Below the pieces are notes generated by a model, which made no database searches, was not told the DNA's origin, and saw only the letters and a list, made by a program, of their open reading frames with translations. From Clostridia bacterium (lineage in GTDB: Bacteria; Bacillota; Clostridia; Oscillospirales; Ruminococcaceae), in NCBI GenBank assembly GCA_021152595.1, contig JAGKVC010000001.1, forward strand, positions 7,380-71,379: a stretch of DNA of 64,000 nt. Direction: 5' to 3'. The position numbers and the translations under genes are program-made. Positions 1 to 64,000 of the stretch are shown here, piece after piece (position 1 is the first letter of the stretch; each line of letters begins with the position of its first letter).

Positions 1-4
1 GATT

Positions 5-622
5 GTGCAGGGCAGAAACGATCTGGAATACTCCGCAAAGGATATTTACGGCAACAGCTCGCTGACCGGCTCAATCTATCTTTCCTGTGAGAACCGCAAA
101 AACTTCCATGACTGGTACAATCTGGTCTACGGTCATCACATGGAAAACGGCGCGATGTTCGGCGGCATCGACTACTACCGGAATGAGGACTATTTCCGCT
201 CCCATCAGAAGGGCATGCTCCGGACGCCGGACGGCAATTATCAGCTGACCGTTTTCGCCTGTGTCGTGACGGATTCCTATGACGGAACCGTTTATACCGT
301 CGCGGATAAGGATATCAGTCAGTATCCTGAACTGATGCGATTTATCAGGGAAAATTCCGTCAGCTATGACACCGCCTGTCAGAAAGATACTGCGGACGAA
401 TCCGTAAAGCTCGTTGCGCTTTCAACCTGTGAGGATGCATCGACGAACGGACGCATCGTCCTCTTTGCAGATCTCATCCACGGAGAAGAACCCGAGGCTG
501 TTCAGACGGCAATCTCGGAATCCAGACCGCGCAGATCCTTCAGGACGGCGAAGCACTGGAGCCGATCGAGAATCCGCCGAATACACCGGCTGAATATGAG
601 GAGGACGGAATCACAGTCCTGA
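5..622 (+). CDS. srtB: Class B sortase, 5'-partial (the frame enters from the window edge). The native C-terminus is probably near nt ~495, and the last ~40 codons are Arg-rich read-on.
   Basis: His-region motif LVYGHHMENGAMFGGI. Catalytic LSTC is followed 8 aa later by GRIVLFADL, the Cys..Arg spacing typical of class B. The gene is adjacent to two sorting-signal proteins. Confidence 0.8.
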   Translation: MQGRNDLEYSAKDIYGNSSLTGSIYLSCENRKNFHDWYNLVYGHHMENGAMFGGIDYYRNEDYFRSHQKGMLRTPDGNYQLTVFACVVTDSYDGTVYTVADKDISQYPELMRFIRENSVSYDTACQKDTADESVKLVALSTCEDASTNGRIVLFADLIHGEEPEAVQTAISESRPRRSFRTAKHWSRSRIRRIHRLNMRRTESQS

Positions 623-768
623 CACCGGCAGCGTATTTTTACGGCTGGTATCAGGTCACGCCGGTTTCTGTTGACAGCACAGCCGGAACGGTTACCTATC
701 AGTGGAGAAATGAGCCGCAGCTTTTTGAATTTGAAAAGCCGGTCAGCATAGACGGTCTGGATGCCGGA

Positions 769-3700
769 ATGCTGAGCTGGTCTGCGGCAGGCATCAGCCA
801 GACTACCCAAGCGGATGAATCCGGCTGTGCGCATGTGTATCTCGCGCCGCTCTATTCCAATTACTATTTCGTCAATTTCCACCTGAATACGGATTTTGAG
901 GAGTCCGTTACCAGCAGTACGCTCCTGACCAGAAGACTCATCGCGCTCGGCGCGAACCATCAAGCGGCTGTGCGGATCGGCAATATTCAGGCGCCGAGTC
1001 CGGATGCAAAGCATCTTGTCTTTACCGGCTGGCAGACCGTTGACAGCGACGGCGTGCAGACTGAAAAATACATTACGCTCGATGAGAACGGCAATGAGAT
1101 CATTCAGGGGGGAGCGGACGGCTACTATATCACCTGCGGTGAGGCGGATGTCGATCTGTATCCGGTCTTCAATGAGGCGCGCTGGATTCATTTCAATTCC
1201 GGCGTCGGTGCCGTATATGTCCCCTCGGAATACCGCCTGACCAATGACGACGGTACCGGAACATCCTTCACGAAGCTCCGTGTCAGTGCAAGAAACGGCT
1301 TCAATTTCATGGGCTGGTATGCAAATGTTCCCACAAACGGGAACGGCGAACCCGATTTCTCGCAGGGCATTCAGATCACCGACAGTCAGGGCAATATGGT
1401 GACCGATGATGTGGCTGTCCGGAACAATGACGGTGAGCTGATGTACGAGGTGCGCAACGGCGCATTCTACGTCTACAAGGCACTTCCGGCAACAGATGAG
1501 CAGGACGGCGTCACGCTCCGTGCGCGCTGGGAGGAAAAGCAGGATTCCTCGTATACCGTTATCATCTGGGCGCAGAAGATCACGGATGATAAAAATGCAG
1601 CGGATGCTGATAAAAAATACGATTACGTTGACTCCTATGCCGTTGAGAATGTCCGCTCCGGTCTGACGCTCGAGGATATCACCCCGTATCTGAAATCGCA
1701 GGGGTATATCAAAGAAGGCGCAAACCAGAAGTTCGAGGGCTTTACCTACCGCACTGCCAGAATGAATACCGCCGCGGTTGCCGGTGACGGAAATACCGTT
1801 GTCAATATTTATTATGACAGAAATTTGCAGACAATTCGGTATGACGGTTATCCGATTTATGTTGCAACTTCTAGCACGAATGGTACTCTTTATGGTTATG
1901 TAAACGATATCTACGTTCAATTAGCCAAAAGCGGAAACTCTTATTATTATCTGTCATATGATGGAGCGCCGTACACAGGTACGCGATATACCGCAGGTTG
2001 GCTAGGATATAATCAAACCAATAACTATATCTATTCAACGCAATATTATGGTTTAATAAATGGCGATTATGAACGACTTTCATGGACGCAATACAGAGAA
2101 CAGCGTTACACGCCTTCATCAACAACTTTGCTCTGGACCGGTCTCTACGGTCAGACCTTTGCCATGAACGGATACAGCTGGGATGATGTTTCATCATACA
2201 GCTGGAAGGATAGCGACGGCACCACACAGACATTTCTTGATGGATTTATACAGGAAGACAATCCCTATGTTTTGACATTACAGAGTACATCATCCGGAAC
2301 AACTGATATTTACCATTACAGACAACAGCTTGATGGTTCCTATACGATCGAAGACCGTGAGCTTGCACATGGTTCGGGCGGCACATTCAATTTTTCCAAT
2401 AAATTCACCGGATTTACGGTCTCCGCATACAGCAGCCCAAATTTCAGTGCAAATGAAAGCGGAAGAACGTCGATCCGTCCCGGCAGTCAGGCTTCAATGG
2501 GAAACGGGCTCCATGTTTACCATAGCCGCAACGCCTTCAATCTGACCTTTGATGTCAACTATCCCGATGATATCAACGTCCAATATCCGAACGGCGAGGC
2601 GGTGAACAAAGAAGTCCCTGTCCTGTTTGATGCACCGCTGAGCAAATACGGCAAAAACGGCAGCGATTATTATGATCTCGAAAACTACAATCCGGATCAT
2701 TACGTTTTCAGCGGCTGGTACGAGGATAAAACGGGAACCGTTCCGTTCAACTTCAATTCCAAGATGCCGGCGGCAAACAAGATCATCTATGCGAAGTGGT
2801 CGAAGGTGCGGTATCTGGTCGAGATTGATCCGAACGGTGCCGTGATCGACCATATTGATCACACCGAGGAATATGTCACCGCACGAAATGAGGATACGGG
2901 CGCGACTGCGACCTATAAAACCTTCATGCCGTATAACGGCGTTCATGCCGTGGATCAATCGACCTACTTCTACGCGGATTACAATGAAGAGATCGGCGAG
3001 TACAAAGTGACACGCGATTATATCGAGATCTCGGATACAAAGGCGGAGGAGCTGGGAGCCGACAGGGTCTATTATTACATCAATACGCAGTTTGCGAAGA
3101 ACGGCGGAAAGGAGCTGCCGCGTGATCTGCGCAATGCGATCTATGTCACCGAGGAGAATCTGGCGGAGTATCACAGATTCTATATGGATGCGCTGGCAGC
3201 CTACAAAGCCGTTTCGCCCGATGAATACGGCGACACGGAGATCATCACCGATTTCGGCATCTGGAAGCATTATTACGTTTCCGATCAGAAATACGCGAGG
3301 ATCTCGGATGTCAGCAGCAATCAGCAGTATGTTTCGCTCGGATGGTTTGAGGTCGATGAAAACGGCGAGACAGCCGCAATGCCCTATGACTTCACGAAGC
3401 CTGCAACCGAACCGGTGAAGCTGCGTGCGCTGTGGAGACTCGACGGCGGTTACAAGATCGCTTATATCGCGGAATACCGCACAGCCTCAAATGTCCGGAT
3501 CAATGCGAATCTTTCAAGAATGTTTGATCCGCCGCTTCAGGCGACATTTGCCGATCAGGCGCGTGCAACGGTACTCAGTCAGCCGACGGGCATTACCGCT
3601 GACAATGTTCCGACAAAGGAATATATCTTCCGCGGCTGGCGCGTTGTCAGTCCGCGCGGAAACGATACCTTTATTCCGCTTGAGGCAGGTGTTTATTATC

Positions 3701-6180
3701 AGCCGGGTGATCCCTTTACCGTGCAGGCACAGTATGCAGACCAGAATTCCTTTATTTACATGCAGGCTGTGTATGAGCGAACCGATGTCGCATACCGCCG
3801 CCCCGAGATCGCAAATCTGACACTCGATGCAAACGGCGGCTTCCTGACAGACGGTACAAGCGCGGATCCGCTCAGCGCTGATATGCTTCTCCCGTGGTAT
3901 GAAAGGGCAGTCTGTACGGCGGCAACAAAGCTCAGCGGCACATCGCCTGCAACGGCATACGATCAGATCCTTTTCGGCAATATGCAGTCGAACGCCGCGG
4001 TGCATCTGTACCGCTATGCAGCGGATATCAAGCCGGAAGGCAAGGAAAAGGGTACAAATTATTTCCTGCATCCGGAAGGCTATATGCTGCTCGGCTTTGA
4101 CAAAGCGCCGGATGAAAACGACTTTATCGCTTCGTTCCCTGCCGATTCGGTCATTTCCGTGCAGCGAACGGATAACACGACACTCTATGCAGTCTGGGAG
4201 CCGATGGTCTATCTGAATTTCGAGAACAAAACGGATTCGGATATCACCTTTGCACTGACCTCTGCCAATTCGCAGACGCTCTATGTGGTCAATGAAAAGA
4301 CCAGCTTTTATGACCGCGAGAAGGTCGAGGACAACAATCATATTACGGTGAAAGCAGGGGAGAAGCTGCATCTTGCGATTCCGTTCGGCGCGGATCAGGA
4401 TATCAGGATCACCGGAACCAATACGCTCGGTGTCGGTTATGTTCTGCGCGCGAGCAGCTCTCTGAACGGTACCGGCAGGAATCAGACAACAGCGAACAAC
4501 GGCGAAGTCTTTACGCTGAATGAAACGCTTGAAACCGATGAAAACGGTATTGATGTTGTATTTGAGGCGGAGAAGCTGGGCTATGCGCTCGTCATGATCG
4601 ACTGCGATAATCCGCTGCACGGCAGAAATACCGGCACACATGAGATCGACTTTGCAAGTGCGGCGGCAAGCGACAGCTACACAATCCGCGAAACCAGAGC
4701 AAGCATCGGATACATCTTCCGCGGCTGGTCGGATACGGATACCGCTGCAAATATCGGTGAAGATCCGAGACCGGATTACCGTGTCAACGGCGTTGAGCAT
4801 GCGACGATCGAGAATCTGGAAGAGTTCTTCAGTGATCCGGACAAGACCGAGCAGGTCGAGAATCCGGACGGGACGATTACCGTGGTCCGCAGGATCTATG
4901 CGGTGTGGGCGGTGAATAATAAATCCGGAAGAGTGTATGTCTATAAAAATGTTCCGCTTCCGGGCAATCAGGAACAGAAATTCACGTTCACTGTTTCACT
5001 GGATGTCAGCTTTCAGTATCAGAAGAAAAAGAACGGCACGGTGCAAACAGACAGCAGCCATTTAACCCGTGATATCTCAATCTGCCACGGACAGTATTTT
5101 GAAGTGAAATGTGAAGAGGGAAGCAATTTCAAAAAACTGACGATTACAAAATACCGTGGGGAAAAACAGCAGGTCGGGGATCACGTGATTCTGGAATATC
5201 AGAATCAAACCACTTATGCGACATTTGCATTCACCGATCTGAATGTCGCGGTTTCGGAAGCAGTTTATCCGCATTATCTGACGGATATTGAAGAGCTGAT
5301 ATCGACTTCAGCAGAAGGATTCTTATTTGAGGATACTAGCAATTCCGTGAGCTGGACTGATATGAATACCGGCGGCTCCGTGCTGTTCACGAACACGCGC
5401 AGAACGACCGATATCACGATCAAAAAGCGGCTGGCGGATCCGGAGCGTATCGCAGCAGACAAATCTTTTGATTTTGATTTGGCGCTGCTCGATGAGAATC
5501 CCGATTACACCTATACGCTCCCTGTTACGGATTTTGCATTGCAGGACGGCGACAGCAGAGTGATCAGCGGCATTCCGGTCGGCGCGAATCTGCGGATCAC
5601 GGAAGCCGGAGACGTCAGCAATTATATCGTGACAGCAGAATCTGCGGGCGCATATCCGGATGCGGACAGCGAAAGCAATATCTTCCGGTATGCGGTTCCC
5701 GAAACGGCGGATACAATCACATTCACAAATACGCTGCGGTCCGTGAAGCTGAAAATCTACAGCGTGGATGAAAACGGCGCACCGTATACAAGTGCAATCT
5801 ATCAGATCGCAGGTCTGACCGGCGACCTGATTCCGCAGCAGTCAGGACTGTTTTACAGCAATGACAATCTGTACAATCATACATATGTCCTCACAGAGAC
5901 ATGGACCTCTGAGGGCTATGTCAGGCTGAATACACCGGTGCATATTACGGTATCGGCTTCCGGCGTGACCGCAGATCATCCGGATGCACATGTGAGCTTT
6001 GATCCGGATACGCAGACATGGATCATCCGGATTGTCAATCACGAATACCGGATGCCTGCACCGACAGGCTTCGGCGGAGAGAAACAGCCGTTTGTATTCC
6101 TGATGCTCTCGATGAGCAGCATACTTGCGGCGGCGGTCTTTCTCCGGAAAAGAAGGGCGGGTGATGAAGATGCGATCTGA
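769..6180 (+). CDS. Giant cell-wall-sorted adhesin with Listeria-Bacteroides (Flg_new-type) repeats, C-terminal CnaB/SpaA-like domains and a sorting signal. The frame is open upstream to nt 433 and the true N-terminus is unresolved.
   Basis: Repeated F-x-GWY...YAKW motifs (FMGWYANV, FSGWYEDKTGTVPFNF..IIYAKW, LGWFEVDENG, FRGWRVV, FRGWSDTD..IYAVW). The C-terminus reads MPAPTGFGG + hydrophobic stretch + RKRRAGDED. There is no signal peptide after Met-769. Confidence 0.85.
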   Translation: MLSWSAAGISQTTQADESGCAHVYLAPLYSNYYFVNFHLNTDFEESVTSSTLLTRRLIALGANHQAAVRIGNIQAPSPDAKHLVFTGWQTVDSDGVQTEKYITLDENGNEIIQGGADGYYITCGEADVDLYPVFNEARWIHFNSGVGAVYVPSEYRLTNDDGTGTSFTKLRVSARNGFNFMGWYANVPTNGNGEPDFSQGIQITDSQGNMVTDDVAVRNNDGELMYEVRNGAFYVYKALPATDEQDGVTLRARWEEKQDSSYTVIIWAQKITDDKNAADADKKYDYVDSYAVENVRSGLTLEDITPYLKSQGYIKEGANQKFEGFTYRTARMNTAAVAGDGNTVVNIYYDRNLQTIRYDGYPIYVATSSTNGTLYGYVNDIYVQLAKSGNSYYYLSYDGAPYTGTRYTAGWLGYNQTNNYIYSTQYYGLINGDYERLSWTQYREQRYTPSSTTLLWTGLYGQTFAMNGYSWDDVSSYSWKDSDGTTQTFLDGFIQEDNPYVLTLQSTSSGTTDIYHYRQQLDGSYTIEDRELAHGSGGTFNFSNKFTGFTVSAYSSPNFSANESGRTSIRPGSQASMGNGLHVYHSRNAFNLTFDVNYPDDINVQYPNGEAVNKEVPVLFDAPLSKYGKNGSDYYDLENYNPDHYVFSGWYEDKTGTVPFNFNSKMPAANKIIYAKWSKVRYLVEIDPNGAVIDHIDHTEEYVTARNEDTGATATYKTFMPYNGVHAVDQSTYFYADYNEEIGEYKVTRDYIEISDTKAEELGADRVYYYINTQFAKNGGKELPRDLRNAIYVTEENLAEYHRFYMDALAAYKAVSPDEYGDTEIITDFGIWKHYYVSDQKYARISDVSSNQQYVSLGWFEVDENGETAAMPYDFTKPATEPVKLRALWRLDGGYKIAYIAEYRTASNVRINANLSRMFDPPLQATFADQARATVLSQPTGITADNVPTKEYIFRGWRVVSPRGNDTFIPLEAGVYYQPGDPFTVQAQYADQNSFIYMQAVYERTDVAYRRPEIANLTLDANGGFLTDGTSADPLSADMLLPWYERAVCTAATKLSGTSPATAYDQILFGNMQSNAAVHLYRYAADIKPEGKEKGTNYFLHPEGYMLLGFDKAPDENDFIASFPADSVISVQRTDNTTLYAVWEPMVYLNFENKTDSDITFALTSANSQTLYVVNEKTSFYDREKVEDNNHITVKAGEKLHLAIPFGADQDIRITGTNTLGVGYVLRASSSLNGTGRNQTTANNGEVFTLNETLETDENGIDVVFEAEKLGYALVMIDCDNPLHGRNTGTHEIDFASAAASDSYTIRETRASIGYIFRGWSDTDTAANIGEDPRPDYRVNGVEHATIENLEEFFSDPDKTEQVENPDGTITVVRRIYAVWAVNNKSGRVYVYKNVPLPGNQEQKFTFTVSLDVSFQYQKKKNGTVQTDSSHLTRDISICHGQYFEVKCEEGSNFKKLTITKYRGEKQQVGDHVILEYQNQTTYATFAFTDLNVAVSEAVYPHYLTDIEELISTSAEGFLFEDTSNSVSWTDMNTGGSVLFTNTRRTTDITIKKRLADPERIAADKSFDFDLALLDENPDYTYTLPVTDFALQDGDSRVISGIPVGANLRITEAGDVSNYIVTAESAGAYPDADSESNIFRYAVPETADTITFTNTLRSVKLKIYSVDENGAPYTSAIYQIAGLTGDLIPQQSGLFYSNDNLYNHTYVLTETWTSEGYVRLNTPVHITVSASGVTADHPDAHVSFDPDTQTWIIRIVNHEYRMPAPTGFGGEKQPFVFLMLSMSSILAAAVFLRKRRAGDEDAI

Positions 6181-6297
6181 AACGCCCTCCCGAACCTACC
6201 GCAAAGGAAGAAGCCGTGATGAACCTCCGTGAATCACGCATTTCAAAAAACACAGGCAAATTTCACTGACAATTAAAATTGGGAAAGGATGTTAATT

Positions 6298-7647
6298 ATG
6301 AAAAAGAATCTCATGAAGAAAATGACCGCTTTTACTGCGGCTGTCCTGATGACATCTGCAATCGGTTTGTCCGCCGTGACAGCTTTCGCTGATAACGGTG
6401 TAACCGTCGTAACTCAGGATAAGACAGCGAGTCAGACCATTCAGATCGAAAAGGATATCGTACTCTACAATCCGGACGGTGCAACAGTTTATGTGCCGAC
6501 AATCACTTATAACTACAGTGTTGCGCCGGAAGAGAGCGTAACAGGTTCGACCATTACCGACAAGGAAGGAAACACTGTCAAGGTCAAGGCGGGCGTGACA
6601 GACGGCGTGACGATGGGTACAGACAGCACCGCTGTATTCCCGAAGACCGGCGAGGAAAAATTTGCGGCGTCGGCAACTGGTACCGTTTTGACCGACACCT
6701 TTAATCTGGTGATTGATCCGGAAAAGTTCGATGCAGCAGGTGTGTATCGCTATATCATCACCGAAACGACCGGTACGGATAGGCTCACCGCTGTCGGCAT
6801 GACACGTTCCAGCAACGACTATGTCAGCACCAGAACACTCGACGTTTATATTGAGGATAACAATGGTGCGATTGGCGTTGTCGGCTATGTGCTTTCTGTC
6901 GGTACAAATACAACGATTAACGCAAACAGTGATAATCCTGCCACGACAATCACCGGCAAGACCACCGGTTTTGTACAGGACTATATCGACAAAGACGTCG
7001 ATCCGGAGCTTGACGGCACAACGACGGGCAATCCGAAGACAGATAAGAAGCTCGCGGATGAGTATTACACCTATAACTACAAGGTTACAAAGGTCATTAC
7101 CGGTAATCTCTCCGATAAGAAGGAAACATTCCCGTTTACGGTTACAGTCAAAGGCAATAACGGACAGAAGTTTACGGCTGATGGTCAGGAAGCGGCGATT
7201 GCTTCCGGAGAAAAAGTGATCAAAAAGCCGCTTGGCAATAACGAATCCATTGAGCTGATCGGCATTCCTGCAAATGCAAGCATCGCCGTTGAGGAATCGA
7301 ACCCGAATCCCGGAACGTATACCGTATCGCTGACCGAGGCAGGCGAAATCACTGCTCCGGCAGTGGTTTACTCTGATACAACAGCAAAGAAGCTCACGCC
7401 GAACAACACGGCTTCGTTTGCTGAGAAGAAGATTTCGGAGTATGTAACTGCGGCTACCCCTGCAAATGCTCTGCTGGACAAGCAGAACCTCAAGGCGACC
7501 GTCTTTACGAACGATCTCCAGACGATCTCCCCGACGGGTGTTGTCCTGATGGCTGCGCCTTACGCAATCATGCTCGGTGCTGCTGTATTCTTCATCGTGT
7601 TCTCGCTGAGACGCCGGAGAGATGAGGAAGCAAAGAACACGATCTGA
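6298..7647 (+). CDS. Backbone (major) pilin / sortase substrate
   Basis: Signal peptide MKKNLMKKMTAFTAAVLMTSAIGLSAVTAFA. Candidate pilin-Lys context AVFPKTG and E-box-like YRYIITETTG. The C-terminus is TISPTGV + TM + RRRRDEE. GGAAAGG lies upstream of the second ATG; the ORF track starts at 6289. Confidence 0.8.
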   Translation: MKKNLMKKMTAFTAAVLMTSAIGLSAVTAFADNGVTVVTQDKTASQTIQIEKDIVLYNPDGATVYVPTITYNYSVAPEESVTGSTITDKEGNTVKVKAGVTDGVTMGTDSTAVFPKTGEEKFAASATGTVLTDTFNLVIDPEKFDAAGVYRYIITETTGTDRLTAVGMTRSSNDYVSTRTLDVYIEDNNGAIGVVGYVLSVGTNTTINANSDNPATTITGKTTGFVQDYIDKDVDPELDGTTTGNPKTDKKLADEYYTYNYKVTKVITGNLSDKKETFPFTVTVKGNNGQKFTADGQEAAIASGEKVIKKPLGNNESIELIGIPANASIAVEESNPNPGTYTVSLTEAGEITAPAVVYSDTTAKKLTPNNTASFAEKKISEYVTAATPANALLDKQNLKATVFTNDLQTISPTGVVLMAAPYAIMLGAAVFFIVFSLRRRRDEEAKNTI

Positions 7648-7678
7648 TAAAATACGCTGAACACGCTGAACAGCACGG

Positions 7679-8068
7679 ATGGAGGATGCTATGTTGATTA
7701 CAGCTTTTGATCAGAATCAGAAGGATCTGGATACATTAAAGGCTATGGTGAACAGAATCTCTCCGGACAGTGAAATGATCGGGTTTACTGAGCTGAAAGA
7801 CTGTGTGAACTATGCAAGTCAGAATGCTGCGGATCTTGTCTTCTTCGAGAAGACAGGCGGCAGCGGCTGGTATCGGATCGTCGAGGCGATTCATTCGCTC
7901 AAGAGCGTCAATCCCAGAATGGATTTCATCATCCTGCACCGGTCGTCGAATACATTTAACGAGGTGTACTGGGCGGTGCGTTCAAGGGTATCCGCATTTC
8001 TGCCGAAGCCGGTCGAATACCGGCAGCTTGAAACAGAATTTCAGAATCTGTTTTATCATCACAAATGA
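7679..8068 (+). CDS. Stand-alone receiver-like (pseudo-receiver) protein
   Basis: The (beta-alpha)5-like pattern has conserved Lys in AFLPKP. The expected phospho-Asp position reads DLVFFE, i.e. Glu instead of Asp. There is no output domain. The start could be ATG 7691. Confidence 0.55.
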   Translation: MEDAMLITAFDQNQKDLDTLKAMVNRISPDSEMIGFTELKDCVNYASQNAADLVFFEKTGGSGWYRIVEAIHSLKSVNPRMDFIILHRSSNTFNEVYWAVRSRVSAFLPKPVEYRQLETEFQNLFYHHK

Positions 8069-8100
8069 TCCGGATTTCTGAATGGAACGATGTATATAGA

Positions 8101-8140
8101 AAAAGCAGGCAGCCTTCTTCGGAGGGCTGCCTTGCTTTGC
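8101..8140. terminator. Bidirectional intrinsic terminator between convergent genes
   Basis: The GGCAGCC / GGCTGCC stem is extended by GCA/TGC and flanked by AAAA and TTTG. Confidence 0.6.
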
Positions 8141-8146
8141 AGGGAT

Positions 8147-10054
8147 TCACTTTTTCTGCCTTTTGATGCGCCTGAGCAGGGGATTCCGTTTCAGCTCCGC
8201 GGTGAAGATGCCGTCCCTTGCCGTGATGCGCAGGCGGAGCTTGTGCAGTGCTGCGATCTGCTGCACGATGCTCAGCCCCAGACCGCTGCCGGACTGACTG
8301 CCGCGTGCTGCATCGCCGCGCCGGAACGGTTCGCAGATCGTTTTTTCGTCCAGTTCGCCGGTATAGGGATTGCTGATGCGCAATGTATTCTTCTGAACCT
8401 CAACGGTGATTCTGCCGCCTTCGGCTGCATGCTGCACCGCGTTTGCCGCGAGATTTTCCGCAAGCTGCGTCAGCATATCGGGATTGCCGCTGATCTCAAA
8501 TCTGCCGGATTCCGAAAGCGTCAGACCGCGCTGTTCCATGAATGCCGCATTGCGCTGGAATGCCGTATGCAGCAGTGCTGACAGATCAACGGTATCTTTC
8601 ATTTTGGGACGCTTCCGCGCCTCAAGCTGTGAAAGCCCCAGCACGCCTGCGATCATCTCATCCATGTGCTTGACGTTTTCCATGATGAATTCGGCATATT
8701 CATCGGTGTTTTCCGGATGATTGTGTGCGCGGATGTTTTCCGCATTGCCGTAGATCACAGCGAGCGGCGTTTTCAGATCGTGGGCGAGCGCACCGGTTAA
8801 GTTTCTGCGGTAGGCGTCGATGTCATAGCGCCTGCTGTAAATCAGATACGAAATGACCGCCCAGACCAGCGCAAGCAGCAGAACCGGAATGACCGAAAAT
8901 GCAAGTGCAAGCGGCAGCAGTGAGACATATTTGTATTGGAAGTCGCGCTCCGGGTAGTAATACTGGAAATACCACAGATGCCAGTTCTGACCGCGGAAGG
9001 TGATGTCTCTGTCGCAGGGTTGAAAAGAGAGGTTTTGACTGGAATTTTTCTCTTTGTCTTCCATGTATCGATAGCAATATATCCACGGCAGGTCGTGCTT
9101 TTCCAATTCAATATTACTTTCGATCTTCTCGATCAGTTCCTCTCTGGTTTTGACCTGATGTTCTACCTGTATGTCCTGATCGAAAATCCCGTATTCTGCA
9201 TCATGGAGTTGCTGCGCCCAATCTTTCTGCCAATATTCATAGTTTGATGAAATCTTCAGGCGGATTTCCTGCATGCATGCATCGGCAGTGGGCGAATTCG
9301 GGGAACCTTTTAGTATCACGGTGTTGAGCTTTGGTTCATCCTTTGCCTGCTCCTCGGATTGATCATTCGTGTACAGGCTGTTGTTGAAATCGGGATAATG
9401 GGAGAGCGCTTCCTTGTCGTCCTGATTATAGATTGTATCCCAGCCCTCAGCGCGGTCGATCGTGAGATCTGCCCATTCGCCCGGAATCGGCTTTTTGGAT
9501 GCGAATTCCCCGATCAGATCATAGAGCGGAACTCTGTTCTTCTGCATATAGACTTCGCCGGGGAGAAACATGTCATCCTTGACGTAAATGCTTCGGACGA
9601 TCGGATCATAATAATACGCTATTTTATTCATCGAATCGGCAAGCTGACCGACGAGCTTCGGATCATAGAGGTAGTAGAACTTGTTTTTCTCACCCTGCTT
9701 GGTGTATGCTGCTGCGAAGGTTCTGCTGGAATAGCATTCGCCGGTTTCCGGCTGATAAAGCAGTAAAGCACGCTCGAATGCAGGATTTGGATTGAGGTTC
9801 ATTCCGAGTATCCGAGAGATTTCGCTGTCCGTCTTTTCTTTTTTATTCAGCGCCTCCTCGATATCATCTACCCTGTAATCCTGTAGGCTGGGAAGAGTGA
9901 AATCGCGGCATTTCTTCCAGCCCTTGTAGAGTAACTGCCAGCCGATGAGTCCCAGCGCCGCAATGGTACAGATCAGCAGTCTGCGCCGGAAGAATCTGCC
10001 GAATTTCTTTTTGCCGGGATACTTTGTCTGTTCCTGCTGTTTTTTCTTCTTCAT
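8147..10054 (-). CDS. Sensor histidine kinase with a large (~330 aa) extracytoplasmic domain between two TM helices
   Basis: H-box LAHDLKTPLAVIYGNAENI and ATPase boxes NAVQHAAEGG and GSGLGLSIVQQIA. The N-terminus is a basic stretch followed by a TM helix. Confidence 0.9.
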   Translation of the reverse strand: MKKKKQQEQTKYPGKKKFGRFFRRRLLICTIAALGLIGWQLLYKGWKKCRDFTLPSLQDYRVDDIEEALNKKEKTDSEISRILGMNLNPNPAFERALLLYQPETGECYSSRTFAAAYTKQGEKNKFYYLYDPKLVGQLADSMNKIAYYYDPIVRSIYVKDDMFLPGEVYMQKNRVPLYDLIGEFASKKPIPGEWADLTIDRAEGWDTIYNQDDKEALSHYPDFNNSLYTNDQSEEQAKDEPKLNTVILKGSPNSPTADACMQEIRLKISSNYEYWQKDWAQQLHDAEYGIFDQDIQVEHQVKTREELIEKIESNIELEKHDLPWIYCYRYMEDKEKNSSQNLSFQPCDRDITFRGQNWHLWYFQYYYPERDFQYKYVSLLPLALAFSVIPVLLLALVWAVISYLIYSRRYDIDAYRRNLTGALAHDLKTPLAVIYGNAENIRAHNHPENTDEYAEFIMENVKHMDEMIAGVLGLSQLEARKRPKMKDTVDLSALLHTAFQRNAAFMEQRGLTLSESGRFEISGNPDMLTQLAENLAANAVQHAAEGGRITVEVQKNTLRISNPYTGELDEKTICEPFRRGDAARGSQSGSGLGLSIVQQIAALHKLRLRITARDGIFTAELKRNPLLRRIKRQKK

Positions 10055-10066
10055 TCTGATCGCCTC

Positions 10067-10759
10067 CTAGGTGTGATCCTTTAGCTGATAACCCCTGGAG
10101 ATGACTGTCCGGATCTGCTGCCCTGCACTGCCGAGCGCCTTGCGCAGCTTTTTGATGTGCGTATCGACAACGCGGTCGCTGCCGAAGAAATCACTGCCCC
10201 AGATGCGGTCAAGGAGCTGGCCGCGCGTGACAACCCAGTCCCTATGCTCCATCAGATATTGCAGCAGCGCAAATTCCTTTGCTGCAAGTATCACGGGCTG
10301 ACCGTTCGCCGTGACAGCGAGTGTCAGCGGATTGAGCGTGATGCCGCCGCAGACAAGTTCGCTGCGCAGGATCGTTCCCTTTGCGCGCTTGAGCAGCGCC
10401 AGTACCTTTGCATAGAGCGTTGCGAGCGAAAACGGCTTGACCACATAATCGTCGCAGCCGAGCGTATAGCCGTAAAGCACATCCTCCTCGCGTGCGCGCG
10501 CCGTAAGAAAGAGCAGCGGGATATCCGATACGGCACGGATGCTGCGGCAGATCGAGAATCCGTCCAGATCAGGCAGCATGACATCCAGCAGAATCAGATC
10601 ATATTCGCCGCTGCGTGCGGCATCAAGCCCGTCTGCGCCGTTCTGCACGGTATCAAGCTGACAGATGTTGTCCGGCTGCGCGGAAAAATAATCTGCGATC
10701 ATCCGGCAGATCTGCACATTGTCCTCGACCAGCAGAATCCGGTATGTCATTTGCCTCAC
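10067..10759 (-). CDS. OmpR/PhoB-family response regulator
   Basis: Receiver motif DLILLDVMLPDLDG with KP in VVKPF. Winged-helix output carries VDTHIKKLRKAL. The gene lies 12 nt upstream of the HK gene. Confidence 0.9.
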   Translation of the reverse strand: MRQMTYRILLVEDNVQICRMIADYFSAQPDNICQLDTVQNGADGLDAARSGEYDLILLDVMLPDLDGFSICRSIRAVSDIPLLFLTARAREEDVLYGYTLGCDDYVVKPFSLATLYAKVLALLKRAKGTILRSELVCGGITLNPLTLAVTANGQPVILAAKEFALLQYLMEHRDWVVTRGQLLDRIWGSDFFGSDRVVDTHIKKLRKALGSAGQQIRTVISRGYQLKDHT

Positions 10760-10842
10760 CTCCCTTTGAGATCAGAATATCAGAATGATGTGTACTCCGT
10801 GTGTCCAGTGTGAGAATTCGGCAGGACACACCGTCAGAATTC

Positions 10843-10871
10843 AGTATAGCATATATTTTACGGAATTGCAA
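10843..10871 (-). promoter_or_regulatory. Candidate sigma-A promoter for the RR/HK operon
   Basis: On the minus strand, TTGCAA - 17 nt - TATACT sits ~85 nt upstream of the RR start. Confidence 0.5.
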
Positions 10872-10973
10872 GAAGCAAGTGAAAAATAGCACCGAATAAA
10901 ACAGCGCCCTGCATTCATCTGAATACAGGGCGTCAGCTTGTCGATAAAGGTATCGCTGCGCGATGATTATAAT

Positions 10974-11017
10974 GGGGCGCTGCCCCATACCCCGCCAAAG
11001 GGATGCTATCCCTTTGG
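10974..11017. repeat. Double palindromic (hairpin) element abutting and terminating the truncated sortase ORF
   Basis: The two hairpins are GGGGC-GCT-GCCCC (10974-10986) and CCAAAGGGAT-GCT-ATCCCTTTGG (10995-11017, 10-bp perfect arms). The sortase stop codon lies in the second loop. Confidence 0.6.
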
Positions 11018-11581
11018 AATCCCACTATAAGCAATCTCTGTGCCGTCAATGATCTCGATATACGAAACGGCAAAGGGATATGCGGTACCCTGCGTATCCG
11101 TGAAGATGATCGTATCTCCGGCATTGAGCGTTCCGATTCTGCCGAAATGCGCCGGATAATTATGCGCGGCGATGATCAGATCGTTGGTTCCTGCACTGCC
11201 GCTGACTCTGCACGGAGACTGTTTCAGCGCCGGATAGCTCCAGCCGCTCTGAACCGGAAGCTCCAGTTCCAGTGCCGGAATTGACAGGTATCCGCAGTAT
11301 GCCGAATCCCCGAGCAGAATATCGGCAGGCGCTTGCGGTTCCTCCGGTTCAGCCGGTTCATAGCGTGCAAAGAGATCCTCAGTCTGCGGCACGGCTGTCT
11401 GCTTTGGCGGCTCGGGATCTGCCGGCTGTTCCGGTATCTGCTCCTTGAGCGCTTCCATGGCGGTATCTGCATGCTCCGCGGCGGCCTTTCCCTCGCGGAG
11501 ATTGTGGATGCAGAGTCCGCCTGCTGCAAGGAGCATCAGAATCCCCAGCAGGACCGGTATTTTCCAGAGATTATTCTTCAT
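11006..11581 (-). pseudogene. Sortase, C-terminally truncated (catalytic TLxTC Cys and Arg missing)
   Basis: It has an N-terminal TM and the motifs GYLSIPALELELPV and LIIAAHNYPAHFGRIGTLNAGD (His motif). The ORF stops ~40 aa after the His with ...YSGIPKG*, and no downstream frame continues a sortase. Confidence 0.7.
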
Positions 11582-12560
11582 TGTCTTTCTTTCCTGTTCT
11601 GGCGGATATGCCGATGCCGATCAGCAGCAGACCGCCGACCGAGAGCGGCAGAACCGACCACCAGAGCTGTCCGGTCTGGATGAGCTTTGCAGGTTTTTTG
11701 ACCTCCGCAGTGGTCGTTGCCGTCGTGGTGACGGCAGGCGGTGCGGTCGTGACCTTCGGTGTATCCTGATAGGTATTCCGGATCAGATACTGCTGGCTGT
11801 TGTAGTCGATCATCACCTCGTAATGCGCCGGTATTTTCCGCTCGACGACAGTCCATCTGGACGCAGTATCAAGCGTTTCCCAGCGGTATTCCCAGTTGTT
11901 GCTTTCATCCAGCGTCACGGTTTCGCGCAGTACGCCGTTCTCAAACAGATCCACTGTGATATTGACCGGTCTTGCGTGATTGGCGTCGTCGTCATCCACC
12001 CAGACCTTTCTGACGATATATGCCTTATCGGCATTGCTGCGGTGTTCCGCATAGAATTTCGGGAATGCATCATAGCTCATACCGGTATCGCTGCCGAGAA
12101 TCTCCAGCAGCAGCGCAGAGGGATAATAGCAGATGCTTCCGATCTGAAGCGGCTTGCCGACCGCAAGATACAGACCGTTATCCAGTCCCTCAAAGACCAG
12201 CTCACCGTTGGAATCCGTGCTGCCCGCTGCAATCGGGGCAAGTCCGGCTGCCGTCACATAGCTTTCCAGTGTCTTTGCGGCGGTATCCACAGCCTCAGTG
12301 GAGAGGTCGCCGAGATCCAGTTCGTATTCAGAGAGCGCAGGGATGAAATTGACCGTATGATCCTGCCGCTCGCCGATCTGAAAGAGCTCCCACTGCACAC
12401 CCTTGAGGATGATCTCATCCTGCGTGCAGGTGAGCGTAATGCGTTTATCCGCGGCGGCTTCTGCGGTCCTGCTGAAGCAGAGCGGCGCGATGAAAAGCAG
12501 TCCGGCGCTCAGCAGCAGTGCCGCCAGCCTGTTCAGTTTTGTTTTCTGCATGATATTCAC
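11571..12560 (-). CDS. CnaB-domain cell-wall-sorted protein (minor/basal pilin candidate)
   Basis: It has a signal peptide and a CnaB pattern (VRKVWVDDDDANHARPVNITVDLFENG...NNWEYRWETL...ERKIPAHYEV). The C-terminus is KLIQTGQLWW + TM + RTGKKDNEE. It overlaps the downstream sortase remnant by 11 nt. Confidence 0.8.
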   Translation of the reverse strand: MNIMQKTKLNRLAALLLSAGLLFIAPLCFSRTAEAAADKRITLTCTQDEIILKGVQWELFQIGERQDHTVNFIPALSEYELDLGDLSTEAVDTAAKTLESYVTAAGLAPIAAGSTDSNGELVFEGLDNGLYLAVGKPLQIGSICYYPSALLLEILGSDTGMSYDAFPKFYAEHRSNADKAYIVRKVWVDDDDANHARPVNITVDLFENGVLRETVTLDESNNWEYRWETLDTASRWTVVERKIPAHYEVMIDYNSQQYLIRNTYQDTPKVTTAPPAVTTTATTTAEVKKPAKLIQTGQLWWSVLPLSVGGLLLIGIGISARTGKKDNEE

Positions 12561-12596
12561 CGTTCCTTTCGGTTCTGTCCGGCGGGAAAGCAGCCG

Positions 12597-13928
12597 TTAT
12601 GATCCGGAAATCTCCGAGCCTGCGTCGCTGACATAGAACGAGATCTGGATACCGTCCTCAAATGCAAAGAGATAAATCGTCATGCCGGAGATCTGCTGCA
12701 CCTCCCATGCGCAGTAATCATACTGTTCATCGGCAGGTGTTCCGTAGATATCTGTCAGGGCGTTCTGCCAGTCTGTATAATCGGAAAGATTGCTGTCGAA
12801 ATAATTGATGCCGACAAGTCCGAGACTTGTAAAGCACAGAACACAGTCGCAGTCCTTTTTGAGATACTGCACATTCTCATATTCCATGTCCAGCTCCCAC
12901 GGCTCGCCGGGTTCCTCGATGCGGTATTCCCAGAGCTGTGAAAAGCTGCGCATTTTCTCGCGTTCTTCATTCGGGCTGCCGTAAAACTGCAAGCCGTTCA
13001 GCAGGAAATCGCGCGCCTGTGCCTTGCTCCATTGGGATCTGGGCTTCGGCGCAGCGGTTGTCGTGACGGTCTTTTCCGTGGCCGCTGTCGTGCCGGTCGA
13101 AGCCGGATGATCGGTTTGACCGGTTGTTCCGGTTACGGCAGTTGTTGCTGTTTCTCCGGCAGGATCCGGATTTTCCGGCGCGGCTGCCGCGGTGACGGGT
13201 GCCTCCGGTGCTGCATTTGCCGCATGCTCCGGCTGAACCGGATTCTGCGCCTGCTCTGCGGCTTCCGTCTGCACGGATTCGGCTGCCTCACGCTTTTTGG
13301 TTTCCTTCTCAACGGGTACAATCGGCATCCGCAGCTCCGGTGTCGGGAAGCTGCGCTCCCTTGCCTTTTCATAGCTTTTATCGGGCGAATCCGCAGTTGC
13401 ATAGATCGAAATTTGTACGCCGTCTGCCAGATTGAAAAGATAAACGGCGGTATTGCTGCCGAGCGGATCGTCATACCACGATGCGATGCCGCTGCCTTCC
13501 TCTGTCGGCAGACCGTATGCGTTTTCGAGCGTCCCGAACCATTCGCGGAAGCTCTGATGCCTTTCGGTGTCGTGGTAGTTGAAGCCGATCAGTCCGGAAT
13601 CCGTAAAGCAGAGCGTCAGGTCACAGGTCTGCCCGAACAGCTCAGCCGATGCATAATCAAGCATTTTCTGCGCGACATTCTGATCGGCATTCTCGCGCTC
13701 CGCAATCAGCTCATATGCATCAAGCGCAGATTTGACATCGTCATATGCCGCAAACCATTTCAGCCCGAGCAGGGGTGCATTGTCTTTTCCTGTACCGTCT
13801 GCGCAGCCCGAACAGAGCAGCAGGAGCGCTGAAATACAGATGCACAGGAACAGTGACCGCCGGAGCGGCATTGTTCCTGTCTGTATCGGTTTATTCGATA
13901 TCAGATGATTGTTTCTCATGTTTTTCAA
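12597..13928 (-). CDS. Lipoprotein with two paralogous ~120-aa domains joined by a Pro/Ala/Thr-rich linker (function unknown)
   Basis: Lipobox LLLCSGC. Internal repeat CDLTLCFTDSGLIGFNYHD...VYLFNLADGVQISIYA versus CDCVLCFTSLGLVGINYFD...IYLFAFEDGIQISFYV. The likely true start is Met at 13871. Confidence 0.6.
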   Translation of the reverse strand: MKNMRNNHLISNKPIQTGTMPLRRSLFLCICISALLLLCSGCADGTGKDNAPLLGLKWFAAYDDVKSALDAYELIAERENADQNVAQKMLDYASAELFGQTCDLTLCFTDSGLIGFNYHDTERHQSFREWFGTLENAYGLPTEEGSGIASWYDDPLGSNTAVYLFNLADGVQISIYATADSPDKSYEKARERSFPTPELRMPIVPVEKETKKREAAESVQTEAAEQAQNPVQPEHAANAAPEAPVTAAAAPENPDPAGETATTAVTGTTGQTDHPASTGTTAATEKTVTTTAAPKPRSQWSKAQARDFLLNGLQFYGSPNEEREKMRSFSQLWEYRIEEPGEPWELDMEYENVQYLKKDCDCVLCFTSLGLVGINYFDSNLSDYTDWQNALTDIYGTPADEQYDYCAWEVQQISGMTIYLFAFEDGIQISFYVSDAGSEISGS

Positions 13929-14796
13929 AATCTCCGGATGGCAGCTTTGCGGTAATGTATTTGTCGATTCGGATGATGCGCTTGTTTCTGTTGAAGATCG
14001 CCGAGACGATTCCCATGAGGATCAGCACAATGACGAACACCACAGGAATCACTGTCATGCGGTCGAGCTGAAGTGCATCCGCAGGTACTCTGATATGCCG
14101 GTCATAGATTGTGTCGATCCGGTGTGCGCGGATCAGCAGCCGGTGGGAGTTGACGCCGTAGGGCGTGCAGGTCATCAGCGTGACGTAATCCTTCTGCGGA
14201 ATGATCGAAAGCTCCTCTGTATGATCCGGCAGAATGATGAGGATTTTCTCCACCTCGTAGGTCAGGATATCATCGAGGACATTCACTGTGAAGATATCGC
14301 CTTCAACCATGCGGTCCAGATCAGTGAACAGCTTGGCGGAGGGCAGTCCGCGGTGACCGGAAATCACAGCATGCGTATCAGCACCGCCGACCGGCAGCGA
14401 GGAGCCCTGAATATGTCCTGCGGCAACCTGTAATACGCCTTCCTCCGTGCCGTGATAGATCGGCAGCTCGACGCGGATTGTCGGGATTGAAATATATCCC
14501 ATGACGCCTGTGCCGGATACATTCAGCAGATCGTCATAGCCGCTGAGCTTGTCAAAGTTCGCAAACGGCGCATGAAGCTGAGCGAGCTGCTTGTTATACT
14601 CTCTTGCCGCTTCCCAGAGCGCTGCGGTATCGTTCGGTGCGATGGACGCGACAGTTTCCTTATACGATGCAACCGAGTGGGACGCCATGTTCCGGTTCCA
14701 CCAGTTGCTGAAGGTCGGATAAAGCATCACGGAGAGGCCCGCAAGGAATATGACCAGAAAGATCGCAGGTATGATTTTGTCGCGTATCTTCTTCAT
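13891..14796 (-). CDS. srtC: Class C (pilin-polymerising) sortase
   Basis: Motifs GYISIPTIRVELPIYHG, AVISGHRGLPSAKLF and TLMTCTPYGVNSHRLLIRAHR, with N- and C-terminal TM helices. Confidence 0.9.
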   Translation of the reverse strand: MKKIRDKIIPAIFLVIFLAGLSVMLYPTFSNWWNRNMASHSVASYKETVASIAPNDTAALWEAAREYNKQLAQLHAPFANFDKLSGYDDLLNVSGTGVMGYISIPTIRVELPIYHGTEEGVLQVAAGHIQGSSLPVGGADTHAVISGHRGLPSAKLFTDLDRMVEGDIFTVNVLDDILTYEVEKILIILPDHTEELSIIPQKDYVTLMTCTPYGVNSHRLLIRAHRIDTIYDRHIRVPADALQLDRMTVIPVVFVIVLILMGIVSAIFNRNKRIIRIDKYITAKLPSGDFEKHEKQSSDIE

Positions 14797-14825
14797 ATTT
14801 TTCTCCTTGTGGAACTCTCCCTGAT

Positions 14826-14848
14826 CCCCTCCCCGTAATGGGGAGGGG
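14826..14848 (-). promoter_or_regulatory. GC hairpin between the major pilin and sortase genes (possible attenuator or stability element)
   Basis: CCCCTCCCC-5 nt-GGGGAGGGG forms a perfect 9-bp stem with no clear U-tract on the coding strand. Confidence 0.45.
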
Positions 14849-14893
14849 AGGGGGTTATATCAGGTTATGCCTGTTGATCAAATTCAACTCTCG

Positions 14894-16636
14894 TTATACT
14901 TCTTCTTCGCGCGTCTTCTTCTTGGAGACGAGGTAGACGCCTGCGATGCCTGCTGCCACGCCGCCGCAGAGGACGAACATCAGGGTGCCGATGCCACCGG
15001 TGGACGGGAGGGTGGAGCCTTTCTTATTCTCGATCTCGTTATCAATATTCGTGCTATTAAGATTGAGTGCGGCAGTAATGGTATCTTCGTTTTCTTTATG
15101 CGTTGCACTGATCGTAATCTGGATATCTTCGCACTTGTTGTAGCCGTCAGGAACCGTAGTTTCCTTCAGCGTATAAGCACCTGCATCGAGACCGACGATA
15201 TTGAACTTACCTGTCTCAGAACCAGCAGCCTCGCCATGACCGGACTTCATTTCTTCAGCAGTCTCACCGCTTGCAGTCGGACGGTATGCGCCCAGATCCG
15301 CATCATAAATCAGACTGATTTCAGCATTGCTTGCATTATAGAGCTTAAATCCGGCATTGGGGAGCGGATCACCCTTTTCATCGACCTTGATATTATCGAC
15401 CTCATATGTGAACACCCAAACATAATCGTCCGGTGTTGTACCCATTTCACCCTCGCCGCCTGCATTCGGGTTGTTGGAATACTCGAGGTTCACCTTGTTG
15501 ACGTTGTTATAATCCGCTAAAACAGAATCTTGGCTCGCCTTTTCTACAGCCGCATTCGCATTCAGGTGAGCAGAGTAGATGACCTCAATCGTTGTTGCAT
15601 CGTCAGTCAGATCAGCGTCAAACTTCTTGATATCATCAATCGTGATCGTAAGATTACCGCCGCCGAGTTCAGTTGCCGGTACTGTCGGCTCAGTCAGCTT
15701 ATAACCATTCGGGTTAGAATCTGCATTATAGAGGTCAATGGTTGTGCCATTAACCTTAACGCTTACGATATCCTCATAGGTAACACCGTCAGAGAGCGTA
15801 TCGTTGAACTGAATCTTGTAGGTCTTGTATGCACCATAATTCGCATCAGCCTCAAGTGTCGCAGTCAGCTTGAACTGGAAGGACTCATTGATTGCGTGGT
15901 CAGCCGTCTCGCCCCAGCCGTCTGTATCTGCATTCGGATCCCTGTCAGCAGCTTCATCCTGAACCTGCTTATCAACGGTAGGTGCGGAGTGCTTGGCGTC
16001 CACATTGATCGGTTGATTTGCGCCGCCTGCTACTTTCACGATGAATCTCGTCTTTGCACCGGAGTTAGGATTGTCACCAAGACTGTCATTGTTAGCATCA
16101 GGATTCACAGGAGCTGCGGTGTCCATGATGAGGTAGTAACCGTCAGGAAGAGCCGAAATCGTATTTTCGTTCACTACACCGGAAGTCTGAGCTTCTAAGT
16201 TAGCTCCGACGATTGCAGCAAATGCCTGCGTCTTCTCCGAATCATCGGCGAACACAGCAGTGGGAGAATCGCCCGTCGTCTTAGAGCCCAGAACCTCCGC
16301 AACGCCCCTCGCACTTGTTACGGTCTCAGCAGGGAACAGACCGTAGAGTGCATTGCCTTCAGCGCCGGATGCATCATGGAGAGCAGCCAGAATTGCATCA
16401 CCGTCAACGCCATCGCCCCAAGTAATATCATTCAATGTTTCGCCGGTAAAGTTGCCCTTGAAAATCTGATATGCTGCGTAGGTGTGTGTTGCTTTGTCTT
16501 TATTGGTTACAGTAATGCTGTTGCCGTTCTCCTCTGCCGTTGCGGCACCTGCGGAAAAACTCATAGCCGGAACAGCCATCGTAGCTGCCATTGCCATTGC
16601 TGCGATCATAGCAGCGATTCTTCTTGCCTTTTTCAT
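14894..16636 (-). CDS. Major (backbone) pilin, LPXTG-sorted
   Basis: Signal peptide MKKARRIAAMIAAMAMAATMAVPAMSFSAGAA, E-box-like YTLKETTVPDGY, and C-terminus LPSTGG + TM + KKKTREEE. It lies immediately upstream of the class C sortase. Confidence 0.85.
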   Translation of the reverse strand: MKKARRIAAMIAAMAMAATMAVPAMSFSAGAATAEENGNSITVTNKDKATHTYAAYQIFKGNFTGETLNDITWGDGVDGDAILAALHDASGAEGNALYGLFPAETVTSARGVAEVLGSKTTGDSPTAVFADDSEKTQAFAAIVGANLEAQTSGVVNENTISALPDGYYLIMDTAAPVNPDANNDSLGDNPNSGAKTRFIVKVAGGANQPINVDAKHSAPTVDKQVQDEAADRDPNADTDGWGETADHAINESFQFKLTATLEADANYGAYKTYKIQFNDTLSDGVTYEDIVSVKVNGTTIDLYNADSNPNGYKLTEPTVPATELGGGNLTITIDDIKKFDADLTDDATTIEVIYSAHLNANAAVEKASQDSVLADYNNVNKVNLEYSNNPNAGGEGEMGTTPDDYVWVFTYEVDNIKVDEKGDPLPNAGFKLYNASNAEISLIYDADLGAYRPTASGETAEEMKSGHGEAAGSETGKFNIVGLDAGAYTLKETTVPDGYNKCEDIQITISATHKENEDTITAALNLNSTNIDNEIENKKGSTLPSTGGIGTLMFVLCGGVAAGIAGVYLVSKKKTREEEV

Positions 16637-16671
16637 AATTCATTCTCCTTTGTCAATAGATTTTGTTCGGT

Positions 16672-16698
16672 GGGGGCGCTTTGGGGGCGCCCCCTTTT
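16672..16698. promoter_or_regulatory. GC hairpin between the tip adhesin and major pilin genes
   Basis: GGGGGCGC-7 nt-GCGCCCCC. The T-run is on the + strand only, so it is not a classical terminator for the minus-strand operon. Confidence 0.45.
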
Positions 16699-16735
16699 AC
16701 TTACTGAGCTGCGGTTTCATGTGCCGAAGGTTTCC

Positions 16736-19700
16736 TCATTCATTCAACCACCTCCGGCGTCTGTAGGCTGCGTATCCGGCTGCTGCAAGAAGGATCATGA
16801 TGCCGCCGGTATAGTAGATTCCTTTGACTCCGCTGCCGCCTGCGACAGGAAGTCCTTTGATTGCTTTGTTTTTGACAGTCAGTACAGGCGGATCGTCGCT
16901 GTCAACGGCTGCGCCGCCGCTGTAATCAACCGCGATATACTGATTGCTGTCTTCCTCCTGGATGTAGTAGATGTAACGGTTTCCGTTCGGGCTTACCCGC
17001 GGAAGATTCGGTACGGTTTCTGTCCAATCGCCATCTGCTGTGAGCCAGATCGTCTTGACACATTCGATCTTGTTCGGATCTGCCGGAAGCGGTCCGACAT
17101 TGACCAGATATGTCACCGTATCGCCGTTGACATTCGCGGTGATTGTTGCCGTACCGAAGTGCTTGGCTGTTACATTGCCGTAGCGATCGACCGACGCGAT
17201 ATCGGGATGATCGGAGCTCCATTCGGTAACAGCGACTTCATCGCCGCTCTGATATGCACGCAGCGGCAGGATTTCGTCCAGCAGCAGATCGTGCGGATCG
17301 GTCCGGTCTTCGGAGTGAATCTCAGTACCTTCGTAGGTGCGTACCGTGAAGCTGTGCGGTTCGCCGTTCGGGCTTGTGACGGTCACTGTCACGGGTTCGC
17401 TGATGACTTCATCCGATCTGACTGTGATGGTTCTGTCGTCCAGCGTCCAGTTGATACGCGAATCTTCACATGCAACTGTAAAGTCGCCTGTCAGATATGT
17501 TTCAATCTCAACTGTTCCGGAGCTGCCTGTTCTGAACGAGACCGAATCGGTGTTGAGCCTGAAATCCACGACGTTGACCGTGAATTCACCGGTTTTTCCG
17601 CCATCGGGTTCTGTGGATCGGTCGGTACCGGTAATGGTGTGCGTTCCGCGGCTGTCAAAGCGGAATGTGAAGGTGTTACCGCTGGAAGCGGTCGGCGTAA
17701 TGGTTTCGCCGCCGTCTTTCCATGTAATATCACCGGTATTTCCGCTGACATTTACGGTGCAGTCCTGATTGGTGAAGACTGTCTGTTCGGTCGGGGTGAC
17801 CTTGAAGGATGTTGCCATATCTCCATAAAGGTAGATATTTGTTACCATTAGTCCTGCCGGATCACCTAATTGAATTGATTTCATAACGACGCTTCTGATA
17901 GTAGAGGCATTGTCCAGTTCCCATACTAAATACTTTCCATGCATTTGAGAACTGCTCGGCTGAACACTTGTCCACCAGTTTCCATTAACAATATTGCCAT
18001 AGTTTTGATCTGTCAGGAATAATGTCATACCGTTTTGAACCGGTATTTCGTTGAACTCGAGAACAACTTTTGTTACATTCTCAATCAACGATTGTCCGTC
18101 AGTGCTATAGGCGGACACTTGATAGACATGCTCATTATTACTGGTGTCATTACCTTGATTGACGTTGGGGATTGTTAATAAACATTTTCCCTCAATCTGA
18201 TAATCGCCGCTTGCCCCGAGCAACCGGATCGGTGTACTCTTCACCGCCTGAACTTCAAGCGTTTCAGCGAGATCGACTGCTTTCGAGAGCCGCAGCGCGC
18301 GGGTTCTGGTTCTGGGGGATGCGGAAACGGTTGTATCCGCTGCACTGTTGAAGACCGGCAGATTTGCGGCTGCCCAGTTCGTGCTGACTGCCTTGATCCG
18401 AGCCGGACGCGGTGTCTGCGGCGATGCTGCGGACTGTACAGCCTGCGGCTGCCGGTCGTCCGTATGGCAATCGCTGCGCCAGTCCAGTGCCGAGGATTCG
18501 TTTACATCCGAGCCGCACATATTCGCGTCATAGAAGTAGAGCGAGTATTGCAGCAGCTTGGCGTAGTTTTCATTCGGATTGTCTGCCGCTGCCGTACCGT
18601 TTCCGCCGCCGTATGTCTTTTTGACGCCGGCATCCGGAACACTGGATGCGATATCCGGATCTGTGATTCCGGTCTGGTAGAAGTGATACAATCCTGCTGC
18701 CGCTCCGACAAGTCCTGCATTGTAATCGAGCGCGACCTCATTGCACTGGTAATCGGATCTGAGATCCTGATAGGATCCGTTGGAATTTGTCGGACCGCCG
18801 ACCAGCGCGCCGAGCAGTACATGCTCTGTCGGAAGATTGTCAGCTTCCGTCTGTCCGGAGTTCGTACCGGAAGCTGCTCTGTGATGCGGATTCTTTGGCG
18901 AATTCGCTGCAAAGCCGGTGACGAAGCAATGTGCGGCTGCCGAACCGACTCCCTGATCACCGAGGATGTATTTCATCTGGTTCTTTGCCCATGCTTCCTT
19001 GTCGATTTCGCTTTCGGGATACTTGGAGGCGATCAGTGCAGCGAGCTGTGCGCCGCAGTTGTATCTCGCCGAGCCCCATCCGTCAACGTAGTAATATTCA
19101 TCGGACTTGCAGTAGTCATTCAGCCAGGTTCGCGCGTCACCCCACGATTGATTGATTTCGCCGTTCATGATTGCCGCTGCAAGACCGACTCTGTTCCAGT
19201 TTAGCGTACTCCAGATGCCGGCATTCGGTCCGGCTGTATGGCTGAGATCGGTTTTGTACTGTTCCTCGCCGGTAGCTTTGTAGAGCCACGCTGCTGCCCA
19301 GTCCAGATCGTCCTGCTTTTCTTCCGATGTATAGAATTCATAATCGGTTCCGGTTTTGCGGTTGACTCCGTATTCATTCAGCGCCGGTTTTTGCTTTGCA
19401 AATTCGTAGAGCTTTTTTGCTCGCTCGAGATATGCATCTGCTTTCGGATCCGTCGGGAAATTGACCTTATACTGTGCAAGTGTCGCTGCATATTCTGCTG
19501 CGATATCACCGCCGCTGTCGCCTCTCCAGAAGAGCTGATCTGTTCTTTCGCCCTGAGCTTCCGGAGCGCCCCAGTAATCGTGATCCGTCTGACCGTCGCC
19601 CTTTTGTACAAGGAGTTCCGTGATGTTTCCGTCTGCATCGGTTCTGGCAGAATCATAGAAGAAATCAGCAAATCGCTTTGCGATGATCTTGTAATGCTCT

Positions 19701-20476
19701 GTCTGACCGAGGTTATCGTAGCTGTCCTTGAATTCATTGTAGCTCCAGCCCAGCATGGATGCGGTGTAGCCTTGCGGCAGACCGAACATCACATGGTCGC
19801 CGGCATCGTGGTAGCCGCCGGAAAGTGCGGATTCTTCCTCAACGCGGTACAGCTTGACCTTGACCTCGTCCACGCTCGGATCATTTTCCCACTCCTTCAT
19901 GACTTTCAGGCTGCCGATATCGGGAACGTTTCTGATTGTCATTGTCTCGCCGTTGAGCTGTTCCTGCGTCCTGCCTGCGGTGTTGATTGTGTTCGAGTCC
20001 GTTCCGATTTTCCATCCGACCGGCACCGAAACCTCGCGGATCCGGAATTCCTTGCCGGCAGGAAGATCTGTGAACTGTCCCTTCCAATCGCTGCCCGTAA
20101 GCAGCAGTGTTTTTGCCGAGACGGGGATCCAGCTGCCGTTCTGCTTGATTTCAAGCATCACGGTGATCGAAGACGGCTTGCTGAGCTCATCACTGGTGTT
20201 ATTGTCGTAATCCCAGACTTTTTTGGCGTTCAGCTTCACAGTCTGCATGGTGTTGGTGACTGTCAGCTGATTGCCTTCGCGCTGGTATGCGGTGTCATAT
20301 CCGAGGTAGGGCGTTTCTTTGACATAGTAGTAAAGCTCTTTGTACTCGTTGTCAACGAGCTTGAATGCTTCGAGCTTCTCCCATGTGCAATTCCAGCCGT
20401 TTTCCTCATTCAGTTTCGCTTTGCCGGTCTGCTCGAGATCGTCGTCCCATGTCTCTGCCCATGTTTCAATCGGCAC
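16736..20476 (-). CDS. C-terminal 1,246 codons of the pilus tip adhesin: CnaB domains, permuted GH9, jelly-roll-like module, Ig-like/Big_2 modules and an LPVAG sorting signal. It has no signal peptide of its own.
   Basis: It is in the same frame as ORF 20531..23782 and separated from it by a single TAA. GH9 motifs GGYHDAGDHVMF, NPHHRAASG and DYQCNEVALDYNAG. Big_2-like TEWSSDHPDIASVDRYGNVTAKHFGTATITANV. C-terminus KGLPVAGG + TM + RRRRW. Confidence 0.85.
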   Translation of the reverse strand: MPIETWAETWDDDLEQTGKAKLNEENGWNCTWEKLEAFKLVDNEYKELYYYVKETPYLGYDTAYQREGNQLTVTNTMQTVKLNAKKVWDYDNNTSDELSKPSSITVMLEIKQNGSWIPVSAKTLLLTGSDWKGQFTDLPAGKEFRIREVSVPVGWKIGTDSNTINTAGRTQEQLNGETMTIRNVPDIGSLKVMKEWENDPSVDEVKVKLYRVEEESALSGGYHDAGDHVMFGLPQGYTASMLGWSYNEFKDSYDNLGQTEHYKIIAKRFADFFYDSARTDADGNITELLVQKGDGQTDHDYWGAPEAQGERTDQLFWRGDSGGDIAAEYAATLAQYKVNFPTDPKADAYLERAKKLYEFAKQKPALNEYGVNRKTGTDYEFYTSEEKQDDLDWAAAWLYKATGEEQYKTDLSHTAGPNAGIWSTLNWNRVGLAAAIMNGEINQSWGDARTWLNDYCKSDEYYYVDGWGSARYNCGAQLAALIASKYPESEIDKEAWAKNQMKYILGDQGVGSAAAHCFVTGFAANSPKNPHHRAASGTNSGQTEADNLPTEHVLLGALVGGPTNSNGSYQDLRSDYQCNEVALDYNAGLVGAAAGLYHFYQTGITDPDIASSVPDAGVKKTYGGGNGTAAADNPNENYAKLLQYSLYFYDANMCGSDVNESSALDWRSDCHTDDRQPQAVQSAASPQTPRPARIKAVSTNWAAANLPVFNSAADTTVSASPRTRTRALRLSKAVDLAETLEVQAVKSTPIRLLGASGDYQIEGKCLLTIPNVNQGNDTSNNEHVYQVSAYSTDGQSLIENVTKVVLEFNEIPVQNGMTLFLTDQNYGNIVNGNWWTSVQPSSSQMHGKYLVWELDNASTIRSVVMKSIQLGDPAGLMVTNIYLYGDMATSFKVTPTEQTVFTNQDCTVNVSGNTGDITWKDGGETITPTASSGNTFTFRFDSRGTHTITGTDRSTEPDGGKTGEFTVNVVDFRLNTDSVSFRTGSSGTVEIETYLTGDFTVACEDSRINWTLDDRTITVRSDEVISEPVTVTVTSPNGEPHSFTVRTYEGTEIHSEDRTDPHDLLLDEILPLRAYQSGDEVAVTEWSSDHPDIASVDRYGNVTAKHFGTATITANVNGDTVTYLVNVGPLPADPNKIECVKTIWLTADGDWTETVPNLPRVSPNGNRYIYYIQEEDSNQYIAVDYSGGAAVDSDDPPVLTVKNKAIKGLPVAGGSGVKGIYYTGGIMILLAAAGYAAYRRRRWLNE
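18455..19828 (-). other. GH9 glycoside-hydrolase catalytic domain, circularly permuted (domain-level feature inside the tip adhesin)
   Basis: The core GGYHDAGD...NEVALDYNAG...LYHFY occupies ORF residues ~217-600. It is followed, after a ~35-aa linker, by the canonical N-terminal GH9 segment NYAKLLQYSLYFYDANMCGS..LDWRSDCHTDD (residues ~636-674). Confidence 0.8.
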
Positions 20477-20530
20477 GTCGGTCGGCAGTGTACCGTTGGC
20501 ATAGGCTTCCTGCTGTTCCGGTGTCAGTGC

Positions 20531-23500
20531 TTACGTCGAGCGGTAAAGCTCAACTTTAACTTCCCCGCGCAGGAATTCAAAGTTCTCGTCATTCTTCCAT
20601 TCCTTCTGAACCTTGATGTTCACTGGCTTGGAGTCGTTTTTGATTTTCAGTGTGCTTCCGTCAACTTCCATCATGGATCCGCCGAATCTCGGATCATTGA
20701 TATACAGCTGATGAACACCGTACCATGCGCTGTTCCAATCACAGCTAATCGGAAATGTACCGCCGGAAACGGTTGGCATGTCAAGCACTTCTGCTGTGAA
20801 ATCAGATTTTACAGTAAAATACAGATCATCCGGCTGTGTGAACGGAGTTCCGTCGCCCGGAGCCGGTCTTTCCGTTTCCCGCAGGAAGTAAGTCCCTGGA
20901 GTCAGGTAGCCGTCGCGGACATAGGGGCTTGTCTCCGCCGTTTCAAGGTCGAAATTGACGCTGCCGGTTTCGTCGGTTGTGAGATCGCTCTTGATGAGCG
21001 TGCCGTCCTGTGCGTACAGATCGAATTTCGCATTTGCAAGCGGTGTATCCGGATTCGCGCCCGCTCTGCCGTCATACTTATACAGGCTGAGCTTCATGCC
21101 GTAGATCGTTTGGTCAACCATCTGGATTGTCGCAGGCAGCGTATATGTTTGTCCGTTATACGTGAAACTGCCGGTTCCCTTGTCCCAGATGATCGTGATC
21201 GGATCGGCCCGCTCATATCCTGCCGGTACTCCGTTTTCTTCTTCTTCTGTGAAGGTGTACTCGCCGGTTTCCAGCTTGGTGAAGTCGATCAGGCAGGAAT
21301 CGGAGGTTTCCGAATCCCATGTCCAGCCGACGTCCTCACCGGTGAAGACGTCCTCACCGGTGAATGTGATTGTCGCACCCTTGAGCGGTTTACCGAGTTC
21401 ATCGACCTTTTCAAACAGCAGTCCGGGCCGGTTCTCGAAATACGGGATGTTCTCCGGCTGCGGAAGCGGCATGACCATCAGCGAGAGGGGATCGTAATAG
21501 AAGTGTTCGTCGATCACCTGTGCTTTGTTCAGATCAATCTGAACCGGTGTGCCGTCAATTCTGGAAACAGCGTCAACATAGTACTCACCCTTTTCGTTTT
21601 TCAGGATTGAGAGCTGATATTTGTTTTCGCCGTTTACCTTAATGGTTCTTGTCAGGCCGTTATCACCCGAATCTATGACGGAGAACTGAATCGTCGGGAT
21701 CTCCGCTCCGGATTCGCTGCCCGAATTGAACACTCTGAATGCAATGGTGTAATCCACATTGTTCGGCGTTCCGTTCACGCCGAACTGATGGACCTTTTCG
21801 GTGACATCAATCTGATAATATTTATCAGTCTGGATGTACCGGGCCGGTGCTTTTTCCTCGCGGATGATATAGGAGGAATTGAACGTCGGGTAGATCACCG
21901 TTGGTGTTGGTTCCTCCGGTTCCTCGGTCTGTTCAGCTTCTGTTTCAGGCAGTGCAGATGTTGTTTCCGTTGTCGCGGGTGCCTCCGGCGGAGCATTCGG
22001 ATCGTCTCCGCCTTCGGGTTCATCCGGCGTTTCCGCCTCGGCGGCGGTTTCTGTTACAGTGGTTGTCGTCGTGGTGGTTGTCAGCAACGCCGTGGTATAG
22101 GTTTCGGTATAATCCACTTTCAGCGGAACCGGAACATATACCGGCTGATCCTCTTTACTCAGCCATCTGTAAACAGCCGCTGCGGTTGTTCCTTCTTCAG
22201 CCTCGTAGATTTCTTCCAGAACGAAATGTGCGTTTTCGAGCCGTGTGGTCGTGCCCTCAACGTACTTTTCGACCGGAACCGCATATCCGGTATGCAGGCC
22301 GATGATATCAGCACTGCCGCGGTACGGTCTGTAGCCGAATTCAAGGCCGCCGTCAAAGGATTTTGCGATCATTGCACCGGAAAGGTGACCGTAGCACTTG
22401 TCTGTCGGTGCTGTGACATCCGCCTTCGGTGCAAGAATTGTGCCGTTGAAGTTGCCGCTGAGCTTTCCTGATGTTGCTTCATAGAAGTTATAGAGGACGC
22501 GCTCAGAAAGGATATTGTTGTTGCTGTCATTATCTGTAAAGGAGTTTCCGGTATGGACATTGGAAAATGTTTCTCCGTTGAATGTTGCATCAATCGTACC
22601 GCCGCTGCTTTCCAGAATATCGAATGCCTTGCCGCCGACATTGACAACAACGCTTGCATTCTCCGGAATGTTGGTGAATTCAACGCTTCTTGCGTTGCTC
22701 GGCCATTCATTCAGCGTGAAGTAGACCGTTTTTACATTTGTATCCGGCGCTTCAAATTTGATATGATTTCCCTCGATCACTGCGGGGATTCCCTGCATGA
22801 CTGCGAGCTGTTCGGATCTGCCGTCAACCTTGTCATAGACGTAGTCGATCAGTTCCTTGATGTATTGGAACTGATACATCTGCGCGAGCAGGTTGACATC
22901 GCCCAGATAGCTGTGATGATTTTCGCAGTCTGCATCGGTGCCGGGATATTCAACCACTGCGCTGGCAGAATACGGAACATCCTGCTGACTGTACTGATCA
23001 TACCAGCGCGATTCGTCGAGCTTTGCAGGATTGATCAGCAGCTTCTTGTACATATCATCTTCCGGATCATATACAACTGTATTACCGTTGCGGTGCCAGT
23101 TTTCGGAATCAGCTTTACCGGATTCTTCGTCATAGTTGCCGGTTGAAATGGTATTGATGCGGTAGAGCTTTCCGCCGCAGATGAGATGTGCAAAACCGGT
23201 TCTCTGATTGTCTTCGGTATAGCTGTCTGTCGTGGGCATCGGTTTCAGATGTGCAAAGTCGCCGCTTCCGACCTGATAGTTCCATACATTGTTGAATGTC
23301 AGGTCTCCGCCGATTGCAAGTCTGCCCTCGGCATCCGCGTGATAGACTGTGAAATTGCCCTTGGTCAGCGCACAGAAGTCACTGGCAAGACCTAAGAAAT
23401 ATTCATCCTCTGCCTTTTTCAGTGCATCCTCCAGCGTTTGCGCACCGTTGAGCCATTGGGTTCCGGTGCCTTCTCCGAAGAGGAGCGTCAGCAGCTTGGC

Positions 23501-23782
23501 ATTTTCCGGGCTCCAGACTGTGCCGTTCACGATATTGTCGTCTGCGCGGCAGGAATTTGAAACAACCGTATCAGCAGGAATGCTTCCTGCATCGTATGTG
23601 CCGCCGGAAGCATCCGGCTCGGTGCTTGCGAGCGGCCGCACCATACTGATGCCGGGAACCGCCGTCAGAAAGGGAACTGTCACTGTTACCAGAATTGCCA
23701 TTGCAGTCAAAAACGCTGCTGTCCGGTGATTGTGTCTCTTTCGCGTTACTGTCTCATAGATGTTGTTCAGACCGTCTTTCAC
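20531..23782 (-). CDS. N-terminal 1,083 codons of the pilus tip adhesin: signal anchor, choice-of-anchor-A-like domain, Thr/Pro/Glu linker and SpaA/CnaB-type domains. It ends at an in-frame TAA inside a CnaB domain.
   Basis: The N-terminal TM is AAFLTAMAILVTVTVPFLTAVPG. FTVYHADAEGRLAIGGDLTF is the choice-of-anchor A signature. The ORF ends VNIKVQKEWKNDENFEFLRGEVKVELYRST*, i.e. the first two strands of a CnaB fold. Confidence 0.85.
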   Translation of the reverse strand: MKDGLNNIYETVTRKRHNHRTAAFLTAMAILVTVTVPFLTAVPGISMVRPLASTEPDASGGTYDAGSIPADTVVSNSCRADDNIVNGTVWSPENAKLLTLLFGEGTGTQWLNGAQTLEDALKKAEDEYFLGLASDFCALTKGNFTVYHADAEGRLAIGGDLTFNNVWNYQVGSGDFAHLKPMPTTDSYTEDNQRTGFAHLICGGKLYRINTISTGNYDEESGKADSENWHRNGNTVVYDPEDDMYKKLLINPAKLDESRWYDQYSQQDVPYSASAVVEYPGTDADCENHHSYLGDVNLLAQMYQFQYIKELIDYVYDKVDGRSEQLAVMQGIPAVIEGNHIKFEAPDTNVKTVYFTLNEWPSNARSVEFTNIPENASVVVNVGGKAFDILESSGGTIDATFNGETFSNVHTGNSFTDNDSNNNILSERVLYNFYEATSGKLSGNFNGTILAPKADVTAPTDKCYGHLSGAMIAKSFDGGLEFGYRPYRGSADIIGLHTGYAVPVEKYVEGTTTRLENAHFVLEEIYEAEEGTTAAAVYRWLSKEDQPVYVPVPLKVDYTETYTTALLTTTTTTTTVTETAAEAETPDEPEGGDDPNAPPEAPATTETTSALPETEAEQTEEPEEPTPTVIYPTFNSSYIIREEKAPARYIQTDKYYQIDVTEKVHQFGVNGTPNNVDYTIAFRVFNSGSESGAEIPTIQFSVIDSGDNGLTRTIKVNGENKYQLSILKNEKGEYYVDAVSRIDGTPVQIDLNKAQVIDEHFYYDPLSLMVMPLPQPENIPYFENRPGLLFEKVDELGKPLKGATITFTGEDVFTGEDVGWTWDSETSDSCLIDFTKLETGEYTFTEEEENGVPAGYERADPITIIWDKGTGSFTYNGQTYTLPATIQMVDQTIYGMKLSLYKYDGRAGANPDTPLANAKFDLYAQDGTLIKSDLTTDETGSVNFDLETAETSPYVRDGYLTPGTYFLRETERPAPGDGTPFTQPDDLYFTVKSDFTAEVLDMPTVSGGTFPISCDWNSAWYGVHQLYINDPRFGGSMMEVDGSTLKIKNDSKPVNIKVQKEWKNDENFEFLRGEVKVELYRST

Positions 23783-23826
23783 TGCTGTTCCCTCCTTTCC
23801 GTGAGATTCCGTTCAGGCGGTGCTGT

Positions 23827-24402
23827 TTAAGGTTTGCCGAATGACCGGAGCGGCCAGATCTTCAGGAAGACCGCGCCGATGACATTTTCCTCTGAGATGC
23901 ATCCCACCGAGGTCGATCGGCTGTCCACCGATACGGCACGGTGATCGCCCATAACGAAGTACCTGTTTTCCGGTACCTGATAGGGGAGGTCAATGTCACA
24001 TTCTCCGTAATCCGATTCCTGTATGTAGGGTTCATCGAGCGGCTCACCGTTCAGGATCACGGTGCCGTCCTCCTCGATGTCGATTTTATCACCTGCTGTC
24101 CCGATTACCCGTTTCAGCAGAACCTTATTATTATAATAGAATGCAATGATGTCCCCGCGCTGCACGTTCCGCAGTTTATTACAAAGCAGAATCTCGTCAT
24201 TTTGCAGGGTAGGCGTCATGCTTGCGCCTGTTACGCGCAGCACCGGCAGCAGCATCGTGGAGATCAGCACCGCGGCAGCCGCGGCGACGATCAGCGAGGA
24301 AACCGTATGCAGGACGGATTTTGCAAAGCGCTCGCCGTATTGAAGGCGCCGCATTTCCTCTGCGAGCTGACCGGTGGTCGGTAAGTCTCTTCTTTCCTTC
24401 AT
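23827..24402 (-). CDS. lepB: Signal peptidase I (pilus-operon associated)
   Basis: Ser box GASMTPTL, Lys box LLKRVIG, and VMGDHRAVSVDSR. It has an N-terminal TM. Confidence 0.85.
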   Translation of the reverse strand: MKERRDLPTTGQLAEEMRRLQYGERFAKSVLHTVSSLIVAAAAAVLISTMLLPVLRVTGASMTPTLQNDEILLCNKLRNVQRGDIIAFYYNNKVLLKRVIGTAGDKIDIEEDGTVILNGEPLDEPYIQESDYGECDIDLPYQVPENRYFVMGDHRAVSVDSRSTSVGCISEENVIGAVFLKIWPLRSFGKP

Positions 24403-24629
24403 CGTCTTTTCTTTTTACCCTTTTGCCTGCGTGCGGTATTCGGGTTCGGGGGAGGTGCTGTCTGTACCTGCTCTGCCGGCTTTTCTGCGGCTGCATCGGA
24501 TACAAATGCATCCAGCCGCGCCTGAAGCCTGCCGTTCTCCTCACGCAATTCATCGTTTTCCCTGCTCAGATAGTAGAGGATCTCGATCAGCTCCGACCGC
24601 CTGAGCCTGCGCAACTCTTTGTCCGTCAT
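24399..24629 (-). CDS. Small coiled-coil protein with a basic tail (first gene of the pilus operon)
   Basis: 76 aa with a heptad-like segment ELIEILYYLSRENDELREENGRLQARL and a C-terminal RRQKGKKKRR. It overlaps the SPase start by 4 nt (ATGA). Confidence 0.5.
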   Translation of the reverse strand: MTDKELRRLRRSELIEILYYLSRENDELREENGRLQARLDAFVSDAAAEKPAEQVQTAPPPNPNTARRQKGKKKRR

Positions 24630-25083
24630 ATTCTAACACCTGCTTGAAAATATCCGGCAGAAATATTACATTTCGTATATTTGCATGGATTTTTATGTTA
24701 CTTTCATTTACAAAGAACTATAAACATGCCGAAGCATGTTCTTTTGTCTCCGCTATTCTTTGCGCTTTGTTGCTGTTTCTTTCTGTCATCATTATACCAT
24801 TGTTCATTTGAAATGTCAACCGATTTTGGAGAAAATTTCCGAATTTGCGCCATTTTTATATAGATTAGACAATTTGGCACCCCTCTGATTATGCAATGTT
24901 ACAAAAATGCGAATCGGTATTATGTTGCCGCATGAAAATCGCAGGCTTTTCAGAGTGTTGTACATCATCCGGATATTACGGTTTGTATTATTCAAAATGA
25001 AATCTGCCGCCTGCAAAGCCGGAAATACGGTTGACAAGCTGCGAAATCCTGTGCTATACTATATATATTATGGGGGTGAAAGC

Positions 25084-26178
25084 ATGAAACTGAAAAAGGC
25101 AGCCGGCGCTGCTGCGGATATCCTGATGTATGTGATCATGCTGGTGCAGATGCTCTATGCATTCACGGGAAATACGCTGCATGAGCTGCTCGGCATTGCG
25201 TTTTTTATCTGTCTGGCGGTGCATATCGTGATGAAGCGCGGCTGGGTGAAGGGGCTGCTGAAAGGCGGAAAGCGCTCCGGCGGCAGACGCTTTTTCGATG
25301 CTGTGACGGTGCTGCTCTTTGTCTGTATCCTTGTGCTGATGATCAGCAGTATGGGCGTTTCGCGGATGATCTTTCCGTGGTTCCCGTATCTCGGCAGCGC
25401 GGATCTGCACCGGTATCTGGCGACGGCTGTGCTGACGCTTGCTGTCATACACGGCGGCATGCACGGCTTCCTGCGGACACAGCACAAAAAACGCGCGGCG
25501 TTCCTGATCATACTCGGTGCCGCGGCATCCGTGGCAGTCGGGACGGCGCTTGTCCCGTATCTGAGCAGGCATTTCAAGACGGTCAGCATTGACTATGAAG
25601 CAGCGGTACGCGGTGAGCAGATTACATCCTCCGGCAGAACGCTTGCGGTTTATTTCACACGCGTCGGAAATACGGATTTTGCACCGGATGTTGATGCAGT
25701 CTCGGGGGCATCGCTGCTGCTTGCGGACGGCAGGCTGACGGGCAATACGGCGCTGCTTGCGGATATGGTCGCGGATGCGATTCATTGCGATGTGCAGGCG
25801 ATTACGCTGACGGGCGAACAATATCCCTCGCGCTACGGCGATACCGTATCGGTCGCCGGAAAGGAGCTGCGCGAGAATGCGCGCCCTGCGATTGAACCGG
25901 TTGACATTTCGGGCTATGATGAGGTCATTCTGATTTATCCGATCTGGTGGGGGACTGTCCCGATGCCGGTGGCGTCATTCCTTGAGCAGAATGAGTGGAA
26001 CGGCAAAAAGCTCCGGCTGATCGCAACACAGGGCAGCAGCGGATTTGTCAGCAGCACCGCGGATATTCAGCGTATGGCAGACGGTGCGGAGGTCACGGAG
26101 CTTGTCAGCATTTACTGCGATGATATTCCGCATGCCCGTCCGCAGATCACGGACTGTCTGCGCAGACTATATCAATGA
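25084..26178 (+). CDS. Membrane (DUF4405-like, 4 TM) protein fused to a flavodoxin-like domain
   Basis: GGGGGTGA RBS before ATG 25084. The His-containing TM helices are followed by AVYFTRVGNT...LIYPIWWGTVPMP flavodoxin-type motifs. Confidence 0.7.
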   Translation: MKLKKAAGAAADILMYVIMLVQMLYAFTGNTLHELLGIAFFICLAVHIVMKRGWVKGLLKGGKRSGGRRFFDAVTVLLFVCILVLMISSMGVSRMIFPWFPYLGSADLHRYLATAVLTLAVIHGGMHGFLRTQHKKRAAFLIILGAAASVAVGTALVPYLSRHFKTVSIDYEAAVRGEQITSSGRTLAVYFTRVGNTDFAPDVDAVSGASLLLADGRLTGNTALLADMVADAIHCDVQAITLTGEQYPSRYGDTVSVAGKELRENARPAIEPVDISGYDEVILIYPIWWGTVPMPVASFLEQNEWNGKKLRLIATQGSSGFVSSTADIQRMADGAEVTELVSIYCDDIPHARPQITDCLRRLYQ

Positions 26179-26226
26179 CTTCGGGAAATGTGACTGCTAC
26201 ACAAAATGCGGCATCTTCTATAGCAG

Positions 26227-26270
26227 AAAAAGCACCCGTTTACTGGAGTTTCCGGTAAACGGGTGCTTTG
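26227..26270. terminator. Bidirectional intrinsic terminator
   Basis: A 13-bp perfect stem AGCACCCGTTTAC / GTAAACGGGTGCT is flanked by an A-run and a T-run between convergent genes. Confidence 0.75.
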
Positions 26271-26280
26271 ATATCGGATG

Positions 26281-26874
26281 TCAGCGCCGCCGGATATCCT
26301 GATACAGAAATCCGCACTGCGTACAGTACCAGACCAGTCTGCCCATGCGGTACATCGGCATGGTGAAATGAAAATCCCACTCCGGATACTGCCGGAACAC
26401 CATGACGCTGCTGTCGGTGATATACGCTGCAAATGCGATATAGTGCTGCTTGGTCATCGGGTGCGCGGAGAATACATACCATTCGCCGCCGATGTCCTCA
26501 ATTTGCAGCATTTCGTCCGGTGCGGCTTTGCGCAGCTCCATCGGGGAGAGACGGCTGCCGCAGCAGGTCACGGCTGCCTCTGCGGAAGCTGTGATGAGAT
26601 TGCCGCAGGATTTGCATACATAGAATTTGGTCTTTTTCATATTGCCTTTCTCACTTTCCTTTTGTGCGATCTCGCCCGTCAGCAGGACATGAATATCCGT
26701 ATCAAAGACCTCCGCCAGTGCCGCGAGCAGCGATATATCCGGACAGCCGTTGCCGCATTCCCATTTCGACACCGCCTTGTCACTGACATGGATGCGTTCT
26801 GCAAGCCGCTTCTGCGTCATGCCGCGTTCTGTCCGGAGCCGTTTGATCAGATCGCCTGTTTTGCTCTGGTTCAT
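26281..26874 (-). CDS. XRE-type HTH regulator fused to a desulfoferrodoxin-like (desulforedoxin + SOR-like) domain
   Basis: HTH region LIKRLRTERGMTQKRLAERIHVSDKAVSKWE. Then FYVCKSCGNLI..CCG (Cys4), HPMTKQHYIAFAAYI and WYCTQCG. AAGGGGTGA RBS precedes Met 26874. Confidence 0.65.
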   Translation of the reverse strand: MNQSKTGDLIKRLRTERGMTQKRLAERIHVSDKAVSKWECGNGCPDISLLAALAEVFDTDIHVLLTGEIAQKESEKGNMKKTKFYVCKSCGNLITASAEAAVTCCGSRLSPMELRKAAPDEMLQIEDIGGEWYVFSAHPMTKQHYIAFAAYITDSSVMVFRQYPEWDFHFTMPMYRMGRLVWYCTQCGFLYQDIRRR

Positions 26875-26990
26875 GTGATCACCCCTTGTCTTGTTCTGAT
26901 TCCATGATACCATATGTGCGCAGGCTTGTCAATCCACGCTCCGTAGAGTGCAGACAGAAAGACAGCCCTCCGAGCGGAGAGCTGTCCTGT

Positions 26991-28538
26991 TTATGATTTC
27001 GCTTTTGCCGTGACGGAGACCAGCTCCGCGGTGTCAACATCCAGCTTGCCGGATGCATCGGTATATCCCCAGACCTCCAGCGCCATTCTGCGCGCATCGG
27101 CAGGCATTTCCACTGTGACCTGTGCCTTGCCGCTGCTGTCTGCCGGATGCTTGCCGAGCGCCTCCATGATCCATTTGCCGCTGCCGTTTTCCGCATTCGG
27201 ATCCCAATAGCCCCACGCAAGATTCAGCTCAGAATCGGGCTTTGCAGAAACGGTCATTGTCACAGTATGCTCGCTTAAGCCCTCTGTCATGCGCCATTTT
27301 CCTGCATCCTCTTTGACAAATGAGATCTCGATTTCCGGCTTCTCATCGGGATCGCCCCTGAGGAGAATCTGCTTGAGCAGCGAGAGATCCGCAGCATTGA
27401 GGATACCGTCCGCGTTCAGATCGGTGTTTTCTCCGGAGAGATGCCGCACCTCTTTGGTCAGGAGCATATGGAGCAGGCAGGTGACATCCGCTGCATCGCG
27501 GCTGCCGTCCTCATTGACATCGCCGCGCAGCCTGTAGCCGAGAACCTGCATGATCCGGTTGCCGTCGCAGGTGCATTCCGGCGGATCGACCTTGTTGCGG
27601 AATACCTGCGCGCTGCAATTCCAGCCCTTGACGGTAAAGCAGTCTGCCGTATCAAGATACAGCTCATTTTCATAGATCTTCGCATTCTGTCCCCAGCCTT
27701 CAAGCTGCTGGCTCATGTCGAAGCCGTAAAGCTGCTGCTCACAGCCGTTCCGGTGACCGGTATTATAGCGGACGACCGCATCATTGCCCTTGATTTCAAC
27801 AAAGCTGTTGCCGCCGTTTTCCCCCTTGATGCCGGTGCCGTCAAAGGTGCAGTATTCCACGAGATTGCCGATGGTATATTCCTTGATATCCACATGGTCG
27901 GCGGAGACATTCGGACCGAACCGGCAGCCGCGGACGGTGTTGTAATGGCAGGCAAAGCCGTATTCTGTGGCATTCTTTGCGCTCCCGATATAGACACCCT
28001 CGCCGTATTTTGCGTTGACGGTTCCCGTGTCGTGGATGAAGCAGTTTTCGACGAGATTATAGCTGCTGTCGTCGATGATATGGATTGCCTCGTCGCCGAT
28101 TTCACAGACCTCGCAGTCTGATATGATGCTGTGCTCGGATTTTGCGAGGAAAATGCCCTTGGCGGCGTTCTGTATTTTCAGATCGCGGATCTCCCAATAG
28201 GAGCCGGTGATATGCATGACGCATTTTTTCTCCGGCTGATTGGCACACAGCACAGCCGGATGCGCCGGATCCTCACTGCGGATGATAATGTGCTTTTCGG
28301 GCGTGCCGCTCGCAGCCGCCTCAAATACGCGCCATTTTCCGCTGGATGTGTCGTCCTCATAGGTGCCGCTTTTCAGGATGATCTCATCTCCTGCACGGAC
28401 ATTCGTGAGGGCGGCTTTCAGCTCCGCGGTGTTTGTGACATAGATCTGATTTGTGCTGCCTGCCGCATGCGGAACAAATCCTGCCGCTTCACATGCGAAC
28501 AGGACAGCGATCAGCGCTGCAATGATCTTTTTGCGCAT
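26991..28538 (-). CDS. Secreted right-handed beta-helix (pectate-lyase-fold) enzyme with an internal type-I dockerin and an unassigned ~110-aa C-terminal module
   Basis: It has a signal peptide and beta-helix repeats (IRDLKIQNAAKGIFL, ISDCEVCEIGDEAIHI, VENCFIHDTG). Dockerin motifs GDVNEDGSRDAADV and DLNADGILNAADL. Confidence 0.8.
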   Translation of the reverse strand: MRKKIIAALIAVLFACEAAGFVPHAAGSTNQIYVTNTAELKAALTNVRAGDEIILKSGTYEDDTSSGKWRVFEAAASGTPEKHIIIRSEDPAHPAVLCANQPEKKCVMHITGSYWEIRDLKIQNAAKGIFLAKSEHSIISDCEVCEIGDEAIHIIDDSSYNLVENCFIHDTGTVNAKYGEGVYIGSAKNATEYGFACHYNTVRGCRFGPNVSADHVDIKEYTIGNLVEYCTFDGTGIKGENGGNSFVEIKGNDAVVRYNTGHRNGCEQQLYGFDMSQQLEGWGQNAKIYENELYLDTADCFTVKGWNCSAQVFRNKVDPPECTCDGNRIMQVLGYRLRGDVNEDGSRDAADVTCLLHMLLTKEVRHLSGENTDLNADGILNAADLSLLKQILLRGDPDEKPEIEISFVKEDAGKWRMTEGLSEHTVTMTVSAKPDSELNLAWGYWDPNAENGSGKWIMEALGKHPADSSGKAQVTVEMPADARRMALEVWGYTDASGKLDVDTAELVSVTAKAKS

Positions 28539-28757
28539 AATGATCCCTCCTTCTCCGGCATCGGGGCTTCTGTCTGATAATTTCATTATACATGATTATC
28601 AGATGAAAAGCAAGGAAAAACGAAAATATCTTTTGCGCCGGTTTTGTTCGCGCATTTTTCATTCTGAGGATTTGTCTGATTGCTCCTATTGCATTTTGCG
28701 GTGCAATATGTTATACTTTTCATAACAGAAATCCGCCGCAGACATAAGGAGGTACAT

Positions 28758-30110
28758 ATGGAACAGGAAGAGATTTTTGAGATTCAGGACGGAAAGCTGA
28801 TTGCCTATCACGCACAGCTTCCGGAGGTTACGGTGCCGGAGGGTGTCACCTGCATCGGTGTCGGCGCATTCCGCAAGGTTGCTTCGCTCCGGAGCCTGAC
28901 GCTGCCTGACGGTGTTACGGAGATTTGCAGCAAAGCCTTCAACGGCTGCTATAATCTGAAAACGGTGCATCTGCCGGACAGCGTGCGCTATATCGGCAGC
29001 TATGCATTTGAATACTGCAAGCGGCTGGAGACGATCAATATGCCGCGCAATCTGCTGGAGATCGGGGATCATGCATTTGAACAGACGAGTCTCTCGGAGC
29101 TCAGTTTCCCTGCAAATCTCAGGAAGATCGGTCAGTCCGCATTTCGCGGTCTCGACGGTCTGCGTGCGCTCAGGTTTCCGGCGTCTCTCAGTGAAATCGG
29201 TGCGCGTGCATTTGAATTTTGCAGCAATCTGGGAAATCTCTATTTTTGTTCAACGGTCAAAAAGATCGGCGATCTCGCATTCGCCGGCTGTGAAAAGCTG
29301 GATATGATCAATTATGCAGATCAGGTGCCGGAAGGCGCATTCTGTGCGCCGAGCGCCTTTTCCTGTACGCCTTATCAGAAGCAAACACGCATCCGGATCG
29401 GCGGCGAAGCGCAGACAGATCTGGGTGTCACCGGCTGGCTGCGCGAACCGGACGGCAGTCTTTATCTGGAAAACTGCGGCATCGAAGACTGGATCGAAGC
29501 GAACAGCGGCGAGATCTGTTACGATTACGGAACGACGTTTCTTGTGCGGTTCCGGATGCGGCAGGTGCCGCGCTATTATCTCAACTGCTATTATTATGCA
29601 GCACCGGAACGCATTGATGAGGGTGCGCTCAAGCGGACAAAAGAGCTGCACGGCGGCTGGATTCCGCTTTCCGGTGAGACGCATGCGCGCGAGCTTGCGG
29701 AGAATCCGGAAAAGGCAATGGATTTTATTGCATCGCATATCCGGGATACAAGGCTGATGCCGGTTCAGCCGTTCACGCCGGAGCTTTTGCTGGATCTGAA
29801 TTCTGCGGAGGCAGTGAACGCCGCAAAGCTGTCATCGCATGCGAAAATCCGGACGATCGCAGCCACGCAGAAATACAGAATTGCCGCTGTCCTCTGGCCG
29901 GATGAGACGCTCGGCTGTGAGGTCACGCCCAATTCCAGAAACAGCGGTGTGTATCCGGTTTATGACAGGACACCGGTTGCAGCTTATCGGACATACTATG
30001 TCTATCCGCTGAGCAGCACAGCTTTTCAGCGCCGTCTGGACGACACCGATCCGGAGACTGTGAATCGGGAAATGGCAATTATGGAACTGAAAAACAGAGG
30101 CTATCTGTGA
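28758..30110 (+). CDS. BspA-type leucine-rich-repeat protein (no signal peptide) with an unassigned C-terminal half
   Basis: Repeats of the type LPDGVTEICSKAFNGCYNLKTVHLPDSVRYIGSYAFEYC. AGGAGG RBS precedes ATG 28758. Confidence 0.75.
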   Translation: MEQEEIFEIQDGKLIAYHAQLPEVTVPEGVTCIGVGAFRKVASLRSLTLPDGVTEICSKAFNGCYNLKTVHLPDSVRYIGSYAFEYCKRLETINMPRNLLEIGDHAFEQTSLSELSFPANLRKIGQSAFRGLDGLRALRFPASLSEIGARAFEFCSNLGNLYFCSTVKKIGDLAFAGCEKLDMINYADQVPEGAFCAPSAFSCTPYQKQTRIRIGGEAQTDLGVTGWLREPDGSLYLENCGIEDWIEANSGEICYDYGTTFLVRFRMRQVPRYYLNCYYYAAPERIDEGALKRTKELHGGWIPLSGETHARELAENPEKAMDFIASHIRDTRLMPVQPFTPELLLDLNSAEAVNAAKLSSHAKIRTIAATQKYRIAAVLWPDETLGCEVTPNSRNSGVYPVYDRTPVAAYRTYYVYPLSSTAFQRRLDDTDPETVNREMAIMELKNRGYL

Positions 30111-30164
30111 AAGGCGCACGGAACGGATTAACGGAGATCAGCTTGTTTTCCCTGATCTGACAGA

Positions 30165-30205
30165 AAGCCCCGAAGTGATCTCATGACCGCTTCGGGGCTT
30201 TTTTC
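30165..30205. terminator. Bidirectional intrinsic terminator
   Basis: AAGCCCCGAAG-14 nt-CTTCGGGGCTT followed by TTTT, between convergent genes. Confidence 0.75.
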
Positions 30206-30221
30206 TATGGGATTTTTCAGA

Positions 30222-32585
30222 TTATGCCTTGAAAATAAACTGAATGAAATTGTAGAAATGGGTACGGATCGAGTCATCGCCGTGATGACCGTTCTGCACG
30301 ATCTGCCAGATATTCGGGACATTGTTCTTCGTGAAGTTATTGTGATAGCCCTCCGGAATTGCGGTGCCGACGACATCATCGGCAGTACCGGCGGTGATAT
30401 AGACCAGCGACGGGGATTCCGCTTCGCTGCTCCACTTGAAGCTGCCGGAGACGCCCGGTGCCGGACACGCAGCGCCGACATAGCCGAACTTATCCGCATA
30501 CTTCATGCCGATCTGGAGCGACTCTCTGCCGCCCATCGAGAAGCCCGTGACGGCGGTGTTCTCTCTGCCTGTTGCGACGCTGTATTTGCTCTCGATATGC
30601 GGCATCAGACTGTCAACGATATCATCGACGAATGCGTCATATGCGGCGTTGCTCTGATTGTCCATACCGCTCGGGCTGTTCATGGTCGCGCTCGTGAACA
30701 CAAGCGGGCTGACAACGATCATTTCCTCTGCTTTGCCTTGTGCGATGAGGTTTCCGACAAGCTCCTTTGTCCGCATGGCATCGCCGTTGTTGCCGTTTGT
30801 CATCAGTCTGTCCTCGTCCTCATAATAGCCGTGCAGGATATAGAGAACCGGATATTCTCTGCTCGGATCGTAGTTTGCAGGCAGCAGGATGTTATAGGGC
30901 TTATCCTTGTTTGCCGCCTTCGATCTGTAAGTTTCTTTCTTGAGTGTGCCGTAGGCGGTGCCGGCCTTTGCATCGAGAATGCCGTAATCGAGCGGCTTCA
31001 GCTCCGCCTCGCAGATCGGCGTGTATTCGGAGATCGTGCGCATATCGCCCTTTGCCGGAATCACCGGTTCCGGAAATTCTGCGATCTTGCCGAGCAGATA
31101 CTGCACGAACCAGTCGATATCGGTCTGATCGACGCTGCCGTCACGGTTGACATCCGCCATTTTCTTCATGCTGTTATTGGCAAATTTATCCTTGATGCCC
31201 TCCTTTGCGTGGGAGAGATCGGCAGCGTTGATCACGCCGTCGCCGTCCACATCACCGAGCTTATAGACCGCAGGCTGTGCGACACCTGCGGATTTTTTGA
31301 CGATGATATCATCCACATAAAAATCGCATTTATCGGTATCCGTTTCGATGTACAGTGTCGGGGAGGATCCGCTCTTCACGGTGTATTTTTCACCGGCAAG
31401 CGTACCCCATGTGCCGGACGCGACAGTCTCCTCAACAAAGGTATCATACTCCGCACCGTTGCCGGAGCCGTACTGCACGGTCATTTTGAATTTGACGGCT
31501 GAGCCGGAGCTCTGTTTCACCCTCGCAGTGACATCAATCACCGTGCCCTCCGGACAAAGGCTGCTGATATCATATGAGATGCCGTTCCATGCATCGCTGC
31601 GGTCTGTCACGGAAGCAGACTGCTTTCCGCTTGCCGCTTCGGTTTTGCTGACATCCACGGATGCACTGCCGCGGGCTGCCCAGCCGGAAAGACCGCTCTC
31701 GAAATCGGAATACAGCAGCTCGGAGCCGGTGCGTGCAGGTGTTTCCGCTGTATCGGAAGGATCGGATTGCTTCGGCTCCTCCGGCTGTGTCGGCACCGCA
31801 GAGCTGCCTGCCAGATAATCTGAGATGGTTTCCGCCCAGAATTTGCCCATTTTCTCATAGCCCTTGCCGCTCGGATGGAGGTTGTCGCTGCTGAGATCGG
31901 AGGTGGAGAGACAGCCGTGAATATCCGCATATTTCACATGCTTGCCTGAGCCTTCATAGTCCTCAGCAACCTTTTTGACGGTGCTGTTATAATTGCCGAC
32001 ACGCTGCGGACTGCCGCCGTATGCGGTAAACTCCGGAATCGAAGCGAGGAAGATCATGCCGTTCTGATTCATATTCTCGAGCATGTAGTCCAGCAGTGCA
32101 TGCAGATCATCCGAGCAGGCGCCGAGATCGCGGTTTGCAGTCATATCGTTCGTGCCGATGATGAGCAGGATGATATCCGGATTATACTGCTTGACTTTGT
32201 TGCCGTTTTTCAGTTCATTATAGAGACTGCCGGTATTCTGCGCCTGTCCCCAGCCGGGAACCTCCTTGATCTGGAAGCCGCTGTATCCGGCGTGATCGCT
32301 GTCATACTGTACATTCTGTCCGTTATAATTGAAGGATGCGTTCATGTCTTTTTTCGGTCCGACCATGTCAAAGGAAATGTTCTTCTGCTTCAGCGCATAA
32401 TCAAGATATTTCCGGTAGCCGCCGGTTTCGCCGTCGCCGTTCGTGATGGAATCACCGACAGGCATAATCCTGATCTGTTCGGCTGCCGCTGCCGGTTCCG
32501 CAGGCTTGCAGATGCCGGGTGAAAGCAGCGTGGCGGCTGCCAGCACGGTTGCTGACAGAATCGAAAAGTGTTTTTTCATAATCAT
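30222..32585 (-). CDS. Multidomain cellulosomal carbohydrate esterase: SGNH/CE3-like, CBM22-like, dockerin and CE1-type esterase
   Basis: It has a signal peptide. SGNH motifs are GDSITNG and DNLHPS. The CBM_4_9-like module contains GWAARGSASV..FYVDDIIV. Dockerin motifs are GDVDGDGVINAADL and DVNRDGSVDQTDI. The esterase carries nucleophile motif GFSMGG. Confidence 0.85.
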   Translation of the reverse strand: MIMKKHFSILSATVLAAATLLSPGICKPAEPAAAAEQIRIMPVGDSITNGDGETGGYRKYLDYALKQKNISFDMVGPKKDMNASFNYNGQNVQYDSDHAGYSGFQIKEVPGWGQAQNTGSLYNELKNGNKVKQYNPDIILLIIGTNDMTANRDLGACSDDLHALLDYMLENMNQNGMIFLASIPEFTAYGGSPQRVGNYNSTVKKVAEDYEGSGKHVKYADIHGCLSTSDLSSDNLHPSGKGYEKMGKFWAETISDYLAGSSAVPTQPEEPKQSDPSDTAETPARTGSELLYSDFESGLSGWAARGSASVDVSKTEAASGKQSASVTDRSDAWNGISYDISSLCPEGTVIDVTARVKQSSGSAVKFKMTVQYGSGNGAEYDTFVEETVASGTWGTLAGEKYTVKSGSSPTLYIETDTDKCDFYVDDIIVKKSAGVAQPAVYKLGDVDGDGVINAADLSHAKEGIKDKFANNSMKKMADVNRDGSVDQTDIDWFVQYLLGKIAEFPEPVIPAKGDMRTISEYTPICEAELKPLDYGILDAKAGTAYGTLKKETYRSKAANKDKPYNILLPANYDPSREYPVLYILHGYYEDEDRLMTNGNNGDAMRTKELVGNLIAQGKAEEMIVVSPLVFTSATMNSPSGMDNQSNAAYDAFVDDIVDSLMPHIESKYSVATGRENTAVTGFSMGGRESLQIGMKYADKFGYVGAACPAPGVSGSFKWSSEAESPSLVYITAGTADDVVGTAIPEGYHNNFTKNNVPNIWQIVQNGHHGDDSIRTHFYNFIQFIFKA

Positions 32586-32937
32586 ATCCCCCTTTATGAT
32601 GAATTGGCGTGATGCTTACAAACTGCACCATATTATCATTATAAGTGATATTCAGGGGAGAGTCTAGCTAAGATTTGCTTAAAAATGCTCTAAAACTTCT
32701 TAAAATTTGCGATTTCCTCCAAAAAACGAATTCAATTATCGCCGCGGATGCATCCTGACGGCGCATGCATGCCGGTGGAATATCGGATTCAGCCGGATCC
32801 CCGATCCAGTGATTCATGCGAGCCGCCCTGCTGCTTCGCCCTTGTCAAAAATAACAGTTTTCTGTTTGCTGCAATTCAAATATTCCGGTCACTGTTCTGA
32901 AATTGTGCTTCCGATAAGGAAAACTGTCCGCCGGATA

Positions 32938-32966
32938 TTGACAATACTTTCACAATGTGCTAAAAT
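32938..32966 (+). promoter_or_regulatory. Candidate sigma-A promoter (extended -10) for the glutamate synthase cluster
   Basis: TTGACA - 17 nt - (TGc)TAAAAT, ~240 nt upstream of the first CDS. Confidence 0.55.
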
Positions 32967-32984
32967 AGGGGCAATGAAATGAAC

Positions 32985-33041
32985 AAAGGCGTTCATTCGG
33001 AAAGACAGGCTTTCTGTCTCCGGATGGGCGCCTTTTCGTTT
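32985..33041 (+). terminator. Leader terminator / attenuator upstream of the glutamate synthase cluster
   Basis: A long imperfect hairpin AAAGGCG..CATTCGG..AGACAG-GCTTT-CTGTCT..CCGGATG..CGCCTTT is followed by TCGTTT. Downstream CCTGTCTCCG can alternatively pair with CGGAAAGACAGG. Confidence 0.5.
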
Positions 33042-33205
33042 GCAGGCGGTGCCTGTCTCCGTTGAGCTGAAGCCCGCCGGAGGTACAGAAACCTGCAAAA
33101 GAAATACGTGCTTCAGCAAATCAGAGCTGCTGACCGGAAGTATTCCGGCAAAACATGCAGTCACATTTATGTATATCCAATCATATCAAACAGGAGGAAA
33201 TTGAG

Positions 33206-34300
33206 ATGAGCCAATTAGAAGGACAGGTCCGGATCCCTTCGGGCTGCGCGGTCTCTGCGATGATCTCCAGAGACGGCAGGCGCATGAACGGCGAGAGCAT
33301 CATCGAGAGCATGATCCCGATGCATGACCGCTCGAACGGTCTCGGCGGCGGCTTTGCTGCCTACGGCATTTATCCGGAATACAAGGATTTCTTTGCACTG
33401 CACATCTTCTTCAACAGCCGCCAATGTCAGAGCGAATGTATGACGCTGCTCAAGGAGTATTTCGAGATCGTGCAGGATGAGCATATCAAGGTGCGCAAGC
33501 TGCCGCAGATTACCGATGAGCCGATTATCCGGCGCGTGTTTGTCTCCCCGATGCAGTCCGTTCTGCGGCATTTGCAGATCGACGAAAAGGAGCTTGTCGT
33601 CCGGATTGTCAACCGTATCAATGCGCAGCTTGAGGGCAGCTATGTCTTCTCCTGCGGCAAAAATATGGGCGCATTCAAGGCGGTCGGCTTTCCGGAGGAT
33701 GTCGGCAGATACTACCGGCTCGAGGAATACGAAGCCTATTGCTGGACGGCGCACGGCAGATATCCGACGAATACGCCGGGCTGGTGGGGCGGTGCGCATC
33801 CGTTCTGCATGCTCGATTATTCGATCGTTCACAACGGCGAAATCTCGTCCTATGACGCAAACCGCCGCTTCATTGAAATGTACGGCTACAAATGTACGCT
33901 GCAAACCGATACCGAGGTCATAACCTATATTGCGGATTATCTGCTGCGGCGGCAGGGACTGACGCTTGAGGAGACTGCGTCTGTGATCGCGGCACCGTTC
34001 TGGTCTACGATCGACGCAAAGCCCGAGGCGGAAAAGCAGACGCTGACCTATCTGCGCAATGCGTTCCCGAGCCTGCTTGTCACGGGACCGTTCTCGATCA
34101 TCCTCGGCTTTGAGGGCGGATTGATGGCGCTCAATGACCGCCTGAAGCTCCGCTCGATGGTCGTCGGTGAGCAGGGGGATATGGTCTATATTGCAAGTGA
34201 AGAAGCCGCGATCCGTGTCATGGCGCCGGATATCACGAATATCTGGTCGCCTGCCGGCGGTGAACCGGTGATTGTCAAGGTGAAGGAGGGAGCGTTTTGA
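33206..34300 (+). CDS. Glutamate synthase, glutamine amidotransferase subunit (GltB domain-1-like, archaeal/split type)
   Basis: Class II GATase-like motifs (PSGCAVSAMISRDG, HNGEISSY). It is first in a glt-type cluster. AGGAGG RBS. Confidence 0.8.
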   Translation: MSQLEGQVRIPSGCAVSAMISRDGRRMNGESIIESMIPMHDRSNGLGGGFAAYGIYPEYKDFFALHIFFNSRQCQSECMTLLKEYFEIVQDEHIKVRKLPQITDEPIIRRVFVSPMQSVLRHLQIDEKELVVRIVNRINAQLEGSYVFSCGKNMGAFKAVGFPEDVGRYYRLEEYEAYCWTAHGRYPTNTPGWWGGAHPFCMLDYSIVHNGEISSYDANRRFIEMYGYKCTLQTDTEVITYIADYLLRRQGLTLEETASVIAAPFWSTIDAKPEAEKQTLTYLRNAFPSLLVTGPFSIILGFEGGLMALNDRLKLRSMVVGEQGDMVYIASEEAAIRVMAPDITNIWSPAGGEPVIVKVKEGAF

Positions 34301-35793
34301 ATTTCTATCCGGAATTTGAAGTGGAGCGCAATGACAGCCGGTGCATCCGCTGTCGTGTCTGTGAACGACAGTGTGCCAATGAGGTACACTGGTTTGATGC
34401 AGACGGAAAGGTGATGCTCTCCGATGAATCAAAGTGCGTGAACTGTCAGCGCTGCGTGACGCTGTGTCCGACCAGAGCGCTGAAAATTGTCAAGAGCGAC
34501 TGCCGTCTGCGCGAGAATGCAAATTACTCCGATCAGACGATCAAGGAGATCTACCGGCAGGCGGAGACCGGCGGTGTGCTGCTCTCCTCGATGGGCAATC
34601 CGAATCCGCTGCCGGTTTACTGGGACAAGATCCTGATCAACGCCTCGCAGGTAACGAATCCGCCGATTGATCCGCTGCGTGAGCCGATGGAAACGCGCGT
34701 GTTCCTCGGCAAAAAGCCCAAGCATATCCGCCGCAATGCGGACGGTACGCTCGATACAAAGCTCGCGCCGCAGCTGACGCTCAGCATGCCGGTGATGTTC
34801 TCCGCGATGAGCTACGGTTCGATCAGCTACAATGCGCACGCATCCCTTGCGAGAGCCGCAACCGCGCTCGGCATCTATTACAATACCGGTGAGGGCGGTC
34901 TGCATGAGGACTTCTATCAGTACGGCAAAAACACGATCGTGCAGGTCGCATCGGGCAGATTCGGCGTGCATAAGGATTATCTCGAAGCCGGTGCTGCAAT
35001 CGAAATCAAAATGGGACAGGGTGCAAAGCCCGGCATCGGCGGACATCTGCCCGGCACCAAAGCGGTCGGCGATGTCTCCAAGACGCGCATGATCCCCGAG
35101 GGCAGCGACGCGATTTCTCCTGCTCCGCATCACGATATTTATTCGATCGAGGATCTGCGGCAGCTTGTCTATTCGCTGAAAGAGGCGACCGAATACCGCC
35201 TGCCGGTGATTGTCAAGGTCGCGGCGGTTCACAATATTGCGGCGATTGCAAGCGGCATTGCGCGCAGCGGCGCGGATATCATTGCAATCGACGGCTTCCG
35301 CGGCGGTACCGGTGCAGCTCCGACGAGAATCCGCGACAATGTCGGCATTCCGATTGAGCTGGCACTTGCGGCGGTTGATAAGCGGCTGCGTGATGAGGGC
35401 ATCCGCAACAATGTTTCGATCGTCTGCGGCGGTTCGATCCGTTCGGCTGCGGATGTGGTCAAGGCAATCGCACTGGGCGCGGATGCGTGCTATATTGCGA
35501 CGGCGGCATGTCTTGCAATGGGATGTCACCTGTGCCGGAGCTGCCACACGGGCAAGTGCAACTGGGGTATTGCGACGCAGCGGCCGGATCTTGTCAAGCG
35601 TCTGAATCCGGATATCGGATCGGAGCGGCTGATCAATCTGATGAACGCATGGCGGCATGAGATCAAGGAGCTGATGGGCGGCATGGGCATCAATTCGATC
35701 GAGGCACTGCGCGGAAACCGTCTGATGCTGCGCGGCGTCGGGCTGACCGGAAAAGAGCTTGAGATCCTCGGAATCTCGCATGCAGGTGAATAA
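34297..35793 (+). CDS. Glutamate synthase FMN/central domain subunit with N-terminal 2x[4Fe-4S] ferredoxin module
   Basis: CIRCRVCERQC and CVNCQRCVTLCP, followed by a GltS FMN-barrel pattern (GEGG, KPGIGGHLPG, GGTGAAP). It overlaps the upstream gene by 4 nt. Confidence 0.85.
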   Translation: MNFYPEFEVERNDSRCIRCRVCERQCANEVHWFDADGKVMLSDESKCVNCQRCVTLCPTRALKIVKSDCRLRENANYSDQTIKEIYRQAETGGVLLSSMGNPNPLPVYWDKILINASQVTNPPIDPLREPMETRVFLGKKPKHIRRNADGTLDTKLAPQLTLSMPVMFSAMSYGSISYNAHASLARAATALGIYYNTGEGGLHEDFYQYGKNTIVQVASGRFGVHKDYLEAGAAIEIKMGQGAKPGIGGHLPGTKAVGDVSKTRMIPEGSDAISPAPHHDIYSIEDLRQLVYSLKEATEYRLPVIVKVAAVHNIAAIASGIARSGADIIAIDGFRGGTGAAPTRIRDNVGIPIELALAAVDKRLRDEGIRNNVSIVCGGSIRSAADVVKAIALGADACYIATAACLAMGCHLCRSCHTGKCNWGIATQRPDLVKRLNPDIGSERLINLMNAWRHEIKELMGGMGINSIEALRGNRLMLRGVGLTGKELEILGISHAGE

Positions 35794-35806
35794 GGCGGTG
35801 TGAAGG

Positions 35807-36259
35807 ATGAAACGAATCTATGTGAAAGAGGAATGGTGCCTCGGGTGCCATTTGTGTGAATATAACTGCGCATTTGCCAATTCCGGTCTGACGGATATGG
35901 TCAAGGCGCTGCGGGACAAGCCGATCTATCCGCGCATTCAGGTCGAGACCGACGAAAACGGCGTAACCTATGCGGTTTCCTGCCGGCACTGTACGGATCC
36001 GATCTGTGTCAAGAGCTGTATTGCAGGCGCACTCTCGAAGAAGGACGGCGTCATTGAGATTGACCACAGCAAATGTGTCGGCTGCCTGACCTGTGTACTG
36101 GTCTGCCCTTATGGCGCGGTGGTCGAGGACGGCAGCGGCGTTGCGCAGAAATGTGAGCTGTGCATGAAGAATTCCTGCGGTGCGCCTGCCTGCGTCAAGG
36201 GATGTCCGAACGGCGCGATTGTCTATGAGGAGCGGCAGGCCGTGCCTGCATCCGATTGA
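35807..36259 (+). CDS. 4Fe-4S dicluster ferredoxin-domain protein
   Basis: Motifs CLGCHLCEYNC, CRHCTDPICV, CVGCLTCVLVCP and CELC..C..CP. Confidence 0.8.
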   Translation: MKRIYVKEEWCLGCHLCEYNCAFANSGLTDMVKALRDKPIYPRIQVETDENGVTYAVSCRHCTDPICVKSCIAGALSKKDGVIEIDHSKCVGCLTCVLVCPYGAVVEDGSGVAQKCELCMKNSCGAPACVKGCPNGAIVYEERQAVPASD

Positions 36260-36321
36260 CAGCGCAGGAAACGAAGCTGCTGTTATCAGACCGATCCCGT
36301 AATCGGGAATGGAGGAAAACA

Positions 36322-37560
36322 ATGAAACACTATGTTATAATCGGAAACGGTGTCGCTGCTGCCGGATGTATCGAAGGCATCCGATCTGTTGATACAGAGA
36401 GCAGCATCACGGTCATTTCCGCGGAGCAGCATCCGGTTTACTGCCGTCCGCTGATCTCCTATTATCTCGAGCAGAAAACCGATCCGGAGCGCATGAACTA
36501 CCGCACTCCGACGTTCTATGCGGATCACGGTGTGACAGTGCTGTACGGTAAAACTGCTGAGAAAATCGACGCCGGTACGCGGCAGGTCACGCTGAATACA
36601 GGCGAGACGCTGCCCTTTGATGCACTCTGCAATGCGACGGGCTCTGCACCGTTTGTGCCGCCGATGAAGGGACTTGAAACGGTCAGGGAGCAGTTCACAT
36701 TCATGACGCTGGATGATGCGCTGTCGCTCGAGAAAGCAGTTACGCCGGAATCGAAAGTGCTGATCATCGGCGCCGGACTGATCGGACTGAAATGCGCAGA
36801 GGGACTGCATGACCGCGTCAGAGAGATCACAGTCTGTGATCTTGCGCCGCGCGTGCTGTCTTCAATTCTCGATGAGACCTGTGCGGCAATGATGCAGAAG
36901 CATCTGGAGGCAAACGGCATCGAATTCCTGCTCGGAAACAGTGCAAAGGAATTCAAGGGCAATACGGCGATCATGCAGAACGGCGATAAGGTCGATTTCG
37001 ATGTGCTGGTGCTGGCTGTCGGCGTCCGCCCGAATACCGCACTGATTAAGAATGCAGGCGGCGATGTCAACCGCGGCATTCGCGTCGATGCGGCATGCCG
37101 GACAAGCCTGCCGGAGATCTACGCTGCCGGAGACTGCACCGAATATCGGGATATCTCCGCAGATACGGATAAAATCATGGCGCTGATGCCGAATGCCTAT
37201 ATGCAGGGGCATACCGCAGGCGTCAATATGGCAGGCGGAGAAGCAGTATTTGATCAGGCGATCCCGATGAATTCGATCGGCTTTTTCGGTCTGCACTGCC
37301 ATACCGCAGGCTCTCAGCCGGAGGGCTGCGAAATGTACGAAGAAGCGGACGAAAAACACATCAAGCGGCTGTTCGTCAAGGATGATAAGCTGACGGGCTT
37401 CATGCTGATCGGGCATATGCACAGAACCGGCATCTATACCGCGCTGATCCGCAATCAGACGCCGCTTTCCACGGTCGATTTTGCGCGTCTGAAGCTCGAA
37501 CCGCAGCTTGCGGCGATGGGCAGTGCCTACCGCAGCAAAGTGCTGAAAGGAGTGGTCTGA
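36322..37560 (+). CDS. FAD/NAD(P)-dependent pyridine nucleotide-disulfide oxidoreductase (GltD-like electron-input subunit)
   Basis: Rossmann motifs IIGNGVAAAG and IIGAGLIGLKCAE, plus AAGDC. RBS GGAGGA. Confidence 0.8.
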   Translation: MKHYVIIGNGVAAAGCIEGIRSVDTESSITVISAEQHPVYCRPLISYYLEQKTDPERMNYRTPTFYADHGVTVLYGKTAEKIDAGTRQVTLNTGETLPFDALCNATGSAPFVPPMKGLETVREQFTFMTLDDALSLEKAVTPESKVLIIGAGLIGLKCAEGLHDRVREITVCDLAPRVLSSILDETCAAMMQKHLEANGIEFLLGNSAKEFKGNTAIMQNGDKVDFDVLVLAVGVRPNTALIKNAGGDVNRGIRVDAACRTSLPEIYAAGDCTEYRDISADTDKIMALMPNAYMQGHTAGVNMAGGEAVFDQAIPMNSIGFFGLHCHTAGSQPEGCEMYEEADEKHIKRLFVKDDKLTGFMLIGHMHRTGIYTALIRNQTPLSTVDFARLKLEPQLAAMGSAYRSKVLKGVV

Positions 37561-37561
37561 A

Positions 37562-39896
<2,335 letters not shown>

Positions 39897-39897
39897 T

Positions 39898-41499
39898 ATG
39901 GGGAATTTACATGAAGAATGCGGGCGGACCGTGTCCGCATCCGTTTCTGTTCACGACAGTCTCGGAGAAAAACAGGAAGTGCTGTTCTCTGATAAACTGC
40001 ACGAAGAATGCGGGCGGACAGTGTCCGCATCCATTTCTATTCACGACAGTCTCGGAGAAAAACAGGAAGTGCTGTTCTCTGATAAACTGCACGAAGAATG
40101 CGGTGTTTTCGGTATCATGACACCGCAGCCGGAGGACCTTGCGCACCTGACCTACTGCGGATTATTTGCATTGCAGCACCGCGGTCAGGAGGGCTGCGGC
40201 ATCACCGTCAACGATGACGGGATGTTCACAACGCATAAGGATCTCGGGCTGGCGGAGCATGTTTTTACGCCGCAGGTGCTCGGCAGCTTTCCGCACGGCA
40301 CCGCCGCAATCGGACATACGCGCTACGGCACAACAGGCGGCAGTCAGCGCCGGAACTGTCAGCCGATGGAGGTCAATCACCAGAAGGGCAAGATGGCGCT
40401 TGTCCACAACGGCAATCTCAGCAACGCCGCCGTACTCCGCAGCGCACTGGAGCAGCGCGGCGCGATCTTCCACACAACAAGCGATACCGAGATCATTGCC
40501 TATATCATCACGCAGGCGCGGCTGCAAACGGATTCCATTGAGGATGCGGTGCGCATTGCCGTTTCCCAGCTTGAGGGCGCATTTTCGATGATTGTCATGT
40601 CCGCGCAGAAGCTCATTGCAGTGCGTGATCCGCACGGATTCCGTCCGCTGTGCATCGGGACACTGCCGGACGGCGGCTATGTTTTTGCCTCGGAAAGCTG
40701 TGCGCTGCCGGCAGTCGGGGCGGCGTTTCTGCGCGATCTCGAACCCGGCGAAATGATCGTTCTGACACCGGAAGGAAAGCTGATTTCCGACCGGCGCTTT
40801 GTGCGTACAGCCCCGAAAACGATCTGTATTTTTGAATATATCTATTTTGCACGGCCGGATTCGGTGCTGGACGGAGTCTCGGTGCATGCCGCGCGCAAAC
40901 GGGCAGGCGCACTGCTTGCGGAGGCGTATCCGGCGGATGCGGATGTTGTGATCGGTGTACCGGATTCCGGTCTGGATGCGGCGCTCGGCTATGCGCAGGC
41001 TTCCGGTATTCCGTATGGCATCGGACTGATCAAAAATAAGTACATCGGACGGACATTCATTGCCCCGACGCAGTCCGAGCGTGTCAGTGCGGTGCGCTTG
41101 AAGCTCAGCCCGATCCGTGAGACGGTTGAGGGTAAGCGCATTGTCCTGATCGACGATTCGATTGTCCGCGGCACGACAAGCCGCCGGATTGTATCGCTGC
41201 TGCGCGATGCCGGTGCGAAGAAGATTCACATGCGCATATCATCGCCGCCGTTTTTGCATCCCTGCTATTACGGCACGGATATTGATTCCGAGGAAAATCT
41301 GATTGCCTGTCACCACAGCGTACCGGAGATTGCGGAGATGATCGGTGCGGATTCGCTCGGCTTTCTGCCTGCGGAGGTACTGCCGCAGCTTGCCTGTTCG
41401 GAGGAGATCTGCACGGCATGCTTTTCCGGAGATTATCCGACCGCAGTACCGCAGAGCGGCAGCAAAAACCGCTTTGAACAGAAATTGCATGCAGGTTAA
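39898..41499 (+). CDS. purF: Amidophosphoribosyltransferase with an abnormally long (~69-aa) propeptide containing a 90-bp tandem repeat
   Basis: Ntn nucleophile context LHEECGVFGI, PRPP motif VLIDDSIVRGTT, and C-terminal Fe-S Cys ligands. Confidence 0.9.
   Translation: MGNLHEECGRTVSASVSVHDSLGEKQEVLFSDKLHEECGRTVSASISIHDSLGEKQEVLFSDKLHEECGVFGIMTPQPEDLAHLTYCGLFALQHRGQEGCGITVNDDGMFTTHKDLGLAEHVFTPQVLGSFPHGTAAIGHTRYGTTGGSQRRNCQPMEVNHQKGKMALVHNGNLSNAAVLRSALEQRGAIFHTTSDTEIIAYIITQARLQTDSIEDAVRIAVSQLEGAFSMIVMSAQKLIAVRDPHGFRPLCIGTLPDGGYVFASESCALPAVGAAFLRDLEPGEMIVLTPEGKLISDRRFVRTAPKTICIFEYIYFARPDSVLDGVSVHAARKRAGALLAEAYPADADVVIGVPDSGLDAALGYAQASGIPYGIGLIKNKYIGRTFIAPTQSERVSAVRLKLSPIRETVEGKRIVLIDDSIVRGTTSRRIVSLLRDAGAKKIHMRISSPPFLHPCYYGTDIDSEENLIACHHSVPEIAEMIGADSLGFLPAEVLPQLACSEEICTACFSGDYPTAVPQSGSKNRFEQKLHAG
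39907..40103 (+). repeat. Tandem repeat, 90-bp unit x 2 plus a 14-nt third start, in frame within the purF 5' end
   Basis: Units start at 39910 and 40000 and differ at only a few positions. Each ends with CTGCACGAAGAATGCGG, which recurs at 40087-40103 as the true purF Cys context. Confidence 0.9.
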
Positions 41500-41545
41500 G
41501 GAAAATTTTTCTGCATGCCCCGCTTTCCTCTTCTTTTTACCGGTT
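41487..41545 (+). terminator. Possible terminator after purF
   Basis: GCATGCAG-16 nt-CTGCATGC forms an 8-bp stem whose loop spans the stop codon, followed by a T-rich tract. Confidence 0.35.
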
Positions 41546-41605
41546 GACAATTTGCGCCGGATATGATACGATATAATGTAAACCACCTGCAAAGGAGTTG
41601 TTTCT

Positions 41606-42832
41606 ATGCTGACTGTTTCCCAGAGAGAGGCGCTGGAGCTGATCGAAGCGGATGATATCAAATTTGTCCGGCTTGCCTTCTGCGATGTCTACGGTGTCCA
41701 GAAGAATGTTTCGATTCAGGCTTCCGAACTCGAACGCGCCTTTACATCCGGCATTGCATTTGATGCGTCCTCGATCAGCGGCTTCGGCGATCCCTCGCAT
41801 TCCGATCTGCTGCTGTTCCCCGATCCCGCGACCGTGATGCTGCTGCCGTGGCGTCCTTCCAGAGGCGGTGTTGCACGCTTTTTCTGCGATATCCGTACAC
41901 CGGACGGCAAGCCCTTTTCCTCGGACTGCCGCAGCTATCTTGCGGAGACAGAGCGTCTGCTTTTGCAGCATGATCTTTGCTGTGCATTCGGCTCTGAGTG
42001 CGAATTCTATCTGTTCAAATGCGATGAGAACGGCAATCCGACCGATACGCCGCTTGACCGCGCAGGCTATTTTGATATTGCGCCGGGGGACTGCGGCGAA
42101 AATGTCCGCAGAGAGATCTGCCTGACGCTCGAATCCATGGGAATCCAGCCTGAGCGCTCGCACCATGAGCAGGGACCGGGACAGAATGAGATTGATTTCC
42201 GGTACAGCACCGCGCTCAATGCCGCGGATAATGTCATTACATTCAAGCAGGTTGTCAGCACGATTGCAGCGCGAAACGGCTTGTGGGCATCCTTTCTGCC
42301 GAAGCCCATTGCGGATGCACCGGGCAACGGCTTCCATATGAATATTTCGCTGGTCCGCGCCTCTGACGGTCAGGTTCCGGAGGATGCGGTCAATCAGGCA
42401 TTCATGGCAGGCATTATGGCGCATACGCCCGAGCTGACGGCGGTACTGAATCCGCTGGAAAGCTCCTATCAGCGCCTCGGAAAAGAGAAAGCCCCCGACC
42501 GCGTTTCGTGGTCGCCGAATAACCGCTCGCAGCTCATCCGCATTCCGGCTGCGGATGCACTGCATCAGCGCATCGAGCTTCGTTCTCCGGATGCGTCTGC
42601 AAATCCCTATCTTGCGTTTGCGCTTGTCATCCGTGCAGGGCTTGACGGCATCCTGCAAAAGATGACGCCCCCTGCCCCCTGCGATCTCGATCTGCTGCAA
42701 TGTCCCGAGGAGGTGCGCCGGCAGTATCCGGCTCTCCCGAAGGATCTTGCAGAGGCGCGCAGACTGCTCGGCGAAAGCGAATTTATCAGGGAAGCGCTGC
42801 CTGCACATCTGTTCAGCGCGTATACAGCGTAA
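41606..42832 (+). CDS. glnA: Glutamine synthetase family protein (short, type-I-like, 408 aa)
   Basis: It has a beta-grasp N-domain (IKFVRLAFCDVYG) and catalytic-domain motifs (HHEQGPGQNEIDF, GNGFHMNISL, NRSQLIRIP). Confidence 0.8.
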   Translation: MLTVSQREALELIEADDIKFVRLAFCDVYGVQKNVSIQASELERAFTSGIAFDASSISGFGDPSHSDLLLFPDPATVMLLPWRPSRGGVARFFCDIRTPDGKPFSSDCRSYLAETERLLLQHDLCCAFGSECEFYLFKCDENGNPTDTPLDRAGYFDIAPGDCGENVRREICLTLESMGIQPERSHHEQGPGQNEIDFRYSTALNAADNVITFKQVVSTIAARNGLWASFLPKPIADAPGNGFHMNISLVRASDGQVPEDAVNQAFMAGIMAHTPELTAVLNPLESSYQRLGKEKAPDRVSWSPNNRSQLIRIPAADALHQRIELRSPDASANPYLAFALVIRAGLDGILQKMTPPAPCDLDLLQCPEEVRRQYPALPKDLAEARRLLGESEFIREALPAHLFSAYTA

Positions 42833-42835
42833 ATT

Positions 42836-43429
42836 ATGCTGAGCCGGTATGAGCCGAAAGAGGTTTTCGTCATTTCCTCGAATGAGAATTTTCAGCGCTA
42901 TGTAACTGAAAATCTCCCCGACCGTGATTATACCGTTGTCGGTGAAGCGCATTCCTGTACGGAGGCGCGGCAAAAAATGATGGGCAGAGGATATGCCGTG
43001 GTGCTTATCAATATTCCGCTCTCAGATGAATGCGGCACGGAGCTTGCAAGCGATCTTGCAGAGAATACTTCGGGTGCCGTTGTCGCGGTTGTGAAGCATG
43101 AGCAGGAGGCCGAGATGCGGCAGTATCTGGAACCGTTCGGGATTTTTGTCCTCGGCAGACCGTTTCCGCATTCCTCGTTTCATCAGGTGATGTACGATGC
43201 GGCATCTGCACATGCGAGAATGAAGATCATCGCCAGCGAAAATCAGCGGCTCCAGACAAAGCTGCTTGATCTGCGGATCATCAACCGCGCCAAGTGGGTG
43301 CTGATCCAGTATCTCGGGATGAATGAGGAGCAGGCACATAAGTATATCGAGCAGCAGGCGATGAATATGCGCATCCCCAAGCGGACCGCTGCGGAAAATA
43401 TCCTAAAAACCTATGAGCAGCAGGGGTAA
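42836..43429 (+). CDS. ANTAR-domain RNA-binding antiterminator with an atypical receiver (Asp position reads Asn)
   Basis: The C-terminus RIINRAKWVLIQYLGMNEEQAHKYIEQQAMNMRIPKRTAAENIL is an ANTAR signature. The receiver-like N-terminus reads VVLINIPLSDECG. Confidence 0.8.
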   Translation: MLSRYEPKEVFVISSNENFQRYVTENLPDRDYTVVGEAHSCTEARQKMMGRGYAVVLINIPLSDECGTELASDLAENTSGAVVAVVKHEQEAEMRQYLEPFGIFVLGRPFPHSSFHQVMYDAASAHARMKIIASENQRLQTKLLDLRIINRAKWVLIQYLGMNEEQAHKYIEQQAMNMRIPKRTAAENILKTYEQQG

Positions 43430-43473
43430 AATCCAGTGAAAACGCAAAACTTTGTGAATTTCTTGTCAATCTA

Positions 43474-43502
43474 TTGACATTTGCCGGAAAATATGCTATC
43501 AT
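43474..43502 (+). promoter_or_regulatory. Candidate sigma-A promoter upstream of the GS type III gene
   Basis: TTGACA - 17 nt - TATCAT. Confidence 0.55.
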
Positions 43503-43513
43503 GTAACACAGAA

Positions 43514-43570
43514 AACAGCAATGGCGCTGTTTCGGGTAGATTCCCGAAATGCCATTGCTGTTTTTTTGTT
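43514..43570 (+). terminator. Leader terminator (12-bp stem + U-run) enclosing an inner hexaloop hairpin. It is a candidate ANTAR-controlled attenuator, or alternatively the terminator of the ANTAR gene.
   Basis: AACAGCAATGGC...GCCATTGCTGTT is followed by TTTTTTGTTT. The inner hairpin is TTTCGGG-TAGATT-CCCGAAA. Confidence 0.6.
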
Positions 43571-43642
43571 TATCAGTCTGAAGGCTGCCGTTCGGAAAGA
43601 ACGGCTGTCCGCCGGACAGGAAATCAGAAAGGAAGAATTACT

Positions 43643-45712
43643 ATGAAACCGACTGATGTATTCGGAAGCCTTGTATTCAATGATGCCGTGATGCAGGAAC
43701 GCCTGCCGAAGGCTGTTTACCGTTCCATTCACGAGACCATCGCAAACGGCAAGGATCTCGATCCGACCGTCGCGGATGTTGTCGCAAGCGCAATGCGCGA
43801 ATGGGCTGTTGAACACGGCGCAACGCACTTCACACACTGGTTCCAGCCGATGACCGGCATCACCGCGGAGAAGCACGACAGCTTCCTTTCGCCGGACGGT
43901 GAAGGCGGTGCAATCCTTGAATTCTCCGGCAAGGAGCTGATCAAGGGCGAGCCGGATGCATCCTCGTTCCCCTCGGGCGGACTGCGCGCAACCTTCGAGG
44001 CGCGCGGCTATACGGCATGGGATCCGACATCCTATGCATTCATCAAGGAAAACAGCCTGTGCATCCCGACAGCTTTCTATTCCTACAGCGGCGAGGCGCT
44101 CGATAAGAAAACGCCGCTCCTGCGCTCGATGGAGGCTGTCAGCAATGAAGCGGTCAAGCTGCTGCATCTGCTCGGCTTTGCGGATGTACAGCGTGTCACC
44201 GGAACGGTCGGTCCGGAGCAGGAGTATTTCCTCATCGACCGCGCACTTGCCAAGCAGCGCAAGGATCTGATTTTCACCGGCAGAACGCTCTTCGGCGCAA
44301 AGGCACCGAAAGGTCAGGAGATGGAGGATCACTATTTCGGCGTGATCCGTCCGCGCGTACAGGCGTTCATGGAGGAGCTGAACGAGGAACTCTGGAAGCT
44401 AGGTATCTATGCAAAGACCGAGCATAACGAGGTCGCACCGGCACAGCATGAGCTGGCTCCGGTCTATACGACAATGAACATCGCCTGCGACCACAATCAG
44501 CTCACAATGGAGATCATGAAGAAGGTCGCGGAAAAGCACGGTCTCATGTGCCTGCTGCACGAGAAGCCCTTTGCAGGCGTCAACGGCTCGGGCAAGCACA
44601 ATAACTGGTCGCTCTCGACCGATACCGGCATCAATCTCTTTGCACCGGGCAAGACACCGGAGCGCAAGCGCCTGTTCCTGCTGATGGTTGCAGCAGTTGT
44701 TGCGGCGGTGGACGAGCATCAGGATCTGCTGCGGATGTCGGTTGCATCGGCAGGCAATGATCACCGCCTCGGCGCGAATGAAGCACCGCCTGCAATCGTT
44801 TCGGTCTATCTCGGCGATGATCTCCAGCTCCAGCTCGAGGCCGCTGCGGAGGGCAGAGATGAGCATAAGCACCGCGAAACGCTCGCAACCGGCGTGCATG
44901 TTCTGCCGGACTTCAAAAAGGATACATCCGACCGCAACCGTACCTCCCCGATGGCATTCACCGGCAACAAATTCGAGTTCCGGATGCTCGGCTCGGAGAA
45001 TTCGATCGCAGATACCAATATCGCACTGAATACGATCTTTGCCGAGGCGCTGAACAATTTTGCAGCGCGTCTTGAGCAGGCAGAGGATGTTGCCGCAGAG
45101 GTGCAGAAGATTCTCGCAGATACGCTCAAGGAGCACGGCAGAATCATCTTCAACGGCAACAATTATTCGCAGGAATGGGTTGCGGAAGCTGAGCAGCGCG
45201 GTCTGCTGAATCTCAAGACAACCGCCGACGCAATGCACGCATTCGCAACGGAGAAGAACGTCGCACTGTTTAAGAAGTTCGGTGTTTACAATCACAGCGA
45301 GGTCGTTTCGCGCAAGGATATTCTGCTGGAAAATTATACCAAGCTCATTGCAATCGAAGCGAATACCATGATCGACATGGCAAAGACGCAGATCCTGCCT
45401 GCCGGTTTTGCATACGGCGAATCGCTCGCAGAATATGCCGTCAAGAAGAAGTCGCTCGGCATGCAGGGTGTTTCCGAGCAGGAGATGCTCCGCAGAGTCA
45501 GCGCGCTGACGGATGAAATCGCAGACAAGACCGAGGCGCTTGAGAATGTCATGCTCGGTCTCTACGATACAGAGCATCCCTCCTACTACTGCCGCGATTC
45601 GGTGATTCCGGCGATGAACGAGCTGCGTGCCGCTGCCGATCAGCTCGAGCCGCTGATGCCGCAGAAGTATCAGCCGTATCCGACCTATGCGGATCTGCTT
45701 TACAGCGTATAA
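43643..45712 (+). CDS. glnN: Glutamine synthetase type III
   Basis: ~689 aa, with GSIII-type N-terminus [20 protein letters not shown] and catalytic core [16 protein letters not shown]. Confidence 0.9.
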
Positions 45713-45793
45713 AATCATAATCAGACGGTGCCGCATTGCCCAAAACGCAGTGCGGCTCGCCGTGTAAATTCAGGAAATGAGGAGGCTGACGGT

Positions 45794-46888
45794 ATGGAGC
45801 AGCAAAGTGGCTGTCTGGTGCTGGAAAACGGCATGGTTTTTCACGGAAAGCGGCTGGGCGCCAATCGGAATGTGATCGCAGAGGTGGTCTTTGCGACAGG
45901 GATGAACGGCTATCTTGAAACGCTGACCGATCCGAGTTATTTCGGTCAGGCGGTTGTGCAGACCTTTCCGCTGATCGGCAATTACGGGGTGATCGAAGAA
46001 GATTTTGAGGCGGCGCGTCCGGCGCTTTCGGCATATATCACGGCGGAATGCTGTACGGATCCCTCGAATTTTCGCTGCGGCGGCAGACTTGCGGACTGGC
46101 TTGCAGAGCAGGGGATTCCGGCGCTGACGGATGTGGATACGCGGACACTGACGCGCGTTCTGCGTGAGCACGGTACAATGAACGGCATGATCTGTGATGA
46201 TCCGGCGGAAGCTGATTTCGCAGCGGTCAAAGCATACCGCGTGCAGGATGCCGTGAAGCATACGACCTGTCAGGCAGCATTTTCGCTCGGGGAGCCCGAT
46301 GCAGCTTATCATGTGGCGCTGCTTGATTACGGCGCAAAGGCGAATATTGCGCGTTCACTGGTCAGGCGCGGCTGCCGTGTGACGGTGCTGCCTGCATACA
46401 CAACCTGCGGGGAGATTGCAGCGCTCCGTCCGGACGGCATCATGCTCTCGAACGGCGCAGGCGATCCGGCGGATAATCCGGAGATCATCGCGGAGCTGCA
46501 AAAGATCATGCAGCTCGGCATTCCGATCATGGCGATCTGCCTCGGGCATCAGCTTCTGGCACTTGCAAACGGCATCCGGACGGTAAAGCTCAAATTTGGT
46601 CACCGCGGCGCAAATCAGCCGGTTCTGAATCTGGAAACGAAGCGCATGGCGGTCACGACGCAGAATCACGGCTATCAGGTGCAGTACGATCCGGAGGATG
46701 CGCACTGCCGCGAGACCGCAGATCTGCTCTTTGTCAACCTCAATGACAATACCTGCGAGGGACTCCGCTACCGCAATATTCCGGCAGTCTCGGTGCAGTT
46801 TCATCCGGAGGCATGTGCAGGTCCGCAGGATACGGAATATCTCTTTGATGAATTCGTGCAGAGAATGGAGGAACAGAAATGCCGCTGA
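45794..46888 (+). CDS. carA: Carbamoyl-phosphate synthase small (glutaminase) subunit
   Basis: EVVFATGMNGYLETLTDPSY and GATase nucleophile ICLGHQLL, plus HPE. AGGAGG RBS. Confidence 0.9.
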   Translation: MEQQSGCLVLENGMVFHGKRLGANRNVIAEVVFATGMNGYLETLTDPSYFGQAVVQTFPLIGNYGVIEEDFEAARPALSAYITAECCTDPSNFRCGGRLADWLAEQGIPALTDVDTRTLTRVLREHGTMNGMICDDPAEADFAAVKAYRVQDAVKHTTCQAAFSLGEPDAAYHVALLDYGAKANIARSLVRRGCRVTVLPAYTTCGEIAALRPDGIMLSNGAGDPADNPEIIAELQKIMQLGIPIMAICLGHQLLALANGIRTVKLKFGHRGANQPVLNLETKRMAVTTQNHGYQVQYDPEDAHCRETADLLFVNLNDNTCEGLRYRNIPAVSVQFHPEACAGPQDTEYLFDEFVQRMEEQKCR

Positions 46889-49800
46889 ACCGTGATATTC
46901 ATAAGGTGCTGGTCATCGGCTCCGGTCCGATTGTCATCGGGCAGGCGGCGGAATTCGATTATTCCGGCACACAGGCATGCCGCGCACTCCGCGAGGACGG
47001 CATTGAGGTCGTGCTGGTCAATTCCAATCCTGCGACGATCATGACCGACAGCACAATGGCGGATAAGATCTATATGGAGCCGCTGACAACCGAGGTTCTG
47101 AAGCGCATCTGCCGCAAGGAGAAGCCGGACAGCATTCTTTCCGGACTCGGCGGACAGACCGGACTGAATCTCTGCGCGGCGCTTGCAGAGTGCGGATTCC
47201 TTGCCGAAAACGGGATCCGGCTGCTCGGTGCAGATCCGGAGACGATCGCAAAAGCCGAGGACAGAAAGCGCTTTAAGGAAACGATGGATTCGATCGGGCA
47301 GCCCTGCATTCCCTCGGATATTGCGGAGGATCTTGAGACTGCGCAGCGGATCGCGGATGAGATCGGCTATCCGGTGATCATCCGTCCTGCCTTTACGCTC
47401 GGCGGTTCGGGCGGCGGCATCGCAGAGACGCCGGAGGAATTTACGCGCATCGCGGAGAACGGTCTGCGGCTTTCCCCGATCCGCCAGATTCTCGTCGAGC
47501 GCTGCATTGCAGGCTGGAAGGAGATCGAATTCGAGATCATCCGCGATGCAGACGGCAACAAGCTGACGGTCTGCTCTATGGAGAATTTCGATCCGGTCGG
47601 GATTCACACCGGTGACAGCATCGTGATTGCGCCTGCGGTCACGCTCGCGGACAAGGAGTATCAGATGCTCCGGACTGCCGCACTGAAAATCGCGGAGGTG
47701 CTGAAAATTGAGGGCGGCTGCAACTGTCAGTTCGCGCTCAATCCGGATTCATTTGAATATGCTGTCATTGAGGTCAATCCGCGTGTATCGCGTTCCTCGG
47801 CGCTCGCATCGAAGGCGACGGGCTATCCGATTGCAAAGGTCGCGGCGAAGATCGCGGTCGGCTATCGGCTCTATGAGATCATGAATAAGGTCACCGGCAA
47901 AACAACAGCCGCCTTTGAGCCTGCGCTTGATTATGTAGCGGTGAAGATCCCGAAATTCCCGTTCGAGAAGTTTGCAGGCTCCTCGCACCGCCTCGGCACG
48001 CAGATGAAAGCGACCGGCGAGGTCATGGCAATCTCCGATACCTTTGAATCGGCATTGCTCAAGGCGCTGCGCGGTGCAGAGGTCAAGCACAGTGCATTGC
48101 TTGTACGCGCGCTGCGTGAGATTCCGGATGCGGAATTGCAGGCGCATCTTGTCCACGCGGATGATCTGCGGCTTTTTGCGGTTGCGGAGCTGCTGCGCCG
48201 CGGCAAAACAGTCGATGAGATTGCGGAAAGCTCTCGCATCGACCGCTGGTTTTTGCATAAAATCTGCAATCTTGTGATCTGTGAGACGGCGCTTGAAACC
48301 CAGCCGCTGACCGGTGATCTATACCGCACCGCCAAGCGCTTCGGCTATCCGGATGAGACGATTGAAGCGATCTCCGGAAAGGCGCTGCCTGAACAGCGCT
48401 TCCGTCCGCATTACCGCATGGTCGATACCTGTGCCGGCGAGTTTGCCGCAGAGACGCCCTATTTTTACGGTGTCTGCAAGCCGGATGCGCTGCCGGAAGC
48501 CGATGAAGCCGCACAGTTCCTCGCAGGACGCAGTCACAAAACCGTTGTGGTGCTCGGCTCGGGACCGATCCGGATCGGGCAGGGGATTGAGTTCGATTAT
48601 TCCGCTGTACACTGTGTCCATGTGCTGAAGGCGGCAGGCTATGAGGTTGTGCTGATCAATAACAATCCGGAGACGGTCTCGACCGATTTTGATACTGCGG
48701 ACCGTCTTTACTTTGAACCGCTGACGCCGGAGGATGTGCTTTCGATTCTCGCGCTGGAGCAGCCGGTCGGCATTGTGACGGCGTTCGGCGGACAGACTGC
48801 GATCCGTCTGGCGCGCACGATCGAGGAGGCAGGCTACAGGCTGCTCGGCTCGGATGCGGACAGCATCGACCTTGCAGAGGACAGAGAACGCTTTGACGCG
48901 CTGCTCGAATCCCTGCAAATCGAACGTCCGCGCGGCTGTACGGTCAATACGCTTGATGAGGCGCGCGGGGCAGTCAAAACGCTCGGTCTGCCGGTGCTGG
49001 TGCGTCCCTCTTATGTCCTCGGCGGACAGAATATGAATATCGCATTCGAGGAGAGCGATGTCATCGCGTTCATGCAGAATATCCTCAATGACGGCATTGA
49101 CAATCCGGTGCTGATTGACCAGTATATCCGCGGTACGGAGATCGAAGTCGATGCAATCTGTGACGGCACCGATATCCTGATCCCCGGCATTATGGAGCAT
49201 ATCGAGCGCACGGGCGTTCATTCCGGCGATTCGATCGCGGTGTGTCCGCCGGTGCATATTGACGACGATATGCGAAAGAAAATCTACGAGGATACGAAGA
49301 AAATCTGTCTCGGACTGCATGCGGTGGGACTGGTCAATCTGCAATACATTGTCCGCGGACGCGGTCTGTATGTGATTGAAGTCAATCCGCGCGCATCGAG
49401 AACCGTGCCGTTCATGAGCAAGCTGACGGGACTGCCGCTCTGCGACTGTGCAATGCGCGTCTGCCTCGGCGAGAAGCTCGCGGCAATGGAATACGGCACG
49501 GGCTACTATAAAATTCCGCCCTATACTGCGGTCAAGGTGCCGGTGTTCTCCTTTGAGAAGATCGGCGGCGAATCGCAGCTCGGTCCGGAGATGAAATCGA
49601 CCGGCGAGGTCATCGGCATCGGCAAGAATCTGACCGAAGCGCTCTATAAGGGCTTGCGCGCAGCAGGCTACCGGCTCGAGGATACCGGCAGAAACCGCAA
49701 CGGCGTTCTGCTTACGGTCTGCGATGCGGATAAACCGGATATCGTTGAAATTGCGCGGAAATTCGCAAGGCTCGGCTTCATGCTCTATGCGACGGGCGGT

Positions 49801-50940
49801 ACGGCGGCAGCGCTCAGCCGTGCAGGACTTTCTGTACATGTGCTGCACAAGCTGCATGAGGGCGACACCGAAACCTTCACCCTCATGGAGAACGGTACGA
49901 TCCGCTACATCGTCTCGACCGATGCAAATGCGCGCATGGCGGCGCGGGACGGCGCAAAGATCCGCAAGAAGGCGGTCGAGCTTGGCATTCCCTGCCTGAC
50001 CTGTACCGATACCGCGGCAGCAGTCGCAAACTGCCTGCATACCGGCTATCGGGATTCCAATGTAGAGCTGATGAATATGAATCACCTGAGAACGGCAAAG
50101 CGCCGCATACCGTTCGTCAAGATGCACGGCTGCGGCAATGATTATATCTATGTAGACTGCATGGAAAAGCGCGTATCAGCGCCGGAATCACTTGCTGTTC
50201 AGCTCTCTGACCGGCATTTCGGCATCGGCGGCGACGGGCTTGTGCTGATGGAACCTTCGGAGCATGCCGACGCGAGAATGCGGATGTTCAATCTCGACGG
50301 CAGCGAAGGCAATATGTGCGGCAATGCGATCCGCTGCGTTGCAAAATACCTCTATGATCACGGCATCTGTTCGAAAAAGGAGATCGCAATCGAGACAAAG
50401 AGCGGTCTGCGCACGGTCACTGTCACCACGCAGGACGGCGTTGTGGTGCGTGCCGCGGTCAATATGGGCAGGGCGATCTTCGCGCCGGATCAGATTCCGG
50501 TCAGGAGCGATCTGCCGGAGATGATTGCGCAGCCGATGACTGTCGCAGGCAGGGAATACAGCGTCACCTGCGTTTCGATGGGCAATCCGCACTGCGTCGT
50601 ATTCTGTGACGCGCCCGAGCTGCTGGATCTCCCTGTAATCGGGCCGGAATTTGAGTATCATCCGGCATTTCCCGAGCAGGTCAATACGGAATTTGTGCAG
50701 GTGATCGACGATCACACGCTGCGGATGCGTGTCTGGGAGCGCGGCTCCGGTGAGACAATGGCATGCGGCACCGGTGCCTGTGCGACGGCTGCGGCGGCTG
50801 TGAAAAACGGTTACTGCAAGCCCGATACCGATGTGACGGTACACTTAAACGGCGGCGATCTTGTGATCCGATATACGAAGGACGCAGTCTATATGACAGG
50901 CGATGCGGTGCTTGTATTCAGCGGCGAGATCGAAGTCTGA
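46879..50940 (+). CDS. carB: Carbamoyl-phosphate synthase large subunit fused in frame to diaminopimelate epimerase (CarB ~1,064 aa + DapF ~289 aa)
   Basis: Two ATP-grasp halves (VIGSGPIVIGQAAEFDYSG and VLGSGPIRIGQGIEFDYS) and an MGS-like domain. The sequence then runs ...NVELMNMNHLRTAKRRIPFVKMHGCGNDYIYVD with no stop. Confidence 0.85.
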   Translation: MPLNRDIHKVLVIGSGPIVIGQAAEFDYSGTQACRALREDGIEVVLVNSNPATIMTDSTMADKIYMEPLTTEVLKRICRKEKPDSILSGLGGQTGLNLCAALAECGFLAENGIRLLGADPETIAKAEDRKRFKETMDSIGQPCIPSDIAEDLETAQRIADEIGYPVIIRPAFTLGGSGGGIAETPEEFTRIAENGLRLSPIRQILVERCIAGWKEIEFEIIRDADGNKLTVCSMENFDPVGIHTGDSIVIAPAVTLADKEYQMLRTAALKIAEVLKIEGGCNCQFALNPDSFEYAVIEVNPRVSRSSALASKATGYPIAKVAAKIAVGYRLYEIMNKVTGKTTAAFEPALDYVAVKIPKFPFEKFAGSSHRLGTQMKATGEVMAISDTFESALLKALRGAEVKHSALLVRALREIPDAELQAHLVHADDLRLFAVAELLRRGKTVDEIAESSRIDRWFLHKICNLVICETALETQPLTGDLYRTAKRFGYPDETIEAISGKALPEQRFRPHYRMVDTCAGEFAAETPYFYGVCKPDALPEADEAAQFLAGRSHKTVVVLGSGPIRIGQGIEFDYSAVHCVHVLKAAGYEVVLINNNPETVSTDFDTADRLYFEPLTPEDVLSILALEQPVGIVTAFGGQTAIRLARTIEEAGYRLLGSDADSIDLAEDRERFDALLESLQIERPRGCTVNTLDEARGAVKTLGLPVLVRPSYVLGGQNMNIAFEESDVIAFMQNILNDGIDNPVLIDQYIRGTEIEVDAICDGTDILIPGIMEHIERTGVHSGDSIAVCPPVHIDDDMRKKIYEDTKKICLGLHAVGLVNLQYIVRGRGLYVIEVNPRASRTVPFMSKLTGLPLCDCAMRVCLGEKLAAMEYGTGYYKIPPYTAVKVPVFSFEKIGGESQLGPEMKSTGEVIGIGKNLTEALYKGLRAAGYRLEDTGRNRNGVLLTVCDADKPDIVEIARKFARLGFMLYATGGTAAALSRAGLSVHVLHKLHEGDTETFTLMENGTIRYIVSTDANARMAARDGAKIRKKAVELGIPCLTCTDTAAAVANCLHTGYRDSNVELMNMNHLRTAKRRIPFVKMHGCGNDYIYVDCMEKRVSAPESLAVQLSDRHFGIGGDGLVLMEPSEHADARMRMFNLDGSEGNMCGNAIRCVAKYLYDHGICSKKEIAIETKSGLRTVTVTTQDGVVVRAAVNMGRAIFAPDQIPVRSDLPEMIAQPMTVAGREYSVTCVSMGNPHCVVFCDAPELLDLPVIGPEFEYHPAFPEQVNTEFVQVIDDHTLRMRVWERGSGETMACGTGACATAAAAVKNGYCKPDTDVTVHLNGGDLVIRYTKDAVYMTGDAVLVFSGEIEV
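50071..50940 (+). other. dapF: DapF (diaminopimelate epimerase) module of the carB ORF
   Basis: FVKMHGCGNDYIYVD, first active-site Cys in GSEGNMCGNAIRC and second in ERGSGETMACGTGACA. Confidence 0.85.
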
Positions 50941-50966
50941 ACGAGAAACAGGAAAGGAAAAGATCC

Positions 50967-52142
50967 ATGAAAGTGAATCATCATGCTCTGGAACTGGAGC
51001 AGAACTATTTGTTTTCGGAGGTTGCAAAGCGCATCCGTGCATTTCAGGCGGCAAATCCGTCGCGTGAGCTGTTAAAGCTCAGCATCGGGGATGTCACCCG
51101 TCCGCTGAGCCGCGTTGTCACCGATGAAATGAAAGCCGCCGCGGAGGATATGTCCCATGCGGAGACCTTCCACGGCTACGGTGCCGAGCAGGGCGAGCTG
51201 TTCCTGCGTGAGGCGATCGCCGGTTATTACGCACAGCGCGGCACGCAGATTGCGCCGGATGATATTTTCATCAGCGACGGTGCAAAATGCGACCTCGGCA
51301 ACCTCTGTGATCTGTTTGATGCGGATAATACCGTGCTGCTGCCGAATCCGGTCTACCCTGTGTATTTTGATACGAGCATCATGTCCGGCAGACGCGTGAT
51401 CTTTGCGGCAGGCACAAAGGAAAACGGCTTCCTGCCGATGCCCGATCACAGTGTGCATGCGGATATCATCTATCTCTGTTCGCCGAATAACCCGACCGGC
51501 GCTGTTTACAGCAGGGAGCAGCTTGCGGAATGGATTTCCTATGCAAAGGCGAACGGCGCACTGATTCTCTTTGATGCAGCATATGAGGCATATATCCGCG
51601 ATCCGGCGCTGCCGCACAGCATCTTTGAGATTGCCGGTGCTGCGGACTGTGCCATCGAGATCAATTCGCTCTCGAAGACTGCCGGATTCACCGGTGTCCG
51701 CTGCGGCTGGACGGTCGTGCCGAAAACGCTGCGGTTTGACGGCGCATCGCTGCATGATATGTGGTTCCGGCGCATGGCGACAAAATACAACGGCACATCG
51801 TATATCATTCAGCGCGCTGCTGCGAAGGTTTTTTCGCCGGAGGGACTTGCTGCCGCGCATGCCGATATTGATTACTATATGGAAAATGCGCAGATCATCA
51901 AATCGGCGCTGACCGCCGCAGGAATCCACTCTGTCGGCGGAGAAAATGCGCCGTATGTCTGGTTTGAGGCACCGGCGCATGCGGAGTCATGGGATTGCTT
52001 CGATACGCTGCTCAATCAGTACGGCATTGCCGGTACGCCCGGTGTCGGCTTCGGCACGGCAGGGCAGGGGTGGATGCGGTTCTCATCCTTCTGCACGAGA
52101 GAAACCGCAAATCAGGCTGCCGCATATCTTGCGAAGCTGTAA
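50967..52142 (+). CDS. dapL: LL-diaminopimelate aminotransferase
   Basis: N-terminus LEQNYLFSEVAKRIRAFQAANPSRELLKLSIGDVTRPL and PLP-Lys context SLSKTAGFTGVRCGW. Confidence 0.85.
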   Translation: MKVNHHALELEQNYLFSEVAKRIRAFQAANPSRELLKLSIGDVTRPLSRVVTDEMKAAAEDMSHAETFHGYGAEQGELFLREAIAGYYAQRGTQIAPDDIFISDGAKCDLGNLCDLFDADNTVLLPNPVYPVYFDTSIMSGRRVIFAAGTKENGFLPMPDHSVHADIIYLCSPNNPTGAVYSREQLAEWISYAKANGALILFDAAYEAYIRDPALPHSIFEIAGAADCAIEINSLSKTAGFTGVRCGWTVVPKTLRFDGASLHDMWFRRMATKYNGTSYIIQRAAAKVFSPEGLAAAHADIDYYMENAQIIKSALTAAGIHSVGGENAPYVWFEAPAHAESWDCFDTLLNQYGIAGTPGVGFGTAGQGWMRFSSFCTRETANQAAAYLAKL

Positions 52143-52176
52143 TACAATCCGCGCATATTTGTAAGGAGCAGGAGAG

Positions 52177-53451
52177 ATGACAATGAAAAAAATACCGTTT
52201 ATTACAAAAGCACAGGCAGAGGAAATCGCCGCACAGTATCCGACGCCGTTTCATATCTATGACGAGCGCGGCATCCGCGAAAATGCGCGTCTCGTCAGAA
52301 AGGCATTTGCATGGAACAAGGGCTTTCGGGAATATTTTGCCGTGAAGGCAACGCCGAATCCGTTTATCCTGAAAATCCTGAAGGAGGAGGGCTGCGGCGT
52401 GGACTGCTCCTCGCTCACCGAATTGCAGCTTTCCGATGCATGCGGATTTTCCGGCAGTGATATCATGTTCTCCTCGAATGTGACGCCTGCTGCGGATTAT
52501 CAGCTTGCCTATCAGCTCGGTGCCTATATCAATCTCGATGATATCACGCATATCGAATATCTCGAAAAGCTGACCGGCATTCCGGAGACGATCTGCTGCC
52601 GCTTCAATGCAGGCGGTGATTTCAAGATCTCGACTTTTGTCATGGATAAGCCGCAGGATGCAAAATACGGCTTCACGCGCGAGCAGATGTTTGAGGGCTT
52701 CCGGATGCTGATGCAGAAGGGCGCAAAGCATTTCGGCATTCACGCATTCCTCGCCTCGAATACCGTGACGAATGACTACTATCCGACACTTGCGCGGCAG
52801 ATGTTTCAGCTTGCCGCGGATCTGAAACGGGAGACCGGCGCGGATATCCGCTTCATCAATCTGTCCGGCGGCGTGGGGATTGCCTATCAGCCGGAGCAGA
52901 CGCCGAATGATATCCTTGCAATCGGCGAGGGCGTGCGCAAGGTCTATGAGGAGATTCTCGTACCGGCAGGGCTCGGCGATGCCGCAATCTTCACGGAAAT
53001 GGGAAGATTCATGCTCGCACCCTACGGCGCACTGGTGACGCGCGTGCTGCATCAGAAGCATATCTACAAGGATTATGTCGGCTGCGACGCCTGCGCTGCA
53101 AATCTGATGCGTCCGGCGATGTACGGCGCGTATCATCATATCACCGTACTGGGCAAGGAGGATGTGCCCTGTACGCAGCTCTATGACGTGACGGGCGGTC
53201 TCTGCGAAAATAACGATAAATTTGCGATCGACCGGATGCTGCCGCCTGTGGAGAACGGCGACCTGCTCTATATCCATGATACAGGCGCACACGGTTTCTC
53301 GATGGGCTATAACTATAACGGCAAGCTGCGTTCTGCGGAGCTGCTGCTCTGTGAGGACGGTACCGTGAAAATGATCCGCCGCGCTGAGACACCGGCAGAT
53401 TATTTTGCGACCTTCGATTTCTGCGATATTCTGGACAAATACCGGAAATGA
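52177..53451 (+). CDS. lysA: Diaminopimelate decarboxylase (fold-type III PLP decarboxylase)
   Basis: PLP-Lys FAVKATPNP, LSGGVGIAY and GGLCENNDKF. It lies in a dapF-dapL context. Confidence 0.75.
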   Translation: MTMKKIPFITKAQAEEIAAQYPTPFHIYDERGIRENARLVRKAFAWNKGFREYFAVKATPNPFILKILKEEGCGVDCSSLTELQLSDACGFSGSDIMFSSNVTPAADYQLAYQLGAYINLDDITHIEYLEKLTGIPETICCRFNAGGDFKISTFVMDKPQDAKYGFTREQMFEGFRMLMQKGAKHFGIHAFLASNTVTNDYYPTLARQMFQLAADLKRETGADIRFINLSGGVGIAYQPEQTPNDILAIGEGVRKVYEEILVPAGLGDAAIFTEMGRFMLAPYGALVTRVLHQKHIYKDYVGCDACAANLMRPAMYGAYHHITVLGKEDVPCTQLYDVTGGLCENNDKFAIDRMLPPVENGDLLYIHDTGAHGFSMGYNYNGKLRSAELLLCEDGTVKMIRRAETPADYFATFDFCDILDKYRK

Positions 53452-53460
53452 TCCTTGCAT

Positions 53461-53494
53461 AAAAAAAAAGCCATCCGTTCAACGGGTGGCTTTT
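53461..53494. terminator. Intrinsic terminator after lysA, marking the end of the GC-rich core
   Basis: An A9 run, then GCCATCCG-TTCAA-CGGGTGGC (one G.U pair), then TTTT. Confidence 0.7.
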
Positions 53495-53606
53495 GATTCT
53501 GATAGGGTAGTTTTTTGACGCCGATGAAGAAGCTGAACTGCAAACACAGACAAATGCAGGACATGTCTGATTCTGCGCTTTCAGATCATAAACAGATTTC
53601 TTCCGT

Positions 53607-54128
53607 TTACTGAATTGCATTGCAGAATAATAATCTGAGTGACAGCAGCAATATGTATATTCCGTAGCAAACAGCCAGCGACAGAATTCCAAACATGATA
53701 TTGATTATATTGTATTGACTGATGTCTGATTTTTTAATCGAAACAATCAATAGAGCTGCGGCTGCGGCGAAAGAAGCCGTACCGCAAATGACGGGATGTG
53801 TACCGAGTAAAAAAAGAAGGGGCAATTCAATTACAGTATATTCTAATTCCAGTTTGGGATAATACGAAATGCTTTTTCCGCAGCATTTGCTTTTGCCGTG
53901 AAGCAGTTTGCTTCCGATGAAAGGGAGCGTATAGAGCGTAGGAATCCGTGCGCCGCAATAATCACAAATGCAGTGACCTGAAAAAAGAAATGTGCGATTC
54001 TTTTTGTCGGCGCGAAATACAATCGTAGTGAACCACCCGCTGAGTGCAACTGTCATAACAGTACATATCACATACATGACCGCGGACATAATCAGTTGGT
54101 ATTTTTCCGTTGAATTCATAATCTCCAT
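53607..54128 (-). pseudogene. Prepilin-peptidase-like protein retaining the N-terminal Cys4 (DiS_P_DiS-type) region and the first Asp, but ending before the GxGD catalytic motif
   Basis: SGHCICDYCGARIPTLYTLPFIGSKLLHGKSKCCGKSISYYPKLELEYT resembles the PilD/ComC N-domain. LIVSIKKSDISQY aligns with the first Asp box. The ORF stops ~80 aa short. Confidence 0.55.
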
Positions 54129-54137
54129 GCCTCTTTG

Positions 54138-54584
54138 TTAATAATTGCCGCTGATCCCGGAGACTGCTGACCGAATGATATCTTCATTCAGATTGTCTTT
54201 AATGATCTGAACCTTATGATTCTGAACCAGAATCAGTGAAGGCGTTTTGAAGATTTCATATCGGTTGAGTGTTTCCTGATCTTCTTCTGTCAGATCTGAG
54301 ACATCAATTATGCCGCATTGCACTTTTTCGTCTTTACAAACGGTATTCAGAATTTGCTTGCATTCAGCACAGCTTTCGCAATACGGATCAGTAAACAGGA
54401 AAAGCCTGTTTCCCTCTGCCTCCAGTACCTGCGCGACATTTCCGGATGAAACAGGAACAAACACATCTGCATGATGATGTAAGCAAACGAAAACAGCCAG
54501 CACAGAGATCAAAAACAATGAAATGAACACAACCGTTCGGGCGAGCTTTGGCTGCTTCTGATTTCCCTCAGAATTGTTTTTCAC
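54138..54584 (-). CDS. Membrane-anchored thioredoxin-fold protein (CxxC)
   Basis: N-terminal TM, then LFLFTDPYCESCAECK with TPSLILV (cis-Pro loop-like). Confidence 0.7.
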   Translation of the reverse strand: MKNNSEGNQKQPKLARTVVFISLFLISVLAVFVCLHHHADVFVPVSSGNVAQVLEAEGNRLFLFTDPYCESCAECKQILNTVCKDEKVQCGIIDVSDLTEEDQETLNRYEIFKTPSLILVQNHKVQIIKDNLNEDIIRSAVSGISGNY

Positions 54585-55065
54585 TGATTACCTCCTTGAA
54601 TTCATCACTGGAAGCAATCGCAGAATGTTTGATTCCGTTATAAAAATACACCGGTACCACGCTGAGGTTATTGTCCTCCAGTTCATCTTCAATAATCGAG
54701 AGAACTTGCTCGTTTTCTTTTTTGATGCTTCCGGAATCAGACGGCTTATTGTAAAGCGTTTCCAGTTCATCATATTTCAGATTCAAGCAGTCATCGTTCT
54801 GATAAAAAGCACGATTCACAGGTTTGTATATAATGCAGTAGTCTCCGGAACTGATCATTTCCCTGATACATCCTGAAACTGCTTTACTGAACCGTTCACA
54901 TTTTTCGCATTGAAAGCTCGTAAAAATCACAAGCCGATTGGGCGCATTCTTATTTCCGTAAATCAGTCCGGTATCGGAGAACGAATAGACTTTTTCTTTT
55001 CTGGTTACTTCATAGACAGTTCCGATTCCGATCAATAAAGCCAGTATGATTAGAAATTTTTTCAT
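54568..55065 (-). CDS. Membrane-anchored DsbA/BdbD-like thiol-disulfide oxidoreductase (CxxC)
   Basis: N-terminal TM, then LVIFTSFQCEKCERF. Its length and helical insert resemble the DsbA fold. Confidence 0.65.
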   Translation of the reverse strand: MKKFLIILALLIGIGTVYEVTRKEKVYSFSDTGLIYGNKNAPNRLVIFTSFQCEKCERFSKAVSGCIREMISSGDYCIIYKPVNRAFYQNDDCLNLKYDELETLYNKPSDSGSIKKENEQVLSIIEDELEDNNLSVVPVYFYNGIKHSAIASSDEFKEVISEKQF

Positions 55066-55358
55066 TTTTCAACAACATCTTCTTTTTTCTTGCCCAGCAA
55101 GGTCTGCATCAGAAAAATGAGAAGAGCAAGAATCACAAAGATTGCACCGATTACAAGGAAAAGAGAATTTCCAAATACAATCGAAGTGAAATGACCGCCG
55201 TTATCAGCGCTCTCCGTTACAAATTCGACCAGTTCAAACGGATATTTCATACTTTTCTCCGTGAAAAAGCAGTACATAAAACCGCCTGCGATCGTCACAA
55301 ATGAACCAAGAAGCGTAATAAAAAACGAAATTCCAAGAGAGTTAGATAATTTTTTCAT
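55062..55358 (-). CDS. Small two-TM membrane protein (candidate immunity or accessory protein)
   Basis: 98 aa with two hydrophobic helices and a Lys/Glu tail. It is translationally coupled by ATGA overlap. Confidence 0.45.
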   Translation of the reverse strand: MKKLSNSLGISFFITLLGSFVTIAGGFMYCFFTEKSMKYPFELVEFVTESADNGGHFTSIVFGNSLFLVIGAIFVILALLIFLMQTLLGKKKEDVVEK

Positions 55359-55397
55359 AGTAGTCCTCCTTAAAATACTGATTTGTTATTGAATGGT

Positions 55398-56885
55398 TTA
55401 TTCAGCTTTATACCAGCGTTTCTGATTCATCCATATTCCGCCGATTATGCTGCATATAAATACGCAAGCAGTTAAAACAATTTTACCGGCATGATTGAGC
55501 GGGATAATCCTTGTGAATACATAAAACAGCGGTAAAATGATGAGCAGCACGGTAATGATTCCTGCTGCCTGCGCGGTCGGAACCTCCGGATTCTTCGGAA
55601 TCAATATCCCCATAAAATTGAAAGAAACAGAAAACACCAGCAAAAAAATGACACCGAGCAGGCTGTATTTCAGTCCGTTGAATGAACTGAAATATATCAT
55701 ATTCAAAATGATGTAAATAAAGGCAGAATAGATCAATGCGCCCAGCAGCTTCGTAACATATAACAATAAGGGAGAAACACCGAGCTGCTTGTAAAGCCTT
55801 ATATACTTTAGATCCAGACTGTATGAATTGAATACGGGTAATGTCGAAACAGCAGCAAGAACGATGACAACTGTTAAGTTCTCTGTATTGAATCCGAATT
55901 TTATCCTGCAAAGAATTGCTGCAAGAAGAATCAGCAGAATCAGAAGGAAATTATCTTCATTTCTGACATTAAACTTCAGTTCTTTCATAAGCAGCGTTTG
56001 TGCCTTGTTCGATGTGAAACGCCAATTTTGCAGAAATTTCAGCGGACGCTGCTCGCATTTTGAGCGATCAGTACTGACAGCTAATAAAAATGCAGCAATA
56101 ATACCCGCAACGATCAAGAAATAAATCAGGGGATTGATTGAAACGCTTAACTGTTTCCGGAAAAGCATTGCATAAATTCCGGAACCGATATAAATCGGCT
56201 GATAGGAATACGCCTGATAATCCGTCAGATACTCCGAGTAATTTTTCAGCTGCATGAACACGTACAGAGATGAAAGGATGATCGAAAAAGAAAGCGAGAT
56301 ATTTAAGAAATACGGAATATGCAGATGATATGTAATGAATACGAAAATATGATAAAATGTCTCGATCAACAGCAGCGAAAGCACAGACTGAATAAAGGAA
56401 GATGCCAATACCGTCAGGATCACGCCGATCGAAACCTGATTCACAAACATTGCAGGGAGATATAAAATGATCATCAGAATCATGACACACATGATAATAT
56501 TGAGCATCTGCGGTAAGATGATGCCGAGCTTTCGGTATATATTTTTAATCGGCATCCATGAAAGCACTTGTTCCAGTGTACTGCTGTCAGATGAAATAAA
56601 TGAAAAAACAGCAAAGAAAGCAACCGTCATGATAAATGCGGTTAAACTCTGTGAAATCACAAGGAGATATACCGAGCTTGCATCTCCGCTTAAAAACAGG
56701 CTGACGACCTCATTGGAAAGAAGGTAACCGCCAATGACTCCGAATACCAGAACACATATTATAATTGAAGCTGCAATTATTTTTTTCGTTGCGGTATCCA
56801 GAAATTTCTTCAGATTATTCGATAATATTTTCTGGTATATATTACATACCAGCAATAATTTCTTCAATTCGTTCACTTCTTTCAC
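55398..56885 (-). CDS. Polytopic ABC-transporter permease (ABC-2-like, ~10-12 TM)
   Basis: 495 aa, almost entirely hydrophobic helices. It lies immediately downstream of, and overlaps, the ATPase gene. Confidence 0.7.
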   Translation of the reverse strand: MKEVNELKKLLLVCNIYQKILSNNLKKFLDTATKKIIAASIIICVLVFGVIGGYLLSNEVVSLFLSGDASSVYLLVISQSLTAFIMTVAFFAVFSFISSDSSTLEQVLSWMPIKNIYRKLGIILPQMLNIIMCVMILMIILYLPAMFVNQVSIGVILTVLASSFIQSVLSLLLIETFYHIFVFITYHLHIPYFLNISLSFSIILSSLYVFMQLKNYSEYLTDYQAYSYQPIYIGSGIYAMLFRKQLSVSINPLIYFLIVAGIIAAFLLAVSTDRSKCEQRPLKFLQNWRFTSNKAQTLLMKELKFNVRNEDNFLLILLILLAAILCRIKFGFNTENLTVVIVLAAVSTLPVFNSYSLDLKYIRLYKQLGVSPLLLYVTKLLGALIYSAFIYIILNMIYFSSFNGLKYSLLGVIFLLVFSVSFNFMGILIPKNPEVPTAQAAGIITVLLIILPLFYVFTRIIPLNHAGKIVLTACVFICSIIGGIWMNQKRWYKAE

Positions 56886-63898: not shown

Positions 63899-64000
63899 TG
63901 AAAAACATGTGCGGAATCCTGCAAGTTATTCCGGTCAGTCTGCAAGCTGTTCCGAAGTCATTGTGTTTGCCCGTATAATAGCGTATAATAGAACTGCAAT

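What the first reader, a model, noticed from the sequence alone, without database searches (positions are those of the whole stretch)
16739..20476. Pilus tip adhesin carries a circularly permuted GH9 domain inside a ~920-aa insertion that splits a CnaB domain
In ORF 16736..20476 the GH9 core appears as GGYHDAGDHVMF (Asp224/Asp227) ... NPHHRAASG ... DYQCNEVALDYNAG (Glu580) ... LYHFY(600). The segment that normally opens a GH9 domain comes after it, following a ~35-aa linker, at residues 636-674: NYAKLLQYSLYFYDANMCGS..LDWRSDCHTDD. Compare [34 protein letters not shown] of canonical GH9s. This is a circular permutation with all catalytic residues retained.

The host CnaB domain is also split. Its first two strands (SLKVMKEWENDPSVDEVKVKLYRV, residues ~189-212) directly precede the GH9. 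Its remaining strands (KTIWLTADGDWTETVPNLP..NRYIYYIQEEDSNQYIAVDY..LTVKNK, residues ~1141-1205) lie just before the LPVAG sorting signal.

The insert between them contains the permuted GH9, a jelly-roll/CBM-like module, several Ig-like modules and a Big_2 domain. A cellulase-type catalytic domain presented on a sortase-assembled pilus tip would be an unusual fibre-adhesion or degradation device, distinct from cohesin-dockerin display.
Basis: partly seen in the sequence, partly recalled or inferred. Interest (0 to 1): 0.8.

Follow-up and report, generated by a model that had tools for sequence, protein, structure and literature searches.

The report
Permuted cellulase on a pilus tip
A Ruminococcus surface-fibre (pilus) tip protein carries a family-9 cellulase whose first helix has been moved to the end of the domain, a natural circular permutation also kept in the cultured rumen bacterium R. 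flavefaciens FD-1, although the copy in this window is broken by a stop codon.

Summary
The ORF lies on the minus strand (16736-20476). Its GH9 core matches Pfam positions 51-443. The segment that normally opens GH9 (positions 1-40) comes 33 residues after the core.

The same order and breakpoints occur in three independent sequences: an intact 2444-aa metagenomic orthologue, an intact 2470-aa ORF in the isolate R. flavefaciens FD-1, and a rumen contig. At least 24 related proteins have the same CnaB-nested architecture with a colinear GH9. The moved segment evolves as slowly as the catalytic core (dN 0.16 vs 0.15; flanking linkers 0.38-0.65). It is therefore under selection and not debris.

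The split CnaB is supported by Pfam, by profile-profile alignment and by a conserved Lys/Glu/Asn triad. The operon (signal peptidase, this gene, major pilin, class C sortase) fits a pilus tip adhesin.

- The ORF is only the 3' half of a 2349-codon gene, cut by one in-frame TAA where the closest orthologue has GAA.
- GH9 nested in a tip adhesin is widespread, not singular.
- AlphaFold did not confidently dock the moved helix or assemble the CnaB halves, so structural proof is missing.

Verdict: a new variant of a known kind, with fairly high interest.

The parts
16736..23782 (-). Whole tip-adhesin gene, 2349 codons including one internal TAA. It encodes a signal peptide, a choice-of-anchor-A/pAdhesive_15 domain, a SpaA-like stalk, CnaB1, CnaB2, a split CnaB3 with its insert, and a sorting signal.
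   Evidence: The two ORFs are in the same frame. Orthologue P0122 is one uninterrupted 2444-aa protein that is 92.6% identical.
20531..20533 (-). In-frame TAA stop inside CnaB1 (LYRST*ALTPEQQ). It splits the gene into the 1083-aa and 1246-aa ORFs.
   Evidence: The codon is TAA here and GAA (Glu) in the closest orthologue, L001/P0122. FD-1 and L083 read through this position as intact ORFs.
20534..23782 (-). 5' ORF (1083 aa). It holds the N-terminal signal sequence (KRHNHRTAAFLTAMAILVTVTVPFLTAVPGISM), the adhesive choice-of-anchor-A/pAdhesive_15 domain (residues 130-489), SpaA-type stalk domains, and the first strands of CnaB1 from about 20623.
   Evidence: PF20597 at 125.9 bits and PF17802 at 60.1 bits. 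TIGR04215 at 97.3 bits. Sequence.
19925..20476 (-). Rest of CnaB1 (to LTVTNT, residue 76) and the intact CnaB2 (residues 80-184).
   Evidence: Pfam Cna_B at 59.2 bits in 3 stretches. Motif coordinates.
19841..19912 (-). CnaB3 N-half, SLKVMKEWENDPSVDEVKVKLYRV (residues 189-212). It contains the candidate isopeptide Lys194.
   Evidence: K-x-W and LYR are invariant in all nested homologues.
19820..19840 (-). 7-residue junction EEESALS (residues 213-219) that links the CnaB strand directly to the GH9 core. Colinear homologues have a 15-45-residue linker plus helix 1 here.
18668..19819 (-). GH9 catalytic core (residues 220-603), equal to Pfam profile positions 51-443. Catalytic residues are Asp224 and Asp227 (DAGD) and Glu580 (NEVALDYN).
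   Evidence: Pfam at 282 bits. All 51 invariant columns of a 121-sequence alignment are retained. AF2 core pLDDT is mostly above 90. Foldseek TM is 0.71-0.77 to 2yik and 1ia6.
18569..18667 (-). 33-residue linker (residues 604-636) between the end of the core and the relocated segment. Its first part (GVKKTY) is homologous to the post-GH9 linker of colinear relatives.
   Evidence: dN is 0.38 versus FD-1.
18455..18568 (-). Relocated N-terminal GH9 segment 'H' (residues 637-674), equal to Pfam profile positions 1-40.
   Evidence: It is 82% identical to FD-1 with dN 0.16. It retains all 14 positions that are invariant in this segment across 33 GH9 sequences.
18203..18454 (-). Post-H linker (residues 675-758). 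It includes a conserved predicted helix, RTRTRALRLSKAVDLAETLEVQAVK (residues 722-746, window 18239-18313).
   Evidence: It is translated in this frame: dN/dS is 0.14 versus P0122. The helix is 72% identical to FD-1 and is present after the GH9 of colinear P0123.
17819..18202 (-). Beta-rich module after the GH9 (residues 759-886). A carbohydrate-binding role is possible but not shown.
   Evidence: AF2 predicts strands at low confidence. There is no significant Pfam hit. An equivalent module sits in the same position in P0002 and P0124.
17072..17818 (-). Ig-like modules and one Big_2 domain (residues 887-1135).
   Evidence: Pfam Big_2 at 25.7-27.4 bits and a weak PKD hit. AF2 predicts all-beta structure with pLDDT 55-75.
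16865..17071 (-). CnaB3 C-half (residues 1136-1204). It contains candidate catalytic Glu1174 (YIYYIQEE) and isopeptide Asn1203 (LTVKNK).
16736..16852 (-). Sorting signal LPVAGG (residues 1209-1214), hydrophobic span, RRRR tail and stop codon.
   Evidence: Orthologues carry LPITGG, and other relatives carry MPSTGG, MPSAGG or LPSAGG.
23827..24402 (-). Signal peptidase I (S26) gene immediately upstream. It is conserved at this position in related pilus operons.
   Evidence: Same position in L001, L002 and L163.
14894..16636 (-). Major (backbone) pilin with an LPSTGG sorting signal.
   Evidence: PF16569 at 50.5 bits and PF17802 at 49.3 bits. TIGR04226 at 61.2 bits. NF033902 at 68 bits, below its cut-off of 95. 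C-terminus.
13891..14796 (-). Class C (pilin-polymerising) sortase.
   Evidence: NF033745 at 268.2 bits against a cut-off of 160.
11006..13928 (-). Remaining operon genes: a 443-aa protein with no family hit, a 329-aa CnaB protein with a C-terminal hydrophobic anchor (candidate basal pilin), and a second, divergent sortase.

Best explanation
The flagged ORF is the 3' half of one ~7-kb gene (16736-23782, minus strand). The gene encodes the tip adhesin of a sortase-assembled pilus in a bacterium of the Ruminococcus flavefaciens group.

Shown:
- The last CnaB domain is split after its second strand by an insertion of about 927 residues.
- The insertion holds a GH9 catalytic domain, a conserved helix, a beta-rich module, Ig-like modules and a Big_2 domain.
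- The GH9 is circularly permuted. Its first ~40 residues (helix 1 region) have been moved to 33 residues after the last helix. The catalytic Asp224/Asp227/Glu580 and all family-invariant positions are kept.
- The rearrangement happened once, in the common ancestor of this lineage and R. flavefaciens FD-1. It has been kept under purifying selection since.
- Relatives with the same nested architecture keep the normal order.

Inferred mechanism:
- The protein is exported by its N-terminal signal sequence.
- The class C sortase cleaves the LPVAG signal and joins the protein to the first backbone pilin, which places it at the pilus tip.
- A Lys194-Asn203-type intradomain isopeptide bond (Lys194 to Asn1203, catalysed by Glu1174) staples the two CnaB halves together. 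Pulling force then runs through the stalk and bypasses the enzyme loop.
- The relocated helix folds back into its usual place in the (alpha/alpha)6 barrel, so the GH9 is a complete, active beta-1,4-glucanase.
- After the permutation the domain's entry and exit points are adjacent, and the enzyme is tethered to the stalk by only 7 residues.
- Together with the N-terminal adhesive domain, this gives fibre attachment and local cleavage that do not depend on the cellulosome.

In this particular window the gene carries a TAA where the closest orthologue has GAA, and it lacks a 99-residue module. If the stop is real, this copy is not made as a full-length protein.
For: Swapped, exactly complementary GH9 pieces:
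- PDB phmmer and Pfam on the separate pieces, profile 51-443 and profile 1-40.

Independent occurrences with identical breakpoints:
- P0122, an intact 2444-aa protein from an independent ENA contig, 92.6% identical.
- R. flavefaciens FD-1 isolate contig ACOK01000091.1, an intact 2470-aa ORF.
- Rumen metagenome contig L083.

Colinear relatives with the same CnaB nesting and sorting signal:
- P0002, P0004, P0005 and P0082.
- L052.
- P0214, P0216, P0309 and P0315.
- A motif screen gives 24 colinear and 2 permuted proteins.

Selection, window versus FD-1:
- Synonymous sites are saturated (pS 0.6-0.9).
- dN is 0.148 for the core and 0.160 for H.
- dN is 0.38 and 0.65 for the flanking linkers and 0.79 for the next module.
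- Amino-acid identities are 76% for the core, 82% for H and 28-57% for the flanks.

Catalytic and invariant residues are retained. The core fold is confirmed as GH9 by the AF2 model and Foldseek, TM 0.71-0.77.

Split CnaB:
- Pfam on the spliced halves.
- hhalign 95.8% across the junction.
- The K/E/N triad is invariant in 13 proteins with inserts of 613-1419 residues.

Pilus context:
- Class C sortase at 268 bits, fimbrial isopeptide domain in the backbone pilin, and signal peptidase I.
- The same gene order is found in L001, L002 and L163.

Precedent for an adhesive insert inside a split domain locked by an isopeptide bond: the RrgA D2 domain (PMC5333627).
Against: - AlphaFold did not dock the relocated helix. 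It is predicted helical, but pLDDT is about 35 in the focused model and about 25 in the full-insert model. The core reaches pLDDT above 90 without it.
- Those runs had essentially no alignment depth over H, so this is weak negative evidence. It is still not the predicted positive result.
- The full-insert model is poor overall (mean pLDDT 47.5).
- The window's own copy has an in-frame stop and a module deletion.
- dN/dS against the close strain P0122 is only moderately low: 0.48 overall and 0.61 for the core.
- The sorting motif LPVAG departs from LPXTG.
- The backbone pilin scores below the NCBIfam SpaH/EbpB cut-off, 68 bits against 95.
- No activity, expression or localisation data exist.
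Confidence: 0.72

Rival explanations
1. The relocated segment no longer completes the barrel. The GH9 core works, or merely binds glucan, without helix 1. The 637-674 piece survives for another reason, for example as a spacer or a docking element for the next module. On this reading the domain is a truncated GH9 or a pseudo-enzyme plus a relic, not a functional circular permutant.
For: Both AlphaFold models leave the segment unplaced, with pLDDT of 25-40, while the core is confident without it. No activity data exist.
Against: - The segment is as conserved as the catalytic core across a divergence where synonymous sites are saturated. Both flanking linkers have diverged strongly.
- It keeps all 14 positions that are invariant in this segment across 33 GH9 sequences.
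- The two pieces cover the profile without overlap or loss of a secondary-structure element.
- The catalytic residues are intact.
- The negative AF2 result is expected when an alignment has only one extra row over that segment.
Confidence: 0.13
2. The protein is a sortase-anchored cell-wall adhesin/enzyme. It is attached directly to peptidoglycan, for example by the second sortase of the operon, and is not a pilus tip subunit.
For: - The sorting motif (LPVAGG) differs from that of the backbone pilin (LPSTGG).
- The operon encodes a second, divergent sortase.
- The backbone pilin falls below the NCBIfam major-pilin cut-off.
- No localisation data exist.
Against: - The gene order is signal peptidase, large adhesin, backbone pilin, class C sortase, and it is conserved in four loci.
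- The class C sortase hit is strong, 268 bits against a cut-off of 160.
- The backbone pilin carries the fimbrial isopeptide domain (TIGR04226, PF16569).
- In characterised operons of this type, such as RrgA (PMC5333627), the large adhesin with a nested functional domain is the tip subunit. This point is from established knowledge.
Confidence: 0.15
3. The rearrangement is an assembly artefact, or part of the decay of a dead gene in this one genome.
For: The window copy has an in-frame TAA and lacks a 99-residue module found in orthologues. Related tip genes in metagenome assemblies are often fragmented by frameshifts or Ns.
Against: - The same order and the same breakpoints are present in four independently assembled sequences, including a cultured isolate.
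- Two of them are complete intact ORFs of 2444 and 2470 aa, and the partial contig L083 reads through the whole shared region.
- Every segment stays in frame.
- The odd-looking linker after H has dN/dS 0.14 in this frame.
Confidence: 0.02

Closest known systems
Canonical GH9 endoglucanases: C. thermocellum CelT catalytic domain (PDB 2yik) and C. cellulolyticum Cel9M (1ia6)
   Same: - The sequence family is the same: Pfam 312.8 bits, and phmmer E 7.6e-83 to 2yik.
- The core has the same (alpha/alpha)6 fold, Foldseek TM 0.71-0.77.
- The DAGD Asp pair and the NEV Glu are present, and all invariant positions are retained.
   Different: - The chain order differs. Residues equivalent to 2yik 36-80 follow the residues equivalent to 110-529 instead of preceding them.
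- There is no dockerin or CBM3c.
- The domain is embedded inside a CnaB domain of a pilus protein.
Colinear GH9-in-CnaB tip adhesins of Ruminococcus/Oscillospiraceae (e.g. P0214, P0216, P0315, L052). These are uncharacterised, and no paper on them was found.
   Same: - The overall plan is the same: signal peptide, choice-of-anchor-A domain, stalk, CnaB, CnaB, then a split CnaB enclosing GH9 and Ig/Big_2 modules, then the sorting signal.
- The operon is the same.
- P0214 shares near-identical N- and C-termini with the FD-1 protein.
   Different: - Their GH9 has the normal order, with helix 1 directly before GG[FY]HDAGDH and a 15-45-residue linker from the CnaB strand.
- The permuted clade has a 7-residue junction, and helix 1 is inserted into the post-GH9 linker.
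Streptococcus pneumoniae pilus tip adhesin RrgA
   Same: It is a tip pilin in which a functional domain is inserted into a beta-sandwich domain built from N- and C-terminal halves. In RrgA those halves are locked by a Lys-Asn isopeptide bond, Lys191-Asn695 with Asp600 (PMC5333627). Here the equivalent triad Lys194/Glu1174/Asn1203 is conserved.
   Different: - The RrgA insert is a vWA-type adhesive domain of about 370 residues. Here the insert is about 927 residues and contains an enzyme plus several modules.
- There is no sequence relationship beyond the CnaB/Ig-like folds.
- The isopeptide bond is not demonstrated here.
GH70 glucansucrases and GtfB enzymes, which are circularly permuted relative to GH13 and to the non-permuted GH70 GtfC/GtfD
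   Same: This is a natural circular permutation of a glycoside hydrolase catalytic domain, with permuted and non-permuted relatives coexisting (PMC9732880 and PMC5388325).
   Different: - GH70 is a (beta/alpha)8 barrel and the permutation defines large, old subfamilies.
- Here the fold is an (alpha/alpha)6 barrel.
- The cut lies after the first ~40 residues.
- The event is confined to one small clade.
- No report of a permuted GH9 was found.
Cellulosomal (dockerin-borne) GH9 enzymes of R. flavefaciens and the sortase-anchored scaffoldin ScaE
   Same: The organism group and the enzyme family are the same. Both are attached to the surface through a sortase signal (PMC4081043). Dockerin enzymes flank this operon.
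   Different: There is no cohesin-dockerin step. The enzyme is itself part of the covalently polymerised fibre. The genome papers on FD-1 that were read do not mention it.

Membership tests
Glycoside hydrolase family 9 (Pfam PF00759 / CAZy GH9) | Significant match to the family profile | tested here: met
   312.8 bits against a gathering cut-off of 27.7. Best PDB hit is 2yik, E 7.6e-83.
Glycoside hydrolase family 9 (Pfam PF00759 / CAZy GH9) | Catalytic Asp pair in DAGD and catalytic Glu in the C-terminal NEV motif | tested here: met
   D224, D227 and E580 are present. They fall in invariant columns of a 121-sequence alignment.
Glycoside hydrolase family 9 (Pfam PF00759 / CAZy GH9) | (alpha/alpha)6-barrel fold | tested here: inconclusive
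   The core is modelled at pLDDT mostly above 90 and superposes on GH9 structures with TM 0.71-0.77. The relocated first helix is not confidently placed, pLDDT 25-40, so completion of the barrel is not shown.
Glycoside hydrolase family 9 (Pfam PF00759 / CAZy GH9) | Canonical colinear order of the domain | tested here: not met
   Profile positions 1-40 lie C-terminal to positions 51-443. This is a topological variant. It is not a reason to exclude the domain from the family.
Glycoside hydrolase family 9 (Pfam PF00759 / CAZy GH9) | Inverting beta-1,4-glucanase activity | not testable with these tools
   Needs a recombinant enzyme assay.
Natural circular permutant | Both segments present once, in swapped order, together covering the whole domain without duplication | tested here: met
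   The profile ranges 51-443 and 1-40 are complementary. No second core or second H is present, and no DNA repeats remain.
Natural circular permutant | Non-permuted homologues exist, and the permuted form is inherited rather than an artefact | tested here: met
   There are four permuted sequences with identical breakpoints and at least 24 colinear nested relatives. Purifying selection acts on H.
Natural circular permutant | Same three-dimensional fold with the old termini joined | tested here: inconclusive
   AF2 did not place H.
CnaB-type domain (Pfam PF05738) with an intradomain isopeptide bond | Profile match spanning both halves once the insert is removed | tested here: met
   The spliced halves give 34.5 bits over profile 2-75 (cut-off 22.3). 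The C-half alone gives 24.7 bits over 34-75, and the N-half alone gives no hit. hhalign probability to intact CnaB2 is 95.8% across the junction.
CnaB-type domain (Pfam PF05738) with an intradomain isopeptide bond | Lys (first strand), Glu/Asp (catalytic) and Asn/Asp (last strand) triad | tested here: met
   K194, E1174 and N1203 are invariant across 13 nested proteins.
CnaB-type domain (Pfam PF05738) with an intradomain isopeptide bond | The two halves fold into one beta-sandwich and the bond forms | tested here: inconclusive
   The AF2 full-insert model predicts strands for both halves but only at pLDDT of about 50-70. No coordinates were available. Bond formation needs mass spectrometry.
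Sortase-dependent pilus tip pilin | N-terminal signal peptide and a C-terminal sorting signal, hydrophobic span and basic tail | tested here: met
   The signal-like N-terminus is on the upstream in-frame ORF. LPVAGG, a hydrophobic span and RRRR lie at the C-terminus. The motif is a variant: Ala replaces Thr, whereas FD-1 has LPITGG.
Sortase-dependent pilus tip pilin | Encoded with a class C sortase and a backbone pilin | tested here: met
   NF033745 at 268 bits against a cut-off of 160. The backbone pilin has PF16569 and TIGR04226 above their cut-offs, but NF033902 at 68 bits is below its cut-off of 95. The gene order is conserved in L001, L002 and L163.
Sortase-dependent pilus tip pilin | Located at the distal end of a polymerised fibre | not testable with these tools
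   Needs immunogold EM or Western ladders in R. flavefaciens FD-1.

The most novel reading that the evidence does not exclude
This would be the first natural circular permutation of a GH9 (alpha/alpha)6-barrel cellulase. It would have been fixed because it turns the catalytic domain into a plug-in module with adjacent entry and exit points, held 7 residues from an isopeptide-stapled CnaB stalk. It also reveals that R. flavefaciens-type bacteria carry active cellulases on sortase-assembled pilus tips. That would be a widespread fibre-attachment and cleavage system independent of the cellulosome, and it has gone unnoticed in a model cellulolytic organism, strain FD-1.
Probability: 0.45. Interest if true: 0.8.

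Novelty: new variant of a known kind. Interest (0 to 1): 0.68.

Why it matters
GH9 is one of the main bacterial and plant cellulase families. Its topology has been treated as fixed, and I found no report of a permuted member.

A naturally selected permutant shows where the barrel tolerates new termini, which is useful for enzyme engineering and domain-insertion design. It also comes with a ready natural control, the colinear alleles on the same scaffold.

R. flavefaciens is a reference organism for cellulosome biology. A family of pilus tip adhesins with an embedded cellulase points to a second, covalent route for presenting enzymes and adhering to fibre.

Strain FD-1 is cultured and its gene is intact. 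Activity, isopeptide stapling and pilus localisation can therefore all be tested directly.

Tried and rejected
1. Frameshift or hidden second GH9 copy after the relocated helix. The other two frames are full of stops and contain nothing GH9-like. The odd-looking linker is under purifying selection in the annotated frame. Rejected.

2. DNA traces of a duplication-deletion origin. Only short, chance-level repeats occur in the gene. Nothing can be learned about mechanism from them.

3. AlphaFold with an alignment in which homologues were permuted in silico, plus FD-1 and L083 rows (A4).

4. Fragment-row alignment (A5), with separate core-only and helix-only substrings. MAFFT pulled core C-termini and CnaB fragments into the helix columns. 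It was abandoned without being submitted.

5. AlphaFold with natural rows only. The focused construct and the full insert both left the helix at low confidence. The second model was poor overall.

6. Third homologue search, using the post-GH9 region. It returned only Big_2-type noise and not even the query's own cluster.

7. Exhaustive representative search with linker, H and the next module. No further permuted clusters were found, only helix-1 matches in colinear proteins. This did expose the many giant nested relatives.

8. Test of whether H and core share the same nearest relatives (single origin versus chimera). H is too conserved family-wide to be informative, Spearman -0.02.

9. Literature. 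No paper was found on a permuted GH9, on pilus-borne GH9, or on this FD-1 gene.

10. Exact-sequence contig look-up for the window protein. It is not on record.

Full report
**What is at the coordinates.**
- The ORF 16736..20476 is real but lies on the minus strand.
- Its first residues have no signal sequence.
- The next ORF upstream on the same strand (20531..23782, 1083 aa) ends in the first strands of a CnaB domain and is in the same frame. Only a TAA at 20531-20533 separates the two.
- Read through, the gene is 2349 codons.
- A cluster mate from an independent metagenome contig, P0122 (2444 aa, 92.6% identical), is uninterrupted and has GAA (Glu) at that codon.
- The window copy also lacks a 99-residue module that P0122 and FD-1 carry just upstream of the stop.
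In this genome the gene is either a recent pseudogene or carries a base-call error.

**The permutation.**
- phmmer against PDB sequences aligns residues 634-677 to residues 36-80 of the CelT catalytic domain (2yik). It aligns residues 218-611 to residues 110-529. Cel9M gives the same pattern.
- Scanned separately against Pfam, the core (220-603) covers GH9 profile positions 51-443 at 282 bits. The relocated piece covers positions 1-40 at 34 bits, above the gathering score.
- The pieces are complementary, are not duplicated, and are separated by a 33-residue linker.
- D224, D227 and E580 are in place. The protein keeps all 51 invariant columns of a 121-sequence GH9 alignment.
- It also keeps all 14 invariant positions of the helix-1 segment.

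**Is it real and selected?**
- The same order and the same three breakpoints occur in four sequences: the window, P0122, an intact 2470-aa ORF of the isolate Ruminococcus flavefaciens FD-1, and a rumen metagenome contig. This rules out misassembly.
- Between the window and FD-1, synonymous sites are saturated (pS 0.6-0.9).
- dN is 0.148 for the core and 0.160 for the relocated segment.
- dN is 0.38 and 0.65 for the two flanking linkers, 0.79 for the next module and 0.35-0.5 for the stalk domains.
- The matching identities are 76%, 82%, 57%, 28% and 29%.
- A relic would not be the best-conserved 40 residues of a 2400-residue protein.
- The odd, Arg/Ala/Ser-rich stretch after the segment is not out-of-frame junk. 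Its dN/dS against P0122 is 0.14.
- That stretch contains a helix (RALRLSKAVDLAE) conserved in FD-1, and present directly after the GH9 of the colinear relative P0123.
- This comparison locates the event. Helix 1 was removed from between the CnaB strand and GGYHDAGDH and re-inserted into the post-GH9 linker, between GVKxxY and that helix.
- No DNA repeats remain to show how it happened.

**The split CnaB and the family.**
- Relatives P0002, P0004, P0005 and P0082 show the same plan.
- So do P0123 and P0124, L052, and the full-length P0214, P0216, P0309 and P0315.
- That plan is signal peptide, choice-of-anchor-A/pAdhesive_15 domain, stalk, two CnaB domains, then two strands of a third CnaB. An insert of 613-1419 residues beginning with GH9 follows. 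Then come the remaining CnaB strands and a sorting signal.
- In all of these the GH9 is colinear.
- A crude motif screen of 326 GH9 proteins gathered here finds 27 such nested proteins: 24 colinear, 2 permuted (both from the window's cluster) and 1 undetermined.
- For the window, splicing the two halves raises the Pfam Cna_B score from 24.7 to 34.5 bits. It extends coverage from profile 34-75 to 2-75.
- A profile of spliced halves aligns with intact CnaB2 domains at 95.8% probability, straight across the splice point.
- Lys194, Glu1174 and Asn1203 sit at the positions of the CnaB isopeptide triad and are invariant.
- The precedent is RrgA, whose D2 domain is made of two halves flanking an inserted domain and is locked by Lys191-Asn695 (PMC5333627).

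**Pilus context.**
- Reading along the minus strand, the operon encodes signal peptidase I (23827-24402), this gene, and a backbone pilin with a fimbrial isopeptide domain and LPSTGG (14894-16636).
- It continues with a class C sortase (13891-14796; 268 bits against a cut-off of 160), an unassigned 443-aa protein, a small CnaB protein and a second sortase.
- The same order recurs in three other loci.
- Dockerin-bearing enzymes flank the operon, as expected for a cellulosome-producing Ruminococcus.

**Structural tests.**
- The focused AlphaFold run covered residues 212-770 with 121 rows, but only one informative row over the relocated segment.
- It gave a confident GH9 core that superposes on solved GH9 structures at TM 0.71-0.77.
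- It left the relocated segment helical at pLDDT of about 35.
- The full-insert run (8 rows) was poor, with mean pLDDT 47.5. It predicted strands for both CnaB halves at pLDDT of about 50-70 and again left the helix unplaced.
The result is uninformative rather than negative, because depth over the segment was essentially nil.
- Geometry is not limiting, by inference. A 33-residue linker can span about 100 Å, more than the width of a 45-kDa domain. The new termini are adjacent by construction, since colinear enzymes join them with 2-3 residues.

**Comparison and novelty.**
- The domain is a GH9 by every sequence criterion except chain order.
- The nesting resembles RrgA-type tip adhesins.
- Natural permutation of a glycoside hydrolase is known for GH70 (PMC9732880, PMC5388325). 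I found nothing for GH9.
- I also found nothing on pilus-borne GH9 or on this FD-1 gene, including in the FD-1 genome papers.
- I rate it a new variant of a known kind, with interest 0.68.
- It is well supported at the sequence and evolutionary level and is testable in a cultured strain.
- It lacks structural or biochemical proof, and the copy in this window is interrupted.

Noticed in passing
window 20531-20533 and about 20670-20680 (minus strand): The tip-adhesin gene carries an in-frame TAA where the closest orthologue has GAA. About 45 codons upstream it lacks a 99-residue module present in P0122 and FD-1. Two lesions this close together suggest either decay of this copy or an assembly problem.
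   Followed up: partly
window 46879-50940 (+): A single 1353-aa ORF joins a complete carbamoyl-phosphate synthase large chain (residues 1 to ~1041) to a complete diaminopimelate epimerase (two DAP_epimerase stretches, to residue 1346). It is either a real CarB-DapF fusion or a lost stop codon.
   Followed up: no
window 769-7647 (+): This is a second surface-protein pair: an 1803-aa protein with a Listeria-Bacteroides repeat plus DUF5979/DUF7601, followed by a 452-aa DUF7601 protein. It lies next to a two-component system at 8147-10759 (-).
   Followed up: no
P0214/P0123 (locus L163) versus L003 (R. flavefaciens FD-1): P0214 has N- and C-termini nearly identical to the FD-1 tip protein, including the last 40 residues exactly. 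Internally it carries a different, colinear GH9 (about 41-45% identical) and different modules. The same pilus-tip scaffold therefore seems to exchange enzyme cassettes between closely related strains.
   Followed up: partly
L002 4890-7591 and L163 9000-9900: Related tip-adhesin genes in metagenome assemblies are also broken, by frameshifts or by runs of N. Fragmentation of these very long genes is common. It may be technical.
   Followed up: partly
window 16835-16852; 14897-16636 C-terminus; 11574-12560 C-terminus: The sorting motifs differ within the operon. The tip protein has LPVAGG (Ala instead of Thr; FD-1 has LPITGG). The backbone pilin has LPSTGG. The small CnaB protein ends with LIQTGQ plus a hydrophobic span. 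This may reflect a division of labour between the two sortases.
   Followed up: no
L001 5091-6407 versus window about 26200-26990: The close strain carrying P0122 has an IS605 OrfB/TnpB (Cas12f-like) gene between the dockerin pectate-lyase-like gene and the HTH/flavodoxin genes. No ORF of comparable size lies between the corresponding genes in the window.
   Followed up: no
FD-1 ORF L003 4484-11896: The 2470-aa FD-1 protein was not returned by either protein-database search, although it is 56-76% identical to the query. It may be unannotated or split in the public FD-1 draft annotation. That could explain why it is absent from the FD-1 CAZyme papers.
   Followed up: partly
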